From contig OZ038378.1 of assembly GCA_964036045.1 (NCBI GenBank), positions 78,616,001 to 78,680,000 on the forward strand: a stretch of 64,000 nt of DNA, in the 5' to 3' direction. Under the pieces are notes generated by a model. The model was not told where the DNA came from. It did not search any database and saw nothing but the letters and a program-made list of their open reading frames with translations. This document shows positions 1 to 64,000 of the stretch, piece after piece. How positions within the stretch are numbered: position 1 is the first letter of the stretch; each line of letters opens with the position of its first letter. This stretch comes from Eutreptiella sp. 'Long Island Sound 2002'. Its lineage: Eukaryota > Protista > Euglenida. The position numbers were made by a program, and so were the translations under genes.

Positions 1-99
1 GCTGTGCAACGTAGTCCACCCACTACACACCCCCTTTGTGGTATGCACAACTCAACAACATGCAGCAATTGGACAAGCTCGAATCCGGACCCCTACGGC

Positions 100-1638
100 G
101 TCTGGACGCTGCCGCAAAATCTGGATCATGGTGTTCGGCCAAGAAGATCAAAACTATGGGCCTTTTCCCTAGATGAGATCTGGCAGTATATGCTGCGACC
201 TGTATGTGGCTTGCAGCGTGCAATCCTACTCGAAACCAACCATTGATCCCTGCTCCCATTGGTGGTATGTTGTGCGCGTTGTGCACGCTGTCCCCAAGGA
301 GTGGAACCGCTGTAGGACGCGCTAGGCTGGCCTGTGCCATCGAGATCCTTGTAGGACGCATTCGACAAGCAGCGTGTCTCTAGGCCGCAGAGGCAATGTT
401 AGAGGTAGCACTGTACACGCGTACGGCATGTCCAGTGTGTCGTATATGTCCTACAGTACTAGCACCTGCATCCCACTGTGCAGGTACAATGATTTCCTTA
501 TCTGCTTGGGAATGATACGCCCCATGCAGGAAGACGGGATATGGGACAAGTGCCACCTTGCATACAACAAGTATATTGCGTCCCTAGTCCCCCGGGAAAT
601 CTACTACCGTCTACAACGGTTATTACGGACCGATGTGACACATTTGATTGAGGAGTGCAACGCGAGATGGAGCGCTGCATGGGAAATTGGTGGGGCGATT
701 TGTGGGGACCAGGTTGTCATTTCCCACAGCGGTGGCCGGTGCCCGGGGCTACGGCAATACATTCCCTGTAAGCCCCATTCTACGAGCATCAAATGATACG
801 TCCTTGCGGACAATGGGGGGGGCTACGTGTTCGATGTCTACCTCTACACCGGGCGTGGCGGCCACGTCCAGCGCTTTGGGTCAAGTCGCGGCAAGTATGA
901 CGCTAAGGGTATCATGCGCCGGTTGCGAAGATGATGCCTCAGTCCACGTTCCTTTGTGCGGACAGCTTGTTCTGAAGTCATGGGCTTGCCGAGGAATTCG
1001 CGGCCCAACGTCGGCCGTTTCTCATGCTTTGGAAGCGTGATAAGCGAGATGCCGGCCTTACAAGGGCGGCCGCCCTTACTCAGGAGGGCGACGTGGCACG
1101 GGCAATCGCGGCCGACAAGAACTATTAACTTGCCGTGTACAAGAACCCAAACGTGGGGCACAAACCCCCCCCGCTTGGTCCCCTTCCTTACCAATTGTTG
1201 GTATGGGTAGGAGGTGCCCCAAGACCGGCGAGGGAGCCCTCTCCCTCCGGTCGTAGCATGTTACCGGGACTTCTCCTGTGCCGTAGATGGTGCCAACCAA
1301 ATGGCGCTGCAAATGCGCCAACTGGGGAGGCAAATGACCTGGAGCCACGTTGGGCGTGCCTTCATGGTGCGTTACGCGGGGGAAAAAATTTGCTAACACC
1401 AAGGCATTGGGATTCGTGGACGAGAAGACCACCATGTGGGAATTCCAATGGGGCAGCGGTACTTTAGCGGCACGGAGTTCAGCAACACGACGCCAACCGT
1501 TGCTGCCCCTACGGTGCAGGCACCGAACCGCGTTGCGAGCCGCCTCTTGTGCACGCATTGTCGCAGCGGGACTACGCGTGCGGGGCGTGCGGGAAGCACA
1601 TGCACATCAAGTGCTTTGTGGACGCCCACGATGTGTAG
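100..1638 (+). pseudogene. piggyBac-like (DDE_Tnp_1_7) transposase pseudogene, copy 1
   Basis: Broken frames give GDQVVISHSG..LRQYIPCKPHSTSIK*YVLADNGGGYVFDVYLYTG (first catalytic D region), VVACYRDFSCAVDGANQ (GVD motif) and a C-terminal Cys-rich domain CTHC..YACGACGKHMHIKCFVDAH* ending at 1638. Start is approximate. Confidence 0.85.
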
Positions 1639-2280
1639 TCTATCGTGGGCGTGACGGGGTGGAACGAGACGGTCAAGGCGGCGGAGGCCTTTGCCAGCCC
1701 CACCCATGGCACCAGTGCGAACCCTGGTGGAACAACCGCGTACGCTGGATACCCAACCGTGAGGACGCCCCCCCCTACCCCAACAGTGGTACTTTGTCAT
1801 ACGACACGTCTTGCGTGTCGTACGCATTGCGCGCGTATTACATCTGTGGCTCTCAATATGTCCTCAGAGCCACAAGAATCGTTCTACGCGTTCCCCATGT
1901 AGCGCGTCGCAGGACATTTTTTTAAATTCGTCCCCAACGCCTAGAACATTTCATGTGTCTCGTCACAAATGATGTCTCCGTAGACCAAGGAATATATCCG
2001 GTTGCACACATCGCGCTTATGGTACCACTGACGGACGTTTCTCTAGACGGGTCGCCCGATCGTCAAAAAGAAGGGTGAACATGGCCCTCAAAAGTCCAAG
2101 GACTTGCGCGAAACCCTGGCTTTCTCCTTGTGCTGCGCCATCAAGTCTTCGCAACACATCACCATGGACTGATTGGCTCGTGTGTGCACCTTGCGCAACG
2201 ACCGCCAGTACCAACATCATGTCCACGTACGATCTATGCGCTGCGGATGCTAACACATTTGCACGTACGCCCCCTTTCCT

Positions 2281-2432
2281 ATAACCACACCCGTAGCTGC
2301 AGACAAGTTTGTGTAACACCAGTCCATAGTCCTTCAATTAGACCGTAACCCCACCCGTAGCCGCACACATTTTTTGTGTAGCCTAGGTGCATAGTACGTC
2401 CATTTATCGTAACCTCAACCGTAGCTGTAGAC
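2281..2432 (+). repeat. Three copies of a 20-bp motif (GTAACCTCACCCGTAGCTGC-like), putative left subterminal repeats
   Basis: Copies at 2281, 2345 and 2409 each match 18/20 to the reverse complement of 5934-5953. Weaker copies lie at 3735 and 4397. Confidence 0.65.
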
Positions 2433-2519
2433 AATTTGCGTAGCCCACGCCCAAATGTTCTCATTTCATTCGCAATTGAGAGAGTGTAGGAGGCGGCCAA
2501 GAGCCTTGCTTGTTCCGCT

Positions 2520-3450
2520 TTGGCAGAGGATTCGGAGGGCAAGCCGCCGAGTTCCGCCATCCCCGGGGAGGGCATTCTTCTGGAGCCGTATGGACTCTTA
2601 GACGCTGCCACCGCTGCAGCCGTGCAGCCGAAGTGGGAGACACACTTGGTGGAGGGGATGTCCAACCTTTGTGCCCTCCGGTTCGGACAGCGTGCGCCAA
2701 CGCCCATGCATTTGAGGACACAAGACCTGGTGGACATGCCTCGGGATGAACTGAGCGAGAAGTATGTGCAAGCGCTGAAGCACATAAATGCCAGCCCCAA
2801 GATGCTCACGGGCCTCCACAACATCAGCCACTTGCCTGCAGCTGGGAATTTTCGCATACTTTTGCTTGAGGAGCGGGATCGCAGGGGGCACTGTCGAGCC
2901 AAGGCAAAGCGCAACGTGCGGGCACTGCGTACAAAATTGGGTGAGAGACTGTCTGAGGGAGAAGGGGACACCACCAACAACACCAATAGCGAAGCGAGGG
3001 AGGCCAGGCGCGCGGCATACCGGGAGCACCCCAGGACCTAGAGCAGGGCAAAGAGGCAAAGGTTGGCGGGATAAGAGGCGTAGGGACAGCAGGCACGGAA
3101 GAGCAGCATTCGGGAGCTCGGGGCGAAGCTGGCAGCTTTGGACAAAGAGAAGGACACGGTGGAAGCACGAGCCCCACCAACTCCACTAGCCCCACCAGTC
3201 CCACAGCCCCACCCATTGATGTGGATCCCGGAGCAGTGGTGGCAGCGGACGTAGCAGGGTTGGCAGCAGAGGCAGCACGGTCGGAGGGCCAGGAGGTAGA
3301 AGCGGAAGGGAAGAATGGCCGGGCTTCCGGTGCCGGCGGTAGCAGATGAGGAGCATGGCGTGGATGTCAATGTGGACCCAGAGTCGACACTTTTCACGCT
3401 GCAGCTGCTCCACGGCGACCGGGAAGCGACGGATGAACTTTTCCACACGG
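2520..3450 (+). pseudogene. Unknown coding-like frame (173-aa ORF plus broken Ala/acidic continuation), possible passenger gene of the piggyBac-like element
   Basis: ORF 2520-3041 has protein-like composition with a basic patch (AKAKRNVRALRTK). Downstream frames continue as coding-like text (VDPGAVVAADVAG..., DPESTLFTLQLLHGDRE). No family recognised. Confidence 0.35.
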
Positions 3451-4539
3451 TATGTTATCGTTTGTAGGCTGTTGTGGCTGCCTTGCCTTCATGCCAGATA
3501 GGTCAATAAAGGGGGTCATGACATCGGCGAGATCTCTTGTAGGTTGTCGTACTCTTTCCTTAGGTTGCCTCATTCATAGTCGGACAACATGTCTTGTGAG
3601 CCACCATGGATCCCCAGGTTCAAATTGCATAGTGGGACACCTCTCAAAACAGAGAAACAACCATGCCACTCTGGTAACCCGTATCGTGGCCCGTAGCCAC
3701 ACACAAGGTTGTGTATCCCGGAGAACTAGAAAATCTAACCCCGCCCGTAGCCGCAGAAAAGTCTAAGTAGCCCCGGTCCATGCAGATGGTTCACATGGGC
3801 GACACATGGAACACAAGGACGGGCACATGCACAACTGCATTGAATCTTTGCAACCAGTTGCACCAGTTTGCAACAGGTACATTCGAAGCACAATGTTCCC
3901 CGGGCTCGCAACATATGCATAGCGGCCACAAGCGCGGAACAAGACACATAATTGAAGCATAGTCATCGGCAATCTTGGGGGCGAGGGAACGCACCACGCC
4001 TCACCATCATCGGGCCTCGACACCCCAATGACTAGAGGCCGGGCGACGTGCGGTCACCTGCCAAATGCACTGTAGCGTGGGGATGAGTCCTCCCCACTAC
4101 TCAAATGCGTCAACGCCACAAAATCATCCCCGTCGTCCAAAAGAGATGCTTTCATGGGGACACAATCATGCACAAAAACTGGGGCCGGCGGGTCCGGGGT
4201 GCCCCGGCGCAAAAAGCGCTGTACAAAATCGGTAGTATAGAAATACTGGCCACCTTGAAACAAGGTGGACCATCGGGGGACGTTGGAACGCAGTACGCAC
4301 AAGCAAGAGAAAGAGTCGGTCCCTACTGGTCGGCGTCACATGTCGTCCAACCCGTCCATCGTCTGAGTCATACACAAGAGGTGTGGTACATGGCACGTAA
4401 CCCTGCCCGTAACCGCAAACACGATAACGTAGCCTCCGGTACTACAAGTCGTATCAGCACCCGCAAACGCCGACGCAATTATGTAGCGTCGGAGAAATTA
4501 AGCGTCACGGCAGACAGAATTGCGTAGCCTAGAGCATCC

Positions 4540-5732
4540 TCAAGCAAGCTAGGCTTTCGACGCGTGCGCGGCGCACAGTGGTGCGGTTCTTGCTGTTCAC
4601 GATCCTCCTCGCCATGGTTCAACCACGGTGGATAGATGATGTTTGGGTCCCCAAGGCGCTATGCTACATTGCTCCGTTCAGCCAGCTGCTAACGCGTCGT
4701 GAGTACTACACCCTAAATCGTGTACTTCAACCCGATCTAACACTCTTTTTCGAGCGTTGCAATTTCGCTTTGCCAAGGTTTTGGGTGTTGGGAACCGCCG
4801 TTATGGGGGATGAATCACTAGTACCCCATAGGGGCGTGTGCACAGGGCCTTTGCGTCAATTCATACCCGGAAAATGCCCATTCAATTGCGGTAAAGTGTT
4901 ATGTATTACCGGATGCGGTGGAGCCATTCGTTACCGATGTGTATCTCTACGTGGAGGCAGGTGGCAAACTACGCCGTGCATCCACTGTGCAAGGTAACAT
5001 GACTGCACAGCAAATAGTACATTACCGGACCGATGTCCTCCCCCATGACACCGCTCTGCTTGCCGACGCCGTTTTTGGAAGCCACGAGACTGCCCAGGGG
5101 TTAGTTGCCAGAGGCACACCTCTTTTAATGTTATGCTCACGCGATTAGCGCGGTGTAAGTGAGGCAAGTGATCTACTTGAAGAGGGATGTCTAGCCATTG
5201 CCACAATCACCACTACCAACTACGCCGTGCATGTGTATAAAAATCCGCAGGTGTGCCAAGGAACCCTCTAGGTGGTACCACTTCTGTCAAATTGCTGATT
5301 TTCGGAGGAGATGGTAGTCCACAACAGACGTGCATATGAAATTCGGCCCGCCATCCGGTGTTACCATGCACTTGGGGGGGGGGTCGATAGTGCAAATCAA
5401 CTCGGTTTGCAACACCGTGAAATAAGAAGGTTTCACAAATGGAGTGTTGCGGTGCGCTCGTTCCTCATGGGGTATGCTTTCGTTAAAACAATTTTACATC
5501 CGCGAAGTGTTCTCAATTATCCAAGCTTGGCACAACCATGTGGGAAGTCCAATGGGACCTCCTCAACACCTGACATTGAGAGCCTTTCCCACCACTGGCA
5601 CTAAATGTTCCGACAGCAGCAAACCGGGCAGCATGTGTTCATCGTGGGGAACCTTGTTCCACACGATGTGCTACTTGCAAAGTAAACCTTAATGCGAAAA
5701 GGTGCTTTGAACATTGGCATTTGAATAAATAA
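4540..5732 (+). pseudogene. piggyBac-like transposase pseudogene, copy 2
   Basis: GDESLVPHRG..LRQFIPGK (D1), LLADAVFGS (D2), YHALGGGVDSANQ (D3) and a terminal CxxC...CFEHWHLNK* at 5732, with frameshifts between segments. Confidence 0.88.
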
Positions 5733-5789
5733 AGTTGTCGGCTGCGCAATTTTGTATGCGCCTACAGATCATATTGCATAAAACAAGGG

Positions 5790-5953
5790 CAGGGGGTTGG
5801 GGGTGAGGGTTACGTTTAGTCGTCTACAGCTTCATACGGGGACACGAAACTTGCCACCCGGGGTTGCATCAAGCTGTCTACGGCTCAGTATGAGGATACC
5901 AAATTTGCCACCCGAGATTACATCAGTCTCTTTGCAGCTACGGGTGAGGTTAC
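5790..5953 (-). repeat. Right-end inverted copies of the 20-bp subterminal motif
   Basis: GCAGCTACGGGTGAGGTTAC (5934-5953) is the reverse complement of the 2281-2432 motifs. A second GGGTGAGGGTTAC lies near 5800-5813. Confidence 0.6.
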
Positions 5954-8900
5954 ATCCCGGTTACATTGTCTGAATCCTTCGTGAAATCAAAAAAACCTCC
6001 GTACCTCAATGTAGTTGAAGGGTAAAAAAGGCTTAGCCCCTTGGCTGGGCCAAAAGTAGATGTCTCCTCAGATAAAGGAATATGTGGGGGCAAACTGTCA
6101 AGCTGGACACGGTGATGGGTATGACCCCATGTAGCACAACGGCAGGCCAAATGGCGGCCGTAGTTGAAAAATTGCTAGGTTGCCCCGCGGACCTGGAGCA
6201 TAAAATCCGCTTGCCAGAGGCATGCAGATGCGTGTGGCTCTTACAGCTGAACACCAATCCCCTTGTCCTGGTTCTGCAGAGTCTACATGCAGGTGTTGCC
6301 CACCTTGACTGCCGTACCAATGTAATCATTCTCCGTTCCGACATGCACCCTAGCGGCCTCACACTCAGTCAATGGCACATTACATCACCCTCACGTTGCA
6401 ACGCCATTTCTGAAGGCTTTGTGAGCACCCTCCCATTGCTGTGTGACCAGAACACCACGGACACATATTCGGCCAAAATGCCCATGAAAACCAACTGGGT
6501 GACAGGTGGCACACACCTACAAATAACGTGGTCTCTCACGTGGGTTGCCAAGGACGGGCCATACCAGCACATTTACCCCCGCCCCAACCCCACTGGGCAC
6601 ATCCCTCCCATTAGACAAACGCCGGTGGCATGAACCATTTTTGCGCCAATGGACAGCGCTCACCAGCGACCCCAGTTTGGTGCGCCGGCCCCAACACAAA
6701 TGGGTATGCCATCTTGATGCCATGAATAAGCTCCTTGCCATTGCCCCATGCCGAAGGCTTCGCCGCCTCTACCTTTCTGCAAAAAAACCCTACTGCCGCT
6801 TGATATTGATGGTGCAAGGATGTACATATCGACTTTGTGCACTGTTGCCACATGGCAACAATGATGCCTACCCCACATGGGAATCTGTACGCCAAGCCAC
6901 CGTGGGGTCTGCCCTCATTGTCCTCTTAAAGCTGTTACTTGAGCGACTGGCTAATGCGCAAGCATCAGCCTTCTACTCATCCCTCCTTGCTTGCGCCAAA
7001 CGATGCTAGCGGTCCTAGCATGTGACTGTGCCATGGTATATTTGAGAACAAAATATCAAGGATGTGAAAGAGAAATGAGGAAGGAAGTGGGTATTTGAGG
7101 ATGTGACAAAAACATGGGTAAAATTGCTGCAACAAGCCGTGTGGGCGTCTTGTTCTTCATAGCCTTCATCCTCCTCGGTCTCCTCCTATTCATCGAACAA
7201 TTCAACATACCGGGCCCGGATTGTCACAACTTACAAGAAGAGGGCAAATGGGAACGTGCACAATGTGCAAAAATTGAAAGCTTGGGTCACCAAAGAAATG
7301 TCGACACACAACCAAATCAAATATCAACTAGGCATTGCACACCCGTGAATAAGCCACAACCAGGCTTTTTCTGGGAGATGGGGGTCACACAGTGGTTGTG
7401 GCCCCGGCCTTTATGCCAGATCGACGGCCCTAGACCTTGGAAGACGCCTCGTCGATGAAGCGTACCTTGTTGGACTGGGGCATAATCGTGGACACCAAAC
7501 CCGCAAAGAATGTCTTCGGGGCCTTGTTGTCCTATCAAAAGGATCAAGGAAGAAAGGACCCCAAATTTGCGAAGACGAAAACAGCGCACCGAAGAAAGCA
7601 ACATCACTTTGCTTTGAACCTGGCCCACAGCGGCTCCTGGCACACTGTGAAGTGGCGTATTTGATAAAAAAAAAAGGAAAGTTACATGACATTTGCAAGG
7701 AAGGAATCGGGGATGGCAAACGTGCCACACCACTATGGTGTCCTACGTGAGCTTCTCCGGCTTGACCACGGCGAGATGGCCGCCATCAAATTGGTACTTG
7801 ACGGGGCAGGGAAGTGGGCTACACACCATTGTGCAAATACAGCCCCAATTGCCGAGAATATGAAAAGGAGTAGTTGGGGTGCGTGTGTGCACCCCGCCAG
7901 CTGCATACTGCAGTTGCTTGGCTATATCCCTGGACGCACTTAGACCACGTAGTTGCATCATGCAGCCGGCTGGCTGCAAGTATGGAGCCCCATGCCTACC
8001 ACAATGAGACTGAGACGTCATTTGGCTGCGCCATGCAGCCTCAGTGCATGTTTTGGTGGCACAACAAGCAGTTTGCGCGCACACAAGGGAGCACAAAAAG
8101 CTGGTTGGCTGCACGTTTGTAGCCAAACACAAAAACGTGAAATCCTCCAAAATGAAAACTTTCATTGCGTTCGGCATGTTCAAAAACCGACGTATACCCA
8201 TTTTCATCATAATTCAACACGGGTTATTTTTTCGGCTGCATACTTGGCCCCACCGCCCCCCCCCCCCCCGTATAAAGGAATATGCACCATATGAATGGAA
8301 GACAAAACTCTCAGTATGGTGTTGTGGATCTTTGGTGAGACGTGGATTAAAGCCATGGGAACATTATTCTGCAAGCTCGATAGTACTATGCACGGTATGG
8401 GTGTCGGTGTACTATCTTGTGGACAGAGGATCTCATGTACGAGAGAGGCTACCACTATGAATTGGGCAAACAAATTTATGAGGAATCTCTTGTCTCTCTG
8501 ATCCACCATCGGAAAAGCTCATCTAATTTGTTTTTTGGCACATCACGGACAATATGTGGTCCCTCACGCGGTTGTTGTTGCCAAAACGTTTGAAGGCCGT
8601 GCGGCTCGGCACTATGGCATAAATGGACCAACGCTCATGTGCGCGCACTTTGCGTGTCAATTCCCATTTGTAAGATTCCAAATTACACTGGGTCGGCGAT
8701 GTTTTGCACGATAGATCCTCCTATAGACCCCCCATAGATTAAAGCCCCCTGCACCACCGAAGGCCAGCTCATTGTCTACCCCACAAAGGCCCCCCCCCCC
8801 GTAGCCCTTGGAGAAGAAGGTCGCCCTCCCCAGCATTGCTTTTCAAAAGACGCTAACCCCCCCCAAGACCGAAGGTCCCACGTGCTGCCAGCCGGGCGTT

Positions 8901-11329
8901 GCGTGTCCCAGTTTCCGCGGTTGGATCCACATTGCCACCCGAACACTGGGCATATACCTTCATGTGGAGTGGAAGTATACTGCTTCCTTCCGCTTCGGTG
9001 TGCGCTGCATCACACCGTGCTTCATTCATTTCCGCATTTCCCAATGTGTCAAACACACACTACCGAACGTATTTGGGAGGCACGCCAAAGAGCACGCGTG
9101 CGTACTACAAAGAGATTTCTTTCTATGCGACGAGTCTCGTCTCTTGGGCGCCGGGGGATATTTTTGAGGTGTGTCTTCATACTTAGCGTACGGGGTTTTT
9201 GCCCATACCAACCTGAAAAACCTTTTCCTGTGCATCCTGAAATTTTTTAGCCAACCCTATTGTCTTCCCAATTTAGGCCTTGACCGAGTGCCATGCGGGC
9301 TTGGCGGGGGCCACAAGCGGAGCCGAGATGACGTTGAAGCTGTACTAGAACAGAGCAAAGACTACCGCAACATCTTCCACTAGGTAGGCAGGTGTGTTTT
9401 GCGTAATTCCATACACACCCCGCCTTTCGTCGGCTGCATCATGCATCCTACTGGCTACACCGTGTAGCCATACGGCCGCATCTGTGTGTTTTTCTTGCGA
9501 TGCCGCCTTTCACGTCTTTCACGGAAGATACTGGCCTCGTCCATTGACTGCAGCAACTACGATGGCGCCGTCAAAAGTGATGACCAGCAAGCAGAGACCG
9601 ACGCTGAAGGTAGTGGTGGAGTGCCAGTCCCCACCTCCCCGACCGGCTCCGACTTCCCAACCATTGCACCTTGCCCCGGATTTCACCCCGGCCCCCCGTC
9701 CATCACGGATGTGGGGAATGTGGCGGCCCTCTAAGATGAATTCCTCATTGACCGGTACCATGAGGTAACTCATTCATTTGGGCACGGCAGGTACGAGATC
9801 ACGGAGCAGAGGTCCCGGCTAGTCCCGGAGCCGCGTGGACCGCTCGTTATTTTGATGCACACAGAGTATGAAGAAAGAAAGAGAAACCTACGCACATGCT
9901 GTTGGTGTTGTTCTCCTATTGTGGCCAGCACAATCACAAATCACCCATGTAGGCCTTCAATTACAGGCCCCTGTGGATTTGGAGGAAAGCAATCGGCGGC
10001 GGACTGGGGCAGATTAGTTGGTTCACCCCAAGGCCAGTTGGGCCCAGTAAATGGCTCCTCAGCTCCGTCGGCCCACTCACCCCCCTCAGCCCACTCATGC
10101 CCAACACCCGGCGGGCACCGTTGGTCCCGGCACCCATATCCTCATCCCCAGCCCAACGTTCCCCACCAAGACGGTGCTGCAGCAGCTTGGAGGTGCTCGT
10201 GTCCCGTGCGACCCGGACCGCACGCTTGAGGGCGCCCTGTCGTTCTCCGGGGTACACATGCCTTTGCACAGGGATACGTGGGTTAACAAGATGGCTCTAT
10301 AGTGCAGCCAGCGGGCTGCAATTTGTGTGGCCCAATGGCTGCATTCTGCGGCTGCATTCTGCAGCTGAAGGGAATACAGCACGCACCACCCGTTATGACC
10401 CCCTTTCCATTTTTGTCACCCTGTTTAACTGTGGTGCAGGCCACCGGAAGTCAACGTGAAGATGCTGATGAGAAGAAGGAAGAGACGAAGGAAAAACGAA
10501 CATGAACCGGAAGGAAAGGACGAAGAGAGAGAGAACAGTGGCAGGAAAGGGAGCCGGGTGGGGTTGAGGGTGAGGTTGAGGGTGGCCGCCATGCAGCCTA
10601 TAGGTCCAGTGATGACATACAGATAATTGAGAGACTCTCCTTCTTTTCGTCCCACCACATCACACACGACACACCGCCACCGCCCATCGCTGGTCGCCCA
10701 CACAAGCAGTGGCGCTAGATACCCCTCCGTGGGGATCATAACGATCGGGAGATTCGGAGCTCTGCGAGGTGCAGGCAACTGCTTATAATGTAGCCGCAAA
10801 TTGGAAGATGCCTACATAGTGCAGCCACATGGCTGCATGTTTGTTGCCATCTGGCTGCATCAGGTAGCCGATTCGCTGCACCACATGCAATGCCTCTTTT
10901 GCAATAGGTTACTACAAAATGACTTTCCAAGCACGAGATCTAGCTCCGTGGGAAGCCTAAACAAAAGTGTATGCACCACATTGGGGGCTTTATATATCAT
11001 AAACTGACGGGCAATGTTGTGCAAAGCCTCTGGAACTGGGGGACCTTATCAGATGCTATGAGGGAGGTTGCAAGGGGCTTGCCCAGAGAGGCTTGCTTTG
11101 ATGATCCTACACTCTTAGAGCATGTGGGGTCTATGGCATGGGACCATTACGCCTTCCGTACAACCAACACTGTGGTGTGATATTTTATTGACAATTACCT
11201 ACCAACTACTTTACTGATCCACTTTTCTCCCTGCTACTCTGCACAAATGTCGTCAGGGTGTTTTCTTGACCAAAAATAGGCGACCGGCCTAGCGATTACC
11301 ACATCCTTGGCAGAGGCACGAGCACAACG

Positions 11330-12790
11330 AATCGAAATGGATGCACACGAAATGTCCACCTTCACAAGTGTAATGGATTGAAAAGAGCAAACGTGCTGTT
11401 CGGCGATCCCTTGGGTGGCAAGTGCCCGTTGCGAAACATGGAGGCAGGGAACATCATTTGAAGAATGATGTGGCCCATTCACCATGCTACCCGCCAGCAT
11501 CTTGTTAGGAGCGGGAGGTCCACGTTGGTGCGCAATGTTTGGGCGTACCTTGCATTGAACTTTTGGCCCGGGATGCTCCGGTCGAGGTTTGTTAGCGACA
11601 TCTTCGATGAGAAGCAGCCCGACCGACAACCCAAGGCGGCTAAGTCAGTGGCCAACCTACATAGGCATACTATGATGTTGAGGCATTGCAATGTCCATGT
11701 AACCGACCTGATTTGAGCTTGCAACGTGTTTTGGTCGGCAGTTTTCAACAAGGCCGACCTGTGGCAAATCACGAGGCCATTGTTGCCCATAAGGGGAAGC
11801 GCACCCTGCGGCATCATTGAGTATGTATTCATGACACCCCACTCAACGGGGAGGAAATTTTATGTGATGTGTGATTCAATGACCTTTTTTTCTCTTCGAG
11901 TGTATTCATACACGGGCACACATGGGATACTCCGACGAAGGAGAGTGCACCTGGCAGGCAGTTTTTTTGCCGCAAAAATTGTGCACCATTTCGCAGCCCC
12001 AGTAAACCCAGACGTCCTTATCGTAGACAACAGGTTTTTGCGGATCACACAAGTTGGCGGGGGCACTAGCAAGCAGGCCGAAAGGCTTCTTGTTCCTTGT
12101 GAAGAGAGAACAACTGGGGCTACAAGAGGCGGGTGGGGTCTTGAGGAAAGGGGAGTCGTGTGTGACCACGAAAGGAGGAGAGGGCGACGCCCTCCATGTA
12201 TATAAACGTTGAAAACATGGGAGGGAAGGCTCCTCGTGTGGTGCCAGCTCTAACAAACTGCACCGACGAGGAGGAGCATACGGTGTTTCACACAGGCAAG
12301 CCAGTCCATGGAATAATCGAGGCTTACAAAAATATGGTCCGGGGGGGGGGGGGGTAGACACGGCCAATTTGTTGGCCTTGCAATTGACAAAGTGCGGCAT
12401 GTTTGGAAAGTGGTCGTTTCTAGTGCGCTATGCAGTAGCAAATGCCTACATTGCAGCCCGCAGCAGTGGAATTGCTTCCCCCCATTGCTCCATGTGGGAT
12501 TTTCGGCTATAGGTGTTGGCGAGTTGGTTTTCCTTGGAAAAGCAACGGCCACAACAAGGCAATAGGCGACATTATGCAAAGTATGGGGTACGCCATGTTT
12601 GGTATTGCCCACCATGCACTGTTGAGTTGCATTTGAGGAGCTGGCACGCAGACCATGCAGCATAACATGTTGTCACAATGATTGTTCAAATGTGCAATGT
12701 GCTGGTGGTTCACGGCTTTAGGGGTTGCCGGTTGCAGACATGGGTGAGTACAACAATTTCTCTACATTATGCATGTGCATGGCTCCATGA
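11330..12790 (+). pseudogene. piggyBac-like transposase pseudogene, copy 3 (most decayed)
   Basis: LLPIRGSAPCGIIEYVFMTPHSTGRKFYVMCDS..YSYTG, LIVDNRF (D2) and YKNMVRGGGVDTANLLAL (D3), followed by a Cys/His-rich tail. Boundaries are approximate. Confidence 0.8.
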
Positions 12791-14849
12791 TGCATCCACT
12801 ATGCTGTAATGTGTAGCCATGTGGCTACACGATGGCTGCAAAAATTCCATCCATTTCCGAGTGCCTCGGCTGCATCATGGAGCCATGTTTTTGGCTGCAC
12901 ATTTTTCACTGCGGTCGCATGCTGGATGCATTTAGCAATTCATAGCTCTTTTTTTCTGGTTGGGTTGCAGCCAGCCCAGCCCCCATCTAAAGAAAGATAC
13001 AATATTGGGCTGAAATGGGAAAAACATGACAAGGTTGAAGAGCTGTGTGAATTGGAATTTGACAAGATGTCTTGGATAATCTTGCAACTAAAAGGTATTC
13101 CGTTGGGCCTCCAAGAAGACCTCGGGACAATTTTCTAAGCGCAAAGTTGGTTACCTTTGACGTCACCAAATACTAGGCAAGTCTTGACGTCCACCTTTCC
13201 TGCACTGGTGCACAAAACTCTGCTATATTGTTGTAACACTGCAGGCTTTATTGCCAAGTTTAGGTCACTGGTGTGGGACGCAGGCTGGCATAACTACCGC
13301 CCTGAGTGGTGGAAAGTCCGAGTGAAGGGATTATTACACGATATCCCCCTCACAGCCACGATAACGTGTGCACATATAGACCTGTGGTTTCGGGAAGGAA
13401 AAGCGTTTAGAAGTTAGTGTTCGACGGAGTGTATGTGAGTATGTGTGTCTTTGGTAATGACCCAGCGTGCAGCCCATATTGATGTACATACATGCAGTAG
13501 ACAACCACACCTGCCGGAGGGGGGGCAGGGTGTGGGTGACAGGGGGAGGGATAGGGAACATCTGTTTTTGCTCCCAAGGAGAACCAAGTATCACATAAGT
13601 ATAGGCCAACACTCATTGGGGATGGCCTATTTGTAACATCCTTGTAGCAAATTTTGCAGTGCCTCAAAAGGTAGGGGTTGGACGGATAGAAAGCACAAAG
13701 TTTTCAGGATAAGTGAAGGGATGTGGAAATTTTGACGACACACGCCTTCACCCTTTGGTGTTGTTCATGTTGAGACCGTACCATGCTCAATTGATTTTTG
13801 GCTCAGGAGTTGGTGCCTATGTGCTCTGCCGAACTAGTTGCCTAGATGTCGTTGTGCCACACATGTGGCAATGGCACATTTGGCCCTTCCTCAATGATTT
13901 GCGTGCACTTTGGGGCCTGTTTTTATTGAATACCCACATGCTACATTGGGCGGGCATATATTGCCCTGTACCAAGGAATCAGGTTTGAACCATGGCATGA
14001 CTTGCACTAGAGCTTCCACCGCTTGTGGGTCCAATTGAATCTCCGGCCGGAGGGACGTGTCGTACCGCGCCGCTGGGTATTTCCCCCCCGCCTCCTATCA
14101 CCCTTTCGTACCATTGACTGGAAGACTAGATTGACTTTTTCCCATCACCGCCACCCCATGCGCGCCCGAGCTTGCCATACTAGTTGCTGCTTACAGCTTC
14201 TCATTACAGAGGGCACGGTGTTGAACATACTCGAGATGACCCTGCGGAGATTCGTTGCCGTGCGTGCGACAATGGAATGACGACATGTCCGATCTTTGTC
14301 ACCAGGGTTCTCTTCCCCGCCAAGCTGCCTTGTTTGGATTACCTATCAAAGCAATGTCCCCCTCCTTAGATAGGCAGGATGTATGGGACTCCATCAGCGA
14401 AATTGCCCGCTTGGTCTCACGTGCCCCGGGGCCGACTAGTCGACCCGACCAAGGCACCGTGCGCTTGGCTATTAATAGAATTGATCGTAAGTTAGATCGT
14501 ATCGGATTCGGTAGTCCATAGTTGTTCCACAACATTCCCATTGCTTACCATCTACATTATGTATATTTTGATGTTTTCTTTGAGGCTGCATTTGTGTTTG
14601 TGAACCATGTCATGAGGGAAAAGCATGGTCTAGCGGTTGGTGGCCCCTTTTCATGACAATTTACGAATGCCAAATGTATGCTCACTGAGCATCAGCTTTA
14701 CCCTGCCTTCCATTTGCCCCGAGCGGTGCCGCAATAAAACACCGGTGCGCTGTTCCTACAAAAAAAAAGTTGATTCCGTGACAATATCCATGGCGTCATG
14801 TATGGTGATAACGCATCAAGAACTGATGGGCCGCTGTATATATTAAAAT

Positions 14850-17800
14850 TTTGTCAGCCAATAATAAACGAATTTGTCGGGGGTGCTGCACGGGGTCCTG
14901 TGGCTCCACTGTCACGTCTCCGTGCAAAACGATCTAGTGATCAACCCCCCCCTTCCCACTTGAGGTCCAAATTGTACATGCCTTCAGAAGTAGTTTGCAG
15001 CACGTGTCTAGGAGTGTACGTGAAAGCCTTCGCATGGCTGGTGGCATGCATGTCTTGTCCCTAGTGTTTGGCGCCCTTCACGGTCCCCAAGCCGCCACCA
15101 ACCGACCAAAGCTCGATTGATTCTTGGAGACTGGTCACGGACTACAGAAAATTGAATGAGGCGACCATTCCGGGCGCCCATCCACTATACTACATGGAGG
15201 ATGAAATCACCTTGCATGCCACTGGAATGATATTCACCGTCCTGAACCTCCGCGTTGGTTTTTATTAGATGCCATTGGCTAAATCATCACGCCCCCTCAC
15301 AGCCATGTTTACCCCACTTTGGGCGGTGCAAGGGATAGTCATGCCGATCGGAATCAAAAATTCCCCGATCATGTTCCACCGGATGATGGACGACTTTGTA
15401 TGAGACTTTGCCCACCTCTGCTCCACCATCGCCATGACGTCAAGAAAGTACTCCAAACGTTGAAGCATGTGCAGCTCATTTGTGGGCCTACGATAAGGAA
15501 GATGTTCCTTGGGTGCAGGGTGTTATGCGGCTCTGTTCTCAAGAATGGAACCCGACATCCGAGCCCTAGCAAGCTGATTGGGTTTGCCCTCGAAAAAAGA
15601 CCGCAAACAATCACACCGCTCCAAGCATTTACGGGCTGTTGCAACCTCTACCACACCTTCATCACCATGCATGCTAAGGTGGTGGGGTTTTTGACCGAAC
15701 TGCTGAAGGGGCTGAGAAATGAAAGACGAAAGGGGACTACGGTAACTGTCAAGTTGACTACCGAGTGGCAACAAGCTTACATTGACCTCAAAAGAGCCAC
15801 GGAGCAAGCGGTTACATTGCATGTGCCGGATCCAACGAAGTGTTTCTACCTCAGGACTAATACTAGTAACTATGCCATCGGTTGTGTGGTGGAGCAAGTA
15901 GACCCCAGAGCCGGGGAGCATCGCCTCTTGCTTTGCGGAGTAGAAAGCTCACGCCGTGCCAAAGAAGGTGCAACCCCCGCGCAGAGGAGGCCTATGCCAT
16001 TCCGGCAGTGTACCAAGTGGACACACCATCCCCACGAGTGTCGCTAGATTTTACGGATTTCGATGTTTGAATGTTCTACATTACGGGGGGGGGGGTATTC
16101 AGGGGACCATGGCCATAGCTCAACCGTAGCGCGCCGCACCCACGGGCTGGCGGGCGCTGTTTCGAGACTCGGGGCGGCTCGACTTGAGGCGGCTCGACAT
16201 GGGCCGTATAGGTGTAGTGATCGTTGAATACTTGGTTATCTTCCGGTAAGGTACATTTTGCTGCGGATTTCGATGTTTGAATGTTGTGCAGTGGAGTACT
16301 TCATCCCACGAGGCCAAAGCCCATCCATGAAGCCAATAAATGACAGAAGGCATGGAGGCGCATTGTATGTATTGGACACGGAAACACTATGCAACAATGA
16401 AATGATATAATACAAAGGACCAGATTGGTGGGTGTGGTACCTGATTAGAAGCAAACCGCCGGATACCTATGCCATTGTCCCAACCTTGAGGAAGTACGAG
16501 AGCCAGTTCGCGTTCCAACGCGTAGAAATCTTGGCGGATCACCAATCCTTGGAGTCCCCACAGACAAACCACATCAATCCCCCCTCGGGACCGGCCGGGA
16601 GAAGAGCAAGATGGCACGAGTGTCTCTTGGAATTGGTCGTGTACTTGACCTACTTGTCCGAGCAGGTGCACTTAGTACTTGGGCTTACACACCCGGAAAG
16701 ACATACACCCATTGTTCCAAGCATGGCACGACCCAAGAGAAGTTAATGGTCATAGAACTCGTCGAAGAGGAGAAGAAGCTCGTCAAGAAGCGGTGCATGA
16801 AGTGTGCCCTAGCCAGTCATGATCACAATTCTGTCAGCCATCAAGACCAAATGCTGAAGGTGGCTGAGGTTTAGCACGAATTGTACCAAGCCTCGGATGG
16901 AGGGAAAAAATCTTGGCAGTACAGCCCACTACGGACCAGCACCTCCATCCTGAGAACAATCATCAAGGATATTCCGGGTCCATTTGGGGCCATCTAGTGA
17001 TCACCCGAGCTGGACAAATTCATCAGGAAAAAATCTTCGGATTGATGCACGACGCCGTCTTCCACGAGGAGTGGACGAAAATGTACCAGAATGATGGGGA
17101 ATTCACATCCATGTAACAAGACGTGTCTGATCTGAAGAAGGGGTACATTGAAGACCAGTGGAATCGCTACACAATCGATGGTAGCAGGCTAGTTTACAAT
17201 CTCAAATTGTGTGTGCCCGCCAACGTCCTTGACTAGCTCGTGCAATATTTGCACAAATGGGAAACTCGGCAGAGTCATGGACGAATTCTCTGGCTAGACG
17301 TCAAGCATCCACTTCATTTGCCGCTACCAGGGGGGGAAATGTCTGGAAATTGCTGAACAATGCCCGAAATGTCAACCCGTAGAACCACGGAAAATTCAAA
17401 AACGAGGACATAGCTACCCCCGTCCAGTCCACAAAAAGCTATTGTATCGTGTCATCATGGACATATTCAACTTAAGGCAGCCGGACGAAAAGTCCTGCTG
17501 GCTTACGGCGGAAAGAGGGGACAGATTGCTTCTCATGCAAGATCGCCTGAGCAACTCCTTTTCCGCCGTTTTGTGCAGTACCCGTAATCTCACGGAGAAT
17601 GGTACCGCCAAGTGGTGCTCCGCTCTATGGATGTCATCATGGGACGTTCCACGCAGATTTACCAGTGACTTTCGACCCCAATTTATCTCAAAGTGTCGGG
17701 AGATTATGTGCCTATATTTGGGCACCAATCGTCACCGCTGCAAAGTTCATTGCCACCAAAGTTTGACGGCCGGAAGATCTGGGAAGTTGGTCATTGAGAT

Positions 17801-18540
17801 CCTACGGAAAGAGATGCAGAACAAGAAAGATTTCACTTGGATGGAAGTACTTTTCGCCCTCCTCCGTCGTTATCACGAGGTCTGCAACTAAACTAGATAT
17901 TGGATAGAAATTGGGTTTCGGGCCCAAGATGAAGGCAGTCCACAAGACCATCGAAAGATCCATCTTTTTCGAGAAAATACAGCAAGCGGAAGAGGGGGTA
18001 AAGCGGGTTAAAGGGGCAAACAGCGGGAGCTGAAAGAGCCTGTTCGATAGAGGCTGAGTGGGAGGCCCTTAACGTGTCACGGATAACACTTTGTCGGTCC
18101 AAATGAGCCAAGAAGCTATCTGGGCGGACAGAAAATTGCTTTCCCGCTTGGAAGGCCCGCTCTAGGTTCTCAAGGCAACCGCACAACGACAATTTGACAT
18201 GAGGAAGGAACCGAACGAGACTGGAATCGACTCCCAAGCTCCCAAGAGCGTCTCAGATCCTATATGACCCACCTTTCACCCAATAAGGAGCCGTTCTACT
18301 GGACGAACAAGATGCCGACTGAGAGAAAAATGGAAACTTCGAGCTACGACGTCAACATTATTCAGAATCACTAGCAAGATCCCTTGGACCAACCGTGGAA
18401 AATCCAGTGCAAGTGGAAAGGATACAGAGCGCGACAAGACTACACAGTAGAGCCAGCAACCTCGTTTGTGCATGCCTTCACCGGAACCTTTTGCTGCTAC
18501 CACGACAAGCACAAGATTCCCCGTGTTTCAACCAGAAGGG
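14850..18540 (+). mobile_element. Decayed Ty3/Gypsy (chromovirus-type) pol: RT, RNase H, integrase, chromodomain
   Basis: RT: WRLVTDYRKLN and MPIGIKNSPIMFHRMMD. RNase H: FYLRTNTSNYAIGCVVEQ and ILADHQSL..RRARW. Integrase: VIMDIF..LLMQDRLS..FTSDFRPQF. Chromodomain: IQCKWKGY..DYTVEP. Many stops and frameshifts; LTRs not identified. Confidence 0.9.
16054..16285. mobile_element. About 210-bp insertion in the Gypsy RNase H, bounded by a 22-bp direct repeat
   Basis: CGGATTTCGATGTTTGAATGTT occurs at 16054-16075 and 16264-16285. RNase H motifs stop before this region and resume near 16460. Confidence 0.55.
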
Positions 18541-20224
18541 GGAAGGTAAAGATGGACCCCTAGCCAAGCATATTGAGTAGATGCTATGGTGAAGAGACTG
18601 TCCCCAGCTGCCAACTACACTCTACTTTCAAGGCCCATCGCCAAAGATTCAACATCACCTGAAGAAGAGCAGGTTCTGGAAGATAAGTTACAATAAGTCA
18701 CTTCATGTACCGGAAATGTGACCAAAATCTGACCCCCGCCACTAAGATCACCAGCCGTTTTCGACGAAGACCACCTACCCATACTGGCGTGAAAGGACCA
18801 ATCCGAGCCAAAGAGGTGACATTGCGAGCACATGATGGGAAATGGCCATTTTTGTGACATGGACCTAAGCACCTGTTCGAACCCGAGTATTCTAAACAAC
18901 CGCTGGGTGTATAGATTTCTTCACACGTGGGAGGGCATTGCACTCAACTCTTGGGCCCACATTGTCCATTCAAACCCCTGTGTGTCCATCTGTGGCATAA
19001 ACCTCCAGCCGCGCCACCACCACGGTCGCCACCATCTCTGGCGTAACCGCCACCTCTGTAGGCACCGTGATGATTGCAGTGGTGATTTTTGACTCTGCAG
19101 ACGACCTGGAGCAAACTAGCGCCTGCATATCTTCAACTTCGGACTGCATCCGTCACGCTATGAGCGGGTGACCGGGCCAAGATCACTTCTTCACCACATT
19201 GGCCGTAGTATTCGCCCCAAGGGCTAGTTCTCCATTCCGGGGCTGGGGATCGTTGGTTCCATCCCCATGGATTCCCACGCCTACAAAACACAGCGAGCGG
19301 CCACTAATAGCAGGCTGTGGATGGCTGCCTCATGTTGCCCCGCGCGCCACGCTCCCGGGAGGCGGGCTGCAATTTCTAACCCAAGCAGGGCTGGAATTTG
19401 TGCATTCAAGGTTGCAGGTGTGTGTTGTATCCGCTACACCACAAGCGGGCAACAAGTGTATATGGAGTGCGCGAGGGAACAATCGAAGCTGCTATCGCCG
19501 CCGCTGACAGAGCTTACGATGCAGGGACAAAGTACAAGGCCACCAACGGCGCTGCCACCGACCGGAAGCTTCCACCTATTCAAGTATGACCCAAAGGAAC
19601 GTTTTAGACCAGCAGAACGTTGACGGCCAGCGGTACATGCGGAATGTAGTGCCGAAAGTCCGGACGGCCCAAACAAGTCCAAAACGCACACCTTGCATCA
19701 GCTGTCTGCGGAGAAGGGGCTTCCACCATGTGTTCGGGTCGCCCTTACTTGCCAAGTCGTGCGTGACTCAACTAATATTAGCAACGGCATCAACCGGCTG
19801 GTCCCTGTAATATCCAGAATTTTTTGCTAGCGTGGGGACCACAGATTTGAGCCTGTTGCGTGCTTTGGGCGCGTGTGCATCAGGAACACACAACTCGGGC
19901 TTGGAACAATATGCGCCGAGGGCCTAACCACCGAAGTCTTGGAATTGTGTGCTTTGCATATGAGGGCATTGCGAGTTTCATTTGTTACGAGCCCTTTAAA
20001 TACCGATTTTGCCGTCTGCATGTGAGGCAAGGCCCATGCTTGTTAGGAAGCCCGCATAGTTCCCTGGTTTCTGAAAATCGACGACACATTGCATTGTTTT
20101 GTGCATCCTGAGCACGTTCTCTTGCACCTCACTATTTGTCCCAGACTGAGAGCTTTTCTGCTTGCGTGTATGCCAGAAGAGGATCTTGGACAAAGCTGAT
20201 GACCAAGACAGGAGTAGTTTCACG

Positions 20225-20710
20225 CAGCGCCAACACCACAAACCCCCCTTTTCCAATGCCCACCATGCAATCCAAAGTAATTTGAGGCCATGTGAACATT
20301 GCAAACCCTCTTTTGCAATCCCCCCATGCCCTCCAAAGTCATTGCAGAGAGTGCTGACACCTCAAAAAACCTTTTCCAATGCCCCCATGCTGTCAAAGAT
20401 AATTTTTGGCATTGCTAACACCTCAAACTCCCTTTTCCAATGCCCCCCTCCCCGTTCCCCTGCACATAATTTCAGGCAATGCCAACGCCTCAACTCGCAT
20501 TTTCCAATGCCCTTCTGTTGTCAAAACACATTTCAGCCAGTGATCACACCTTAAACCCCTTTTTCCATTGCCCCAATGCCCTCAAAACATATTTCACGTA
20601 GTGCCAACACATCAAACCCCCTTTTCTAATGCCCCCCATGCCGTTCGAAAATGATTTGAGGCGGTGCCATCACCCCATTTTGTAATGCCACCAATGCCCT
20701 CAAAGACACC
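20225..20710. repeat. Diverged minisatellite, about 61-bp unit, 8 copies
   Basis: A TTTTCCAATGCCC-like core recurs at 20249, 20311, 20372, 20433, 20500, 20561, 20622 and 20678. The period is mostly not a multiple of 3. Confidence 0.8.
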
Positions 20711-21478
20711 ACGGGCAAAAATAAGGGAGGTGGGAACACACAAATAAGCGCCGCCCAACTTGCCGCGTGCGCCGGGAACACACGGACAGGGTACTGTTCT
20801 CGCCAACGCAGTAGGGCATAATTAGGAGATTGTTACAACCACACCACACAATGAAACACCTGTGCACTAGGCTGCGCAACCAACTGCACATTTTTCACCT
20901 GTTAGCGTTCTTATTAGGCTGTTCAACTTTTCCATATGCTGCAGGCATTCCAGGCACTGTGTTTTTTGCAGAAACAAGTCCCGTTGATGGGCAGCATGCC
21001 ATTTTGCCGTGGAATCATTTTTGCATGTGTGTTGGAGCGTCTGGCACAAGGCGGGGTCATGGCATGAAAATGTGCGTCCGTTTAGTTGGAATGGGCTCTC
21101 TAGTTCACCCATAGGCATCAAAAAGCATCAAAATGGCACCCCGCGGTGGTAAGTGCTGCCCTACAACCAAGGAGCTTACGGCGTGTGACGGTGAGATAGA
21201 GGAGGCCGTTGCAACGGCCGCCCCTGCGGCGGCCGGCCAACGGCCTGTTAGGAACCCTACGGCGTACACGAGCACGAGTTGAGGGATGGTGACACCAAAT
21301 TTGGTGCAGTGGAAAAGATGAGGATCCTGCCAATTCTAACGACATTACAGTACACAGTCAACAACAGCTCTGTGTATAGCGACCTAGTCGGCTACCAGAC
21401 ATCAGACATCAGACTTTTATGGAGCATCATTACCAAACCGTGAACCCCCCTCCCCCAAACCCCTTGATTATGCACTAC

Positions 21479-21740
21479 ATCAACCCCCCCGCCGCCGTTG
21501 TCCACACAAAATTTTTCACAGGAAACCCCCCCCCCCTGTGACCCACCCATCCCCCCGCTCCCCCCACTATCGGGTGCTTTCCAGCCCCCACCCCCCCCCA
21601 AGGAAAAATGGCGCCACGGAAAACACAACCCCCCCCCCCGTTTGGAAAAAAATTGCACACTTGTTGTTGACAGCAGTGTATATGACAACTTCAATTTGAT
21701 TCTAATTTTGGTTGTTTGAGCCAACAATTTGTTTATGTAC
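21479..21740 (-). repeat. About 250-bp dispersed repeat, copy A (inverted relative to 46242-46489)
   Basis: The reverse complement aligns along its length with 46242-46489 (GTACA.AAACAAATTGT.GGCTCAAACAACC...GTGGACAACGGCGG...GTTGAT). Confidence 0.9.
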
Positions 21741-22490
21741 AACACCCTTGAGGTGTTTTTGATTGTTTGTGGTCTAGGGCTTTGCGGCTTAGGCCACAGA
21801 CCCCTTCAATGATGAACGCGCTGATAACAACTGAGAAGGGGTTCTGGCATGTTTGCTTCTGTAACCAATTACCATTTGCTGACTGTGAGCCCCTTCAATG
21901 AAGATGCATGACAGTTTACATGTGCTGCTCCGTGTTGCGTGGGTCTTCAGTGTGGACCCCTGCAGGGACCTTTTTCTTAGGACGTGTTTTGTCGTGACGG
22001 AGCTTTGCGAATTCGCGGCCGAGGAATGGGACCGCCCCCAGCAGTCAGTGTACCATGTCCACCATAATGTGCACCATGTCCTCCAATGGCGAGCAAGCAT
22101 TTTGAAAACCCTTATTTGTCAATGTCATGTGCAAGCAACATACATCTGAGAAGGGGCTTTGCAGTGAATTTGAATTTGACTTCCTTTTTTTTTAAACCGA
22201 CCCTCTTTCCTAGCCCTCAAGGCTCATTGCAATGTGCTGCACTTCGCCGTGATCACGCTTTGTCGTTTATCCGCAGGATCTGGTGACGACCATAAAAAAC
22301 CGTGTGCTCTATCTTGTTGTGCTCCGTCTTGCCGTGGTGTTTCTTGAGGAAGTTTGGAAAACCATCCAGAGAAATCCATAGTGTAGGGAAAACACCCCCC
22401 ACGCAACCCCATGGGCAATCGTGTGGAAAAGCCTGCCTTGACTCTTTCAGTGTCAGTGTCACATGGTGTGTATGCGTGTCTCTGTTGTTC

Positions 22491-22581
22491 GATGTTCTGT
22501 GGCCTACGAGGACCATTTTATTTGTGGATGCAAATTTAACTGATGCCAATTGCAATGGTCATGATGCTGTCCCCTGAGATG
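22491..22581 (+). repeat. About 90-bp segment repeated directly at 45982-46073
   Basis: Shared GATGTTCTGTGG...ACCATTTTATTTGTGGAT...TTTAACTGATGCCAATTGCAATGGTCATGATGCT.TCCC.TGAGATG. Confidence 0.85.
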
Positions 22582-23499
22582 GCAGGACCCGCTTGCAGTT
22601 TTAGCTGTGACGTTGTGACTGCAGGTGATGTGTACCACGTATGTACCCTCCCATTTGCCATTGTTGGCACTTTCTCCTGTTTGCATCCCTGTCGGTGATG
22701 ATGGCATTCATTTCACTACCCTGTGGGGCTGGTCTGCCGATGTTGGGTTTGGGTTGCCCCACAAACTCCTGCAGGGACCTTTTTCTCAGGCCCCGTTTCG
22801 GTCGGCAGAGCGGTTGAGAAATGCCCCGTTTTGTCCGCTCGGAACCGCCCCTTGTGGATCTTTCAACGTATGGATGCAAAGCACAGCATGCAGACGTTCA
22901 GCCATTGTCCGCGCTAAGAAGGCCTAGTCCACTGGGCGTCCGGCGTGCCATACCATGACGAAGCGGACAAGTCCACTTTCCACTGCGGCCTTTCCATGCC
23001 TGAGAGTGGTGGCCCCAAAATTGCACGTGCACCCACCGGGTGTTCGTGAGGGCTCCCCCACAGGGTATATCCCACCTTGATATCCAAAAACAATAAACCA
23101 GAGAAGGGGCTCTGCTATGTGTAGCATTTGTGTCACAATGTAACGCACTTTGTTGTGTGCTGCCTTCTGTGTTTTGCTTTCATGCTGTGCTCCAGGTCCA
23201 TCTTCACGCAATGGGAAACAAATTGGAAAACTCCCTCTCCCCCCTCGCCATTCTGCGACCCCCCCCCCTTTCACAATAGCATGCTACGTGTCACATTCTC
23301 CCGGTACCTGTGTCCGTTCAACGCTTATCTGTTCCTTGTTGTGCATGTCTCTCTTGACAAAAAGGGAAATGTGTGTGTTGCATAGGAGACAAGTGTGCAC
23401 TGAGCCTCGTCAACACATAGGGCACTCTTTTGTTATCAACCTCCCCCTTGAGGCGAGGAAGTGCGTCTTGGGCCTAGACCGTTGCGTCTCTGACCCGAA

Positions 23500-26400
23500 C
23501 ATTTGAGTTGGGCCTGCCCCAGCTCCCACGCGTTCATCGCCCACCCACTGCGGGCCGCAATTTGCCATGTCGTCTAGCCCCCTCAGCGTGGCCTCTTCCG
23601 TCCCCTCCAGCCCTTCGTTCCCGGATTGCAGCTCGGGGGTTCTGCCCGAGCTCTTGCGGTTTGGAGACCAACCCCCATTTCCACTGTGGGACTCTGACGT
23701 TGAGAAGTGTCTCAGCGAACTGGCCTCGCCCCAGCCTCCATTGCTAACACCGCCTCCCTCTCCCCCTTCATCTAGCTGCACCAACAACCTCTCCAACGCC
23801 AGTAAGTCCTCCGCGCAGACCCCACGTTACCTCAACCCCATACCAAGTAGCCCTGGAAGCCGTGGAGGAGGCCGTGATGTGCACCGCCGTGCCACCGCCA
23901 TCCCCCCCACAACCCCCCAAGTACGTGCCCAAGGACCCCCCCACCCCCCCCAACCCATGAGGAGGGGCCAGTCCGGTAGTGTGCCCTACTGGCCCCCAGG
24001 ACTAACGGGGCAGCAGCGCCGCACCCAGGAATCATCCCAAGCAGGTCCCAGGGCAGGGAAGCGCTCTGCGCGCCCTGGGAACCCTCCGCCTGCCGACAGC
24101 GCCCCAGGCCGTGGGAGTGTGGGACCCAGCTAGTACGGCGGCGCCACATGTGCCATTTGGCAGTCAAGAAGCGCGGGTCCCCCCTAGTCGTGCCCAGCGC
24201 ACGCCCGTCCCCGTGCATTTGCAGTCGTGGGATGGGCAGGTAGTACGTCCCTCCGACATGGAGGTTGCGAGGCCCTGGCCCAATACTCCCCGGTGGGCTC
24301 AGCGTAAGGCTCCCTTGGCCTCCCCACCGGGCCTTGAGCACCAGGCCACACTTACCCCCCCACGCGCGAGGCCCTGCCCCCCAGCCCAGCCCACGCACAC
24401 CGGCACGCGCACACGCCCGCACACACGCTCAAGCCTGCACACACCCAGAGGGCTAGGCCTCAGTGGTAGTGAGGCCGCGCCCTGTCAACGCCGTCTAGTC
24501 GGAGCCCTGCCGCCAGAGAACTACTCCGCCCCGACGGCCCTCTCGGACGGTTGCACCAACGGCGCCTACCTCAGCTGCACGGACCATGCTGAGCACCCGA
24601 GACTACTGTGAGCACCACACACCATATGCCTCCTCTCCTCCCTGCCCTTGACTGCCCACCCCAACCGTGCCCCACTGCACCCTTACCCTACCCTTCTGCT
24701 CCGCCGTGCGACTGCTCTAAATCACCGCACCCCCAGCCACGAGAGCTGACGAAGGTGAACCGTAGGCGGGGCCCCGATGGCCAGAACCAGGTAGATACAG
24801 CGACCAGCCGCGAGTGCCGCAGCAAGCGTACGCCAGACAAACCCTGACCGGACAGAGTAGACACGTGCACCCCAGTAGTGCGATGGCGCCCCAGGGCCCC
24901 ATGCCCCCCAATGCAATTTGGACGATCGCGTATGGACCTCGGTCACGACGGCGGGGTCTCTCTCCGCGGGCCTGGACCAGTGCCCTCAAGCCCTCCTCCA
25001 CCACCTCAGCCCTGGTGGGGTCCAAGGAGTACAGCACCACTTACAGCTCGTCGATTCAGGCTGCGACTCCCTGTCCTTGGACTCCGTGAGGATGGGAATA
25101 GACAAGAACAAGCCGAATCCCCATCTTTTCAAATCCCACCGCCCGGTCACCCTCACCTCACCCCTCACCCGCACAGAATCACGGTCCGTCCGCGACATGC
25201 TCGTCCCCTCCCATGGAGATCTCCGGCCACCTCACCCCCGACGCCTTCGCCCATCGAGCCGACCACCGGGCTGCCTTCCTCGCCCTCGCCTTCCGAGCCG
25301 CCTTCACCAGCAGCCTCGACCAGCATCGCACAGTGACCGTGACCGATTGGGACCCAGCAGACGCCTTCCTCCGGCAACAGCGCGAAGACTGCACCCCCCT
25401 CCACCGACTTCTCCGCCTGCCATGGGACTTTGGGCCTTGGGCCCTGAAGTACTATGGCCGCCTGCGCATCCACCCCCTCACAGACGACGGCTTTGCCCCC
25501 CCCTACAGCACTGAAGAGGGGTGGAATCAGGGGGACAACCCCTCTGGGGACACTTACCAGACGGGCGAACTGGCTGTAGGTGGCTGCCTCCCCCTGTCCG
25601 AGAGCCTCCACGTCCCGCCGGGCGCCGCCGGCGTACCCATCAACGCCCTCTCCTACTCAGACGACCGCCGCCTACTCCACCCTGATCTGTCCGGCCTCGT
25701 TGAGCTCACTCGCCTGTGCACCACGGCCACAGTGGCCAAAGGCGGCTTGGTCCACATGGACAAGCTGCAGTTCTTCGCGTTTAGCGTGCAGAGCCGCACC
25801 CTCCAACAGCTCACTCAACCAGTCCCCTACTATAACACCATCACCGCATCCTCCACCCCCGCGGTCGTCGGCATCCCCCTCTTCCACGCGCTCCCACCGA
25901 CCCCAAACTACGCCGACCTCGCCGAGGAGGTCCGGCGCCAGCGCCAGCGCTTCTCGTCCACCCCAACCCACGTCCTCCTGGCGTTGCGCACGCTTTGGAC
26001 TTTCGTCCTCTCGCGGTTCGACTACGTCGCCTCGGGGGTAGCGGTACCTCCCCACCACATCCGCGACTTAGCGGTCCAGGTACGCCTCTACTACCGCCAC
26101 GTTTTGGGCCTCCCCTGCTGGACGTCCCGAGCCCTACAGTCCCTTCCCATGGTCCAGGGTGGGCCCGGCTGTCCTGACTTCACCCTGCGGGCGGCAGTGC
26201 GCCTCCTCCTGACGTACACCCAGCCCTCCTTCTCCCGGAATCTACTGGCCCAGCGCTCCGCTCAGTATCTGAGCGCGGCGCGCGTCCCAGGCAGTGAGGC
26301 GGAGCCCCTGGCGGCCGCCGCCGCAGTCCTCAGTGCCGGGTAGTGGTCCTGCCGCACCCAGGCGTCAGAGACCTGCAAGTCCACCTGGATGGCGACCGCG

Positions 26401-27960
26401 AGGCCCTGATGACCCAACCGGCCCTCCTGCCGGCCACTGACGGAGCACTCCGGCAGCAAGCCGGTGGTGGGGGCATAGTGTTCTATGCCCCTGGCGCAGG
26501 AGTGGTCCTGTGCGCGTGGTTCGGCTGCCTCGTGTGGGCCTCCCCTAGCTCCATGGAGTGGCTCGCCCGCTTGGTCGCCCTCGCCTTGCTGGATGGATGG
26601 AAGGGCACTCTCCTCTCCGCCCTCGATGCCACATCCGCCCTCTTCCGCTCCTACACCCGGCAGCCCCCCCAGTTCACTCTCCTTGACGCCCTGTGGCGCC
26701 GACTCATCCCCACGCTGCTGCACCTCGAATCCCACCACGAGCTGTGGCTTCGCGCTCAGCACGATACCACCGACCGTGACATTCTGGCCTCCCTCAACAG
26801 CATGGCCCACTCCCTCGCCACCCGGGGTGCCCGCGCGGCCACCCCCTGGACGATTCCCGTGCTGCCCCATCTCCATGAGCGCCTGGTGCTGTTTCACTGT
26901 GGAGCCCTCCTCCTTGACCCCGAGCTCGGCCTTGATGCCGCTTACCATGCGGCGGCCAGTGCCGCCTACTTCACATAAGGCCGCGAGACGTGTCTCCGCC
27001 CTGACGGAGCCGACTTCCTGGCGCTGCTGGAGGGCGACCAGCTGCCGACAGTGGCAGCCAAGCGCGCCTTCGCCTACCGCATCCTGGAGTGGCACCCACC
27101 GCCTGCCCTTGACATCCCCATGGAGTGCCACTTTTGCGCGCTCACCCACCCCCAGCTGGCCCGCCACGTGCGCAGTCGCTGCATGCCAGCATACCAGCGC
27201 CTCCTGTGGGCCCAGGCCATCGTCCTGCAATCAGTCCCTGCCGCCCAGGGGGGGTATGTATGCCCTGACGGCACCCTGTACTCGTCAGCCGGACGCCCCC
27301 TCCTACGGTGCACATGGGACGGCCTCTTCCTGAACACCGACATCCTGCCCGACACCGTCACCCTATCTGGCCTCTGGTACCCTGCCAACGGCACAGGCAG
27401 CTCCCCACTCCTGCCTGTGAAGTGCCGTGCCCTCGTCCAACGCGTTACCCAAGCCCTGGCTACCGCAGTGCCCGACCTGCCGACCGTCCTCAACGAATGG
27501 GCTGCCTTGCAACCCCGCCTTCGACCCCCGCCGTACACTCCGCCGCAGCACCTCCCGGTGTCCGCGGACCGCTCTGGAGATAAACTATGTTGGGAATATT
27601 CTATAACTATGGCCTTGCTGGTGCGAGGGCGGGTCAAGTGGCGCGTGCGCTGGTCAGGCCCCCTCCAGGTGGCCCTGCCCGTCGAGCCCGATTGGCACCC
27701 GGCGGAGGCCACTACCCTGGTAGCGGCACCGCCCGCGCGCCTGCCTTGGGCGCTGGCTCAGCTGGCAGACCTGTCCGCCCTGCGCTCCTCCGGGGGCTAT
27801 GCCCTCCTCACAGGTGAATCACCCGGGAGCGCGGCGCTGGCTCTCTTAGAGCCTATGCAGCCACACCCGATCCGGGGCTTGTGGCTCTACGTCAGCCCTG
27901 GAGTACCGCACACTTGGCCCTTGTGCGGCGATCTGCCGCCCACAGCGTGAACACTCGACA
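23500..27960 (+). mobile_element. Non-LTR retrotransposon (LINE) with RT, RNase H and CCHC finger; frameshifted
   Basis: RT: SAGLDQ.P, IDKNKPNP..HRPVTLTS, DPADAF, GWNQGDNPS, SYSDD, LPMVQGGPG. RNase H: ATDGA..GGGIV, SMEWLA, LDATSA, WLRAQH..LNSMAHSLA. Finger: CHFC-x9-H-x4-C. The 5' limit (Pro/Ser-rich ORFs from 23567) is approximate. Confidence 0.88.
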
Positions 27961-29184
27961 GTAAAGAAATTAGAGGCATCCCCCGCGTTGTGCCTGCTAT
28001 GTGTGTGCCCCCCGCCTGCTTGCCTGATAGGAAGCCAGATGACCCCCCCCGGGAACACCCCACCCCCCCGGGAACGCCCCACCCCGAGAGACACAGACGG
28101 GGAAGGGGGGCGACGTGAGACCGAAGACCCTGAGCCCCGGCGCCCAAGGCATGTGGGACAGGCGCGGCAAGTCCGTGTGACCCGGCATGCGCCGAGGACA
28201 GCCAGGGCGCCGTGCCCCGCGCGCTCCGCACCCGACACCCCAGCCCAAGCCCTGCCCGCGCGCACGCCTACACACAGGACGACGGTATCTTCCGCCCACC
28301 AGCGCTTCAGTGGGGTCTGGTGGCTGTCGATAGTCCGCTCGGCCTTGGAACCGGACAGTCAGGTTGTTGAGCCTCGTGGTGGGGCAGGGAAGGACGCCCA
28401 CACCCGAGGGCCTGCTCCTGCACCAGGCCGCCAGCCCAACCCAACCCAACCCCCCCCCAACCCACTGTTCACGGGCCCTACAGTGCCAACACATTGCAGC
28501 TCATCCGGGAGAATCACGGGTGTGGGGTTCAGTATTTCGTAGACGGGGTGCTGAACCGTCGAGCGATGTACCGGTTTGCGGTTCAGCAGCCCAAGAAAAA
28601 CGCCCTGCAGGTTTGGCAGGAGGGCATGCAAATTAGCCGTTGGCATTTCCTCAGAAGGGACGGGGAGCGTGCAGTGGTGCTTGAAATCCTGTGTGCTACC
28701 CCAAAACCCCCCCGTATCCCCAAGCCGGCCCCATAACCTGTGCCTCGTCGGCCGCTGCCCCCTCCGCCAAGTGATCAGGTGACGCTGACCCAGTATAGCA
28801 CGCACCGCCGTACCTCACTCCTCCCACCGGCTCCGGCACCAAAGCGGCCATGCGCCACCCCGCAGTACGGTTCATTGCTCCCGCGGCGTGCGTGTCAGTC
28901 CGCCCCGCCACCGGTGAGGCCGCAATTTGGGTCATTGCTCCCTACGCAAGCCCCCCTGCAGCGACCCCAGACTTTGGCGAGACGTTCGAATTTCTAGCCC
29001 TTCGGCCAGTGTGCACCGAGCGTCTCTTACACATAGGGGACTCTTCCAAATGGCTCCAAAATGGCTCCCCAAGAGCAAGTATGGTCCAAAGCCCAAGCCA
29101 CAGGCCACGGCACCACCCGGGGGTGTGGATTTTGTTATGATCCCACCGCAACCCTCCTCACCACCACCACCACCACCACCATTG

Positions 29185-29845
29185 CGCGCCCCAGACCCGC
29201 AGCACGCCGCCCCTGTCCCGGCCATGGCGCCAGCTGACTCGGGCGCGCCACAGGGTGCTCCACCCTCTGAGGCCCATCGAAAGCATGCCGTAGAGCCGCA
29301 GCAATGCGCCCCCGTCCGGGCCATGGCGCCAGTGGACGCGGGCGCGACACGGTGCTCCACCCTCTGCCCTGCGAATGTGTGCCCCAGAGCCGCAGCAATC
29401 CGCCCCCGTGGCGGCCATGGCGCCGTTGGAGTCGGGCGCACGACAGGGTGCTCCACCCTCTGCCCAGCGAATGCGTGCCCCAGAGCCGCAGCAATCCGCC
29501 CATGTCCCGGCCATGGCGCCGTTGGACTCGGGCGCGCCGCAGGGTGCTCCCCCCTCTGCCCATCGAATGCGTGCCCCAGAGCCGCAGCAGTCTGCCCCCG
29601 TCCCGGCCATGGCGCCGGTTGACTCGGGCGCGCCGCAAGGTGCTCAACCCTCTGCACGACCAATGCGTGCCGCTGAGCCGCAGCAGTCCATCCCCATCAA
29701 GGCAGTGCCGACAGCTGCCTCGGGTGCGCCACAAGGTGGTCAACCCTCAACACAACCACTGTGTGCCGCTGAGCCACAGCACTCCACCCCTGTCCCGGCC
29801 ATGGGGCCGGTCGACTCGGGTGCGCCACAAGGAGCTCAACGCTGA
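29185..29845 (+). repeat. Coding tandem repeat, 96-bp / 32-aa unit (EPQQSAPVPAMAPVDSGAPQGAPPSAQRMRAP), about 7 copies
   Basis: Directly visible in ORFs 28927-29622 and 29375-29845. It lies immediately upstream of the helicase frame. Confidence 0.9.
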
Positions 29846-29887
29846 TCACAACCATCATGTGCCGCTCCGCCACAGCAGCCAGCACTG

Positions 29888-32800
29888 TTGCCCACTTGGG
29901 GCACATTGAACAACATGGACTACGGTCCTGATGACAACCTCGTGGAAGGGTTTACACAACGGTGGCTTGACCGCGACAGGTTTGTGACCAAAGCATCAGA
30001 GGTGTACACTGTCCATGAGATGGAGGCTGCTGAGGTGTGGGCAAACAAGAACGGCATGAAGCGGAACGTGGCCTTTGAGGAATGGTGGCCCCAAGATGAT
30101 GGCGATGAGGATGGGAATGTGCCCCCACAGCCACAATGGGCCTCCCTAATGGAGGTCTGGGGCAACTATGAGCTGTCCGATGGTGACATGGTGCATGGCT
30201 GGATCACTGCCAACCACAACTGGGACACCTTGAAGCCGGACTTCGAGGCGAGGGTGCATGGAGATGGCATCTCAGGACAGCGTGTTTGGATCAGCTGTGC
30301 TAATAAGCCACACGCCAATCTCACTGGCACCTATTGCTGTAAGGTTGTCTCCGACACAGGTGCCTTTCGCGCCTTGCGTAGGGAGATCCAGCACGGATTA
30401 GCATGGCCCAAACTGCTGGCAAACATCCGGGCCGAACCAAGGGACACGCCTCCCCTGTCAAACGAGGACCACGACATCTTGAAACACCTTGTCAAACGCC
30501 ACGCGTTGAATCCCTCACAGGCGTTGGATTTGCGGCAGGTGTCGGATGAGTCTTGCATCACAGCATTGAATGGAGGTGCTGGCACAAGGAAGTCAGAGAC
30601 CATGGTGGCATGCATCAAGGCCGTGCTATGGCAGCAAGGCCTCCTGGTCGCCCAGAACCCCGATCTTGCTCACCTGGGAACGTTCAACAGGGGCAGGAAG
30701 GTGGGGGGACCTGAGGAAGATACCCAACCCCCCGCATGCGTGTTGGTGACTGCACCCACGAACGCACAAGTCGACATGTTGTTGGCACGCGTGCACGAGG
30801 AGTGTTACAAGGACAGTGTGTTTCGTGAGAAGGTGCTTGGTGACCACCCAGCCCCCTGGTTGCGCCTCCGAGCCCAACGGGCTACCGCCCCACCAAGCCT
30901 TGCACCTTTCGACCAGCTGAAGGTGCAGGAGACCTTGGGGCGCACCGCAGGTTGCAAGGCTACCCTCAAATGTGCGCTCAACTCTTGCTGTGTGCTGTTT
31001 GCCACGGCTGGGATGCTTGCTACCCGGCACAAGATGCTGCTTGGGAAAGGGAAGGAAAAAACCAGGTTTGCGTTTAGCTTTGTGGATGAGGCGTGGAGGC
31101 ACATCATCCCCCTGGGCCTGGACTTAGCCGCCATGCTCAGCCAATGTCTGCTGTGTGGTGACCCCGGCAGTTGCGGCCCTACAGCCACGTCCAGCTTTTG
31201 GCAAGTGCGTGTGAGGATGAGAAGGCTGAGGTACTCCCCGAAGCAGTGGCATGGCCAGCGGATGACACCTTCAAGTTCAACGGGGTTATAAGGCACTCTC
31301 CTGGCCCGCAAGTGCATTGGCATGATTCGCATCGGTTTTGCACCACCAGCACCTTGCAATTCTTTTCGTACTGCACGCGCTGCCGGGCCAGTATCCTGGT
31401 GCAACAGTACCGGATGACCATGCCACGCTCATGCGTGCCTTGTTTACGGGGGGCGCTGTTGGCCACTACCACTCATTTGAGAACCCCCTCCCCGACCCCA
31501 TCCTAAACAACCCCATCCGCATTGTGGACCTCAATGGGCCCACCTGGTGGGAGGAGTTGGAGCGGACTTTGGGGGCAGAGAACCTAGGTAGAATGTTCAA
31601 TCATGTAGAGGAGGCATGGGCCAACCTGCGAATGGATCCGGTGTTGCTAAACAAGGGGGGCCTGAGCATGGAGGAGGGTGTGCTGGTGTGCCATTTTTTG
31701 GAGTATGCTGTCAGGAGAGGCACCTACCAAGCACAGTCGGTAGCGGTACTGACGACTCACTATGCGCAGATGGTGGGCTCCAACACTCCGTGAGGTTTGT
31801 TGGTCGCAAGTGGCAGGCCCACCCGGTAAACCTTCTGACAACGGTTGCGACCCTCCATTGGTTCTAGGGGCTGCAAGCCCGAGTGATCCTGGCCTCCCTG
31901 GTGTCCCCGACACCAGGGATCATGCACGACACCTGGCGGTCAAACACCCTGACCAGCAGGGCGCAGTAGGAGCTGCACCTCTTCGGGCGGTGTACAGAGT
32001 GGACCAACCAGCTCACCCCTGGTGTATGGGTGAATGCACTGCACGCGGTGTAGTGGGAAGCAGGCTCCAGGACTGTGAGCGACACTCTTCAGCTGGCAGG
32101 GGTTCTGAGGGAGGCCGCAGCTGTTGAGAGGATTGTGCATGGCACAATCTACCGGTTGGCCGGGGGGGTGGTGGGGCACAGGCTGTGGAAGCCATGGCAG
32201 AGGCACAAGAGGGCACGGGACCCATGGGGGTATGCACCAGGCAGTGCGGATCAGTTGCTTGACTTTGAGCGCATCATGGCCAACACTCGGAAGGATGAGG
32301 TGTCAGTCCGTGTCAAGGATGCACTGGGGAACATTGTGAACCCCCGCCATCTGGGGGTCATCCTACCTGACTTCACCGAATGGGCGCTCCTGTACGTCCT
32401 GGTTGAGGACGATGGGCAGGATTCGGGGGACTGGGGGGGCCTGGTGAGGGTAACCAACACATCCAAGCTTGACCTGTGGGAGCAGCGACTCGTCCAACAC
32501 TTGGTGGGAAAGCCCTTCTACCACAAGCAGAAGTACCGAAATCAAAACACAGTAGGGACGTAACGGACGATCAACCTGCCCTTGTGGCAGGACGCGTACA
32601 ACTGCTTGGATTCGCTGCCGTTCTTGTCAGGGGACTTCCGCACCCCTATTGGGGTGTACGTGGCGTCCCTGTTCCATGGGGTGGACCGCTGCCCTAGGAC
32701 CCTTGGGGTGTGAGCACCAGTTTAGGTGCACGAGGAGGAAGCCCCCCTTGGGTGGCGCAAGCTGCCCCACGGGGTGAAAGATTACGTTTTGGGGCGCCAC

Positions 32801-33138
32801 TAAGTTGACCCTCTGAGGCAGCATGGTTTCCATGCAGGCCTGACCATGGCGCCAAGCGTGCATGTTGTCTAACCCTGTCTGTAGAAGAACATGCATTGAC
32901 CCATGACGTTTGACCATCCCTGGCACATCACGAGAGTACCAGTCACAGCACCACCGGGAAGGGGTACACACATGTGATCACCACCTTGTTTGCTGCTTTG
33001 TACGTTGACTATGTTTGCCTGCAATGGTACGAGTGTGCCCATGGCTGCCTACCCAAGATTGAAGGAGGTCTCCAAGGTCTTCAGACAATGTCCACGTGGG
33101 GTTGCCCGAAAAGGAGGTTGAAGACACGCCAATGATAA
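29888..33138 (+). pseudogene. UPF1/SEN1/DNA2-like superfamily 1 helicase (AAA_11 + AAA_12) with unknown C-terminal extension; decayed
   Basis: LNPSQ (Q motif), GGAGTRKSET (Walker A, G>R), LVTAPTNAQVDML (Ia), FVDEA (Walker B), GDPG|QLRP (III, frameshift), LVQQYRM (IV), VAVLTTHYAQ, TVATLHWF*GLQARVILASL (V) and RSNTLTSRAQ*ELHLFG (VI). Coding-like text continues to TGA TAA at 33133-33138. Confidence 0.88.
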
Positions 33139-33165
33139 TTGACATTCGACAATGATAAATGACAA

Positions 33166-36100
33166 TTGACGGATGTATGTCCGTCAAATATTTAGGGGGC
33201 CGACACCCCCAAAATGTTTGACGGATGTGTGTCCGTCAAATATTGGGGGGGTGTAGACCCCCAAAATATTTGACGGATGTGCGTCCGTCAAATTTTGGGG
33301 GCTGTAGACCCCCAAAATATTCGACGCAGGTACGTCCGTCCGATATTTTGCGGGTGTAGACCCCCAAAAATATTTGACGGATGTACGTCCATCAAATATT
33401 GGGGGGGCCTACACCCCCGAAATGTTTGACGGGTGTGGTTCCGTCAAATGTTTGGGGGGTGTAGACCCCCAAAATATTTGACCAATGTGCGTCCGTCAAA
33501 TATTTTGGGGGTCTACACCCCCCAAATATTTGACGGACGTACATCCGTCAAATATTTTGGGGATGTAGGCGCCCCAAATATTTGACGGACGCACATCTGT
33601 CAAATATCTTGGGGGTGTAGGCCCCCCAAATATTTAACGGATGTACATGCGTCAAATATTTTGGGGGTGTAGGCCTACGCCCCCAAATATTTGACGGACG
33701 TACGTCCTCAAATATTTGGGGGGTGTGGACCCCGAAATATTTGACGGATGTGGTTCCGTCACATATTTGGGGGCTGTAGACCCCCAAAATATTTGAGGGA
33801 TGTGGTACCGTCAAATATATTGGGGGCTGCAGACCCCCGAAGTATTTGACAGATGTGGTTCTGTCAAATGTTTGGGGGGCCGAAACACCCAAAATATTTG
33901 ACGGATGTGGTTCCGTCAAATATTTTGGGAGTGTAGGCCCCCCAAATGTTTGACGGACGCACATCCGTCAAATATTTTGGGGGTGTAGGCCCCCAAGCAT
34001 TTGACAGAACCACATCCGTCAAATATTTTGGGGGTGTAGGCCCCCCAAATATTTGACGGACGTACATCCGTCAAATATTTTGGGGGTGTAGGCCCCCCAA
34101 ATATTTGACGGATGCACGTCCGTCAAATATTTTGGGGGTGTAGGCCCCCCAAATATTTGACGGACGCACATCCCTCAAATATTTTGCGGGTGTAGGCCCC
34201 CAAAATATTTGACGGATGTACGTGCGTCAAATATATGTGGGGTGTAGACCCCCAAAATATTTGGCGGATGTGGTTCCGTCAAATATTTTGGGGGTGTAGG
34301 CCCCCCAAATGTTTGACGGACGCACATCCGTCAAATGTTTTGGGGGTGTAGGCCCCCCAAACATTTGACAGAACCACATCCGTCAACTATAGCCTAGGCC
34401 CCCCAAATATTTGACGGACGTACATCCGTCATATATTTTGGGGGTGTAGGCCCCCCAAATATTTGACGGACGCACGTCCGTCAAATATTTTGGGGGTATA
34501 GGCCCCCCAAATATTTGACGGACGCACATCCGTCAAATATTTTGGGGGTGTAGGCCCCCCAAATATTGGACGGACGTACATCCGTCAAATATTTTGGGGT
34601 TGTAGGCCCCCCAAATATTTGACGGATGTACATGCGTCAAATATTTTGGGGGTGTAGGCCCCCAAAATTTTTGACGGACACACATCCGTCAAATAATTTG
34701 GTGGTGTAGGCCCCCCAAATATTTGACGGATGCACGTCCGTCAAATATTTTGGAGGTGTAGGCCCCCCAAATATTTGATGGACACACATCCGTCAAATTT
34801 TTTGGGGGTGTAATCCCCCCAAATATTTGACGGAACCACATCCGTCAAATATTTTGGGGGTCTACACCCCCCAAATATTTGACGGACGTACATCCGTCAA
34901 ATATTTTGGGGCTGTAGGCCCCCCAAATATTTGACGGACGCACATCCGTCCATTAGTTTGCGGGTGTAGGCCCCCCAAAATTTTTGACGGACGCACATCC
35001 GTCAAATATTTTGGGGGTGTAGGCCCCCCAAATATTTGACGGACGGACATCCGTCAAATATTTTGGGGGTGTAGGGCCCCCAAATATTTGACGGACACAC
35101 ATCCGTCAAATATTTGGGGGTCTACACCCCCCAGATATTTGATAGATGTACATGCCTCAAATATTTTGGGGGTGTAGGCCCCCCAAATGTTTGACGGACG
35201 CACATCGGTCAAACATTTTGGGGGTGTAGGCCCCCCAAATATTCGACGGACGCACATCCGTCCAATATTTTGGGGGGTCTGCACCCCCCCAACATTTGAC
35301 GGACGCACATCCGTCAAATGTTTTGGGGGTGTAGGCCCCCCAAATATTTGACTGAACCACATCCGTCAAATATTTTGGGGGTGTGCACCCCCCAAACATT
35401 TGACAGACCTACATCCGTCAAATATTTGGGGGGCCTACACCCCCAAAATTTTTGACGGACGCACATCCGTCAAATTTTTTGGGGGTGTAGGGCCCCCAAA
35501 TATTTTACGGACGCACAGACGTCAAATATTTGGGGGTCTACACCCCCCAGATATTTGACAGATGTACATGCGTCAAATATTTTGGGGGTGTAGGCCCCCC
35601 AAATGTTTGACGGACGCACATCGGTCAAACATTTTGGGGGTGTAGGCCCCCCAAAGATTCGACGGACGCACATCCGTCCAATATTTTGGGGGGTCTACAC
35701 CCCCCCAATATTTGACGGACGCACATCCGTGAAATATTTTGGGGGTGTAGGCCCCCCAAATTTCTGACGGAACCACATCCGTCAAATATTTTGGGGGTGT
35801 ACACCCCGCAAACATTGGACAGACCTACATCCGTCAAATATTTTGGGGGTCTACACCCCCCAAATATTTGAAGGAACCACATCCGTCAAATATTTTGGGG
35901 GTCTACACCCCCCAAATATTTGACGGAACCACATCCGTCAAATATTTTGGGGGTCTACACCCCCCAAATATTTGACGACATACATCCGTCAAATATTTTG
36001 GGGGTTTACAGCCCCAAAATATTTGACGGCCGCACATCCGTCAAATATTTTGGGGGTCTACATCCCCCCAATATTTGACGGACGGGGTTCGGCCAAATAT

Positions 36101-37846
36101 TTGAGGCGTGTAGACCCCCCAAATATTTGACGGACGTACCTCCGTCAAATATTTGGAGGGCCTACACCCCCAAAATATTTGACGGATGTGGTTTCGTCCA
36201 ATATTTGGGGGGCCTACACCCCCAAATTATTTGACGGATGTGTGTCCGTCAAATATTTGGGGGGCCTACACCCCCAAAATATTTGACGGATGTGGTTTCG
36301 TCAAAAACTTGGGGGGTGTAGACCCCCGAATCATTTGACGGAGAAGCGTCTGTCAAAAATTTGGGGGGCCTACACCCCCCAAATATTTGACGGATGTACG
36401 TCCGTCAAATATTTGGGGGGCCCAAACCCCCAAAATATTTGACGGATGTACATCCGTCAAATATTTGGGGGGTGTAGACCCCCAAATGTTTGACGGATGT
36501 ACATCCGTCAAATGGTTGGGAGGCCTACACCCCCAAATTATTTGACGGATGTGCGTCCGTCAATTATTTGGGGGGCCTACACCCCCAAAGTATTTGACGG
36601 ATTTGGTTTCGTCAAATACTTGGGGGGTGTAGACTCCCGAATTTTTTGACGGATGTGCGTCCGTCAAAAATTTGGGGGGCCTACACCCCCAAAATATTTG
36701 ACGGATGTACGTCCGTCAAATATTTGGGGGCCCAAACCCCCAAAATATTTGACGGATGTACATCCGTCAAATGGTTGGGGGGCCTACACCCCCAAAAAGT
36801 TTTACCGATTTGGTTCGGTGAAATATTTGGGGCGTGTAGACCCCCCAAATATTTGACGGACGTACATCCGTCAAATATTTGGGGGGCCTACACCCCCAAA
36901 ATATTTGACGGATGTGGTTTCGTCAAATACTTGGGGGGTGTAGACCCCCAAATTATTTGACGGATGTGCGTCCGTCAAATATTTGGGGGGCCTACACCCC
37001 CAAAATATTTGACGGATGTACGCCCGTCAAATATTTGGGGGGCCTAGACTATATTTGACGGATGTGGTTCCGTCAAAAATCTTTTTGGGGCCTACACCCC
37101 CGAAATATTTGACGGATGTGCGTCCGTCAAATATTTGGGGGGCCTACACCCCCTAAATATTTGACGGACGCACATTCGTCATATATTCTCGGGGCCTAAA
37201 CCCTTAAAATATTTGACGGATGTGCCTCCGTCAAATATTTCGGGGCTGTAGACCCCCGATATATTTGACGGATGTGGTTTCGTCAAATATCTGGGGGGTG
37301 TAGACCCCCAAAATACTTGACGGATGTGCGCCCGTCAAATATTTGGGGGGCCTACACCCCCAAAATATTTGACGGATGTGCGTCCATCAAATATTTCGGG
37401 GGCCTACACCCCCAAAATATTTGACGGATGTGCGTCCATCAAATATTTGGGGTGCCTACACCCCCAAAAATTTTTGAGGGATCTGCGTCCGTCAAATGTT
37501 TGGGGGGCCTACACCCCCAAAATATTTGACGGTCGTACATCCGTCAAATATTTGGGGGGGCTACACCCCCAAAATATTTGACGGATGTGCGTCCATCAAA
37601 TATTTCGGGGGCCTACACCCCCAAAATATTTGACGGATGTGCGTCCATCAAATGTCTGGGGTGCCTACACCCCCAAAGTTTTTGAGGGATCTGCGTCCGT
37701 CAAATGTTTGGGGGGCCTACACCCCCAAAATATTTGACGGACGTACATCCGTCAAATATTTGGGGGGCCTACACCCCCAAAGTATTTGACGGATGTGCGT
37801 CCGTTAAATATTTGGGGGGCCTACACCCCCAAAATATTTGACGGAC
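33166..37846. repeat. 4.7-kb palindromic satellite, 52-bp unit, about 90 units
   Basis: Unit AAATATTTGACGGA-(6-nt loop)-TCCGTCAAATATTT-GGGGG-(7-nt loop)-CCCCCA. Both halves are hairpins and share the self-palindromic AAATATTT. Copy number is estimated as length divided by unit size. Confidence 0.97.
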
Positions 37847-37952
37847 ACGGTGCGTCCCGGTTGTGGGGTTTCACCTGTACCGTTTCTCCTTGTAGTTTGT
37901 TTTTGCCTGATTACATCTTTTCCGGTGTGAGTTCGCGTTCTGCCAGTTAGCC

Positions 37953-38175
37953 TACTGTGCGCCTTTGAGCCACAGCTTTCGGTTTTGGTCCGAGCCATTG
38001 CGCTTTGCGACTGAACCCTGATCGCCTACTGTGCGCCTCTGAGCCACAGCTTTCGTTTTCGAGCTGAGCCATTGCGCTTCGTGACTGAACCCTGGTCGTC
38101 TACTGTGCGCCTTTGAGCCACAGCTTTCGGTTTCAGCCTGAGCCAGTGCGCTTTGCGACTAAGCCTTGACGTAAC
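37953..38175. repeat. 74-bp tandem repeat, 3 copies
   Basis: TACTGTGCGCCT(T/C)TGAGCCACAGCTTTCG starts at 37953, 38027 and 38101. Confidence 0.92.
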
Positions 38176-38181
38176 CACTGC

Positions 38182-39772
38182 GTGCCACTGAGCCGGCGCA
38201 CTTCGTTTATTGTCATAGCGCTAGCGCTCTCCACAACAAACCCACCCACAACGGCGTCTCTTGGACCAGCTGGTGAGCCTGAGGACAAGCCCGGCTGGCA
38301 GTTTGAGTACCAAGGACCTGCCCTTGATTGCCCCCCCGAGTTGTGGGAGCCCCATAGTGGTCACGGTTGTTGACCTTGCAAGCCACGAAGGTCACCCAAA
38401 CCTCTAACAGCCGTGGTGCACGAGCCAAGCAATGGACCAGCCTCCTGAGTGGCCACCGCAGCGCTTGATCGAGCCCGCAAGAATGAAGTATGCCCTAATG
38501 CTGGCCACAAGAGGGGTGGGAGGCCACGCTGGGGGTGGCCGGGCGCCGATGGAGACGGTTGAAGGACCGCATGGCCTCGTGTGACCTTGACGTGGTGAAT
38601 CCGCATGGTTGCAGGGTATTGTGCCGGTTCATGTACACCGAGCATGGGTTTGCCATGCCCACCATGCATGATGGGGGTAGCCACGTGCACTACCGGGAGG
38701 TTGCCACAGAATTGTGGGAACAACTTGCAAAACGAAACAGTGGCCGGCCAGGCAGTCGTAAGGCCGGTGCTATTGCCAGGTGGCCGTCAAGTGTGAAGAT
38801 AGCAGAGCAAAGGGAGGTTTGGTGTGAACTGGTGCGTGCCCTACCTTTGGTCGACGAGTGGCCGTTCTGGACTGGGGACGAGGCATATCCCACCACTACC
38901 ATGGGTTACTTCTATGACAAGGCTATTCGCCACGCTACGCCTGGCCCATATCTGTGGTCCCAAGCGACAAGTGTGCCCAAACCACTGGTGAGCGACCTGT
39001 TGCCAGGCCCCAAGGCGCCTCTGCCCGTTGGCGCAACTCGTTGCTGCCTGAGGCTGCGGACTCACGTGCGTGTGTCACTGTCAGACAGACACGGCAAGAG
39101 CGCTTTGACCAAGCGTTGCTGCAAGCCGCCCATGGGGCAGCCCGCTGCCTCACGATTGCATGCCAGGGGATACAAGAGCAGTGCAAGGAACCATTGACCG
39201 AGGACAGCCTGGTGGCAGCATACACGCTGGGTTGCCACTTCGCCAATAGCATGCGGGTGCCCATGCAAGACTGCAACGAGCTGTTGATGCGTTGCAGCCC
39301 CTTTAGCCCACTGGTGCCAAACAGTCACCCCGGCCATCCGCATGCGGCCGTACGGGTTGTGGACAACGCGTGGAGGGATGATGGAGGTCTTGAGATGTTG
39401 CAGCTACTAGTGGAGGAGATGGAGGCGGCCGGTGTACAGCCTGCATACACCCAACGATTAAGTCCACAAGGGCACCCTGGAGGTGACCCAAGTGACTCCA
39501 CGTCCTCTGCCGTAGCGCAGGGGGTTGGAGCGGCGGTGCTCATGGCAAGAGACCCCTCAGGCGATGAGTCTGTGACTCCCACTTCGTCCTCCCTGGCACA
39601 AGGGCGTGGTCCCCCGGCAGGTGCACAAAGTGTGGATAGCCCTGGTGAGGTGTTCAGTCCACCTGACCCCCCCCGGGTGGTGCGACCGACTCCCCGGCAT
39701 GTGTTGGACATGGAACACCAGACCCCAGGTCCCAGGTCTGCCCCACCGATGAGTCACCTATTGCATCCATAG
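38182..39772 (+). pseudogene. Unknown coding-like N-terminal region of the hAT-linked multidomain frame
   Basis: Overlapping ORFs 38535-39197 and 38954-39772 read as globular protein (YREVATELWEQLAKR, WCELVRALPLVDEWPFW, RVVDNAWRDDGGLEMLQLLVEEM) and are joined by a frameshift. No family recognised. Confidence 0.45.
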
Positions 39773-40269
39773 TAGACCCTACAGGGGTTCTCACGCCACA
39801 CTCCCCAAGCCCCCACCCTGCGTGTTTGACACCGGCGGTTAGTGATGGAGGGGTGGCGAGTTCCTTGGAGCAGTCTCCTATACCACTTGCACAGAAACCC
39901 AAGGAGCCAGCTGCTGTGGACTGTACTCCTTCTAGCACAGGCACTGTGGCGACAGTGAAGGCAGTCAGTCCAGTGCGGATTCAGGGTCGACCCCGGTTGA
40001 ACACCCCAGTTCATTGGCGACAGTGAAGGCTTGCAGTCAGTCCAGTGCGGATTCAGGGCCGACACCGGTTGAACACCCCAGTTGATTGGAACAGAGCCCA
40101 TGGAGCAAGAAGCGCCCAGGGGTTACACCCCCAAGTAATGGGGCTGCCGTGAAACGTGGCAAGAAAGAGCAAGGCGCAAAGACAACTCCGATAGATGCTG
40201 ATGCTATTGCATTGGACGACGTGGATCAAGAGCCCAACAAGGCCGAGGGTGGCAGAGTCCTACCAACCG

Positions 40270-40790
40270 TGAGGTCCTTGAAGCTTCGCATTCTTCCGGA
40301 CCAGTACGTTGCAGGGGCATGTTTCTACTATGCCGTGGCCCAAAGCCTGCATGCTATTAGCAGCAACGCCCCGTTGGACAGCGCATCGCTGCGGGCAAAA
40401 GCCATTGCCGTGTTTCGCGACATGTGTGGGCTTTCAGTTCAAGAGTCTGCACTATCTGTGAACCGGGATCTTGAGAAGGACACATGGCATGGCCGGCCCC
40501 AAGGGGGAATGCCTGAGCACTTTGCTGCCTTGGCGCAGCATGTGGATGGTAGTGTGGTGTTGCTGCGATCAAACAGGTTCAACATTGTGACGTCAGGGTT
40601 TGGGATGGACAGCGCGTTGACATCCGCTGCTATTTGGGTGCTTGGACGGGAGAATCCGCTGCACTTCCATGACTGTGGGGATATGGAGGAGCAGTGCCAC
40701 CGCGCGATGGTGGTGGTTATTGCCGGGGCGGAACGAGATGGTGTCAAAGGAGGTGGTCATTTCCGGGGTGCAGTCTTTGACCATTCGCTG
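40270..40790 (+). CDS. OTU-like cysteine protease domain within ORF 40086-41405
   Basis: YVAGACFYYAVAQSL...SASLRAKA (catalytic Cys codon 40320-40322), QGGMPEHFAALAQHVDGSVVLL (WGG.E..ALA box) and GGGHF (His, 40758-40760). Confidence 0.72.
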
Positions 40791-40929
40791 CAGGTAGCCC
40801 CCTTTTGCACGTTGCACGGGATCATGGGCATCTTGCCATACAAGCGTGGGCCGGTTGGGGGGTTTAGAGCGTGGCATTTGCAGCTAGGGGTTGGCGGTAT
40901 GAAGGGCCACACCAACGCAAAAGACTGCC

Positions 40930-41400
40930 GCCGCACTCGTCTAGTGCAACAGACGCGCACTTACAAGCCACTTGTGACCCTGGTGAACAAGATGGCAAGG
41001 CAGATGTTGTCTGATTGGTTCACATGGACCACCATGCGATTGTCTTGCACTATCCTCACAAAACCGCATCAGCGTGTGCATGACACGTCCCCTTGGTGGG
41101 CAGTGTTTTCCACCGGCCAGCACACGCGGGGACACTTATGGGTGGAGGTGGGTGGTGTATCTAATGGTCCGGGTGGACGGGGATGTAGTATGCAGTGCTT
41201 GGATGGTGTTACACGGGATGGCGCCACGTACGATGTATGCCAGCAACCGGTTCTCGTACGTACCGGTGCATGGCATGGCACTTGTTCTTGGCACGGGGAG
41301 AGGAGGTTGGTGGTGTTGTACTCCCGTGGTGACTGGCGGACACTCCTGCCGTGGGACCGTGCATTCCTCAATGAGACCGCATTCCGCTTACATGCAGGTG
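40930..41400 (+). CDS. 2OG-Fe(II) dioxygenase domain, TET/JBP-like, fused in frame to the OTU domain
   Basis: FTWTT..L...TKPHQRVHD...FSTGQHTRGHLWVE...YDVCQQPV...WHGT.SW.GERRLVVLYSR gives the DSBH pattern with distal His (41274-41276) and the 2OG-binding R-x-x-V-x-Y. The proximal HxD reads HQR, so it is non-canonical or mutated. Confidence 0.68.
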
Positions 41401-41429
41401 CATAGTGGGCCACTTGGTGGAGCACCGTG

Positions 41430-42310
41430 GCGACCATGGGGAACGGAGAATCCATATAGGTACAACTGGTGTTGGTTGGGTACCACGCTGCAGTGCCTGT
41501 TGGTGGCGTCGGGTGGACATGGAGGATAGCACGCAAGATGCCTGGACGAGGAGGGTGTCTGGGGACCATTGTGGCAGGGTGTTGTGGCACATGGAGGAGG
41601 TGGTGCATACAATCCACAGGACATTGCTGAGAGGCTAGCCATGGAGGATGCCATGTGAGAGACGGTGTGCCGATGCAGCGGACGATGCAAGTGCAAAGCC
41701 CCCGCACCAAAATTCCAATGGATGCGGCAGGCAGAGATGGCGGAATGTTGGAAGTACATGGTGCCCAAGCTCACGGCCGCTGGGGCGGTTGCTTTGTCAT
41801 GTTGTTTGTCCTACGAGCAGTTCTGGCAATACTCTGGTGCCTGTGGGGTGAAGGTTCCGCGGGAGGGGGGGGGAGACAGGCATGCCAGCGCAGGCACGGC
41901 ATGTGATGAATCAGGGGCAGAGTGTACGACAGCGCGTGAAGGAGGGAATGAAGGGGCAACCGGTTGGGTTACCTGATAACCCCCCCCCCCCTTGTCCGTG
42001 TGGGAGTGACCTGAGGGAGGCAGCAATGTATGCATCTTTGGTGTTCAATGAGGTCGTGGGGTTACATGTCCATAACCAATAGGAGTACAAGTTGGTTGTG
42101 GACCATGAGTTTCTCGATTGCTTGGGATGGAAATGGTCCTTGCATGCCATGGTGTTGCACATTGGATCAACGAGGGAGGAGGGTCACTTTGTGGTGTATG
42201 TCGTTTCCAACGACAGGTGGTGGCTCTGTAACGACACCACGGTGAAGGTCATGACCCCCCCCTTGACCCGCGAAAAGCGACGTTTCTGCTATACAAACGC
42301 AAACAAACCG
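41430..42310 (+). pseudogene. USP / peptidase C19 deubiquitinase domain, broken by stops and frameshifts
   Basis: Cys box GTENPYRYNWCWLGTTLQCL (Cys 41470-41472), YNPQDIAERL (QQDA.E-like) and His box WSLHAMVLHIGSTREEGHFVVYVVSNDRWWLCNDTTV (His 42185-42187). Confidence 0.82.
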
Positions 42311-42379
42311 ATTTGGTTGTACCAGACATGTCGCAGTTTGCCTCCCAACGGACAGGACCCCCAGCCCTTGGTCAGACAC

Positions 42380-42645
42380 GGGATGCCCATAGCACACCTA
42401 TTGACACCTCGGTGCAAGCCATGGCGCTGGCACCAGGTGCGCCCCCCCTCCCCTCCTTCAACACAGGGTGCATCAAGGGTTGGGTACAGGCAGAACAGGC
42501 CTATGCATGCCCAGAGCGTGCCTATGGACGCCTCTGTGCCAGCCACGGCGCTGGCACGAGGTGCACCCCCCCTCCCCCACCTGCAACACAGAGTGCATCA
42601 AGGGTAGGGGACCGGAACATGAGTGTGCATGCCCAGAGCATGCCC
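42380..42645 (+). repeat. About 122-bp coding-like tandem repeat linking USP and transposase, about 2.5 copies
   Basis: (C/G)ATGCCCA(G/T)AGC recurs at about 42382, 42506 and 42628, encoding D.SV.A.ALA.GAPPLP. Confidence 0.7.
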
Positions 42646-42705
42646 GATGAGATGTGTGTGGCTGCCTCGGCGCCGCTATAGACGTCCTCAGAATTTGTTG
42701 AGGCA

Positions 42706-45300
42706 GTGGCACAGTTGCTGCAGAAGCGCAAGGTGCGAGTGGCAAGGCATCTGAGAGTGCGTGCTGAAGCACACCAGATGCAACTTAGAGCGCGGCATGC
42801 AAAAGAGTGGGATGCGCGGCATGCAGAGCATGGCATGTCACAATCGTTAGTGGCACAGTCAGTGGAGCAGGACAGGTTGAGGTCTGTTGCATTGGCCGCA
42901 TCAGGGAAGGATGCATTGTGCGTGTTGATGCAGGCCACTCCCATGCAACTGGACAGTGGTCCGAAGACACTACAAATGTTTGTAGCCGCTCATTGGCAGT
43001 ATCAATTCACGACAAGTGGGGGTGTTGAGTGTGTGTGTTGTGCGTGGGCTAATGTGTGTGGCATTCCTGGGGTGGCGCGTACCCCTAAGACCAGTGAAGC
43101 CTTGGTATTGGGAACATATGCTGCAGGGAAGCGCATGAAGACCTTTGGCCCAAAAACGTGGCGGAAGGAGGTGTTGGAAAGCCACTTGGGGTTATCACGT
43201 GGCAAAACATCAACGCGAAAGAACTTGCGTAGGCCAGCGCACCACCACCGACTGGCCGAAGACAGTTTCAAGCTGCATTGTGCAGAGCGATATCGCGCAT
43301 TGTGCCCCAGTGCTGCTGCCACAGCTGACGTGGTGGGAGGGAACATTGTGTTCATCAGGGGGGAAGCCATGGACATTGGTGTGGCTATGTCGGATGCTGA
43401 GGCAGCCATTCTGTAACGGTTGGTTGAGGTGTATATTGGGTTACGCATGTGCACTTCCATCCGTGCTATAAGTGAGCGCATCCTTCTGCACTGCTCTCTG
43501 ACATCTGCCCCTGGGCACCATGCATCACGGCGGTGGATAGTTGAGAAGGCCATTGCAGCAATGCATGATGCCATGCAAGATGAGGTAGCGCACACCTTAT
43601 TCTTGGCATCGTCCATTGCAGTGTTGCTTGACGGCTCGGATAGGCAGAGGCATCGCATCAATGAGTACGCCATTCTGCTTATTTTCCCGGAGACTGGCCC
43701 TGGGGGCATGTGTGAGGTGTTCCTTGGTGTGGTGGATGTGGCCTGTGGTGATGCGCATGAGGTTGCAACGCAGCTAGAATGCGTCCTGCTGTCCTAGATT
43801 CCTGACCGTGATTGGTGGGCAAAGAGGGTAGTGACCTTTGCAGTGGACGGGGCTTCTAACCTTGTTGTGCGAGTTGCCAGTGCGCGGCAGGTTGTTGATG
43901 TCTCTATCATTGAGAGCAATGTGTTTGCCTTGATACGGAAGTGGTTAGGGTTGATGACACCCTTGGGTGAGCCGTGCCACGTGTTGCAGCGCAAATTGGG
44001 TCTTGCATTGGAGGCTGCTAGCCCAACCCATGTTGATTACTTGGCGGCCGTCAATCGGCAAGGAGGCTTGTACAATGGGGCACGGCAGTGGAAGGAGTTG
44101 CAAAAGTGTGTGCAAAAGCATGTGCAGGATAAACGAAGTGGCTTGCAGCTCATCCCCACAAGTCATCGCATCAGGTGGTCACAGGCGCATGCATGGCGCA
44201 ACACTGCTTTTTTGGCCAATGTCCTTTGGGTGGCACGACACTTGGATTCCAAGGTGCAGCATTCTACCAAGGAGGAGGATGTGTGGGAGGACTGCCATGA
44301 TGCCAGTTTGCTTGCATGGGGGGTGGTTTATGGGGACATCCTGCATGGCATGCGTTGTTTTAACAGTGTGGCACAACTACGTGCGCCCACTGGTGCACAC
44401 TTAGCCACTGCAACAGGTATGCTACAAGCCTGGTTGCGGAGGGTGGCTCGCAAGGAGGGTCCAGGGTGGTTGCAATTCAAGGAGTAGACTGTGACCGGTG
44501 CGTGGCGTGGTGTGCAATTGGTCCAGTTTGATTCAAGTGGGCAGAAGTGTGCAACAACCCCTCCTTTTTCAGGCGTTCAGGCGCGTGCAGTGACTGATAT
44601 GTTGCTTGCAGGCATCAAGGAGGGGCAGGCAACCATTGACCCCAAGGGGGTGTTGGAGTGCGCAGTATTGTTGGACCATGGCCGTTTCGTTGCCCTCCCG
44701 GTCAATGAGCGTGCTGCATATGGGGTGGAGCAGTTGCGTCCGTTCATGGCTTCATACCAAGAAGAGTTGCGCGCAGCACATGTGAACTGTGACCGTGCCT
44801 TGGTAGAGTGGGAAGGCCTTAAGGAGCACATGCTGCAGCACTTTGCAACTGTGCAAATGTCCAAGATGTGGGAGGCATTGGCACCTGAAAGGGCACATGC
44901 ACAGTGGGTGAATGTGTGGCGCGTTCTCGCATTATTGCGAACATATTGCCCCGCTGAAGCTGCAGTAGAGCGTGCCATCTCTTTGCGTGGGAGGTTCTAC
45001 GGTAGTATGCATGACACTGTTGAGACACATGTCCTCAGCATGTGCATGGCATTGCATTCCAACTTGCCCCCTTTACAGCAATGGGCAAAGGGACAAGGCG
45101 TTGCAGTGGCACGCCACCTGGCTGCCCATGCACGCTTCGATCTGCGCCCAAGACAGAGGGTTTCAAGGAAGGTAGGGGACAGAGAATCTGTGGAGGCTGC
45201 AATGCTTCAATGTCTGCAAGGTTATGAAGCAGTGGCTGATGATGGTGACAGCCTGCCCATTCTTTGGAGGGCCAGGTACACCACTGAGGTCAACGGCACC
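42706..45300 (+). pseudogene. hAT-superfamily transposase (ZNF862/DUF4371-like) with N-terminal TTF-type zinc finger
   Basis: One frame with three in-frame stops (43414, 43795, 44485). Motifs: GVECVCC...LESH...HHHR (ZnF), VLLDGSD (D1), EVFLGVVDV, FAVDGAS (D2), PCHVLQRKLGLAL, IRW and YCPAEAAVERAIS...LSMCMALHSN (dimerisation domain, catalytic E). Confidence 0.88.
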
Positions 45301-45960
45301 CTCAGGAAAGGCCACAGAACGGCACCAGGCAGATGTGGTCAACACTGTTGCATCCGATGGGACCCGTGACTCGCATGCTGGCAACCATGACTTCATCACT
45401 TTTCGCAGAGGTATGGAGTGTGCCACATGCAAGAAGGAAGTTTGCATCTGGTGCAATACATGTCTGGTGTGCCATGCATGCGTTTGCGCAAGTTCCTTGT
45501 GGGAACGTGGTGGTGAATGTTGTAGATGATGTCTGTGATGAGGGGGAGAACAATAGAGCAGACTAATTGGCCACACCACGCAAGCCAAATAAGGGGCGTG
45601 GTGTGGCCAGGATGCGGGCGAAATTGGTGATGGCAGCGCAGAATGGCAGGCTGCGTGATTGGTCAAAGGGGGCGTTGTTGAATTGTGTGGATGTGCTTGG
45701 TGTGAAGGTGGCAGGTAACAGCAATCGGCGGGAACTGCGGGACCTTGCTACGCAGCAAGCGTTGCCATTATTGCAAGAATGGGATGCCTTTGTGCCGGAC
45801 ACAGACCGTGTCACCCGTTCTGCGGCACCACCAAGCAGCTCCCAGCCAAGTTGCTCGCCGCCAGTGGATGTCATGGATGGACTCATCGATGAATGTGAGG
45901 ATGCCCACGTATTTGCATGTGCCTTTTTGTTGTTGTGTGCTGTCTTCGAAGATTTTTCCC
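45300..45960 (+). pseudogene. Cys-rich segment and HeH/SAP-like motif downstream of the hAT domain
   Basis: CATCKKEVCIWCNTCLVCHACVC (about 45418-45490), then WSKGALLNCVDVLGVKVAGNSNRRELRDLA in ORF 45567-45983. Confidence 0.45.
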
Positions 45961-46189
45961 ATTTTCCCTGTTGGCACATCTGATGTTCTGTGGCGTTACC
46001 ATGACCATTTTATTTGTGGATCTGAGTTTAACTGATGCCAATTGCAATGGTCATGATGCTATCCCTTGAGATGTTTCCCGTTTTCCCTGTTTGGCACATT
46101 TCCCCCACGTTTCCCATTTGGTTTTCAGTGCTACATATGGCTTTTTTGTGTGGTGGTCGTTCAACTTTCCCACTTTTCCTGCTCCCACA

Positions 46190-46238
46190 TTTTCCCCTTT
46201 CCCCTTTCCCCTTTCCCCTTTCCCCTTTCCCCTTTCCC
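46190..46238. repeat. (TTTCCCC)n simple repeat
   Basis: Seen directly. Confidence 0.95.
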
Positions 46239-46241
46239 AAA

Positions 46242-46489
46242 GTACACAAACAAATTGTCGGCTCAAACAACCAGAATCAGAATCAAATTGAAGTTGTCAC
46301 ATACATTGCTGCCAACAACAGGTGTGCAATTGTTTTCCAAACGGGGGGGTCTGTGTTTTCTGTGGCGCCTTTTCTCCTTGGGGGGGGGGGGGGGGGGGGC
46401 TGGAAAGCACCCAATAGTGGGGGGGGGGGATGGGTGGGGGGGGTTTCCTGTGAAGAATTTGATGTGGACAACGGCGGGGGGGGGTTGAT
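46242..46489 (+). repeat. About 250-bp dispersed repeat, copy B
   Basis: Inverted homologue of 21479-21740. Confidence 0.9.
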
Positions 46490-47082
46490 TTAGGCATAGT
46501 TTCTCCCAATTTCCTCTAGGCATGGGACCCCTAGACCCACCTCCAGTACATAAGAATATCAGACATCTTCTTGGACAGACCGCACACACAACATCCCTTA
46601 TCAGACATCAGACATCAGACTTTATGCACATAGCTGGTCAACAAGTTTTGATTGTGCAGCCAATGGGGGGCTGCCCGGGACCCGACCCTTTACGCCGACC
46701 CCCCCGCTCTCCCTAGAAATTGGCCGGAAAGTGCCGGACCATGGGCGCCAAAGGTGCCCTAAGGAAAATTTGCTTAATCTCGTAGAGGGTCAAAAATTGC
46801 GTTTTCACCCCACGTGTCTGCACTCAAAACACGCAGTTCTTTGAAGAGAACTCAATAATCGATGAAAACCAAAGTGGACCAAATATCAATACCACCCATG
46901 TGCAAAGGTTTGTCAGAGATGACCCATAACCTAGTGGGTGAAGCACTGCCTTTGAAGCTGAAAGGTTCTGGGTTCAATCCCTAGTGGGGGCAATCTACAG
47001 GACTCGAGGAAGGATGAGGGACACAATGGAAAAAAATTTTATGTTTTTTTTGGTTTGTTTTTGGTGCTTTGAATTTATACCA

Positions 47083-47329
47083 TTTGTTGGGGAACCCCGA
47101 GAATGCAAGGGTTATGTAGCATTTCTGCCCATTTTTGGCCCCCGAGGAAGGCAAGGTTGGGCAGCCAATTCTGATTTTGTCCCCTTTGTTGGGGACCCTC
47201 GGGAATGCAAGGGTTATGTAGCATTGCCACCCTCTTTTGGGCCCTTGACAAGGGAGAGGTGCGGCAGCCAATTCTGAATTTGTCCCTTTTGTTGGGGACC
47301 CCCGCGAATGCATGGGCTATGTAGCATTT
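47083..47329. repeat. About 102-bp tandem repeat, about 2.5 copies
   Basis: TTTGTTGGGGA.CCC...GAATGCA.GGG.TATGTAGCATT at 47083, 47185 and 47288. Confidence 0.9.
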
Positions 47330-48735
47330 AAAAAATGCACTGCGCGCGTTGCAACCCCCCCCCCCCTGTCCTCCAAAGGGTTTCGAAACATACATGAACT
47401 CCTTCGTCTAAACAAGCATGGTTCGGCCTGGTTGGGGCGCCACTGGCAACAGTGGCTGGGAATTGACTCTGGGCCACTATGCCCTTGCACACAAGCTCCA
47501 CCTACCATCACCATTTTGCAAACATACATACCACAAAAATGTTCATTGCGATCAGGGGGTCATTTTAAGCCATATATGTTGGGGTCCGGGTGCCCCCCTA
47601 CCGTTCAGCTGGCCCCAGACCCCGCCCCCACCCCGGCCCAGCCCCCCCCTCCCCCCTCCCCCACCCCTCCCTGAAATTGGCTGGAAAGTGGGAGGGAGTC
47701 GGCGTATGGCCCATTGCTACGCCCCGTCCGTGTGTGTAGCTGCATCTCATGAGGGCTTGGACTGTGATGCGATGTCAGATGTAACAACCGGTGGGGGGCC
47801 GGCTCATTGTGTGCAGGCGTGACCACATGCTTATCTTTGAGAGTGGCTGACTGGCAGCATAGCAGCGGTACAAGCGGACTAGGATGGTTCCTTCCAATTT
47901 GTCCACCTCTACTCTTCTCCTCCGGACAGAGAATATATGTTTCAGCCATAGTATGGGCTTCCAATCACTAGGCAAACGACGTTTTTTCACAGCTTTGGCA
48001 CCAGAACCATTTTTGCACTGAGACGTGCCATTGAGGGTTAATGATTACATCAAAAATTCAAAAGAAATGGGAGCATTGAATGACTGTTTGTGGCACGTTT
48101 GATCAATATTTCCCCGTTGCACTTGTCCAATTAGTGGGACGCGTTCTAGCTTGCTAGCTTGCTAGCGGAAAATGCAACTTATAGTTATCTGCCCTTTTGT
48201 GGATCTTTTTTACACCTTTCCCTGGGGTGCCAATGACCCGTCGCAGCATTTCTGATTTCTGAACAAGGTCCGGATCCTACACTATTAGTTTCAAACGCTG
48301 ATGGAACAATGTTTTTCCACTCACAACTCGGTATAGAGAAAATGTCATATTTGACCGAGATTTGTCAATGTTCACGGTGCTGCGCCCCGAAATTTTCATT
48401 GGTCATACATTTCCGTTCCGGGGGATTAATACCCTGCCGTGCGCTTATTTTTCAAAAGAGTGCATTTTTTACGGCGACCTGGGTTTGGGGGTTTACCGCT
48501 GTGTGCATGTGCATAGTGCGCCCCAAGCCTCTAGTCACAGTGCAAAATACAGCAAGTAATGTTACCAAGTGAAAGCCTTTGTGGGTGTTCTCTTGGCTGC
48601 TGTGCTGTTGTTCAATGCACCGTTTGTCTCATGCAAATTTGTGGCATCCATCACCATCAGCCTGGGCTACGTCTGTGTTGGTTGATGACGGAGTTGATGC
48701 AGGAGTTGTGCCCATTCCGAGATACAGACATGAAT

Positions 48736-50875
48736 CCCTAGAGACCTATGTTAAACCCAATATGTTTAATATTTGGGTCAAAAATGAATGCGTTAACCCA
48801 AAGTTGACCCTTTTGGGGGGGCTGAGGGGTTTAGACGGGAGAAACTCTACCCCCACGGGGTGCCTTACGGGATCGGGTGACATTCACACCCGGGGGTTGG
48901 GGGGGGTCTCACCTGCTTGGATGGAAAAAAAATATTAAAACGGTCCTCGGGTTAAACTTTTTTGAGTTTATTTTTTCGTTTAATATTTGAAATATTGAAA
49001 ATTAATGAGTCTCCGGCATTAATATTAACCTGCGAAAAATCAATACACCGCCGCAAATATTAACCTCCCCTACAAATGCACAACAACAAGCCAAACATAC
49101 TAGGGGGCATGCATAATTCTTGTGCCTTACGAAAGTGGATGCCCCCCCCCCTTTTCTACACACCCACACACACACACACACACACAATGATATTGGCACC
49201 CCCACACACCCGTCCCCCCACACAGCCGTCCCCTCCCGCACACATCCCTCCCTGATCCTTCTTCTTTCCTCCCCTTGCCCTTGGGGTTTGGGTGTGCCCC
49301 TTTCTTTCTGCAGGTTTTTTGGAGATGGCAGGACCAATCAAAAAAGCTTGGAGGTATGTGTGTCTTGGTGTGTGTGTGCGTTTGTGCGTGTGTGGGTGTG
49401 TACATGTGCATTGTGGCCGGGTTGTAGGGTGTAGATTGCCCCAAAGCAGATAAAGCCGCTACTTCAGGCTTTGTTTGCAATGCCCCCCCCCCCCCCACCT
49501 GGTAGTGTGCTGTGTTGGGATGTGGCGTCTGGGGCTGTAGATGTGGTGTGTGGGGATGTGGTTTCTAGGTCTGTGGTGTGTGGGGCTGTGATGTGGGGGG
49601 CTGTTGTGTGTGCGGTCGTGTGTGGGGGTGTGGTTTCCAGGGGTTTGGTGTGTGAGACTGTGGTCTGTGGGGCAGTACCGTGTGGGGCTATGCTGTGTGG
49701 GGCTGTGGTGTGTGGGCACGTGGTCTGCCGGGCCCTTGTGTGTGGGACTGTGCTGTGTGGGGTTGCGGTGTACTGGGCCATGCTCTGTGGGTTTGGTGTT
49801 TGGTGCTGTGGTGTGTGGGGTTGTTGCATGCGTGGGTGGGGATGCTGTGGAGGTGCATTGCGGCAATGTGATGGGTTGTGCAGGAGGGACTAAGGGCCAT
49901 AATTAATTTTTGCGACAACTTTTTAATTTCTTGAAGGTTAATATTAACCGTTAATTTTTCATGTTTCGAACACCGGTCTAAAAATTAAATATTAACCTGC
50001 CAATATTAATGGTGGCGGTCAAAAAATGAACCGGAAACAATGGGGGCAATGTGGGGCTTTGGTGTGTGCACCTGTGGTTTTGGGCCTTTGGACTGTCAAA
50101 CTGGGGTGTGTGGGGTTGTGGGTGTGGTGATGCAGTGTACAGGGCTGGGATGTGTGGAGCTGTGGTGTATGTGGTTGTGGTGTGAGCGGCTGTGGTGTGT
50201 GGGGTTGTGGGGTGTGGGGCTATGGGGTGTGGGGCAGTGGGGCCCGTTGCGGCGGTGTACGCGGCCCCCCGGTGGGTCATGAACTCCGACACATGCCGGA
50301 AGCCGCTCTTGGGGACATTCAAGTCCATAAGTAACCCTATCAATTCGGGTGCGGGGAAGAGGACGGAGGCATATTGCTTCACGGCCTTTATTTGCTTGTT
50401 GCCGATGAGCGGGAGTTGGGCAACCTCGGTCGCCTCGTACCACCGGGCCTTGGCCAAAGGGGATGAGGCCACCCACTCACCAAGGAGTTGTGAGAGCAAA
50501 GGGTCCCGCAAACTCTTGGCCCCACTCAAACGCGTGAGCGTCATACTAAGCTCGAGAAGGGTGTCCCGAGAGAAAGGCATAACAAGAGCTACACAAGGGA
50601 AAAAGGAGGTTGGGAGCAGGGTGAGTGGGGGGACCGGAGAGGGATGTGTGGGGCTACATAACCACCTATAGGACTTTTCAACCCCATGTAGCAACCCGTT
50701 GGGCACCCTTTGACCACCCAAACACTTCAAGTGGGAGTGGTGCGCGCACAAGCAAAGCGGTGCAAACAAGCCAAAATTGGGTCAACGTGTTAATACTTGC
50801 GAGGTTAATTTTTACCCCCTTTCATATATTTAAAATTAAAATTAACCATATTGGTTTTAACGTAGGTCTCTAGGG
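48736..50875. mobile_element. 2.1-kb non-autonomous TIR DNA transposon
   Basis: CCCTAGAGACCTATGTTAAACCCAATATGTTTAAT at 48736 matches the reverse complement of 50841-50875 (32/35). The interior has AATATTAACC repeats, (TGTGG)n-like tracts and a minus-strand coding-like fragment. No clear TSD. Confidence 0.8.
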
Positions 50876-51240
50876 TGCAGCCCATCCATCGTTCGTGGCC
50901 TGTGCTGCATCTGCTTTGAGGTTTATCAGGCATTGGATGTCGGGGTCGCACCCGTTTGATGATGTTAGATTCATCACTGTGCATCATCGCCATCAGCCAG
51001 GGCCACGTTTGCGTTGTTGTGAATGAGGGAGTCGATGTAGGAGTCATGCCCCGTTCGCTGATGCCAACATTAGAACTGTCCATCCGTCGTTTTTGGCCTG
51101 TGCCACGTTTGCATACTGGTTGATGAGGGAGTGGATGCCTGAGTCGTGCCTGTTCGCTGATACCAACATTAGCGCTGTGCCTCCATTGCCATCAGCCTAG
51201 GCTAGGTCTGCATTGTGGTTGATGAGGGAGTCTGAGGTAA
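50876..51240. repeat. About 100-bp diverged tandem repeat; a further unit lies at about 48640-48735, on the other side of the TIR element
   Basis: A TGATGA(G/C)GGAGT-like core occurs at about 48683, 51021, 51121 and 51220 with shared flanks (CATCAGCC.GGGC.ACGT). Confidence 0.75.
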
Positions 51241-52090
51241 TGGTCCAGGGTTAGGTGTGGATACCACGCCCCAAGTCCCGCATTAGTCCATTCATACCGC
51301 AGACGCGGAAAAGAGGGGAGGCTACTCAAGGGACCAACCTCCCCCCCTCTGATTTGCATCCTTGCCTAAAAAAAGGGAGAGGACCTGTTTGCTGTTGCTC
51401 GGTCTTGTCACTGTTGATGGGGGTGAGTCACTCTTGAGAGTGCATAAGTGTGCATGCACACTGCTCCCTGAAATTAGTCTCCAAATGCCCCCCCCCCCCC
51501 CCCAGAAGAAAATCCCAAAGTGAGCATACCAACGCAGCCTAGTGGTCCTGGGCTGTTGCGAACGCCCCTCAACCCTAATACAGAGAGAGCCAATGTATTT
51601 TTGTGGGGACCACTTCTGCCAATTGAAGGTGCACATTTGAGCATTACCAGTCCACAAAAAGGAAAAGGATGGTTGGCACAAAGAGCCATTTGTATGTGCA
51701 AGTCTCCTGCCTGCACTTACTCAAATGTGAAATGTGAAAGAAGCAGCCCCAACTTGAAATCGTGGTTTGTTGGCCTCTAGAGTTGGTGAGGAGCAGCGTG
51801 TAACCAAAGTGTGAATGTGGTGTTGCATCCCTTTTCATCAGAGCCGGAACAGCAGTGTGGAATATTTTAACCCCAGCAACGCAAAACTTGCTTCAAGGGT
51901 TGAAGAAAGTGAAAGAGGTTGGGGATTTGTCTGGGCGGATTTCTGGACAACTTACATGGTGCAGCGAGACTGAGCATCAGTAGGAAGCAAGAGTCATCTA
52001 ATGCTACAAAGAAGGAATAACCCATGTCTGCCGTAGCAGCAATCCGTTGTGGACCGCTACTCAATGCATTGCGCCCTTCTGCATGGGCCT

Positions 52091-52105
52091 ATCTCTTTTT
52101 TGCAG
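52091..52105 (+). promoter_or_regulatory. Polypyrimidine tract plus CAG acceptor 29 nt before the GLO2 ATG (possible trans-splice or 5'-UTR intron acceptor)
   Basis: ATCTCTTTTTTGCAG ends at 52105, and the ATG is at 52135. Confidence 0.45.
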
Positions 52106-52134
52106 TCCCTTTTTTTTGGAAAACCCTTCATACA

Positions 52135-52200
52135 ATGGCGACTGTCATCACTTTGACTGCACTGGCTGACAATTTCATGTACCTGATCATTGATCAGCAG
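52135..52200 (+). CDS. GLO2: Glyoxalase II / hydroxyacylglutathione hydrolase, exon 1
   Basis: MATVITLTALADNFMYLIIDQQ (DNYxYL motif), followed by donor CAG|GTACAC, phase 0. Confidence 0.9.
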
Positions 52201-54218
52201 GTACACCGGCAGGAAGGCCGATGGCCACAGACTCGTGTACTGTAGGTCCAGTGCCAACATGCGGCGAATTTGACTCGATTGTGGCTGTGTTCTAGGGCAC
52301 CCTCAATGCGAGGTGTACCCATAAGGTTGATGAGGTGAGCACACATGTTTTCATGTCCCATGGCTCATGCATCTGGTTCCTCCTCGCCAGTGGCAAACTG
52401 AGGTCATGTGCCTCCAATGTATCGTTGAGCACGTGGTTCAGGTCTGTGGCACTGATGGAACGTTGAGAACGTGTGACATGCTGTTTTCGTTTTATTTTGT
52501 GACGGCTCTTAGCTCAGACCTGAATTGCAATCTTTTCCTGGCATGGGTGTCCCTCTCCACCCCACCTTCTGGACCCACACCCACCCACCCACTCTGTACC
52601 AGTCAGTCGTTGTTTGCAACAGCCTTCCAGCCCCAGCGTTCGGCTGCGTGTTGCCCTAAGCGTTCAGCCATGTGCCAGCAAGACATGCCAGGCAACTGCA
52701 TGCGCCGCACATACAGACACACACACAGGACCACACACCCCTCATGTCTCATACCGGCCTCGCTTACACCCACACCCATCCGCATCCCCCATCCTACCCC
52801 ACACCGCCATCTGTAATCTCGTATCCAGTAACTAAGCAAAAGCCCGGACCCCATGGCGTCTGCCACACACATGCAAATTTGCTCGCGCAGACCGCCCACC
52901 CCACCTCAACGAATCATTGCTACCAGTGGCCACTGGCATTGCGTGTGCGACAAGCGGACACAGTCTGCGCTCACAGACCCGCACACACGCACTCGTGCGC
53001 ACATCCACACGCACGCGAGTCCGCAAGCACACACATGTCTCCGCATTGCATACCGCCCTGGTCCTCCCTGACAGCCTGCTCCTTGCCAACACACACTGCT
53101 TAACCCCCCCCCCCCCAACACGCTTCTACACGTGCGCGCACACCTGCAAGTGCAACAAAAAGTACCAAGCTTGAAACTTAGCACAATTGGCCTCATTTTA
53201 TAGCAATTCATTTTATGGTCCTTGTTTTGACCTGTTGACGCCACCCTGCCTCAACCAACCTCAGTGACATGCAGAGGCAAAACACGTCTCACTGTGTCCT
53301 CTATGTATGGCAATTGTTTTTGGTAGTTTTTGGTGGTATTTTCCTCTGGCAACTTCTGATGGGATTGTACACACAGAATTGTATTGATTGCTCACTTCTG
53401 GGGCGGGGGTTGCAAGCAAAGGGGGGTGGGAATGCGATTCGCATTTTTTTTTCATTTTTCGCATTTTTTCCTGCATTTTTAGGGCCGGTCTCGTATTGTG
53501 ATGTTCAAGAGGAAACATTTTAGTGTGACCTTGCACTTGGACTAATGTGTAGTCCTATAGTCAGTTAGTGTTTGCATATCTAGTTACTGCTTGCATATCC
53601 GCCCAACACTACCACTTTCATTGCATGCATTTTTCTTATTGCAATAGACATGTCAAATTCTATGCCCTCCACTTCTCTTTGTGAGCCCCATTCTGATGAT
53701 GGAACCAACACCCCACCTCGGCGCAAAGTACGTGGTAAGGGGAAAGGTGGTGTTGGTGCAAAGTATTGCACCATGAGCCACCAAGAGCACCGTCCAAGGT
53801 CATTTGAATTGCAAAAAGCATGCAGTGGCAATTGAGACTATGAAGAAGAGGGAGAAGGCTCGGGTTAAGCGCTGCCTGGAAGCAGAGGGAGTAATGCCCC
53901 TCCTCCTGAACCACACACAGTAGAAGGGTGTGATTCCCTACCACACTCTGCATGTTGAGCCGGGGCCGTAGTCTCTTGAAGAGAGCAACCATCAGCAGCT
54001 CAACATGCGTCTTGACAAACATAGGGGTTTGGGGCAGGCATACACAATTACAAGAAAACAGCATTTTCTGTCGCACTTTTTGCCGCATTTTCCACATTTG
54101 TTTCGCATTTTTCCGCATTTTTTCCCAATTCCGGCGACTGCATCCCCCCCCCCCCCCATGTTGCAAGTTAAGTACTGCCTGCATAGCTCCTGGGACTGCA
54201 GCCCTTTCTGCTGCACAG

Positions 54219-54319
54219 ACCAAAAAAGCGGCGGTGGTGGACCCCGTGGAGCCGCAGAAGCTGATGGCCGAGGCACAGCGGCAGGGGGCCCAAATCACGA
54301 CGGTGCTCACGACACACAG
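54219..54319 (+). CDS. GLO2: Glyoxalase II, exon 2
   Basis: Acceptor CCCTTTCTGCTGCACAG|, then TKKAAVVDPVEPQKLMAEAQRQGAQITTVLTTH plus AG, then donor |GTGCTC. In phase with exon 1. Confidence 0.93.
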
Positions 54320-55085
54320 GTGCTCCGAAGTCCCAAAGGGGCAGGCGGGTGGGCCATTGGAGGTGCCCTGACGAGCCCCCATTCCCCTTGCCTGTCAGAT
54401 CGGGGTCCCCATTCAAGGACCTGTGTGCTTCTTTTGTTTTTTTTTGGCGTCGTGGCACAGTTTGAACAAAGTTCTATGCCGGGGTGCCACCCCATGCTAC
54501 TGTACATTGGGAGGTGAGGGCCCTCTCAAGGAGGGCATGGGACTGTTCATGCATCGTGCATCATAGACAAGTGCTGTGGCTGCCCCAGCCCTGACCTGCT
54601 TTCGGTTTCCTTCTTTTTCTTGTGCACAAGGAGGGGGCGTGCCAGTGTTTGGACTGGGCTGTGTTGGCCTGGGGGCCTAGACGGAATTGTCTGGCTGTTG
54701 CTTTGGCGGCGGTCTTGACCGGCTGGTTTGGCTGGCTGAACCGCCAGTCAGCAACTCAGTCTCGGCCGAGCCGAGACTGTTGCAGATGAAATGGTCTGGG
54801 GAATTGGATGAGCTTTGACTTGTAACTACTCCGTGATTGGGAGCAATGGGACCGCCGACTCTAAGGGGACTGCGCGCCCACCTTTCGAGAAGGCATTGGC
54901 CCTGCTGTAGTTGCGCTTTATGCTTTGAAATGAGGTTTTCGCCCCCCACCCCACCCCTCCGCACCTGCCCCTTCCGCTGCGGGTGTGGGGCTCCAGAAGT
55001 ACACTCAGCCCCCCCATGTCTGCCGCCGTTGTTGACCCCTTTGCTGGATTGTGAACGAGTGCCATGCCATCGCGCTGGTATTCAG

Positions 55086-55212
55086 CCACTACGACCACGC
55101 TGGCGGCAACAACGCATTCAAGAAGCTCATGCCCGAGCTGACGATCTACGCGGGCAAGGGGGATAACGCCGAAGCCGCAATGGTGGAGGTCGGGGATGGC
55201 GACAGTGTACAG
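55086..55212 (+). CDS. GLO2: Glyoxalase II, exon 3 (gene incomplete in this window)
   Basis: Acceptor TATTCAG|. Splicing rebuilds THSHYDHAGGN (metallo-beta-lactamase HxHxDH), then NAFKKLMPELTIYAGKGDNAEAAMVEVGDGDSVQ, then donor |GTTCGC. Confidence 0.93.
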
Positions 55213-57597
55213 GTTCGCATTGAGCTCTTAGGCGATTGGGTGAGGGCAACTGGGGGTGGTTGGGACAACACCCGGGCTCCCTTTCAGCAAACCTTTGGTG
55301 CGCCATGCCGGGCGTGCAGTCTGGCCATGGTTGAGGATCCGGACTGCGTCTTGGTCTTGGTGTTTCAGTCCAGCCCTCTTTCCTAACGGTCCGTTCCCCA
55401 TCTAGAGCGGAGTTGGGGGCTGAGGATGGGGAGCAGCCTGTTGTTGATCATCCTCCCCCCGCCATGTCAATGGACCCCCAATGCCAATGGAATCCCCCCC
55501 CCAAGTAAAGAAACATGCCCCGCCCCCAGAAATTTTCACCAAATAACACAAAGATTGCCTGTCTTTTGCCTGATTTCTTGGTAGCACAGTGGCATGTGAT
55601 GGGCAGGCAACATTTTTGTTTTCATACGGAGGTATGTCTTGAGGTCTAGAGGTGCCTCAAAGTAAACCATGTTGAGTTGCAGCTGTCATGGAATGGTGTG
55701 GTTGTCTGGGGTCACTGGGGTCACGGTGGGGAATTTCTAAAGGGATTGGATGCCGTGGTAGGTTGCATGATGCGTTGACAACGATTGCAACATCCTCATC
55801 ATCTTTCCTAAAAGTACACCATGGTCGTCTTTTGTGTGTTCTGTGCTTCCAATTTTCTTCTATTGTTTCTTCTTTGCCGTGTTGCTGCGGTACACGCACA
55901 GTACTAGGGACACAATGCCTTGCCGGTTTTTGAGCAAATTGAACAAAAATTAAGATGGACCTTGCATATTGTGCAACTGCGCAACAAGAAGTAGATTCCT
56001 CACAAGAATGCTGCTTCATACATAATCAGCGAGGACAGTTTTGAGTTAACTTATGAGGAGGTACGGTTGCCAATGTCCAAACACATGACAACTCCTTCGA
56101 TGGCAGGGAGCATGCTGATTTTGATCCATTTGCTTCCAACGTCGACGTCGATTCCGACGGCGATGAGGACTTAGATCTAATGGATTCCGACTTAGACACT
56201 AACTCAAGCTCTGAGGAGGAAGACCTCGGATTGAGATTCCTCGGATGACGAGCCTTACCAGATTCCTGGGATGATGAGCCACCACCACCCAAGCGGTGGT
56301 GAATCGCACCTTTGTCTACCTCAATGGTGATCAAGTAAAGGCGGTCAAGTTGGCATGGGAACCAACATTAACAACAAAGTATGCGAAGTGTGTTCCATGC
56401 CGCTCACCACATTGAAGCGATGGAAATGTAATAGGCAAAGACAAAGAGGATGCTCCCTTGCGGTAAGACGGCCAAATTTTGCTAAGTCCCCCACCGCCAA
56501 ATGGATTATGCAACTCCCACAACACGGTGCATAGTCACCAAACAAATTGGTGCACGTGTGCATGGCAACACGTCGTGCACGATGGGCAACAAAGGCTAGC
56601 ACTTAGAAGTCTTCTTGGTGGATTGCTTTCCGTTGCTGCCAGTGTATTACATCCTGATCGGTGGGCATTATCCAGCAATTGGACGTGGCCCCCAACCAAT
56701 TGCTGGTACATGATTTTCGGAAGAGCATCGGCCGCAGTGTGTGTAGCAAGGGAAGTACCAATTCTTGATCAATCATTCACAATGAAGATATTGCTAGTGG
56801 CACGGTTCATGCCTTGGCCAAAGTGGTGCTGTGAAGCGTTTGGGACCCCGCAGTCGGGACGGCTTATGTAGCCAATCTGCCCACTGATTAGCCATTCCTG
56901 ATTTTGTTCCCCGCTCTGAAGCGTTGGTTGCAGTGATGGGTCTTGTGATTTTTAGAGCCTGCACACCCCAAACCTAGTGGTGGATCACCGAGGTTTTTTC
57001 TGGATCTTCCCCTCAGCGCAATGGGTCTATGTTTTGTCGACAATGTGTTGGGTATTGTTAATGCTGATCGTGCCGTGCGGATCATTGAACCGCATGGTGA
57101 TGATTTTGTGGGGGTGATTGCGCTCCCTTGCATTTCTGTGCCCCCCGCACTCATGTTGAAGGTGCATTTTCGGAGCTCCAGGGGAGTGTTCAGACCACCC
57201 CCAAACCACCGAAAGTCTAGGATACAGAGACTCAGCAGATTTTTTGGGCTGCCCCCACCCTGCTCAAGGGCAAGGATGCAAGCAACATGTAGAAGGCTCG
57301 GAGGCCAAGGTGCAACCTTCTACGGCCAGTCCTGCCAAAGAGGAGAATATCCATCCCCAATTCCGCATCCATAGCGAGTGGCGCAAGGTGCCCGATGGCT
57401 ACCCCAAAGATGCATCCATCCAGCTAGAGCGTGACTAGTAGTTCGCCTTTGAGCTGACCCAGCAAGTGGTAGTTGAGTTGCATGTGGCTTGTCGGCTGAA
57501 CACAAGTCCCGGTGCAAAGCCCAAGTCCACCAATACAAAAGGTGAGCTCATCTACAAACGTGCACTGTGCAATTATTTGTCGCTGGTGCACTCTTTG

Positions 57598-58882
57598 TAC
57601 CATCCCCCCCCCGTGTCCATCCCCCCCCCCCACGTCCACCCCCCCCCCCCGGGGGGGGAACCGTCACCGGCTGGTTCAAAAAAAACGCAACAGTGTCATA
57701 TTGCACAGGATTGCATACTTATGAGAGCTCGTTGTTAGAGCTTATGCTTACCTCCTTTGTGCTGACCCATTGCACTCCTCGGACCTCTCAAAATGTTCCC
57801 TGAAGGCACTATTGTGCGCTATGTTCGTTCCACAAAGGAGCCTGTGCTGGTTGTTGTGCAAGGCCCTTCTCCTCATGGTGATCAGTACAGAACCATCCCG
57901 TACAAACGCGGTGCCACAGAAGTTGTGCATGACCGCGCTTCCCTGAAACGTTTGACAACCGTGCGCGCCACCTCACCACCCCCACGTCCCGCAGAGACAC
58001 CTGTGCCACCGGCAGAGGTGTTGCCCCCCAAAGGTGTACGGCAGTTGTAGTCCACTCTGCATGACTTCTTTCAGCCCCGCGTTCAGACGATGGATCCAAC
58101 TCTGATGGATCCAGTTGCGAGGGGTCCACCTGTGATGAGTCCATGTCAGATGGACATAAGTCTGTGCATTCCAGTAGCAGTGACAGTGTACAGAGTTTTT
58201 CAGAAGGTGAGGTGATCAACAATGAGGGCGAGGTGGTTGAGGAAGGAGATTGTCCTACCACTGATGAAGACAGTGAAATGGACAGTGACAGTGAAGTGGT
58301 TTGGGCAAAGTCTGCTCGGGGAACCTGGGGGTTAGGCCACACCTTTGGGGACAAGTTGTATTTTACCCGGGACATCCCGGAGGAAAAATGGATCCCCAAA
58401 AAGGTGGAGGCACCAACAGTTGCCAAACCTGCACCCAAACCTGCACCCAAACGTGGAAAGAAGCCTGCAACGAAGCGTGCTGCAGCCAATTCGTCCATCC
58501 CTGTGGCTGATGGGCGGCATGTGCAGCTGTTCAAGACCATGTGGGACCGCAAAAAGAAGTTTTACACTGTCCCTGTTCAGCAATAGGGGCATGCAGCAAA
58601 CTGATGGACTGATGCATTGTATTGAGAATTTTGCTTGTTTGCATCATTTGCATGGCACCATTCGATCTCTGTATGTCAGTGCATATTTCAGAACCTTAGG
58701 CGACGTATAGCAAGCAACTGATCGGTCATAAATTCTGCATAGTATGCGGCGGTAATTTGTTCGTTGGCGATGGTGTCTATCCCCCCGGGGTGGGGGGGAA
58801 CCGTCACTTGGCAACGGTTCCCCCCGGGGTGGGGGGGAACCGTCGTCCCTGGGGGGGGGATGGACATGGGGGGGGGATGGTA
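57598..58882 (+). mobile_element. 1.3-kb element with C/G-rich terminal inverted repeats and a frameshifted gene
   Basis: TACCATC9GTGTCCATC.. (57598) mirrors ..GATGGACATG9ATGGTA (ends 58882). Interior ORFs 57793-58050 and 58143-58586 probably form one broken gene. Confidence 0.6.
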
Positions 58883-60019
58883 GGCTTTTCCCATCACTAT
58901 GCTTTCCTCCGCCTATTTGCTATCCCATTGGTGGAGCGTATGAGCATGCTATTATGTTGGCTGCATACCAGGGCCGCAAACTTTACAGCGAAAAACAATA
59001 CATGCCTTGGCGATTTTTTTTCTACATCACCTACATTTTTCACCAATGACATCGGGGGGTGTTAAGTTGAATTATCCAAAACCGATAAATGTTTTGTGTG
59101 GCATGTACTTTTCAAGGATCACCATTTAGCGGTCCAACCGAGTATTGTTGCACAAATGGCATTGGTTTGGCGTATTCTCGCGTACTTCCGCATATGATTG
59201 CATTTTTGGCATGTTCCTTGTCGCTCCGCCATCGCATAATTCACATCGAGCACCTCAAAGCTACGGGACGACTCTGCACATCGCTTTTTGGGGGCGGGTA
59301 ATTGAGTCCTAGCCTCTTTTATTGCCTTTGGACATGCTCTATCTTTGCACGATGGGAGTACATTCAGGACACTTGTCATTGTTTGTTAACGCCTGCACCG
59401 GGGCATTCGAACATGAGCGGTCGCTTTGCTGCAATGTTGTGAACCCCGTAGGTGCAAGCATAATTTTGATTAGTTTAAGGGCCTCACGCTTCGGGCAACG
59501 CATGATGAAGAGAGGAGTGGGAGGCAAGAAAATTTGACTTCTGGTTTTGGCGCGGGGACGGGGGGGGGGGTCGGTTGAATCCCTCCAACATGGGGTGGAG
59601 ACGTCGAGGCGGAAACATAGTTGACTGGGACCACTCAGCAGCTGTTGGGATGAAATATTGTCAACGTGGCCTAAGAGTTGGCCATTGCACCGCAAACCAT
59701 TGATGATTTTGGCTGACTCGTGTAGCGTGTTGACTCCACAAAGGCTGTGTTCACTTTGTTGGACTTTTGGGGTCCAAGTCATCTCCGGACCAAAAGGGGA
59801 GTCTTTGAACGGGGTTGTTCTTCCTCACTGCATCAGTTTGCAAAATTGTGCTGACATACAGTGGCAACAATGTCATCATCTATCACATGCTCCCCATCTC
59901 CTCATGCTCATATTCCTGCCATAGTGCGCCAGGTGGGTCCTTTGGGAACTAGACTTTTTTTGTTAAGGACCGCCCTTTGAGCACCATCGCACGAGACCAC
60001 AAATCGCGGACCAGCAACT

Positions 60020-60185
60020 GCCACCAAGCGCCAGCCGCCACCAACTGCCAAGCGGCAACTACAACCAACGGCCACCCACCAACCATTGCTAACGGCCATT
60101 AACCACCAATTAGCAACCACCAACCACCGCCAGCCACCACCATCTGCCACCAACCACCAACCGCCAATCGCCACCAACCGCCAAC
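60020..60185. repeat. (CCAACC/GCCA)-type low-complexity repeat
   Basis: Seen directly. Confidence 0.85.
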
Positions 60186-63100
60186 TTGGTATGCGGGGGG
60201 GGGGGGGGGGGGGTTACAGGATGGCAGCCCAAGGAATGGGGATGGGGGATACAGACAGTAGCAAAATCCGCAAAGGAAAACGGGCAGGAAGGTTTGGGGA
60301 AAAATGCAGGCGGTTGCAGCCCCTGGTCGGTCGCCCCGTTATTGGATGCAAGGGTGCTTTGCCGCGTGCTTGGCACCCAACGAGCCCCAGGGAAGTCGAC
60401 AATACCAAATATCAAAATTTAATCATTAGTGTGATTGTTTTACGCGCCTTTCGCAACACAGCTCGCGGCAATTAGCCGTTATTCGCATAGGGTCCCTAGG
60501 AGCCTACAAAATTTGGGGTGCATTTTTTTCCTTCAAAGGTGCCTCCAATATGGGGTCCGACTCCTAGGCCAATTAGGCCTGCACATAGACCATGGGGAAG
60601 GCTGCTTGGTGGACATTCGTGCAATTTTTCTCTGGATTTTTTTACAAGCTGACAAAACATGGCATGGAAGTTAATTTTTGTTCGGCAAGCCGCGTTCAAA
60701 ATTGCTTGCCCTCAGCACTATTCACGCATGAGTGTTTCCCTCTCCTGCCCAGGCATTGAGATAATAATGCAATGACCACCCGTAGCCCCCCAAAACCCTA
60801 GAAGGTGGCGACACACTCAGTAGGGTTTGGGTTTCCCGGTTTTTGGCAGGTCCCCCCCCCCCCCCCGGCTCCCCCCAAAGCCGAATCCCTGGAGTCACGG
60901 CAACATCACTAACCCCGAGTACGCCACCTTGGATGAGGGACACACGGACTCGGCTGGCCTATCCAGGGCACGGCCGAAAATTGCTTTTTGCAAAAAGAGA
61001 CAAAAAGAACATTTGCTTTGCCCCCATGAAGTTGACATTCCATTACGCTTGCTTGTTTTCCTGTTTGTATGAAGCATATGTCGTTGTAGCGAACACTTTT
61101 TTCTTCGTGGTTGTTTGCAGCTTCCCTCATGATGTCGGACATAGCAGGTCCAAAAGGGCACATGCCGCCGGGGGCTAGTTATTAGTAAACGGGACCGGGG
61201 CCCGGTGAACCCCCTAAGTATCAATTGCCTCCAGGGGTCCACATGGGAACAGGCCATGCCGCCATTACACGGAGCCCCCGAAGCCCCAGAAATAGGTTGT
61301 GGTGCAGTGTGCAGTAGCAAAAAGTAGTTGAGGGTGCATCCTCTTTTCCCTCACATTGCGCATCCTCGTCTACACTTCCACACGGGCCGCAATGTTGCAC
61401 AACCTGGCAAATAGTGATTTGTGCATGGCTAGCATCCATCACTCTACCCACGACGTAGTCCGTTAGGGCATGGTTTATGATCACACAGTACGCCACGACC
61501 TTGATCATTATAGACGAGAGGGGTGTGGGCGATGTATTACAAAGCGCAATATTTTTGCTACGCTTTTTGACATTTGCCGCGGCAAAGCACCCCTATACCG
61601 GTGCCCGAGCCCAAATCATTTCCAAAACGACGTATGCAAGGTGCCATAAGAGGGCTGTGTGAAGACCATGGTGCATTTTCCGGAGGCGTTCTTGCTCCGG
61701 GCCGTTGAACACGTTGTGACCTGCGTACTAGCCCCGGGGGGCGGGTGGATTTGGATGTTGCGATCCTAGACCCCAACTTGAGCTCATGCTTTGATGTGTC
61801 AATTTTCCCTGGGTGATTTGCGGGTGGTTTTGTCTTATACCGCTAGACGGAGACCGATTTCTGTGACCAATATGGTGAGAGGCGGGGGCACCCTGTCTAT
61901 GAAGACTCCTGGGCATCTTTGGCTCAATGTAACACATTGGGCGGTGGGTGAAGCAAAGGGCGGCAAGAGTGCCGTGCAATCCAAAGATAAAATGTGCACA
62001 GGAAGGGGCTTCTTGAGGTGGCGTAGAAGTTAAATGCCTCCCCGGCTTACCAATTATCGAGAAAGGCCGGTGCTAGCTCTATGGGGCGGGCAAGAAGAAG
62101 AACCAAAAGGCGACAAACATAGGTGTGTTGCATTGCTGGGCGGTCTTCTCCATGCGGCTTTGCCCTTGGTCCGGGGTTGGGGGGGTCTCCAACAATACCC
62201 CAGCCTAGTGCTTGGGACACTTTTCGGTTTTTGTTTGGGGTTAGGCCGTGTCTTACCTCTGCCAAGGCCAACCCCCGCATCATGGTAGACAATACTTCCA
62301 AGTGCGTTTGCACACCACCAATCCTCATTACTCACACTTCGGCCTCCAGCCAGCGACAGACATCACTACTACCAAGACGCCAACATCCACCACCACCGCC
62401 CCCGCGTGTCCATCCACGTGTGCGGTGACGCCTTCGCTAACAGGGTGTGTGACAACAACACGGGTTGGTCGGGGTACCGTGCACCCAGGATCAACCCCGC
62501 TCTTTCTACGCTTTGATCCGAGAAGAGGGACCTAGATACCAGCTGTCCGCCTGCCACAAGGATACTTGCCCATGCCGCTCAAGGGTGAATTGATACCTCG
62601 ACCACCAAATATCGAAGTGGCCCATGAGGTTCTCAACGGCTAGGCCATCGAATGCTTAGTGTGCACGGCCATGGGGTTGGTGGCCCTTACGAGCGCCGTG
62701 GGGTGGGGTTGGGGGGCTCCACGTTTGCTCGTGCAATCTTTGGTGACGGGTGATGTGGAATGGGTGGGGTGAGGGAAATTGGGGGTCATGATGATTCACA
62801 CTCTGCCGGTGATAGAGGTGGTGGTAGTGTGGGCAGGGGTTTGAGGACGGCCAGTTGAGGGACAATCTACTATGAGAGAAGCTTTTCCGCGTTGTTCTCC
62901 CAAGAGATGCAAGATCGTCCACGAGGAGATGCGGCTCGGGTACCTCCCAATCTCACATCCATTCCATGACGGCAGTGTCAAACACCCATGCCATGATTGC
63001 AAACCTCAAGAAGAAGGTTTGTTGATTACGTGCACGCTAGAGTACATCCTTACCCATCCATAAGCCGGGATAACGCATTTAGTAAAGCAGAGGTTTGGGA

Positions 63101-64000
63101 TTAGGCTCTAGAGGGTCGGTGTTCCGGAAACGTGGTGTTGCCACTAGGGTAGCACTCCTGTACTGATCTTCAACTTACGGGCCATGACCATGGATAATTC
63201 TGGGCTATGGAAATACCTAGATGTGCCCAACCTCCCCACGCTCCCAAGTCCTTCACTCGCAAGAAACAACGGTAGAATGGCGCGGGAATGTGACAATTAA
63301 CTGAGGCGGGTGAGGGTGTTGAGCTTACAGTGGTCCCACCCCGCATCCCACCCCATAACCCCGCAAATTACTTGATGACGTGCCTCTTCTAATTTCCATG
63401 GCCTTTGCAATGTCCGGTATTTTCAGAGTATGTGACCGTACCATCAAGGTCCTCCACAGCCCCGGCCGGAAAGCAACGGCCGCAATAGCAACAGCAACAG
63501 CAACAGCGGCACTAGCACTAGCTACTGGAGGGCCAAGCGATCACACAAGCTGGTAAGCAACATCAGCGAGAGACAAGCAACATAGCACCAAGAGCAACAA
63601 CGGGGCGAGCAATTATAGACCGGTGTTGGAGATGGTGAGTAACACAAGACATCGACAGGGCAATGGGGAATAGCGACAACGGGATCTGCAGGGCGGGTTC
63701 GGCTCGGCCCTTTGTTGTTGCAATGTTTGTCTCTCAAACATAACATCGAAAAACTGCGGAACTTTATCCCCCCCGCACCCCAGATTTTCTCCACCCGTTC
63801 CGAAGCCGCCTTGCAGTCAGCGGGACCCAGGGCGTCTCTGTTCACCGTATACTTAAGCCTATCAAAGAATTTGAGGGGCATGGGAGGTGTGGGGAGAAGG
63901 GAGGGGTCAAGGATTGCATCGGCGGGGGGGGTTTCGGCAAGGGGGCGCTTCGCAAAGGTGTTCGGGGGTAATGAAGACCGGGGGTTTGGCCAATCCCGGA

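Follow-up and report, generated by a model that had tools for sequence, protein, structure and literature searches.

Enzymes that counter silencing are known on DNA transposons mostly from fungi, where TET/JBP-type genes are carried by KDZ, hAT7, and other elements, and from Helentrons, which carry deubiquitinase domains. MULE and CACTA elements carry Ulp1-type proteases (the C48 SUMO protease), i.e., they are cut-and-paste transposons that keep a protease for ubiquitin-like modifiers as conserved cargo. The TET+ hAT7 transposons of Puccinia rust fungi are bounded by terminal inverted repeats (TIRs), with a TET/JBP-type gene upstream of the transposase gene and in the same orientation (Kojima 2025, PMC12730594). 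They make 7-bp duplications and cluster with the Ac/Tam3-type hATs, and no deubiquitinase or helicase cargo is mentioned for them (PMC12730594). Helentrons contain protease/deubiquitinase domains of the VTD family, earlier annotated as OTU (PMC9741609, PMC11417382).

The window, that is, the whole 64,000-nucleotide stretch of DNA analyzed here, contains an element that can be compared with each of these systems. Like TET+ hAT7, it is a TIR-bounded hAT in which a candidate TET/JBP-type dioxygenase is encoded on the upstream side of the transposase, both being read in one direction. Unlike TET+ hAT7, it has an 8-bp duplication, a Buster-like transposase, and a length of 25 kb; its dioxygenase-like region, which has no Pfam Tet_JBP match, makes up the C-terminal domain of a multidomain protein of 1,050 aa; and it also has a transposase-fused USP, a helicase gene, and a satellite. 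With the fungal dioxygenase-carrying DNA transposons it shares the retention of a putative base-modifying dioxygenase among its cargo, the presumed target being the methylation that silences such elements, but those carriers use another transposase superfamily and no ubiquitin-system domains are mentioned for them. As in Helentrons, a papain-fold deubiquitinase-type domain lies within an ORF of a eukaryotic DNA transposon. Helentrons, however, are rolling-circle elements with a Rep/helicase protein, whereas a DDE transposase is found here, and the confirmed deubiquitinase here is a USP (clan CA, C19), a second, OTU-like domain being only suspected. The Ulp1-bearing MULE and CACTA elements differ in transposase superfamily and protease family, and are without dioxygenase or helicase. 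The preliminary description held the combination of domains to be unprecedented. This is too broad, as a TET-carrying hAT is already known from rust fungi, but neither the USP–transposase fusion nor the helicase cargo was found in the literature searched. The family unites the dioxygenase and deubiquitinase ideas in one hAT element, and adds a helicase and the direct fusion of a USP to the transposase.

The array was originally placed at 38182–46075, bounds that do not delimit the unit. The complete element runs from 21365 to 46636 (25,272 bp), with a perfect 8-bp target duplication on both sides. We think it probable that the array represents the right-hand 8.4 kb of a hAT-superfamily (Buster-like) transposon that is very large, high-copy, and autonomous, the copy in the window being a dead one. 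The order of its parts is as follows.

21357–21364, no strand: 5′ target-site duplication GTCAACAA; the 8-mer occurs only here and at 46637 in the 64-kb window
21365–21378, plus strand: 5′ terminal inverted repeat CAGCTCTGTGTATA, 12/14 against the reverse complement of the 3′ end
21379–21740, no strand: 5′ subterminal region, with CAGACAT repeats (21396–21414) and an inverted copy of 46242–46498 (at 21469–21740)
21741–24445, plus strand: high-copy 5′ internal region, with an open frame at 23567–24133 that has no Pfam match
24446–29182, plus strand: GC-rich (about 66%) block, right-hand limit approximate
29183–33166, plus strand: decayed SF1 UPF1-like helicase gene, opening with a 96-bp tandem repeat (29183–29837)
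33166–37845, no strand: internal hairpin satellite of 4.7 kb (TRF), whose 52-bp unit consists of two palindromes and is present 90 times
38571–39442, plus strand: ORF1-2 N-terminal domain, with a frameshift at about 39002–39014 and no Pfam match
39443–40253, plus strand: ORF1-2 low-complexity repeat linker, with an in-frame stop just before 40086 and a 72-bp repeat (39947–40089)
40254–40784, plus strand: Cys...His protease-like domain, with VAGACFYY (40308–40331) and GGGHFRGA (40749–40772); OTU-like by motif only
40785–41405, plus strand: 2OG-Fe(II) dioxygenase-like domain, with PHQRVHD (41064–41084), GAWHGTC (41265–41285), ERRLVVLY (41298–41321), and stop TAG (41403–41405)
41443–42300, plus strand: USP deubiquitinase domain, with its start codon mutated to ACG (41443–41445), Cys box WCWLGTTLQCL (41467–41499), and His box GHFVVYV (42182–42202)
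42301–42690, plus strand: ORF3 repeat linker
42691–43590, plus strand: transposase N-terminal region, with a Cys/His cluster including CVCCAW (43030–43047) and HHHRLAE (43240–43260)
43591–45230, plus strand: hAT-type DDE core, with D in LLDGSD (43624–43647), D in AVDGAS (43840–43860), and E in AAVERAIS (44959–44982)
45231–45983, plus strand: ORF3 tail, with a Cys-rich motif (45419–45481), a putative SAP-like stretch (about 45567–45893), and the stop
45984–46636, plus strand: 3′ UTR and subterminal region; the inverted repeat on this side terminates in CACATAGCTG
46637–46644, no strand: 3′ target-site duplication GTCAACAA

The TIRs and the target-site duplication, left for definition by the preliminary description, were thus obtained. 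The matching ends, CAGCTCTGTGTATA and CAGCTATGTGCATA, are of the form CAG...CTG (the YARNG type), with T rather than G as fifth base, and no other site in the upstream 46 kb reaches 12/14. In self-BLAST, the subterminal inverted repeat of about 270 bp gives a minus-strand match of 277 nt with 84% identity. In DNA runs, the word depth rises abruptly at the 5′ end (bin 21294–21490), going from about 250 to about 13,000. The 3′ end, terminating in CATAGCTG, is common to the window and to loci L004, L001, and L006, which belong to two subfamilies and have four different flanks. Both ends were observed in a single copy, the window copy. A second 5′ end was sought in the other family loci and none was found, nor was an empty insertion site. 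In two metagenome scans, the 5′ TIR had 0 matches, and the subterminal motif matched only unrelated microsatellites.

In tblastn, the intact ORFs of L001, which belongs to subfamily B, tile window positions 38571–45893 in the order first described; the co-linear, plus-strand coding array at about 38.5–46.0 kb is therefore real. So are the point stops and frameshifts said to separate its domains. The window copy is dead, having at least nine in-frame stops and at least five frameshifts, with frame changes between 38571–39002 (frame 0) and 39014 (frame 2), at 41871/41873, and at about 42256–42286, 45257–45327, and 45485. The proposed polyprotein of about 2,500 codons is not supported, as intact copies have two ORFs. 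ORF1-2, about 1,050 codons long (1,048 aa in P0370), encodes an N-terminal domain, a linker, a papain-like Cys...His protease-like domain, and a 2OG-dioxygenase-like domain, in that order. ORF3, of about 1,470–1,620 codons, encodes the USP, a linker, the transposase, the Cys-rich motif, and a tail. Between them, intact copies have the ORF1-2 stop, a spacer of 37–40 nt, and a conserved ATG from which ORF3 starts in another frame; the conservation of all three led us to reject a single read-through polyprotein. No RNA evidence was obtained, as the sequence-bearing runs behave as DNA, without GT..AG joints. No dinoflagellate spliced-leader relic was seen, and an Rfam search of the window returned nothing.

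Abundance and recent activity are indicated by protein clusters of 144–231 member sequences on different contigs, with full-length ORFs of 1,048, 1,465, and 1,473 aa among them, and by the word depth of the element, about 10,000 versus about 35 for single-copy contigs. The family is present in hundreds of copies. From the helicase gene to the 3′ end, the window is collinear with L002, L003, and L004 at 81–91%, and L001 is collinear from ORF1 to the 3′ end at 63–70% nucleotide identity. pN/pS is 0.23–0.44, with pS at 0.62–0.80 (saturated), for ORF1 and the protease-like, 2OG, USP, and transposase segments. By this measure, every coding segment shows purifying selection.

Could the array be a composite, in which independent mobile elements or fragments captured from host genes came to lie beside a hAT transposase, by nesting or as transduplicated cargo without function? 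Insertions do occur in the family: a piggyBac-type gene lies inside L002, a LINE adjoins L006, and the GC-rich block is found in few copies. Against this reading, the order and strand of all blocks are kept in two subfamilies whose synonymous divergence is saturated, each block is under purifying selection, and one target-site duplication encloses everything. Moreover, the deletion derivative P0025 joins the protease-like region directly to the transposase C-terminus, as one element predicts. A composite origin thus has next to no chance of being correct. The same order in the second, synonymously saturated subfamily, together with the pN/pS values of 0.23–0.44, largely rules out nested-insertion cargo. 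That is, the nested-insertion test set beforehand came out negative, and the transposase and the extra enzyme domains form one conserved unit.

The word depth over 21741–24445 is 900–21,000 in run X1, against about 31–40 in single-copy contigs, but only 200–630 over 24446–26800 of the GC-rich block. The long frames of that block have no Pfam matches. Extending from 24.4 to 29 kb, it is about 30 times rarer than the remaining element; a typical copy is thus not 25 kb long. The block may be lineage-specific cargo or a nested insert. The helicase gene is collinear with those of L002, L003, and L004 at 81–88%. Its window remnant matches Pfam AAA_11 over 29888–31291 (E 5e-9), and the homologous frame of L004 matches AAA_11 (3.8e-16) and AAA_12 (1.9e-11). 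With both motor domains matched, profile comparison shows the encoded protein to be an SF1 UPF1-like helicase. The satellite lies between the helicase gene and ORF1-2, at an identical position in L002, L003, and L004; in subfamily B, an unrelated 41-bp satellite occupies this position.

Pfam was run on every stop-to-stop piece of the window as well as on the intact ORFs of L001 and L004. Only UCH and AAA_11/AAA_12 were matched; of the other models recommended for these searches, those for OTU, Tet_JBP, and hAT matched no copy. PHROGs gave no match. Homology searches yielded hardly anything beyond the family's own copies, and the one distant relative, P0124, matched itself alone.

In ORF1-2, the N-terminal domain aligns with ORF1 of L001 (tblastn, E 8e-33 and 4e-47) and has a pN/pS of 0.39 with pS 0.80. 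The linker joins both neighboring domains without a break in the intact P0370 and P0007. The protease-like domain is kept in all family members, with pN/pS 0.39–0.41. Its motifs, AGACF(F/Y)Y and GGH(F/Y)RGA, are about 147 residues apart and are kept across subfamilies, and the Asp usual before the Cys is absent. The OTU label given to this domain was not confirmed by sequence profiles, there being no Pfam match (16 members, E up to 10) and no PDB profile match. The motifs resemble those of OTUs, and viral OTUs recur weakly in the fold search, where nairovirus OTU chains make up 7 of the top 50 Foldseek PDB matches (E 0.2–0.9, for a query model with pLDDT 33).

The 2OG-like domain has the family pattern PHQHxxD ... 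GAWH ... (D/E)RRLVVLY, in which the first motif is HxHxxD where the canonical one is HxD; its pN/pS is 0.41–0.43. Language-model neighbors link this half to unnamed phage proteins (0.95, 198 shared features) whose models resemble 2OG-FeII_Oxy_3 and Tet_JBP, and 86 of the 100 nearest named clusters are in the Tet_JBP-carrying set. No Pfam, PHROG, or PDB-profile match to a dioxygenase was found, and phage genomes searched by tblastn with the 2OG half gave no matches. The AF2 model of the protease-like and 2OG region was unusable (pLDDT 33), and fold searches gave no significant match. Thus the 2OG dioxygenase label is favored by the language-model neighbors but not by profiles, and the neighbors make a TET/JBP-like dioxygenase a lead, not a demonstrated membership.

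ORF3 begins with the USP domain, which is covalently fused to the transposase N-terminus in every intact ORF3. The window USP matches Pfam UCH (PF00443) with E 1.4e-7, at 31.8 bits versus a gathering cut-off of 23.9. With L001, L002, L003, L004, and P0332, six copies from two subfamilies match, at 24–32 bits. The original USP label is upheld, and the profile matches confirm the identity of the domain as a C19 peptidase. The UCH alignment covers profile positions 196–254 of 254, i.e., the His box and Asp region, and the Cys box lies outside it. At about residues 8–20 of ORF3, the stretch N-W-C-W-L-G-T-T-L-Q-C-L is conserved, which we take to resemble the USP Cys box GNTCYxNSxLQCL. The repeat linker reported after the USP is present, as a 124-bp tandem repeat at 42408–42649 (TRF); it is the least constrained segment, with pN/pS 0.70.

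In the transposase N-terminal region (pN/pS 0.38–0.39), the ZnF-TTF label found no profile match, leaving the Cys/His cluster at 43030–43260. The relative P0380 has a CxxC...H...HH pattern, and the cluster is possibly a zinc finger. In the DDE core (pN/pS 0.23–0.24), the AF2 model has a b1-b2-b3-a-b4-a-b5 arrangement, with one D where strand 1 ends, the other where strand 4 ends, and the E in a later helix, which are the positions required by an RNase H fold. The core is accordingly modeled as a Hermes-like RNase H-fold DDE domain split by an all-helical insertion. Hermes ranks first by Foldseek (E 4.9e-4), accounting for 11 of the top 13 PDB matches, and first by VIA-align, with Z 8.4 over model residues 35–543, spanning both core halves. 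Among Swiss-Prot models, the top 24 in the fold search are all hAT-derived, ZNF862 being best (E 9e-9). The model is of low confidence (pLDDT 45.8), and the fold evidence is that of local 3Di/amino-acid alignment and a middling Z, with TM scores below 0.25. The language-model neighbors carry DUF4371, FAM200-ZBED5_RNase-like, and Dimer_Tnp_hAT, as in Buster-type hATs.

The best fold and language-model matches of the core are with Buster-clade hATs and their derivatives (ZNF862, ZMYM1/6, ZBED5, FAM200, GTF2IRD2, KIAA1586), and motifs of the D...DGAS...ER type are shared with that clade. Unlike Buster-clade hATs, the core has diverged beyond the reach of Pfam DUF4371 and Dimer_Tnp_hAT, neither of which matched any copy at E up to 10, and PDB sequence and profile searches with the element proteins gave nothing. 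It also differs in its N-terminal USP fusion, its C-terminal Cys-rich extension, and an element size about 10 times that usual for hATs. The stretch AVERAIS, we presume, occupies the place of the hAT C-terminal ER.FS motif.

The silence of the Pfam hAT models and the low TM scores suggest a second candidate, another DDE superfamily that makes 8-bp duplications and has an insertion domain, such as P element or Zisupton/KDZ, and that merely resembles hAT. KDZ elements are also the classic TET/JBP carriers (PMC12730594). Set against this are Hermes as best solved structure with two aligners, the uniformly hAT-derived Swiss-Prot matches, the Buster-type neighbors, and the CAG...CTG ends. The presumed fit of AVERAIS to ER.FS points the same way. 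Membership in such a superfamily is very improbable. The hAT assignment is supported by the 8-bp duplication, the fold matches, and the language-model neighbors; the hAT label therefore stands on these grounds, though not on a Pfam match.

The ORF3 tail has no Pfam match, and the HeH/SAP label applied to it has no profile behind it. The reported Cys-rich motif is real: CxxC...CxxCxxCxxC is kept in P0124 and P0380, relatives with 27% identity.

What might the cargo do? We propose that the element moves by DDE cut-and-paste, making 8-bp target duplications. It has three conserved coding units on one strand: helicase, ORF1-2, and ORF3. The accessory enzymes would work in favor of the element, and most plausibly they would dampen silencing by the host or shield the transposase: modified bases in DNA would be the target of the dioxygenase, and the USP would deubiquitinate chromatin or the transposase. 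We infer this role tentatively. A bolder version, which we regard as unlikely, is a four-enzyme counter-silencing kit composed of a TET/JBP-type dioxygenase, two unrelated deubiquitinases, one of them transposase-fused, and a UPF1-like helicase. If this is true, the kit would have been retained longer than synonymous sites can record, and by removing marks on DNA and chromatin at the element's loci it would allow an element of 15–25 kb to build up to hundreds of copies.

Alternatively, and in our estimate somewhat doubtfully, the accessory enzymes serve transposition or the regulation of the element itself, not counter-silencing. The USP might free the transposase, or repair factors working at the excision break, of ubiquitin or a ubiquitin-like modifier; the helicase might help to repair gaps or to copy a donor of 25 kb; and the 2OG enzyme might be of a repair or protein-modifying type rather than a TET/JBP base oxidase. 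The fusion of USP to transposase in all intact ORF3s points to action in cis, and KIAA1586 and ZBED1, among the fold matches, are named SUMO ligases in Swiss-Prot. The metal motif, PHQHxxD, is unlike the usual HxD, and 2OG-FeII_Oxy_3 is among the nearest language-model clusters. In the opposite direction, the Tet_JBP set dominates the named neighbors of the 2OG half, as noted above, and the dioxygenases known as passengers of DNA transposons are those of the TET/JBP type (PMC12730594). In addition, P0380 works without a USP; thus a transposase of this type does not fundamentally require one.

The hundreds of copies and several intact ORFs make the family a tractable natural system. Blunting of host silencing, the role that we favor tentatively, is open to study here, as the family could be used to test whether transposon-borne base oxidation and deubiquitination counter silencing, and to ask how a hAT transposase moves 15–25 kb of cargo. 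There is also a warning for annotation: nearly all of these ORFs escape Pfam, and hundreds of pieces of the element stand unnamed or as "hypothetical protein" in public protein collections.

The element in the window is a complete single insertion of 25,272 bp, from 21365 to 46636, with an 8-bp target-site duplication (TSD) and CAG...CTG inverted ends. Four copies from both subfamilies of the family share the terminus ...CATAGCTG and then run into four unrelated flanks; in the window this 3′ terminus falls at 46636. The 8 bases 3′ of the element end are GTCAACAA, the sole other occurrence of which in the 64-kb window is at 21357–21364. Directly after that copy stands CAGCTCTGTGTATA; no other site in the upstream 46 kb agrees with the reverse-complemented 3′ end at 12 or more of 14 positions. 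Just inside the ends, both subterminal regions have CAGACAT repeats in common, and an inverted repeat of ~270 bp relates 21469–21740 to 46242–46498 (84% identity). Word depth, the abundance of sequence words in the source organism's DNA runs, rises from ~250 to ~13,000 in the bin containing 21365. It is from the TSD, the matching ends, the subterminal repeats and the word-depth step that one complete insertion follows; both ends have been seen together in this copy only. The interval 38182–46075, taken in the preliminary description for the whole unit, must be widened accordingly.

Three other loci of subfamily A, L002, L003 and L004 (81–91% identical), are collinear with the window across the coding array. 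Upstream of the array the collinearity goes on through a 52-bp hairpin satellite and reaches a helicase gene, beginning at 30191 or further to the left. The layout of the window copy is as follows.

Layout of the element in the window, left to right
From 21365: 5′ subterminal region, with an inverted copy of the 3′ subterminal repeat
To 24.4 kb: high-copy region by word depth
24.4 to ~29 kb (24446–29182): GC-rich block, ~66% GC, word depth ~1/30 of the rest of the element
Between GC-rich block and satellite: remnant of an SF1 UPF1-like helicase gene, with a Pfam AAA_11 match (in L004, AAA_11 and AAA_12)
33166–37845: satellite, 52-bp unit of two palindromes
After the satellite, + strand: ORF1-2 (N-domain, linker, Cys...His protease-like, 2OG-like), then ORF3 (USP, linker, transposase, Cys-rich tail), by homology to ORFs of other copies
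After ORF3: 3′ sequence of ~650 bp, up to the element end at 46636

Because of its low depth, the GC-rich block is reckoned to be present in few copies. Its many long overlapping frames give no Pfam matches. The choice is between cargo specific to the lineage and a nested insert of low copy number. At the junction between the upstream part and ORF1, both subfamilies have a multi-kb tandem array, the units of which are unrelated: the 52-bp unit in subfamily A and a 41-bp unit in subfamily B (L001 230–7667; L005 5266–7817). Array length depends on the copy and ranges from 2.2 to 7.4 kb. In L002, the C-terminal third of the helicase is inverted beyond the palindromic satellite (6685–7632, minus strand, versus 1–1232), which suggests satellite-mediated inversions. 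Upstream of the subfamily B satellite, L005 has three CCCTAA units (4815–4835) and a repeated ORF-like unit of roughly 1.1 kb (853–4762), which may or may not be parts of the element.

The + strand at 38.2–46.1 kb has no long intact gene, and the whole of it is homologous to long ORFs that other members of the repeat family contain. With the 439-codon frame at 40086–41402 as query, a protein search retrieved 56 relatives, every one from a single ENA assembly; most are 76–92% identical to the frame, and a second group is ~52% identical. L001, the subfamily B locus of a ~52% relative, has three clean same-strand ORFs of 370, 578 and 1,618 codons, which in tblastn tile window 38571–45893 with their order kept. 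This confirms the co-linear array, interrupted by point stops and frameshifts, that had been noticed in the sequence. By the same comparison the window copy has at least nine in-frame stops and at least five frame changes and is therefore dead.

The array is not the single polyprotein of ~2,500 codons that had been proposed, because ORF2 ends in TAG and ORF3 starts at a conserved ATG in a different frame, after a spacer of 37 nt in subfamily A and of 40 nt in subfamily B. Stop, spacer and new-frame ATG are kept in L001, L004, L005 and L006; in the window, ACG replaces the ATG. In subfamily A, ORF1 and ORF2 form a single frame. P0370, an intact predicted product of 1,048 aa, runs from the N-domain through the repetitive linker to the final residue of the dioxygenase-like domain. 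In all intact ORF3s (1,465–1,618 aa), the USP is in frame with the transposase.

Subfamilies A and B differ at 30–37% of nucleotides, yet both have the parts from ORF1 through the 3′ end in one and the same order. The proportions of nonsynonymous (pN) and synonymous (pS) differences are as follows.

pN and pS, L001 versus L004 or the window
Transposase core: pN 0.15, pS 0.64
ORF1, protease-like domain, 2OG domain, USP and transposase N-terminal region: pN 0.24–0.32, pS 0.62–0.80
Linker: pN 0.34, pS 0.49

Saturation of the synonymous sites means that the ratios given here are overestimates. It follows that all the labelled domains have been kept by selection in the transposing lineage. Independent nested insertions of transposase and enzyme genes, the alternative that the preliminary description set against its claim of one unit, are rejected as the origin of the array on the grounds of the shared order and the purifying selection in both subfamilies; the claim stands. 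Real nested inserts do occur in the family, each specific to a copy. Inside the transposase ORF of L002 is a 5.2-kb insert (13929–19142; window equivalent 43119) encoding a transposase of piggyBac type (Pfam DDE_Tnp_1_7), and in L006 a LINE-type element (2126–6169, minus strand; RVT_1 and Exo_endo_phos) adjoins a 5′-truncated subfamily B copy. P0025, a 566-aa ORF on a 168-kb contig, is an internal-deletion derivative in which the C-terminal part of the transposase follows immediately on the protease-like region.

The USP label is borne out by Pfam UCH, which passes its gathering threshold in six copies from both subfamilies; in each the match lies at the model's His-box end. Within its first twenty residues, ORF3 has a conserved N-W-C-W-L-G-T-T-L-Q-C-L, which we take to resemble the USP Cys box.

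No Pfam model matches the transposase region, DUF4371 and Dimer_Tnp_hAT included. An exhaustive HMMER search with the transposase returned family fragments and the distant relatives P0124 (27%) and P0120 (35%), nothing else, and these two have no Pfam matches either. Its language-model neighbours are Buster-type hAT proteins with DUF4371, FAM200-ZBED5_RNase-like and Dimer_Tnp_hAT (score 0.91). Taken whole, the AF2 model is poor, at pLDDT 45.8; its core reaches pLDDT 60–85. In the core a long helical insertion comes after b1-b2-b3-a-b4-a-b5, with the D of LLDGSD at the end of strand 1, the D of VDGAS at the end of strand 4 and the E of VERAIS in a later helix. With this low-confidence model, Foldseek gave Hermes transposase 11 of the 13 top places in PDB (best E 4.9e-4), and each of the first 24 Swiss-Prot models was hAT-derived (ZNF862 first, E 9e-9); VIA-align ranked Hermes first (Z 8.4), spanning both halves of the core. 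Since these lines agree with one another and with the 8-bp TSD, we accept the transposase as a hAT member of a divergent Buster-like branch; the earlier assignment holds by fold, neighbours and TSD. The Cys-rich motif is conserved even in a relative at 27% identity. The ZnF-TTF and HeH labels are supported by residue patterns, without a profile match, and stay tentative. The distant relatives P0124 and P0380 (27%; contigs of 2.8–3.5 kb) share the D...DGAS...ER and Cys-rich motifs and lack a USP.

The 2OG-like domain has no profile or structure match. For the C-terminal 188 residues of ORF2, language-model neighbours score 0.95 with 198 shared features. The nearest are phage proteins with models resembling 2OG-FeII_Oxy_3 and Tet_JBP proteins, and among the nearest 100 named clusters, 86 belong to the Tet_JBP set. 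PHQHxxD, GAWH and RRLVVLY are conserved, in an order that would suit a 2OG enzyme. The domain is rated a probable 2OG dioxygenase, and the TET/JBP affiliation first suggested for it is mildly favoured. In the candidate OTU region, conserved Cys and His motifs lie ~147 residues apart, and nairovirus OTU chains recur non-significantly in a fold search with an unusable AF2 model of the protease-like and 2OG region. This candidate is more safely named a Cys...His protease-like domain, possibly OTU-like.

A TIR-bounded element, an 8-bp TSD and a DDE transposase demonstrate cut-and-paste transposition. We infer that the element benefits from the helicase, from ORF1-2 and from the USP. In the reading closest to the cargo known from other transposons, the dioxygenase would oxidise a modified base in element DNA; the deubiquitinase or deubiquitinases would undo repressive ubiquitylation or stabilise the transposase, and the helicase would work on RNA or DNA intermediates. 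Of comparable weight is the proposal of a role for the USP and helicase in the transposition reaction and in repairing a very large donor. Deubiquitinase domains have been reported as transposon cargo from Helentrons (PMC9741609), whereas the present USP is fused to a hAT transposase. A literature search of limited extent found no hAT element with a USP-transposase fusion, a UPF1-like helicase gene or the same four-part set.

Four protein clusters at 90% identity have 144–231 members each, on different contigs. Summed word depth over the array is ~10,000, versus ~31–40 for single-copy contigs in the same run; because depth is not a copy number, copies are put only in the hundreds. As intact ORFs exist, some copies may still be active. 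Runs that bear the labels of two further organisms also contain the family. A 103-bp tandem repeat of 2.5 copies occupies 47070–47328, in the 3′ flank of the window element. Outside the element, a frame at 15319–16047 has an RT_RNaseH_2 domain (E 2.8e-9) and is an LTR retroelement remnant.

Follow-up and report, generated by a model that had tools for sequence, protein, structure and literature searches.

Genes of the TET/JBP family are carried in fungi by several groups of DNA transposons: Kyakuja-Dileera-Zisupton, hAT7, Harbinger, IS3EU, EnSpm, Plavaka and Helitron (PMC12730594). The same survey did not find a TET-bearing retrotransposon, and the enzymes were proposed to counter the silencing of the element that carries them (PMC12730594). 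Kojima's PE-type TETs of fungal transposons were accepted on an HHpred E-value of 1.4 together with fold similarity (PMC12730594). A different dioxygenase cargo is known from orchids, where Ty3/gypsy retrotransposons carry an AlkB-type m6A demethylase domain (PMC9289625). No paper was found in the literature on a hAT element combining a dioxygenase with deubiquitinases.

The locus described here lies in a 64-kb stretch of DNA, which was analysed as a whole and is called the window. As in the fungal TET+ transposons, a gene with a double-stranded beta-helix (DSBH) domain lies upstream of the transposase gene and in the same orientation, in a cut-and-paste element, which is hAT-type in the window and hAT7 in the fungi. 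Here too, the element occurs in multiple copies, and the gene appears to have been kept by selection for the fitness of the element. The fungal PE type, which has HxE in its metal motif, is a further parallel: both are natural variants of the carboxylate ligand, with His here and not Glu, and in both cases the family was assigned from fold similarity together with weak evidence from the sequence. Unlike the fungal elements, the locus has an estuarine protist host, and its domain stays below the Pfam threshold for Tet_JBP. Further differences are the Cys-protease-like domain joined to the DSBH domain, the USP joined to the presumed transposase and, within the 25-kb element, an SF1 helicase and a palindromic tandem array of 4.7 kb. 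The predicted domain has an identity of 13–15% to CcTet of Coprinopsis cinerea (PDB 7vpn, 7w5p, 8jkk) and to NgTET1 (PDB 4lt5, 5cg8), and their Asp ligand is His in the family studied here.

The explanation that we consider reasonably probable as a whole is that the window holds a decayed copy of a DSBH cargo gene that was under selection in a hAT-type element, with a putative three-His metal site and, in its active form, perhaps a base-oxidising activity.

Structure and copies of the transposon

The gene had been read from the sequence as borne by a mobile element, and the ends of the insertion bear this out (Table 1). The 15-bp terminal inverted repeats match at 12 of 15 positions and begin with CAG (CAGCTCTGTGTATAG at the left end, at 21365; CAGCTATGTGCATAA at the right end, at 46636, reverse-complemented). 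They are flanked by a perfect 8-bp target-site duplication. Subterminal inverted repeats of ~270 bp (21469–21740 versus 46242–46498) led to the left end. In the copies L002 and L003, which match the window at 92–94%, the similarity ends exactly after position 46636. An 8-bp target-site duplication and short inverted repeats starting with CAG are a hallmark of hAT elements. The insertion is therefore a giant hAT-type cut-and-paste DNA transposon.

Table 1. Coordinates of the features in the window
Feature	Position	Strand	Basis or remark
Complete transposon insertion, 25,272 bp	21365..46636	+	TIRs, subterminal repeats, end of similarity in other copies
Left target-site duplication copy, 8 bp, GTCAACAA	21357..21364	.	
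Right target-site duplication copy, 8 bp, GTCAACAA	46637..46644	.	
Whole two-domain gene, relic	39951..41405	+	tblastn of the 512-aa product of L001 (10001-11539)
N-terminal conserved domain, candidate OTU-like Cys protease	40263..40805	+	Alignment A4
DSBH (2OG/Fe dioxygenase-fold) domain	40926..41402	+	AF2 model, fold searches, alignment A3
Metal motif H-Q-R-V-H-D	41067..41084	+	Second ligand His changed to Arg (codon CGT, 41073-75)
KPHQRVHD codons	His 41067-69; Arg 41073-75; Asp 41082-84	+	Read in the open frame
Distal His 41274-76, 2OG-binding Arg 41301-03, aromatic Tyr 41319-21	41274..41321	+	All intact in the window copy
Codons of the distal His of AWHGT and the Arg of RRLVVLYSR	41274-76; 41301-03	+	Read in the open frame
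Downstream gene of 1416–1473 aa, relic: USP His-box, then presumed transposase	41882..45893	+	tblastn

At intact loci, the dioxygenase gene sits between a gene of ~370 aa and the gene of 1416–1473 aa, and the window is colinear with this three-gene unit (tblastn). The USP His-box of the downstream gene was recognised by the Pfam family UCH (E 1.4e-7 for the window, 3.3e-5 for L004). It was the only match of the intact 1416- and 1473-aa products in Pfam and PDB sequence searches, which gave no assignment of the transposase to hAT. The left part of the element encodes the SF1 helicase (AAA_11, plus AAA_12 in L003); a methyltransferase or glycosyltransferase was not detected there.

Several further features of the element were recorded. 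The array at 33166–37845 in the window comprises ~90 copies of a 52-bp palindromic unit. Its position is kept in L002 (~580–7750) and L003 (~5830–7560), with differing array lengths. The stretch 24000–30000 in the left half of the element has 66–67% G+C and a strong negative GC skew, compared to 49–58% G+C in the rest of the window, and holds several ORFs of 150–376 aa with no Pfam match. Either a nested insertion or additional cargo could account for this stretch. Relative to the window copy (41781–41798), L003 has an insertion of ~2.4 kb (L003:11463-13859) just downstream of the dioxygenase gene.

The domain occurs only once in the window. A word-indexed search of proteins yielded 56 clusters, which are located on large contigs of ENA assemblies throughout, and none of the 56 had a named member or a Pfam domain. 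Two subfamilies were seen, with ~85% and ~52% identity to the window protein, and one cluster consisted of 144 sequences. The retrieved copies (L001–L006) were all from assembly ERZ25074135; L001, L004 and L005 belong to a subfamily of young, intact copies, and the window copy is an old one. Related sequence was also present in estuary and sediment metagenomes. A DinoSL search, made as a test for dinoflagellate origin, had no match.

The two-domain gene and the decay of the window copy

The product of intact copies is 512–559 aa long and has two conserved halves, the C-terminal one being the DSBH domain. The sequence-only reading had described a fusion to OTU. A fusion was indeed found, as a domain with a Cys motif (AGAC-F/Y-Y-A) and a His motif (GGHFRG) lies in the same ORF; in alignment A4, the Cys is invariant and the His near-invariant. 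The name OTU could be kept for a candidate only: the N-terminal half had no match to Pfam or to PDB sequences, and an OTU-bearing cluster reached just 0.76 by language-model Atlas features, which is a weak hint. A 72-bp tandem duplication (two copies, 90% identical) is located at 39947–40089 in the window, in a Ser/Pro-rich N-terminal region and directly before a stop codon found only in this copy.

This stop, an in-frame TGA at 40083–40085, cuts off the N-terminus of the window protein; the other contigs have TCA there, with the difference at 40084. A second private change affects the metal motif. Position 41074 is G in the window (Arg) and A (His) in every covering contig of four public runs, including two contigs from an estuary metatranscriptome. 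The downstream gene has at least six in-frame stops (42080, 42679, 43414, 43795, 44485 and 45564) in addition to frame changes. The window copy is dead: a metal-ligand His is lost, the frame is cut by a premature stop ahead of the domain, and the transposase gene is broken throughout. Without the second ligand His and with the premature stop, it cannot carry out the activity proposed below. The HxD position had been correctly read as HQR in this copy, and the doubt raised about its activity was justified.

In run X16, an estuary metatranscriptome, short contigs (120–190 nt, 85–96% alike) cover parts of the gene corresponding to 39964–41488 in the window, including the region of the metal motif. 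Family members may thus be transcribed; DNA carry-over is another possible source of these contigs.

Fold of the C-terminal domain

All five motifs listed from the sequence are present in the open frame 40086–41405(+), namely FTWTT, KPHQRVHD, GQHTRGHLWVE, AWHGT and RRLVVLYSR, and homology and the predicted fold support them as real DSBH motifs. Chance was considered as the origin of the motifs and was ruled out by the homology statistics and the fold.

The structure was predicted with AF2 for the corresponding stretch of an ortholog (P0022:350-512). Based on the 84-sequence alignment A3, the model reached a pLDDT of 91 and a pTM of 0.85. With 15 close copies alone, the pLDDT was 38, and the distant relatives had to be added for a confident model. 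Two N-terminal helices lead into a jelly roll of 11 strands, with another helix at the C-terminus, the arrangement by which the Fe(II)/2OG superfamily is recognised. The sequence-only reading had suggested structure prediction with a Foldseek comparison as its check, and had named the absence of a predicted DSBH fold as grounds for rejection; as the fold was confirmed, these grounds fell away.

In the fold searches, every neighbour with more than about 100 aligned residues was a 2OG oxygenase. The first match of Foldseek in the PDB was CcTet (E 1.5e-3), followed by a bacterial P4H, lysyl hydroxylase, ALKBH7 and CMD1. Matches in the viral structure library were 2OG oxygenases exclusively, some of them annotated as JBP1/TET. 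The ESM Atlas gave a TM of 0.78–0.79 to two unnamed eukaryotic clusters, one diatom-rich and the other auto-named 'GIP protein'. Judging from the model and these searches, the window encodes a real DSBH fold, and the domain belongs to the Fe(II)/2OG dioxygenase superfamily.

Metal site and 2OG site

The consensus of the element family is H-Q-H-x-x-D, with His in the column of the canonical Asp. Residues were counted over 38 cluster representatives covering the metal site, of which fewer cover the distal residues. The first His was present in 35 of 38 clusters, the His at the Asp place in 34 of 38 and the Asp three residues further on in 32 of 38. Arg at the Asp place occurred in the window copy only. 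The distal His was found in 25 of 27 clusters, the 2OG-binding Arg in 23 of 24 and an aromatic residue at +6 from it in 21 of 23. The Arg follows the distal His after 9 residues, and both are near-invariant among the 84 relatives in alignment A3. A basic residue for the C5 carboxylate of 2OG is thus available, also in the window copy. The canonical facial triad is not: the family has H-x-H...H, and the window copy has H-x-R.

The 66 canonical relatives follow the pattern HxDxxN...GGELWVE...WHxT.PW.G.R.x5.Y. All of them have the H, D and N of HxDxxN, the G of GGELW and the distal H, and nearly all have the Arg. The H-x-H form also occurs in a sister group (P0085, P0094, P0101, P0108, P0120 and P0126). 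In a quick ML tree, the H-x-H rows and their decayed derivatives formed one group of 15 (SH-aLRT 93), apart from the 67 HxD rows. This single group is consistent with a single origin of H-x-H.

The dN/dS of the domain between the two element subfamilies was about 0.2 (0.16–0.23), a rough figure as dS was near saturation. Within the subfamilies, it was 0.6–1.0. Such a pattern is expected when selection acts on a gene during the active phase of its element and the inserted copies then decay. As H-x-H is conserved and under selection, it is the working motif of the family and not damage. The sequence-only reading had suggested checking the consensus for an intact HxD; the consensus gave HQH instead, which is selected, shared with the sister clade and not a decayed HxD. 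Nor does the neighbouring VHD rescue the motif, as its Asp aligns with the canonical Asn, three residues after the ligand place. The metal-binding Asp is replaced by His in the transposon-borne lineage and in a sister lineage of another multi-copy unit of the same genome.

To our knowledge, 2OG oxygenases do not usually have a His where the carboxylate ligand is expected, and their chemistry could be altered or lost by such a change. The replacement may have produced a protein that no longer uses 2OG, either a 3-His enzyme of the cupin type (thiol-dioxygenase-like) or a non-catalytic module that binds a metal or ligand. That H-x-H is fixed and selected speaks for such a protein, as does the presence of ergothioneine dioxygenase, mercaptosuccinate dioxygenase and ADO among the Foldseek and VIA matches to the HxH model. 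The alignments to small cupins span just the core of ~70 residues, however, and the conservation of the 2OG Arg and the aromatic residue is hard to explain if 2OG is not bound. We regard this possibility as improbable. From the conserved residues, we infer that the active protein would bind a metal through three His and would still bind 2OG.

Family assignment

Neither the window protein nor the members of the element family matched Pfam, NCBIfam or PDB sequence models, and a PHROGs scan was blank or uninformative. The evidence on the family came from the relatives. When the 84 relatives were scanned with Pfam, 23 matched Tet_JBP (PF12851) and eight matched 2OG-FeII_Oxy_3. The Tet_JBP matches were below the threshold, with E-values from 1.5e-4 to 1 and at most 21 bits compared to a gathering score of 34.9. 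Their recurrence among the relatives is far beyond chance for one family in 24,736 models.

The element-family profile had no match in the PDB. The 84-sequence profile found CcTet at an E-value of about 0.3. In this alignment, the HxD block and the H...GER...aromatic (F) block are collinear, with identical His-x8-Arg-x5-aromatic spacing. The profile of the 66 canonical relatives matched no TET and no other oxygenase in the PDB. As the match to CcTet was lost with the canonical-only profile, it was not counted as evidence on its own. In VIA-align, NgTET1 was tied with AlkB and PiuC, and the longest structural alignment was that to NgTET1. Iyer and colleagues reportedly defined the TET/JBP signature in 2009 as HxD, GG before strand 4, H-x-small residue and R-x5-aromatic. 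The relatives and the family have the GG (GGELWVE), H-x-T and R-x5-Y, and the HxD is replaced in the element family.

TET/JBP is the nearest named family of the domain, below threshold. The domain is a candidate member only, as all scores are below the cut-off and the CcTet match is not robust. The original assignment to TET/JBP therefore does not hold as it was stated, given the sub-threshold Pfam scores, the modest E-value of CcTet in Foldseek, the canonical profile that finds no TET and the tie in VIA-align.

The same data bear on other functions. The domain may be a protein hydroxylase (P4H/OGFOD-like), which would partner the two deubiquitinase-like modules of the element, namely the OTU-like region within its own protein and the USP linked to the presumed transposase, and act on host or element proteins and not on DNA. 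Three times as many relatives preferred Tet_JBP (23 versus 8), CcTet came first in Foldseek, NgTET1 gave the longest structural alignment, and the His-x8-Arg-x5-aromatic spacing is that of CcTet. Besides, the known transposon-borne DSBH cargo is all nucleic-acid-acting (PMC12730594, PMC9289625). We consider a protein hydroxylase rather unlikely.

An AlkB-like demethylase of RNA or DNA (m6A, m1A, m3C) would shield the transcripts of the element, or the RNA genome of the copia relatives. None of the 84 scanned relatives matched the AlkB Pfam family, the second Arg of the AlkB motif R-x5-R is an aromatic residue in this domain, and the AlkB matches rank under TET in Foldseek. Precedents for such shielding are known from orchid Ty3/gypsy elements and from plant-virus replicases. 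The probability of this function is low in our view.

A role in base J synthesis had been raised from the sequence. In this case, a JBP-type thymidine hydroxylase would start base J/hmU synthesis on the DNA of the element. Base J is present in euglenozoan DNA, and TET/JBP is the nearest named family. JBP1 and JBP2 are, however, recognised by their accessory modules, and no J-DNA-binding domain, SWI2/SNF2 ATPase or glucosyltransferase was detected in the gene or in the 25-kb element, whose only ATPase is the SF1 (AAA_11/AAA_12) helicase. The distance of +9 from the distal His to the Arg fits CcTet, while it is roughly +16 in JBP1. Moreover, the Asn of HxDxxN is invariant in the canonical relatives; we take this Asn to be the cytosine-N4 contact of TET2. 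The link to base J was not supported by these findings, and a JBP-type enzyme is very improbable.

Distant relatives in other mobile elements

A profile of the C-terminal half was searched against 1.84 billion representatives, where 126 proteins reached E<=1e-3. Apart from the copies of the element itself, the hits were diverse proteins that matched profile positions ~60–211 with E-values from 1e-14 to 1e-4. Relatives with a canonical HxD scored between 1e-14 and 1e-8. The word-indexed search with profile A3 gave no annotated bridge proteins.

Nine long distant relatives were scanned for further domains. Four had RVT_2 of the Ty1/copia type and/or an integrase core, and a fifth had a Gag zinc knuckle. 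The four DSBH-bearing polyprotein relatives with RVT_2 and/or rve are P0091, P0102, P0111 and P0129. In P0111, which comes from another assembly, the DSBH domain occupies residues 57–193 of a 1272-aa polyprotein. A canonical HxDxxN DSBH was seen in Ty1/copia-type polyproteins (RVT_2, rve, zf-CCHC) in these four and in P0122, placed at the N-terminus or ahead of the integrase; L010:5001-8819 is a locus of this kind. The DSBH domain of Ty1/copia polyproteins may be an undescribed retrotransposon accessory domain. As in the orchid AlkB elements, a 2OG/Fe dioxygenase lies inside the polyprotein of an LTR retrotransposon in these distant relatives. The orchid elements are Ty3/gypsy elements of plants with an AlkB domain, whereas the relatives found here belong to a different DSBH clade, are of the Ty1/copia type and come from protists.

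P0085 of the sister H-x-H clade is a stand-alone DSBH protein of 188 aa (L007, L008 and L009, at 7001–7567). The same assembly holds identical copies on four or more contigs, and every copy is followed by an ORF of 200–680 aa with no Pfam match. Based on these repeated copies and the Pfam-blank ORF next to each of them, P0085 probably belongs to another mobile unit. Pfam and PDB searches gave no name for the carrier of this clade.

The domain belongs to an unnamed clade that occurs almost only in mobile elements of protists, in Ty1/copia polyproteins and in DNA transposons.

Proposed function and significance

The DSBH domain in the window forms the C-terminal part of an accessory protein encoded by the giant hAT-type transposon. 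In its lineage, His has taken the place of the Asp in the metal motif; the 2OG-binding Arg and the distal His are retained, and purifying selection acted on the domain during the active life of the element. With a putative three-His metal site and presumed 2OG binding, the active protein would most likely oxidise a base in nucleic acid (5mC or T), at or close to the DNA of the element itself. Among the functions considered for the active form, TET/JBP-like base oxidation on element DNA ranks first, although its probability is clearly below even; protein hydroxylation and RNA demethylation compete with it. The oxidation might blunt silencing by the host, as proposed for the fungal TET+ transposons. 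A role as self-demethylase, as suggested by the sequence-only reading, would follow by analogy with those transposons (PMC12730594).

A wider interpretation covers the whole clade. Mobile elements across protists (Ty1/copia elements, giant hAT elements and other DNA transposons) would carry TET/JBP-like base oxidases, one lineage of which has a selected three-His centre with the 2OG Arg. In a possibly euglenid host with hmU-derived base J, the active enzyme would write or erase marks on the element's own DNA and so evade silencing. We consider this wider interpretation unlikely.

The result for the window itself is modest because its copy is dead. If the clade is a base oxidase, the idea of a self-carried epigenetic counter-measure would extend from fungi to protists and to LTR retrotransposons. 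The family would then also offer a natural, selected His-for-Asp variant of the facial triad of 2OG oxygenases for study.
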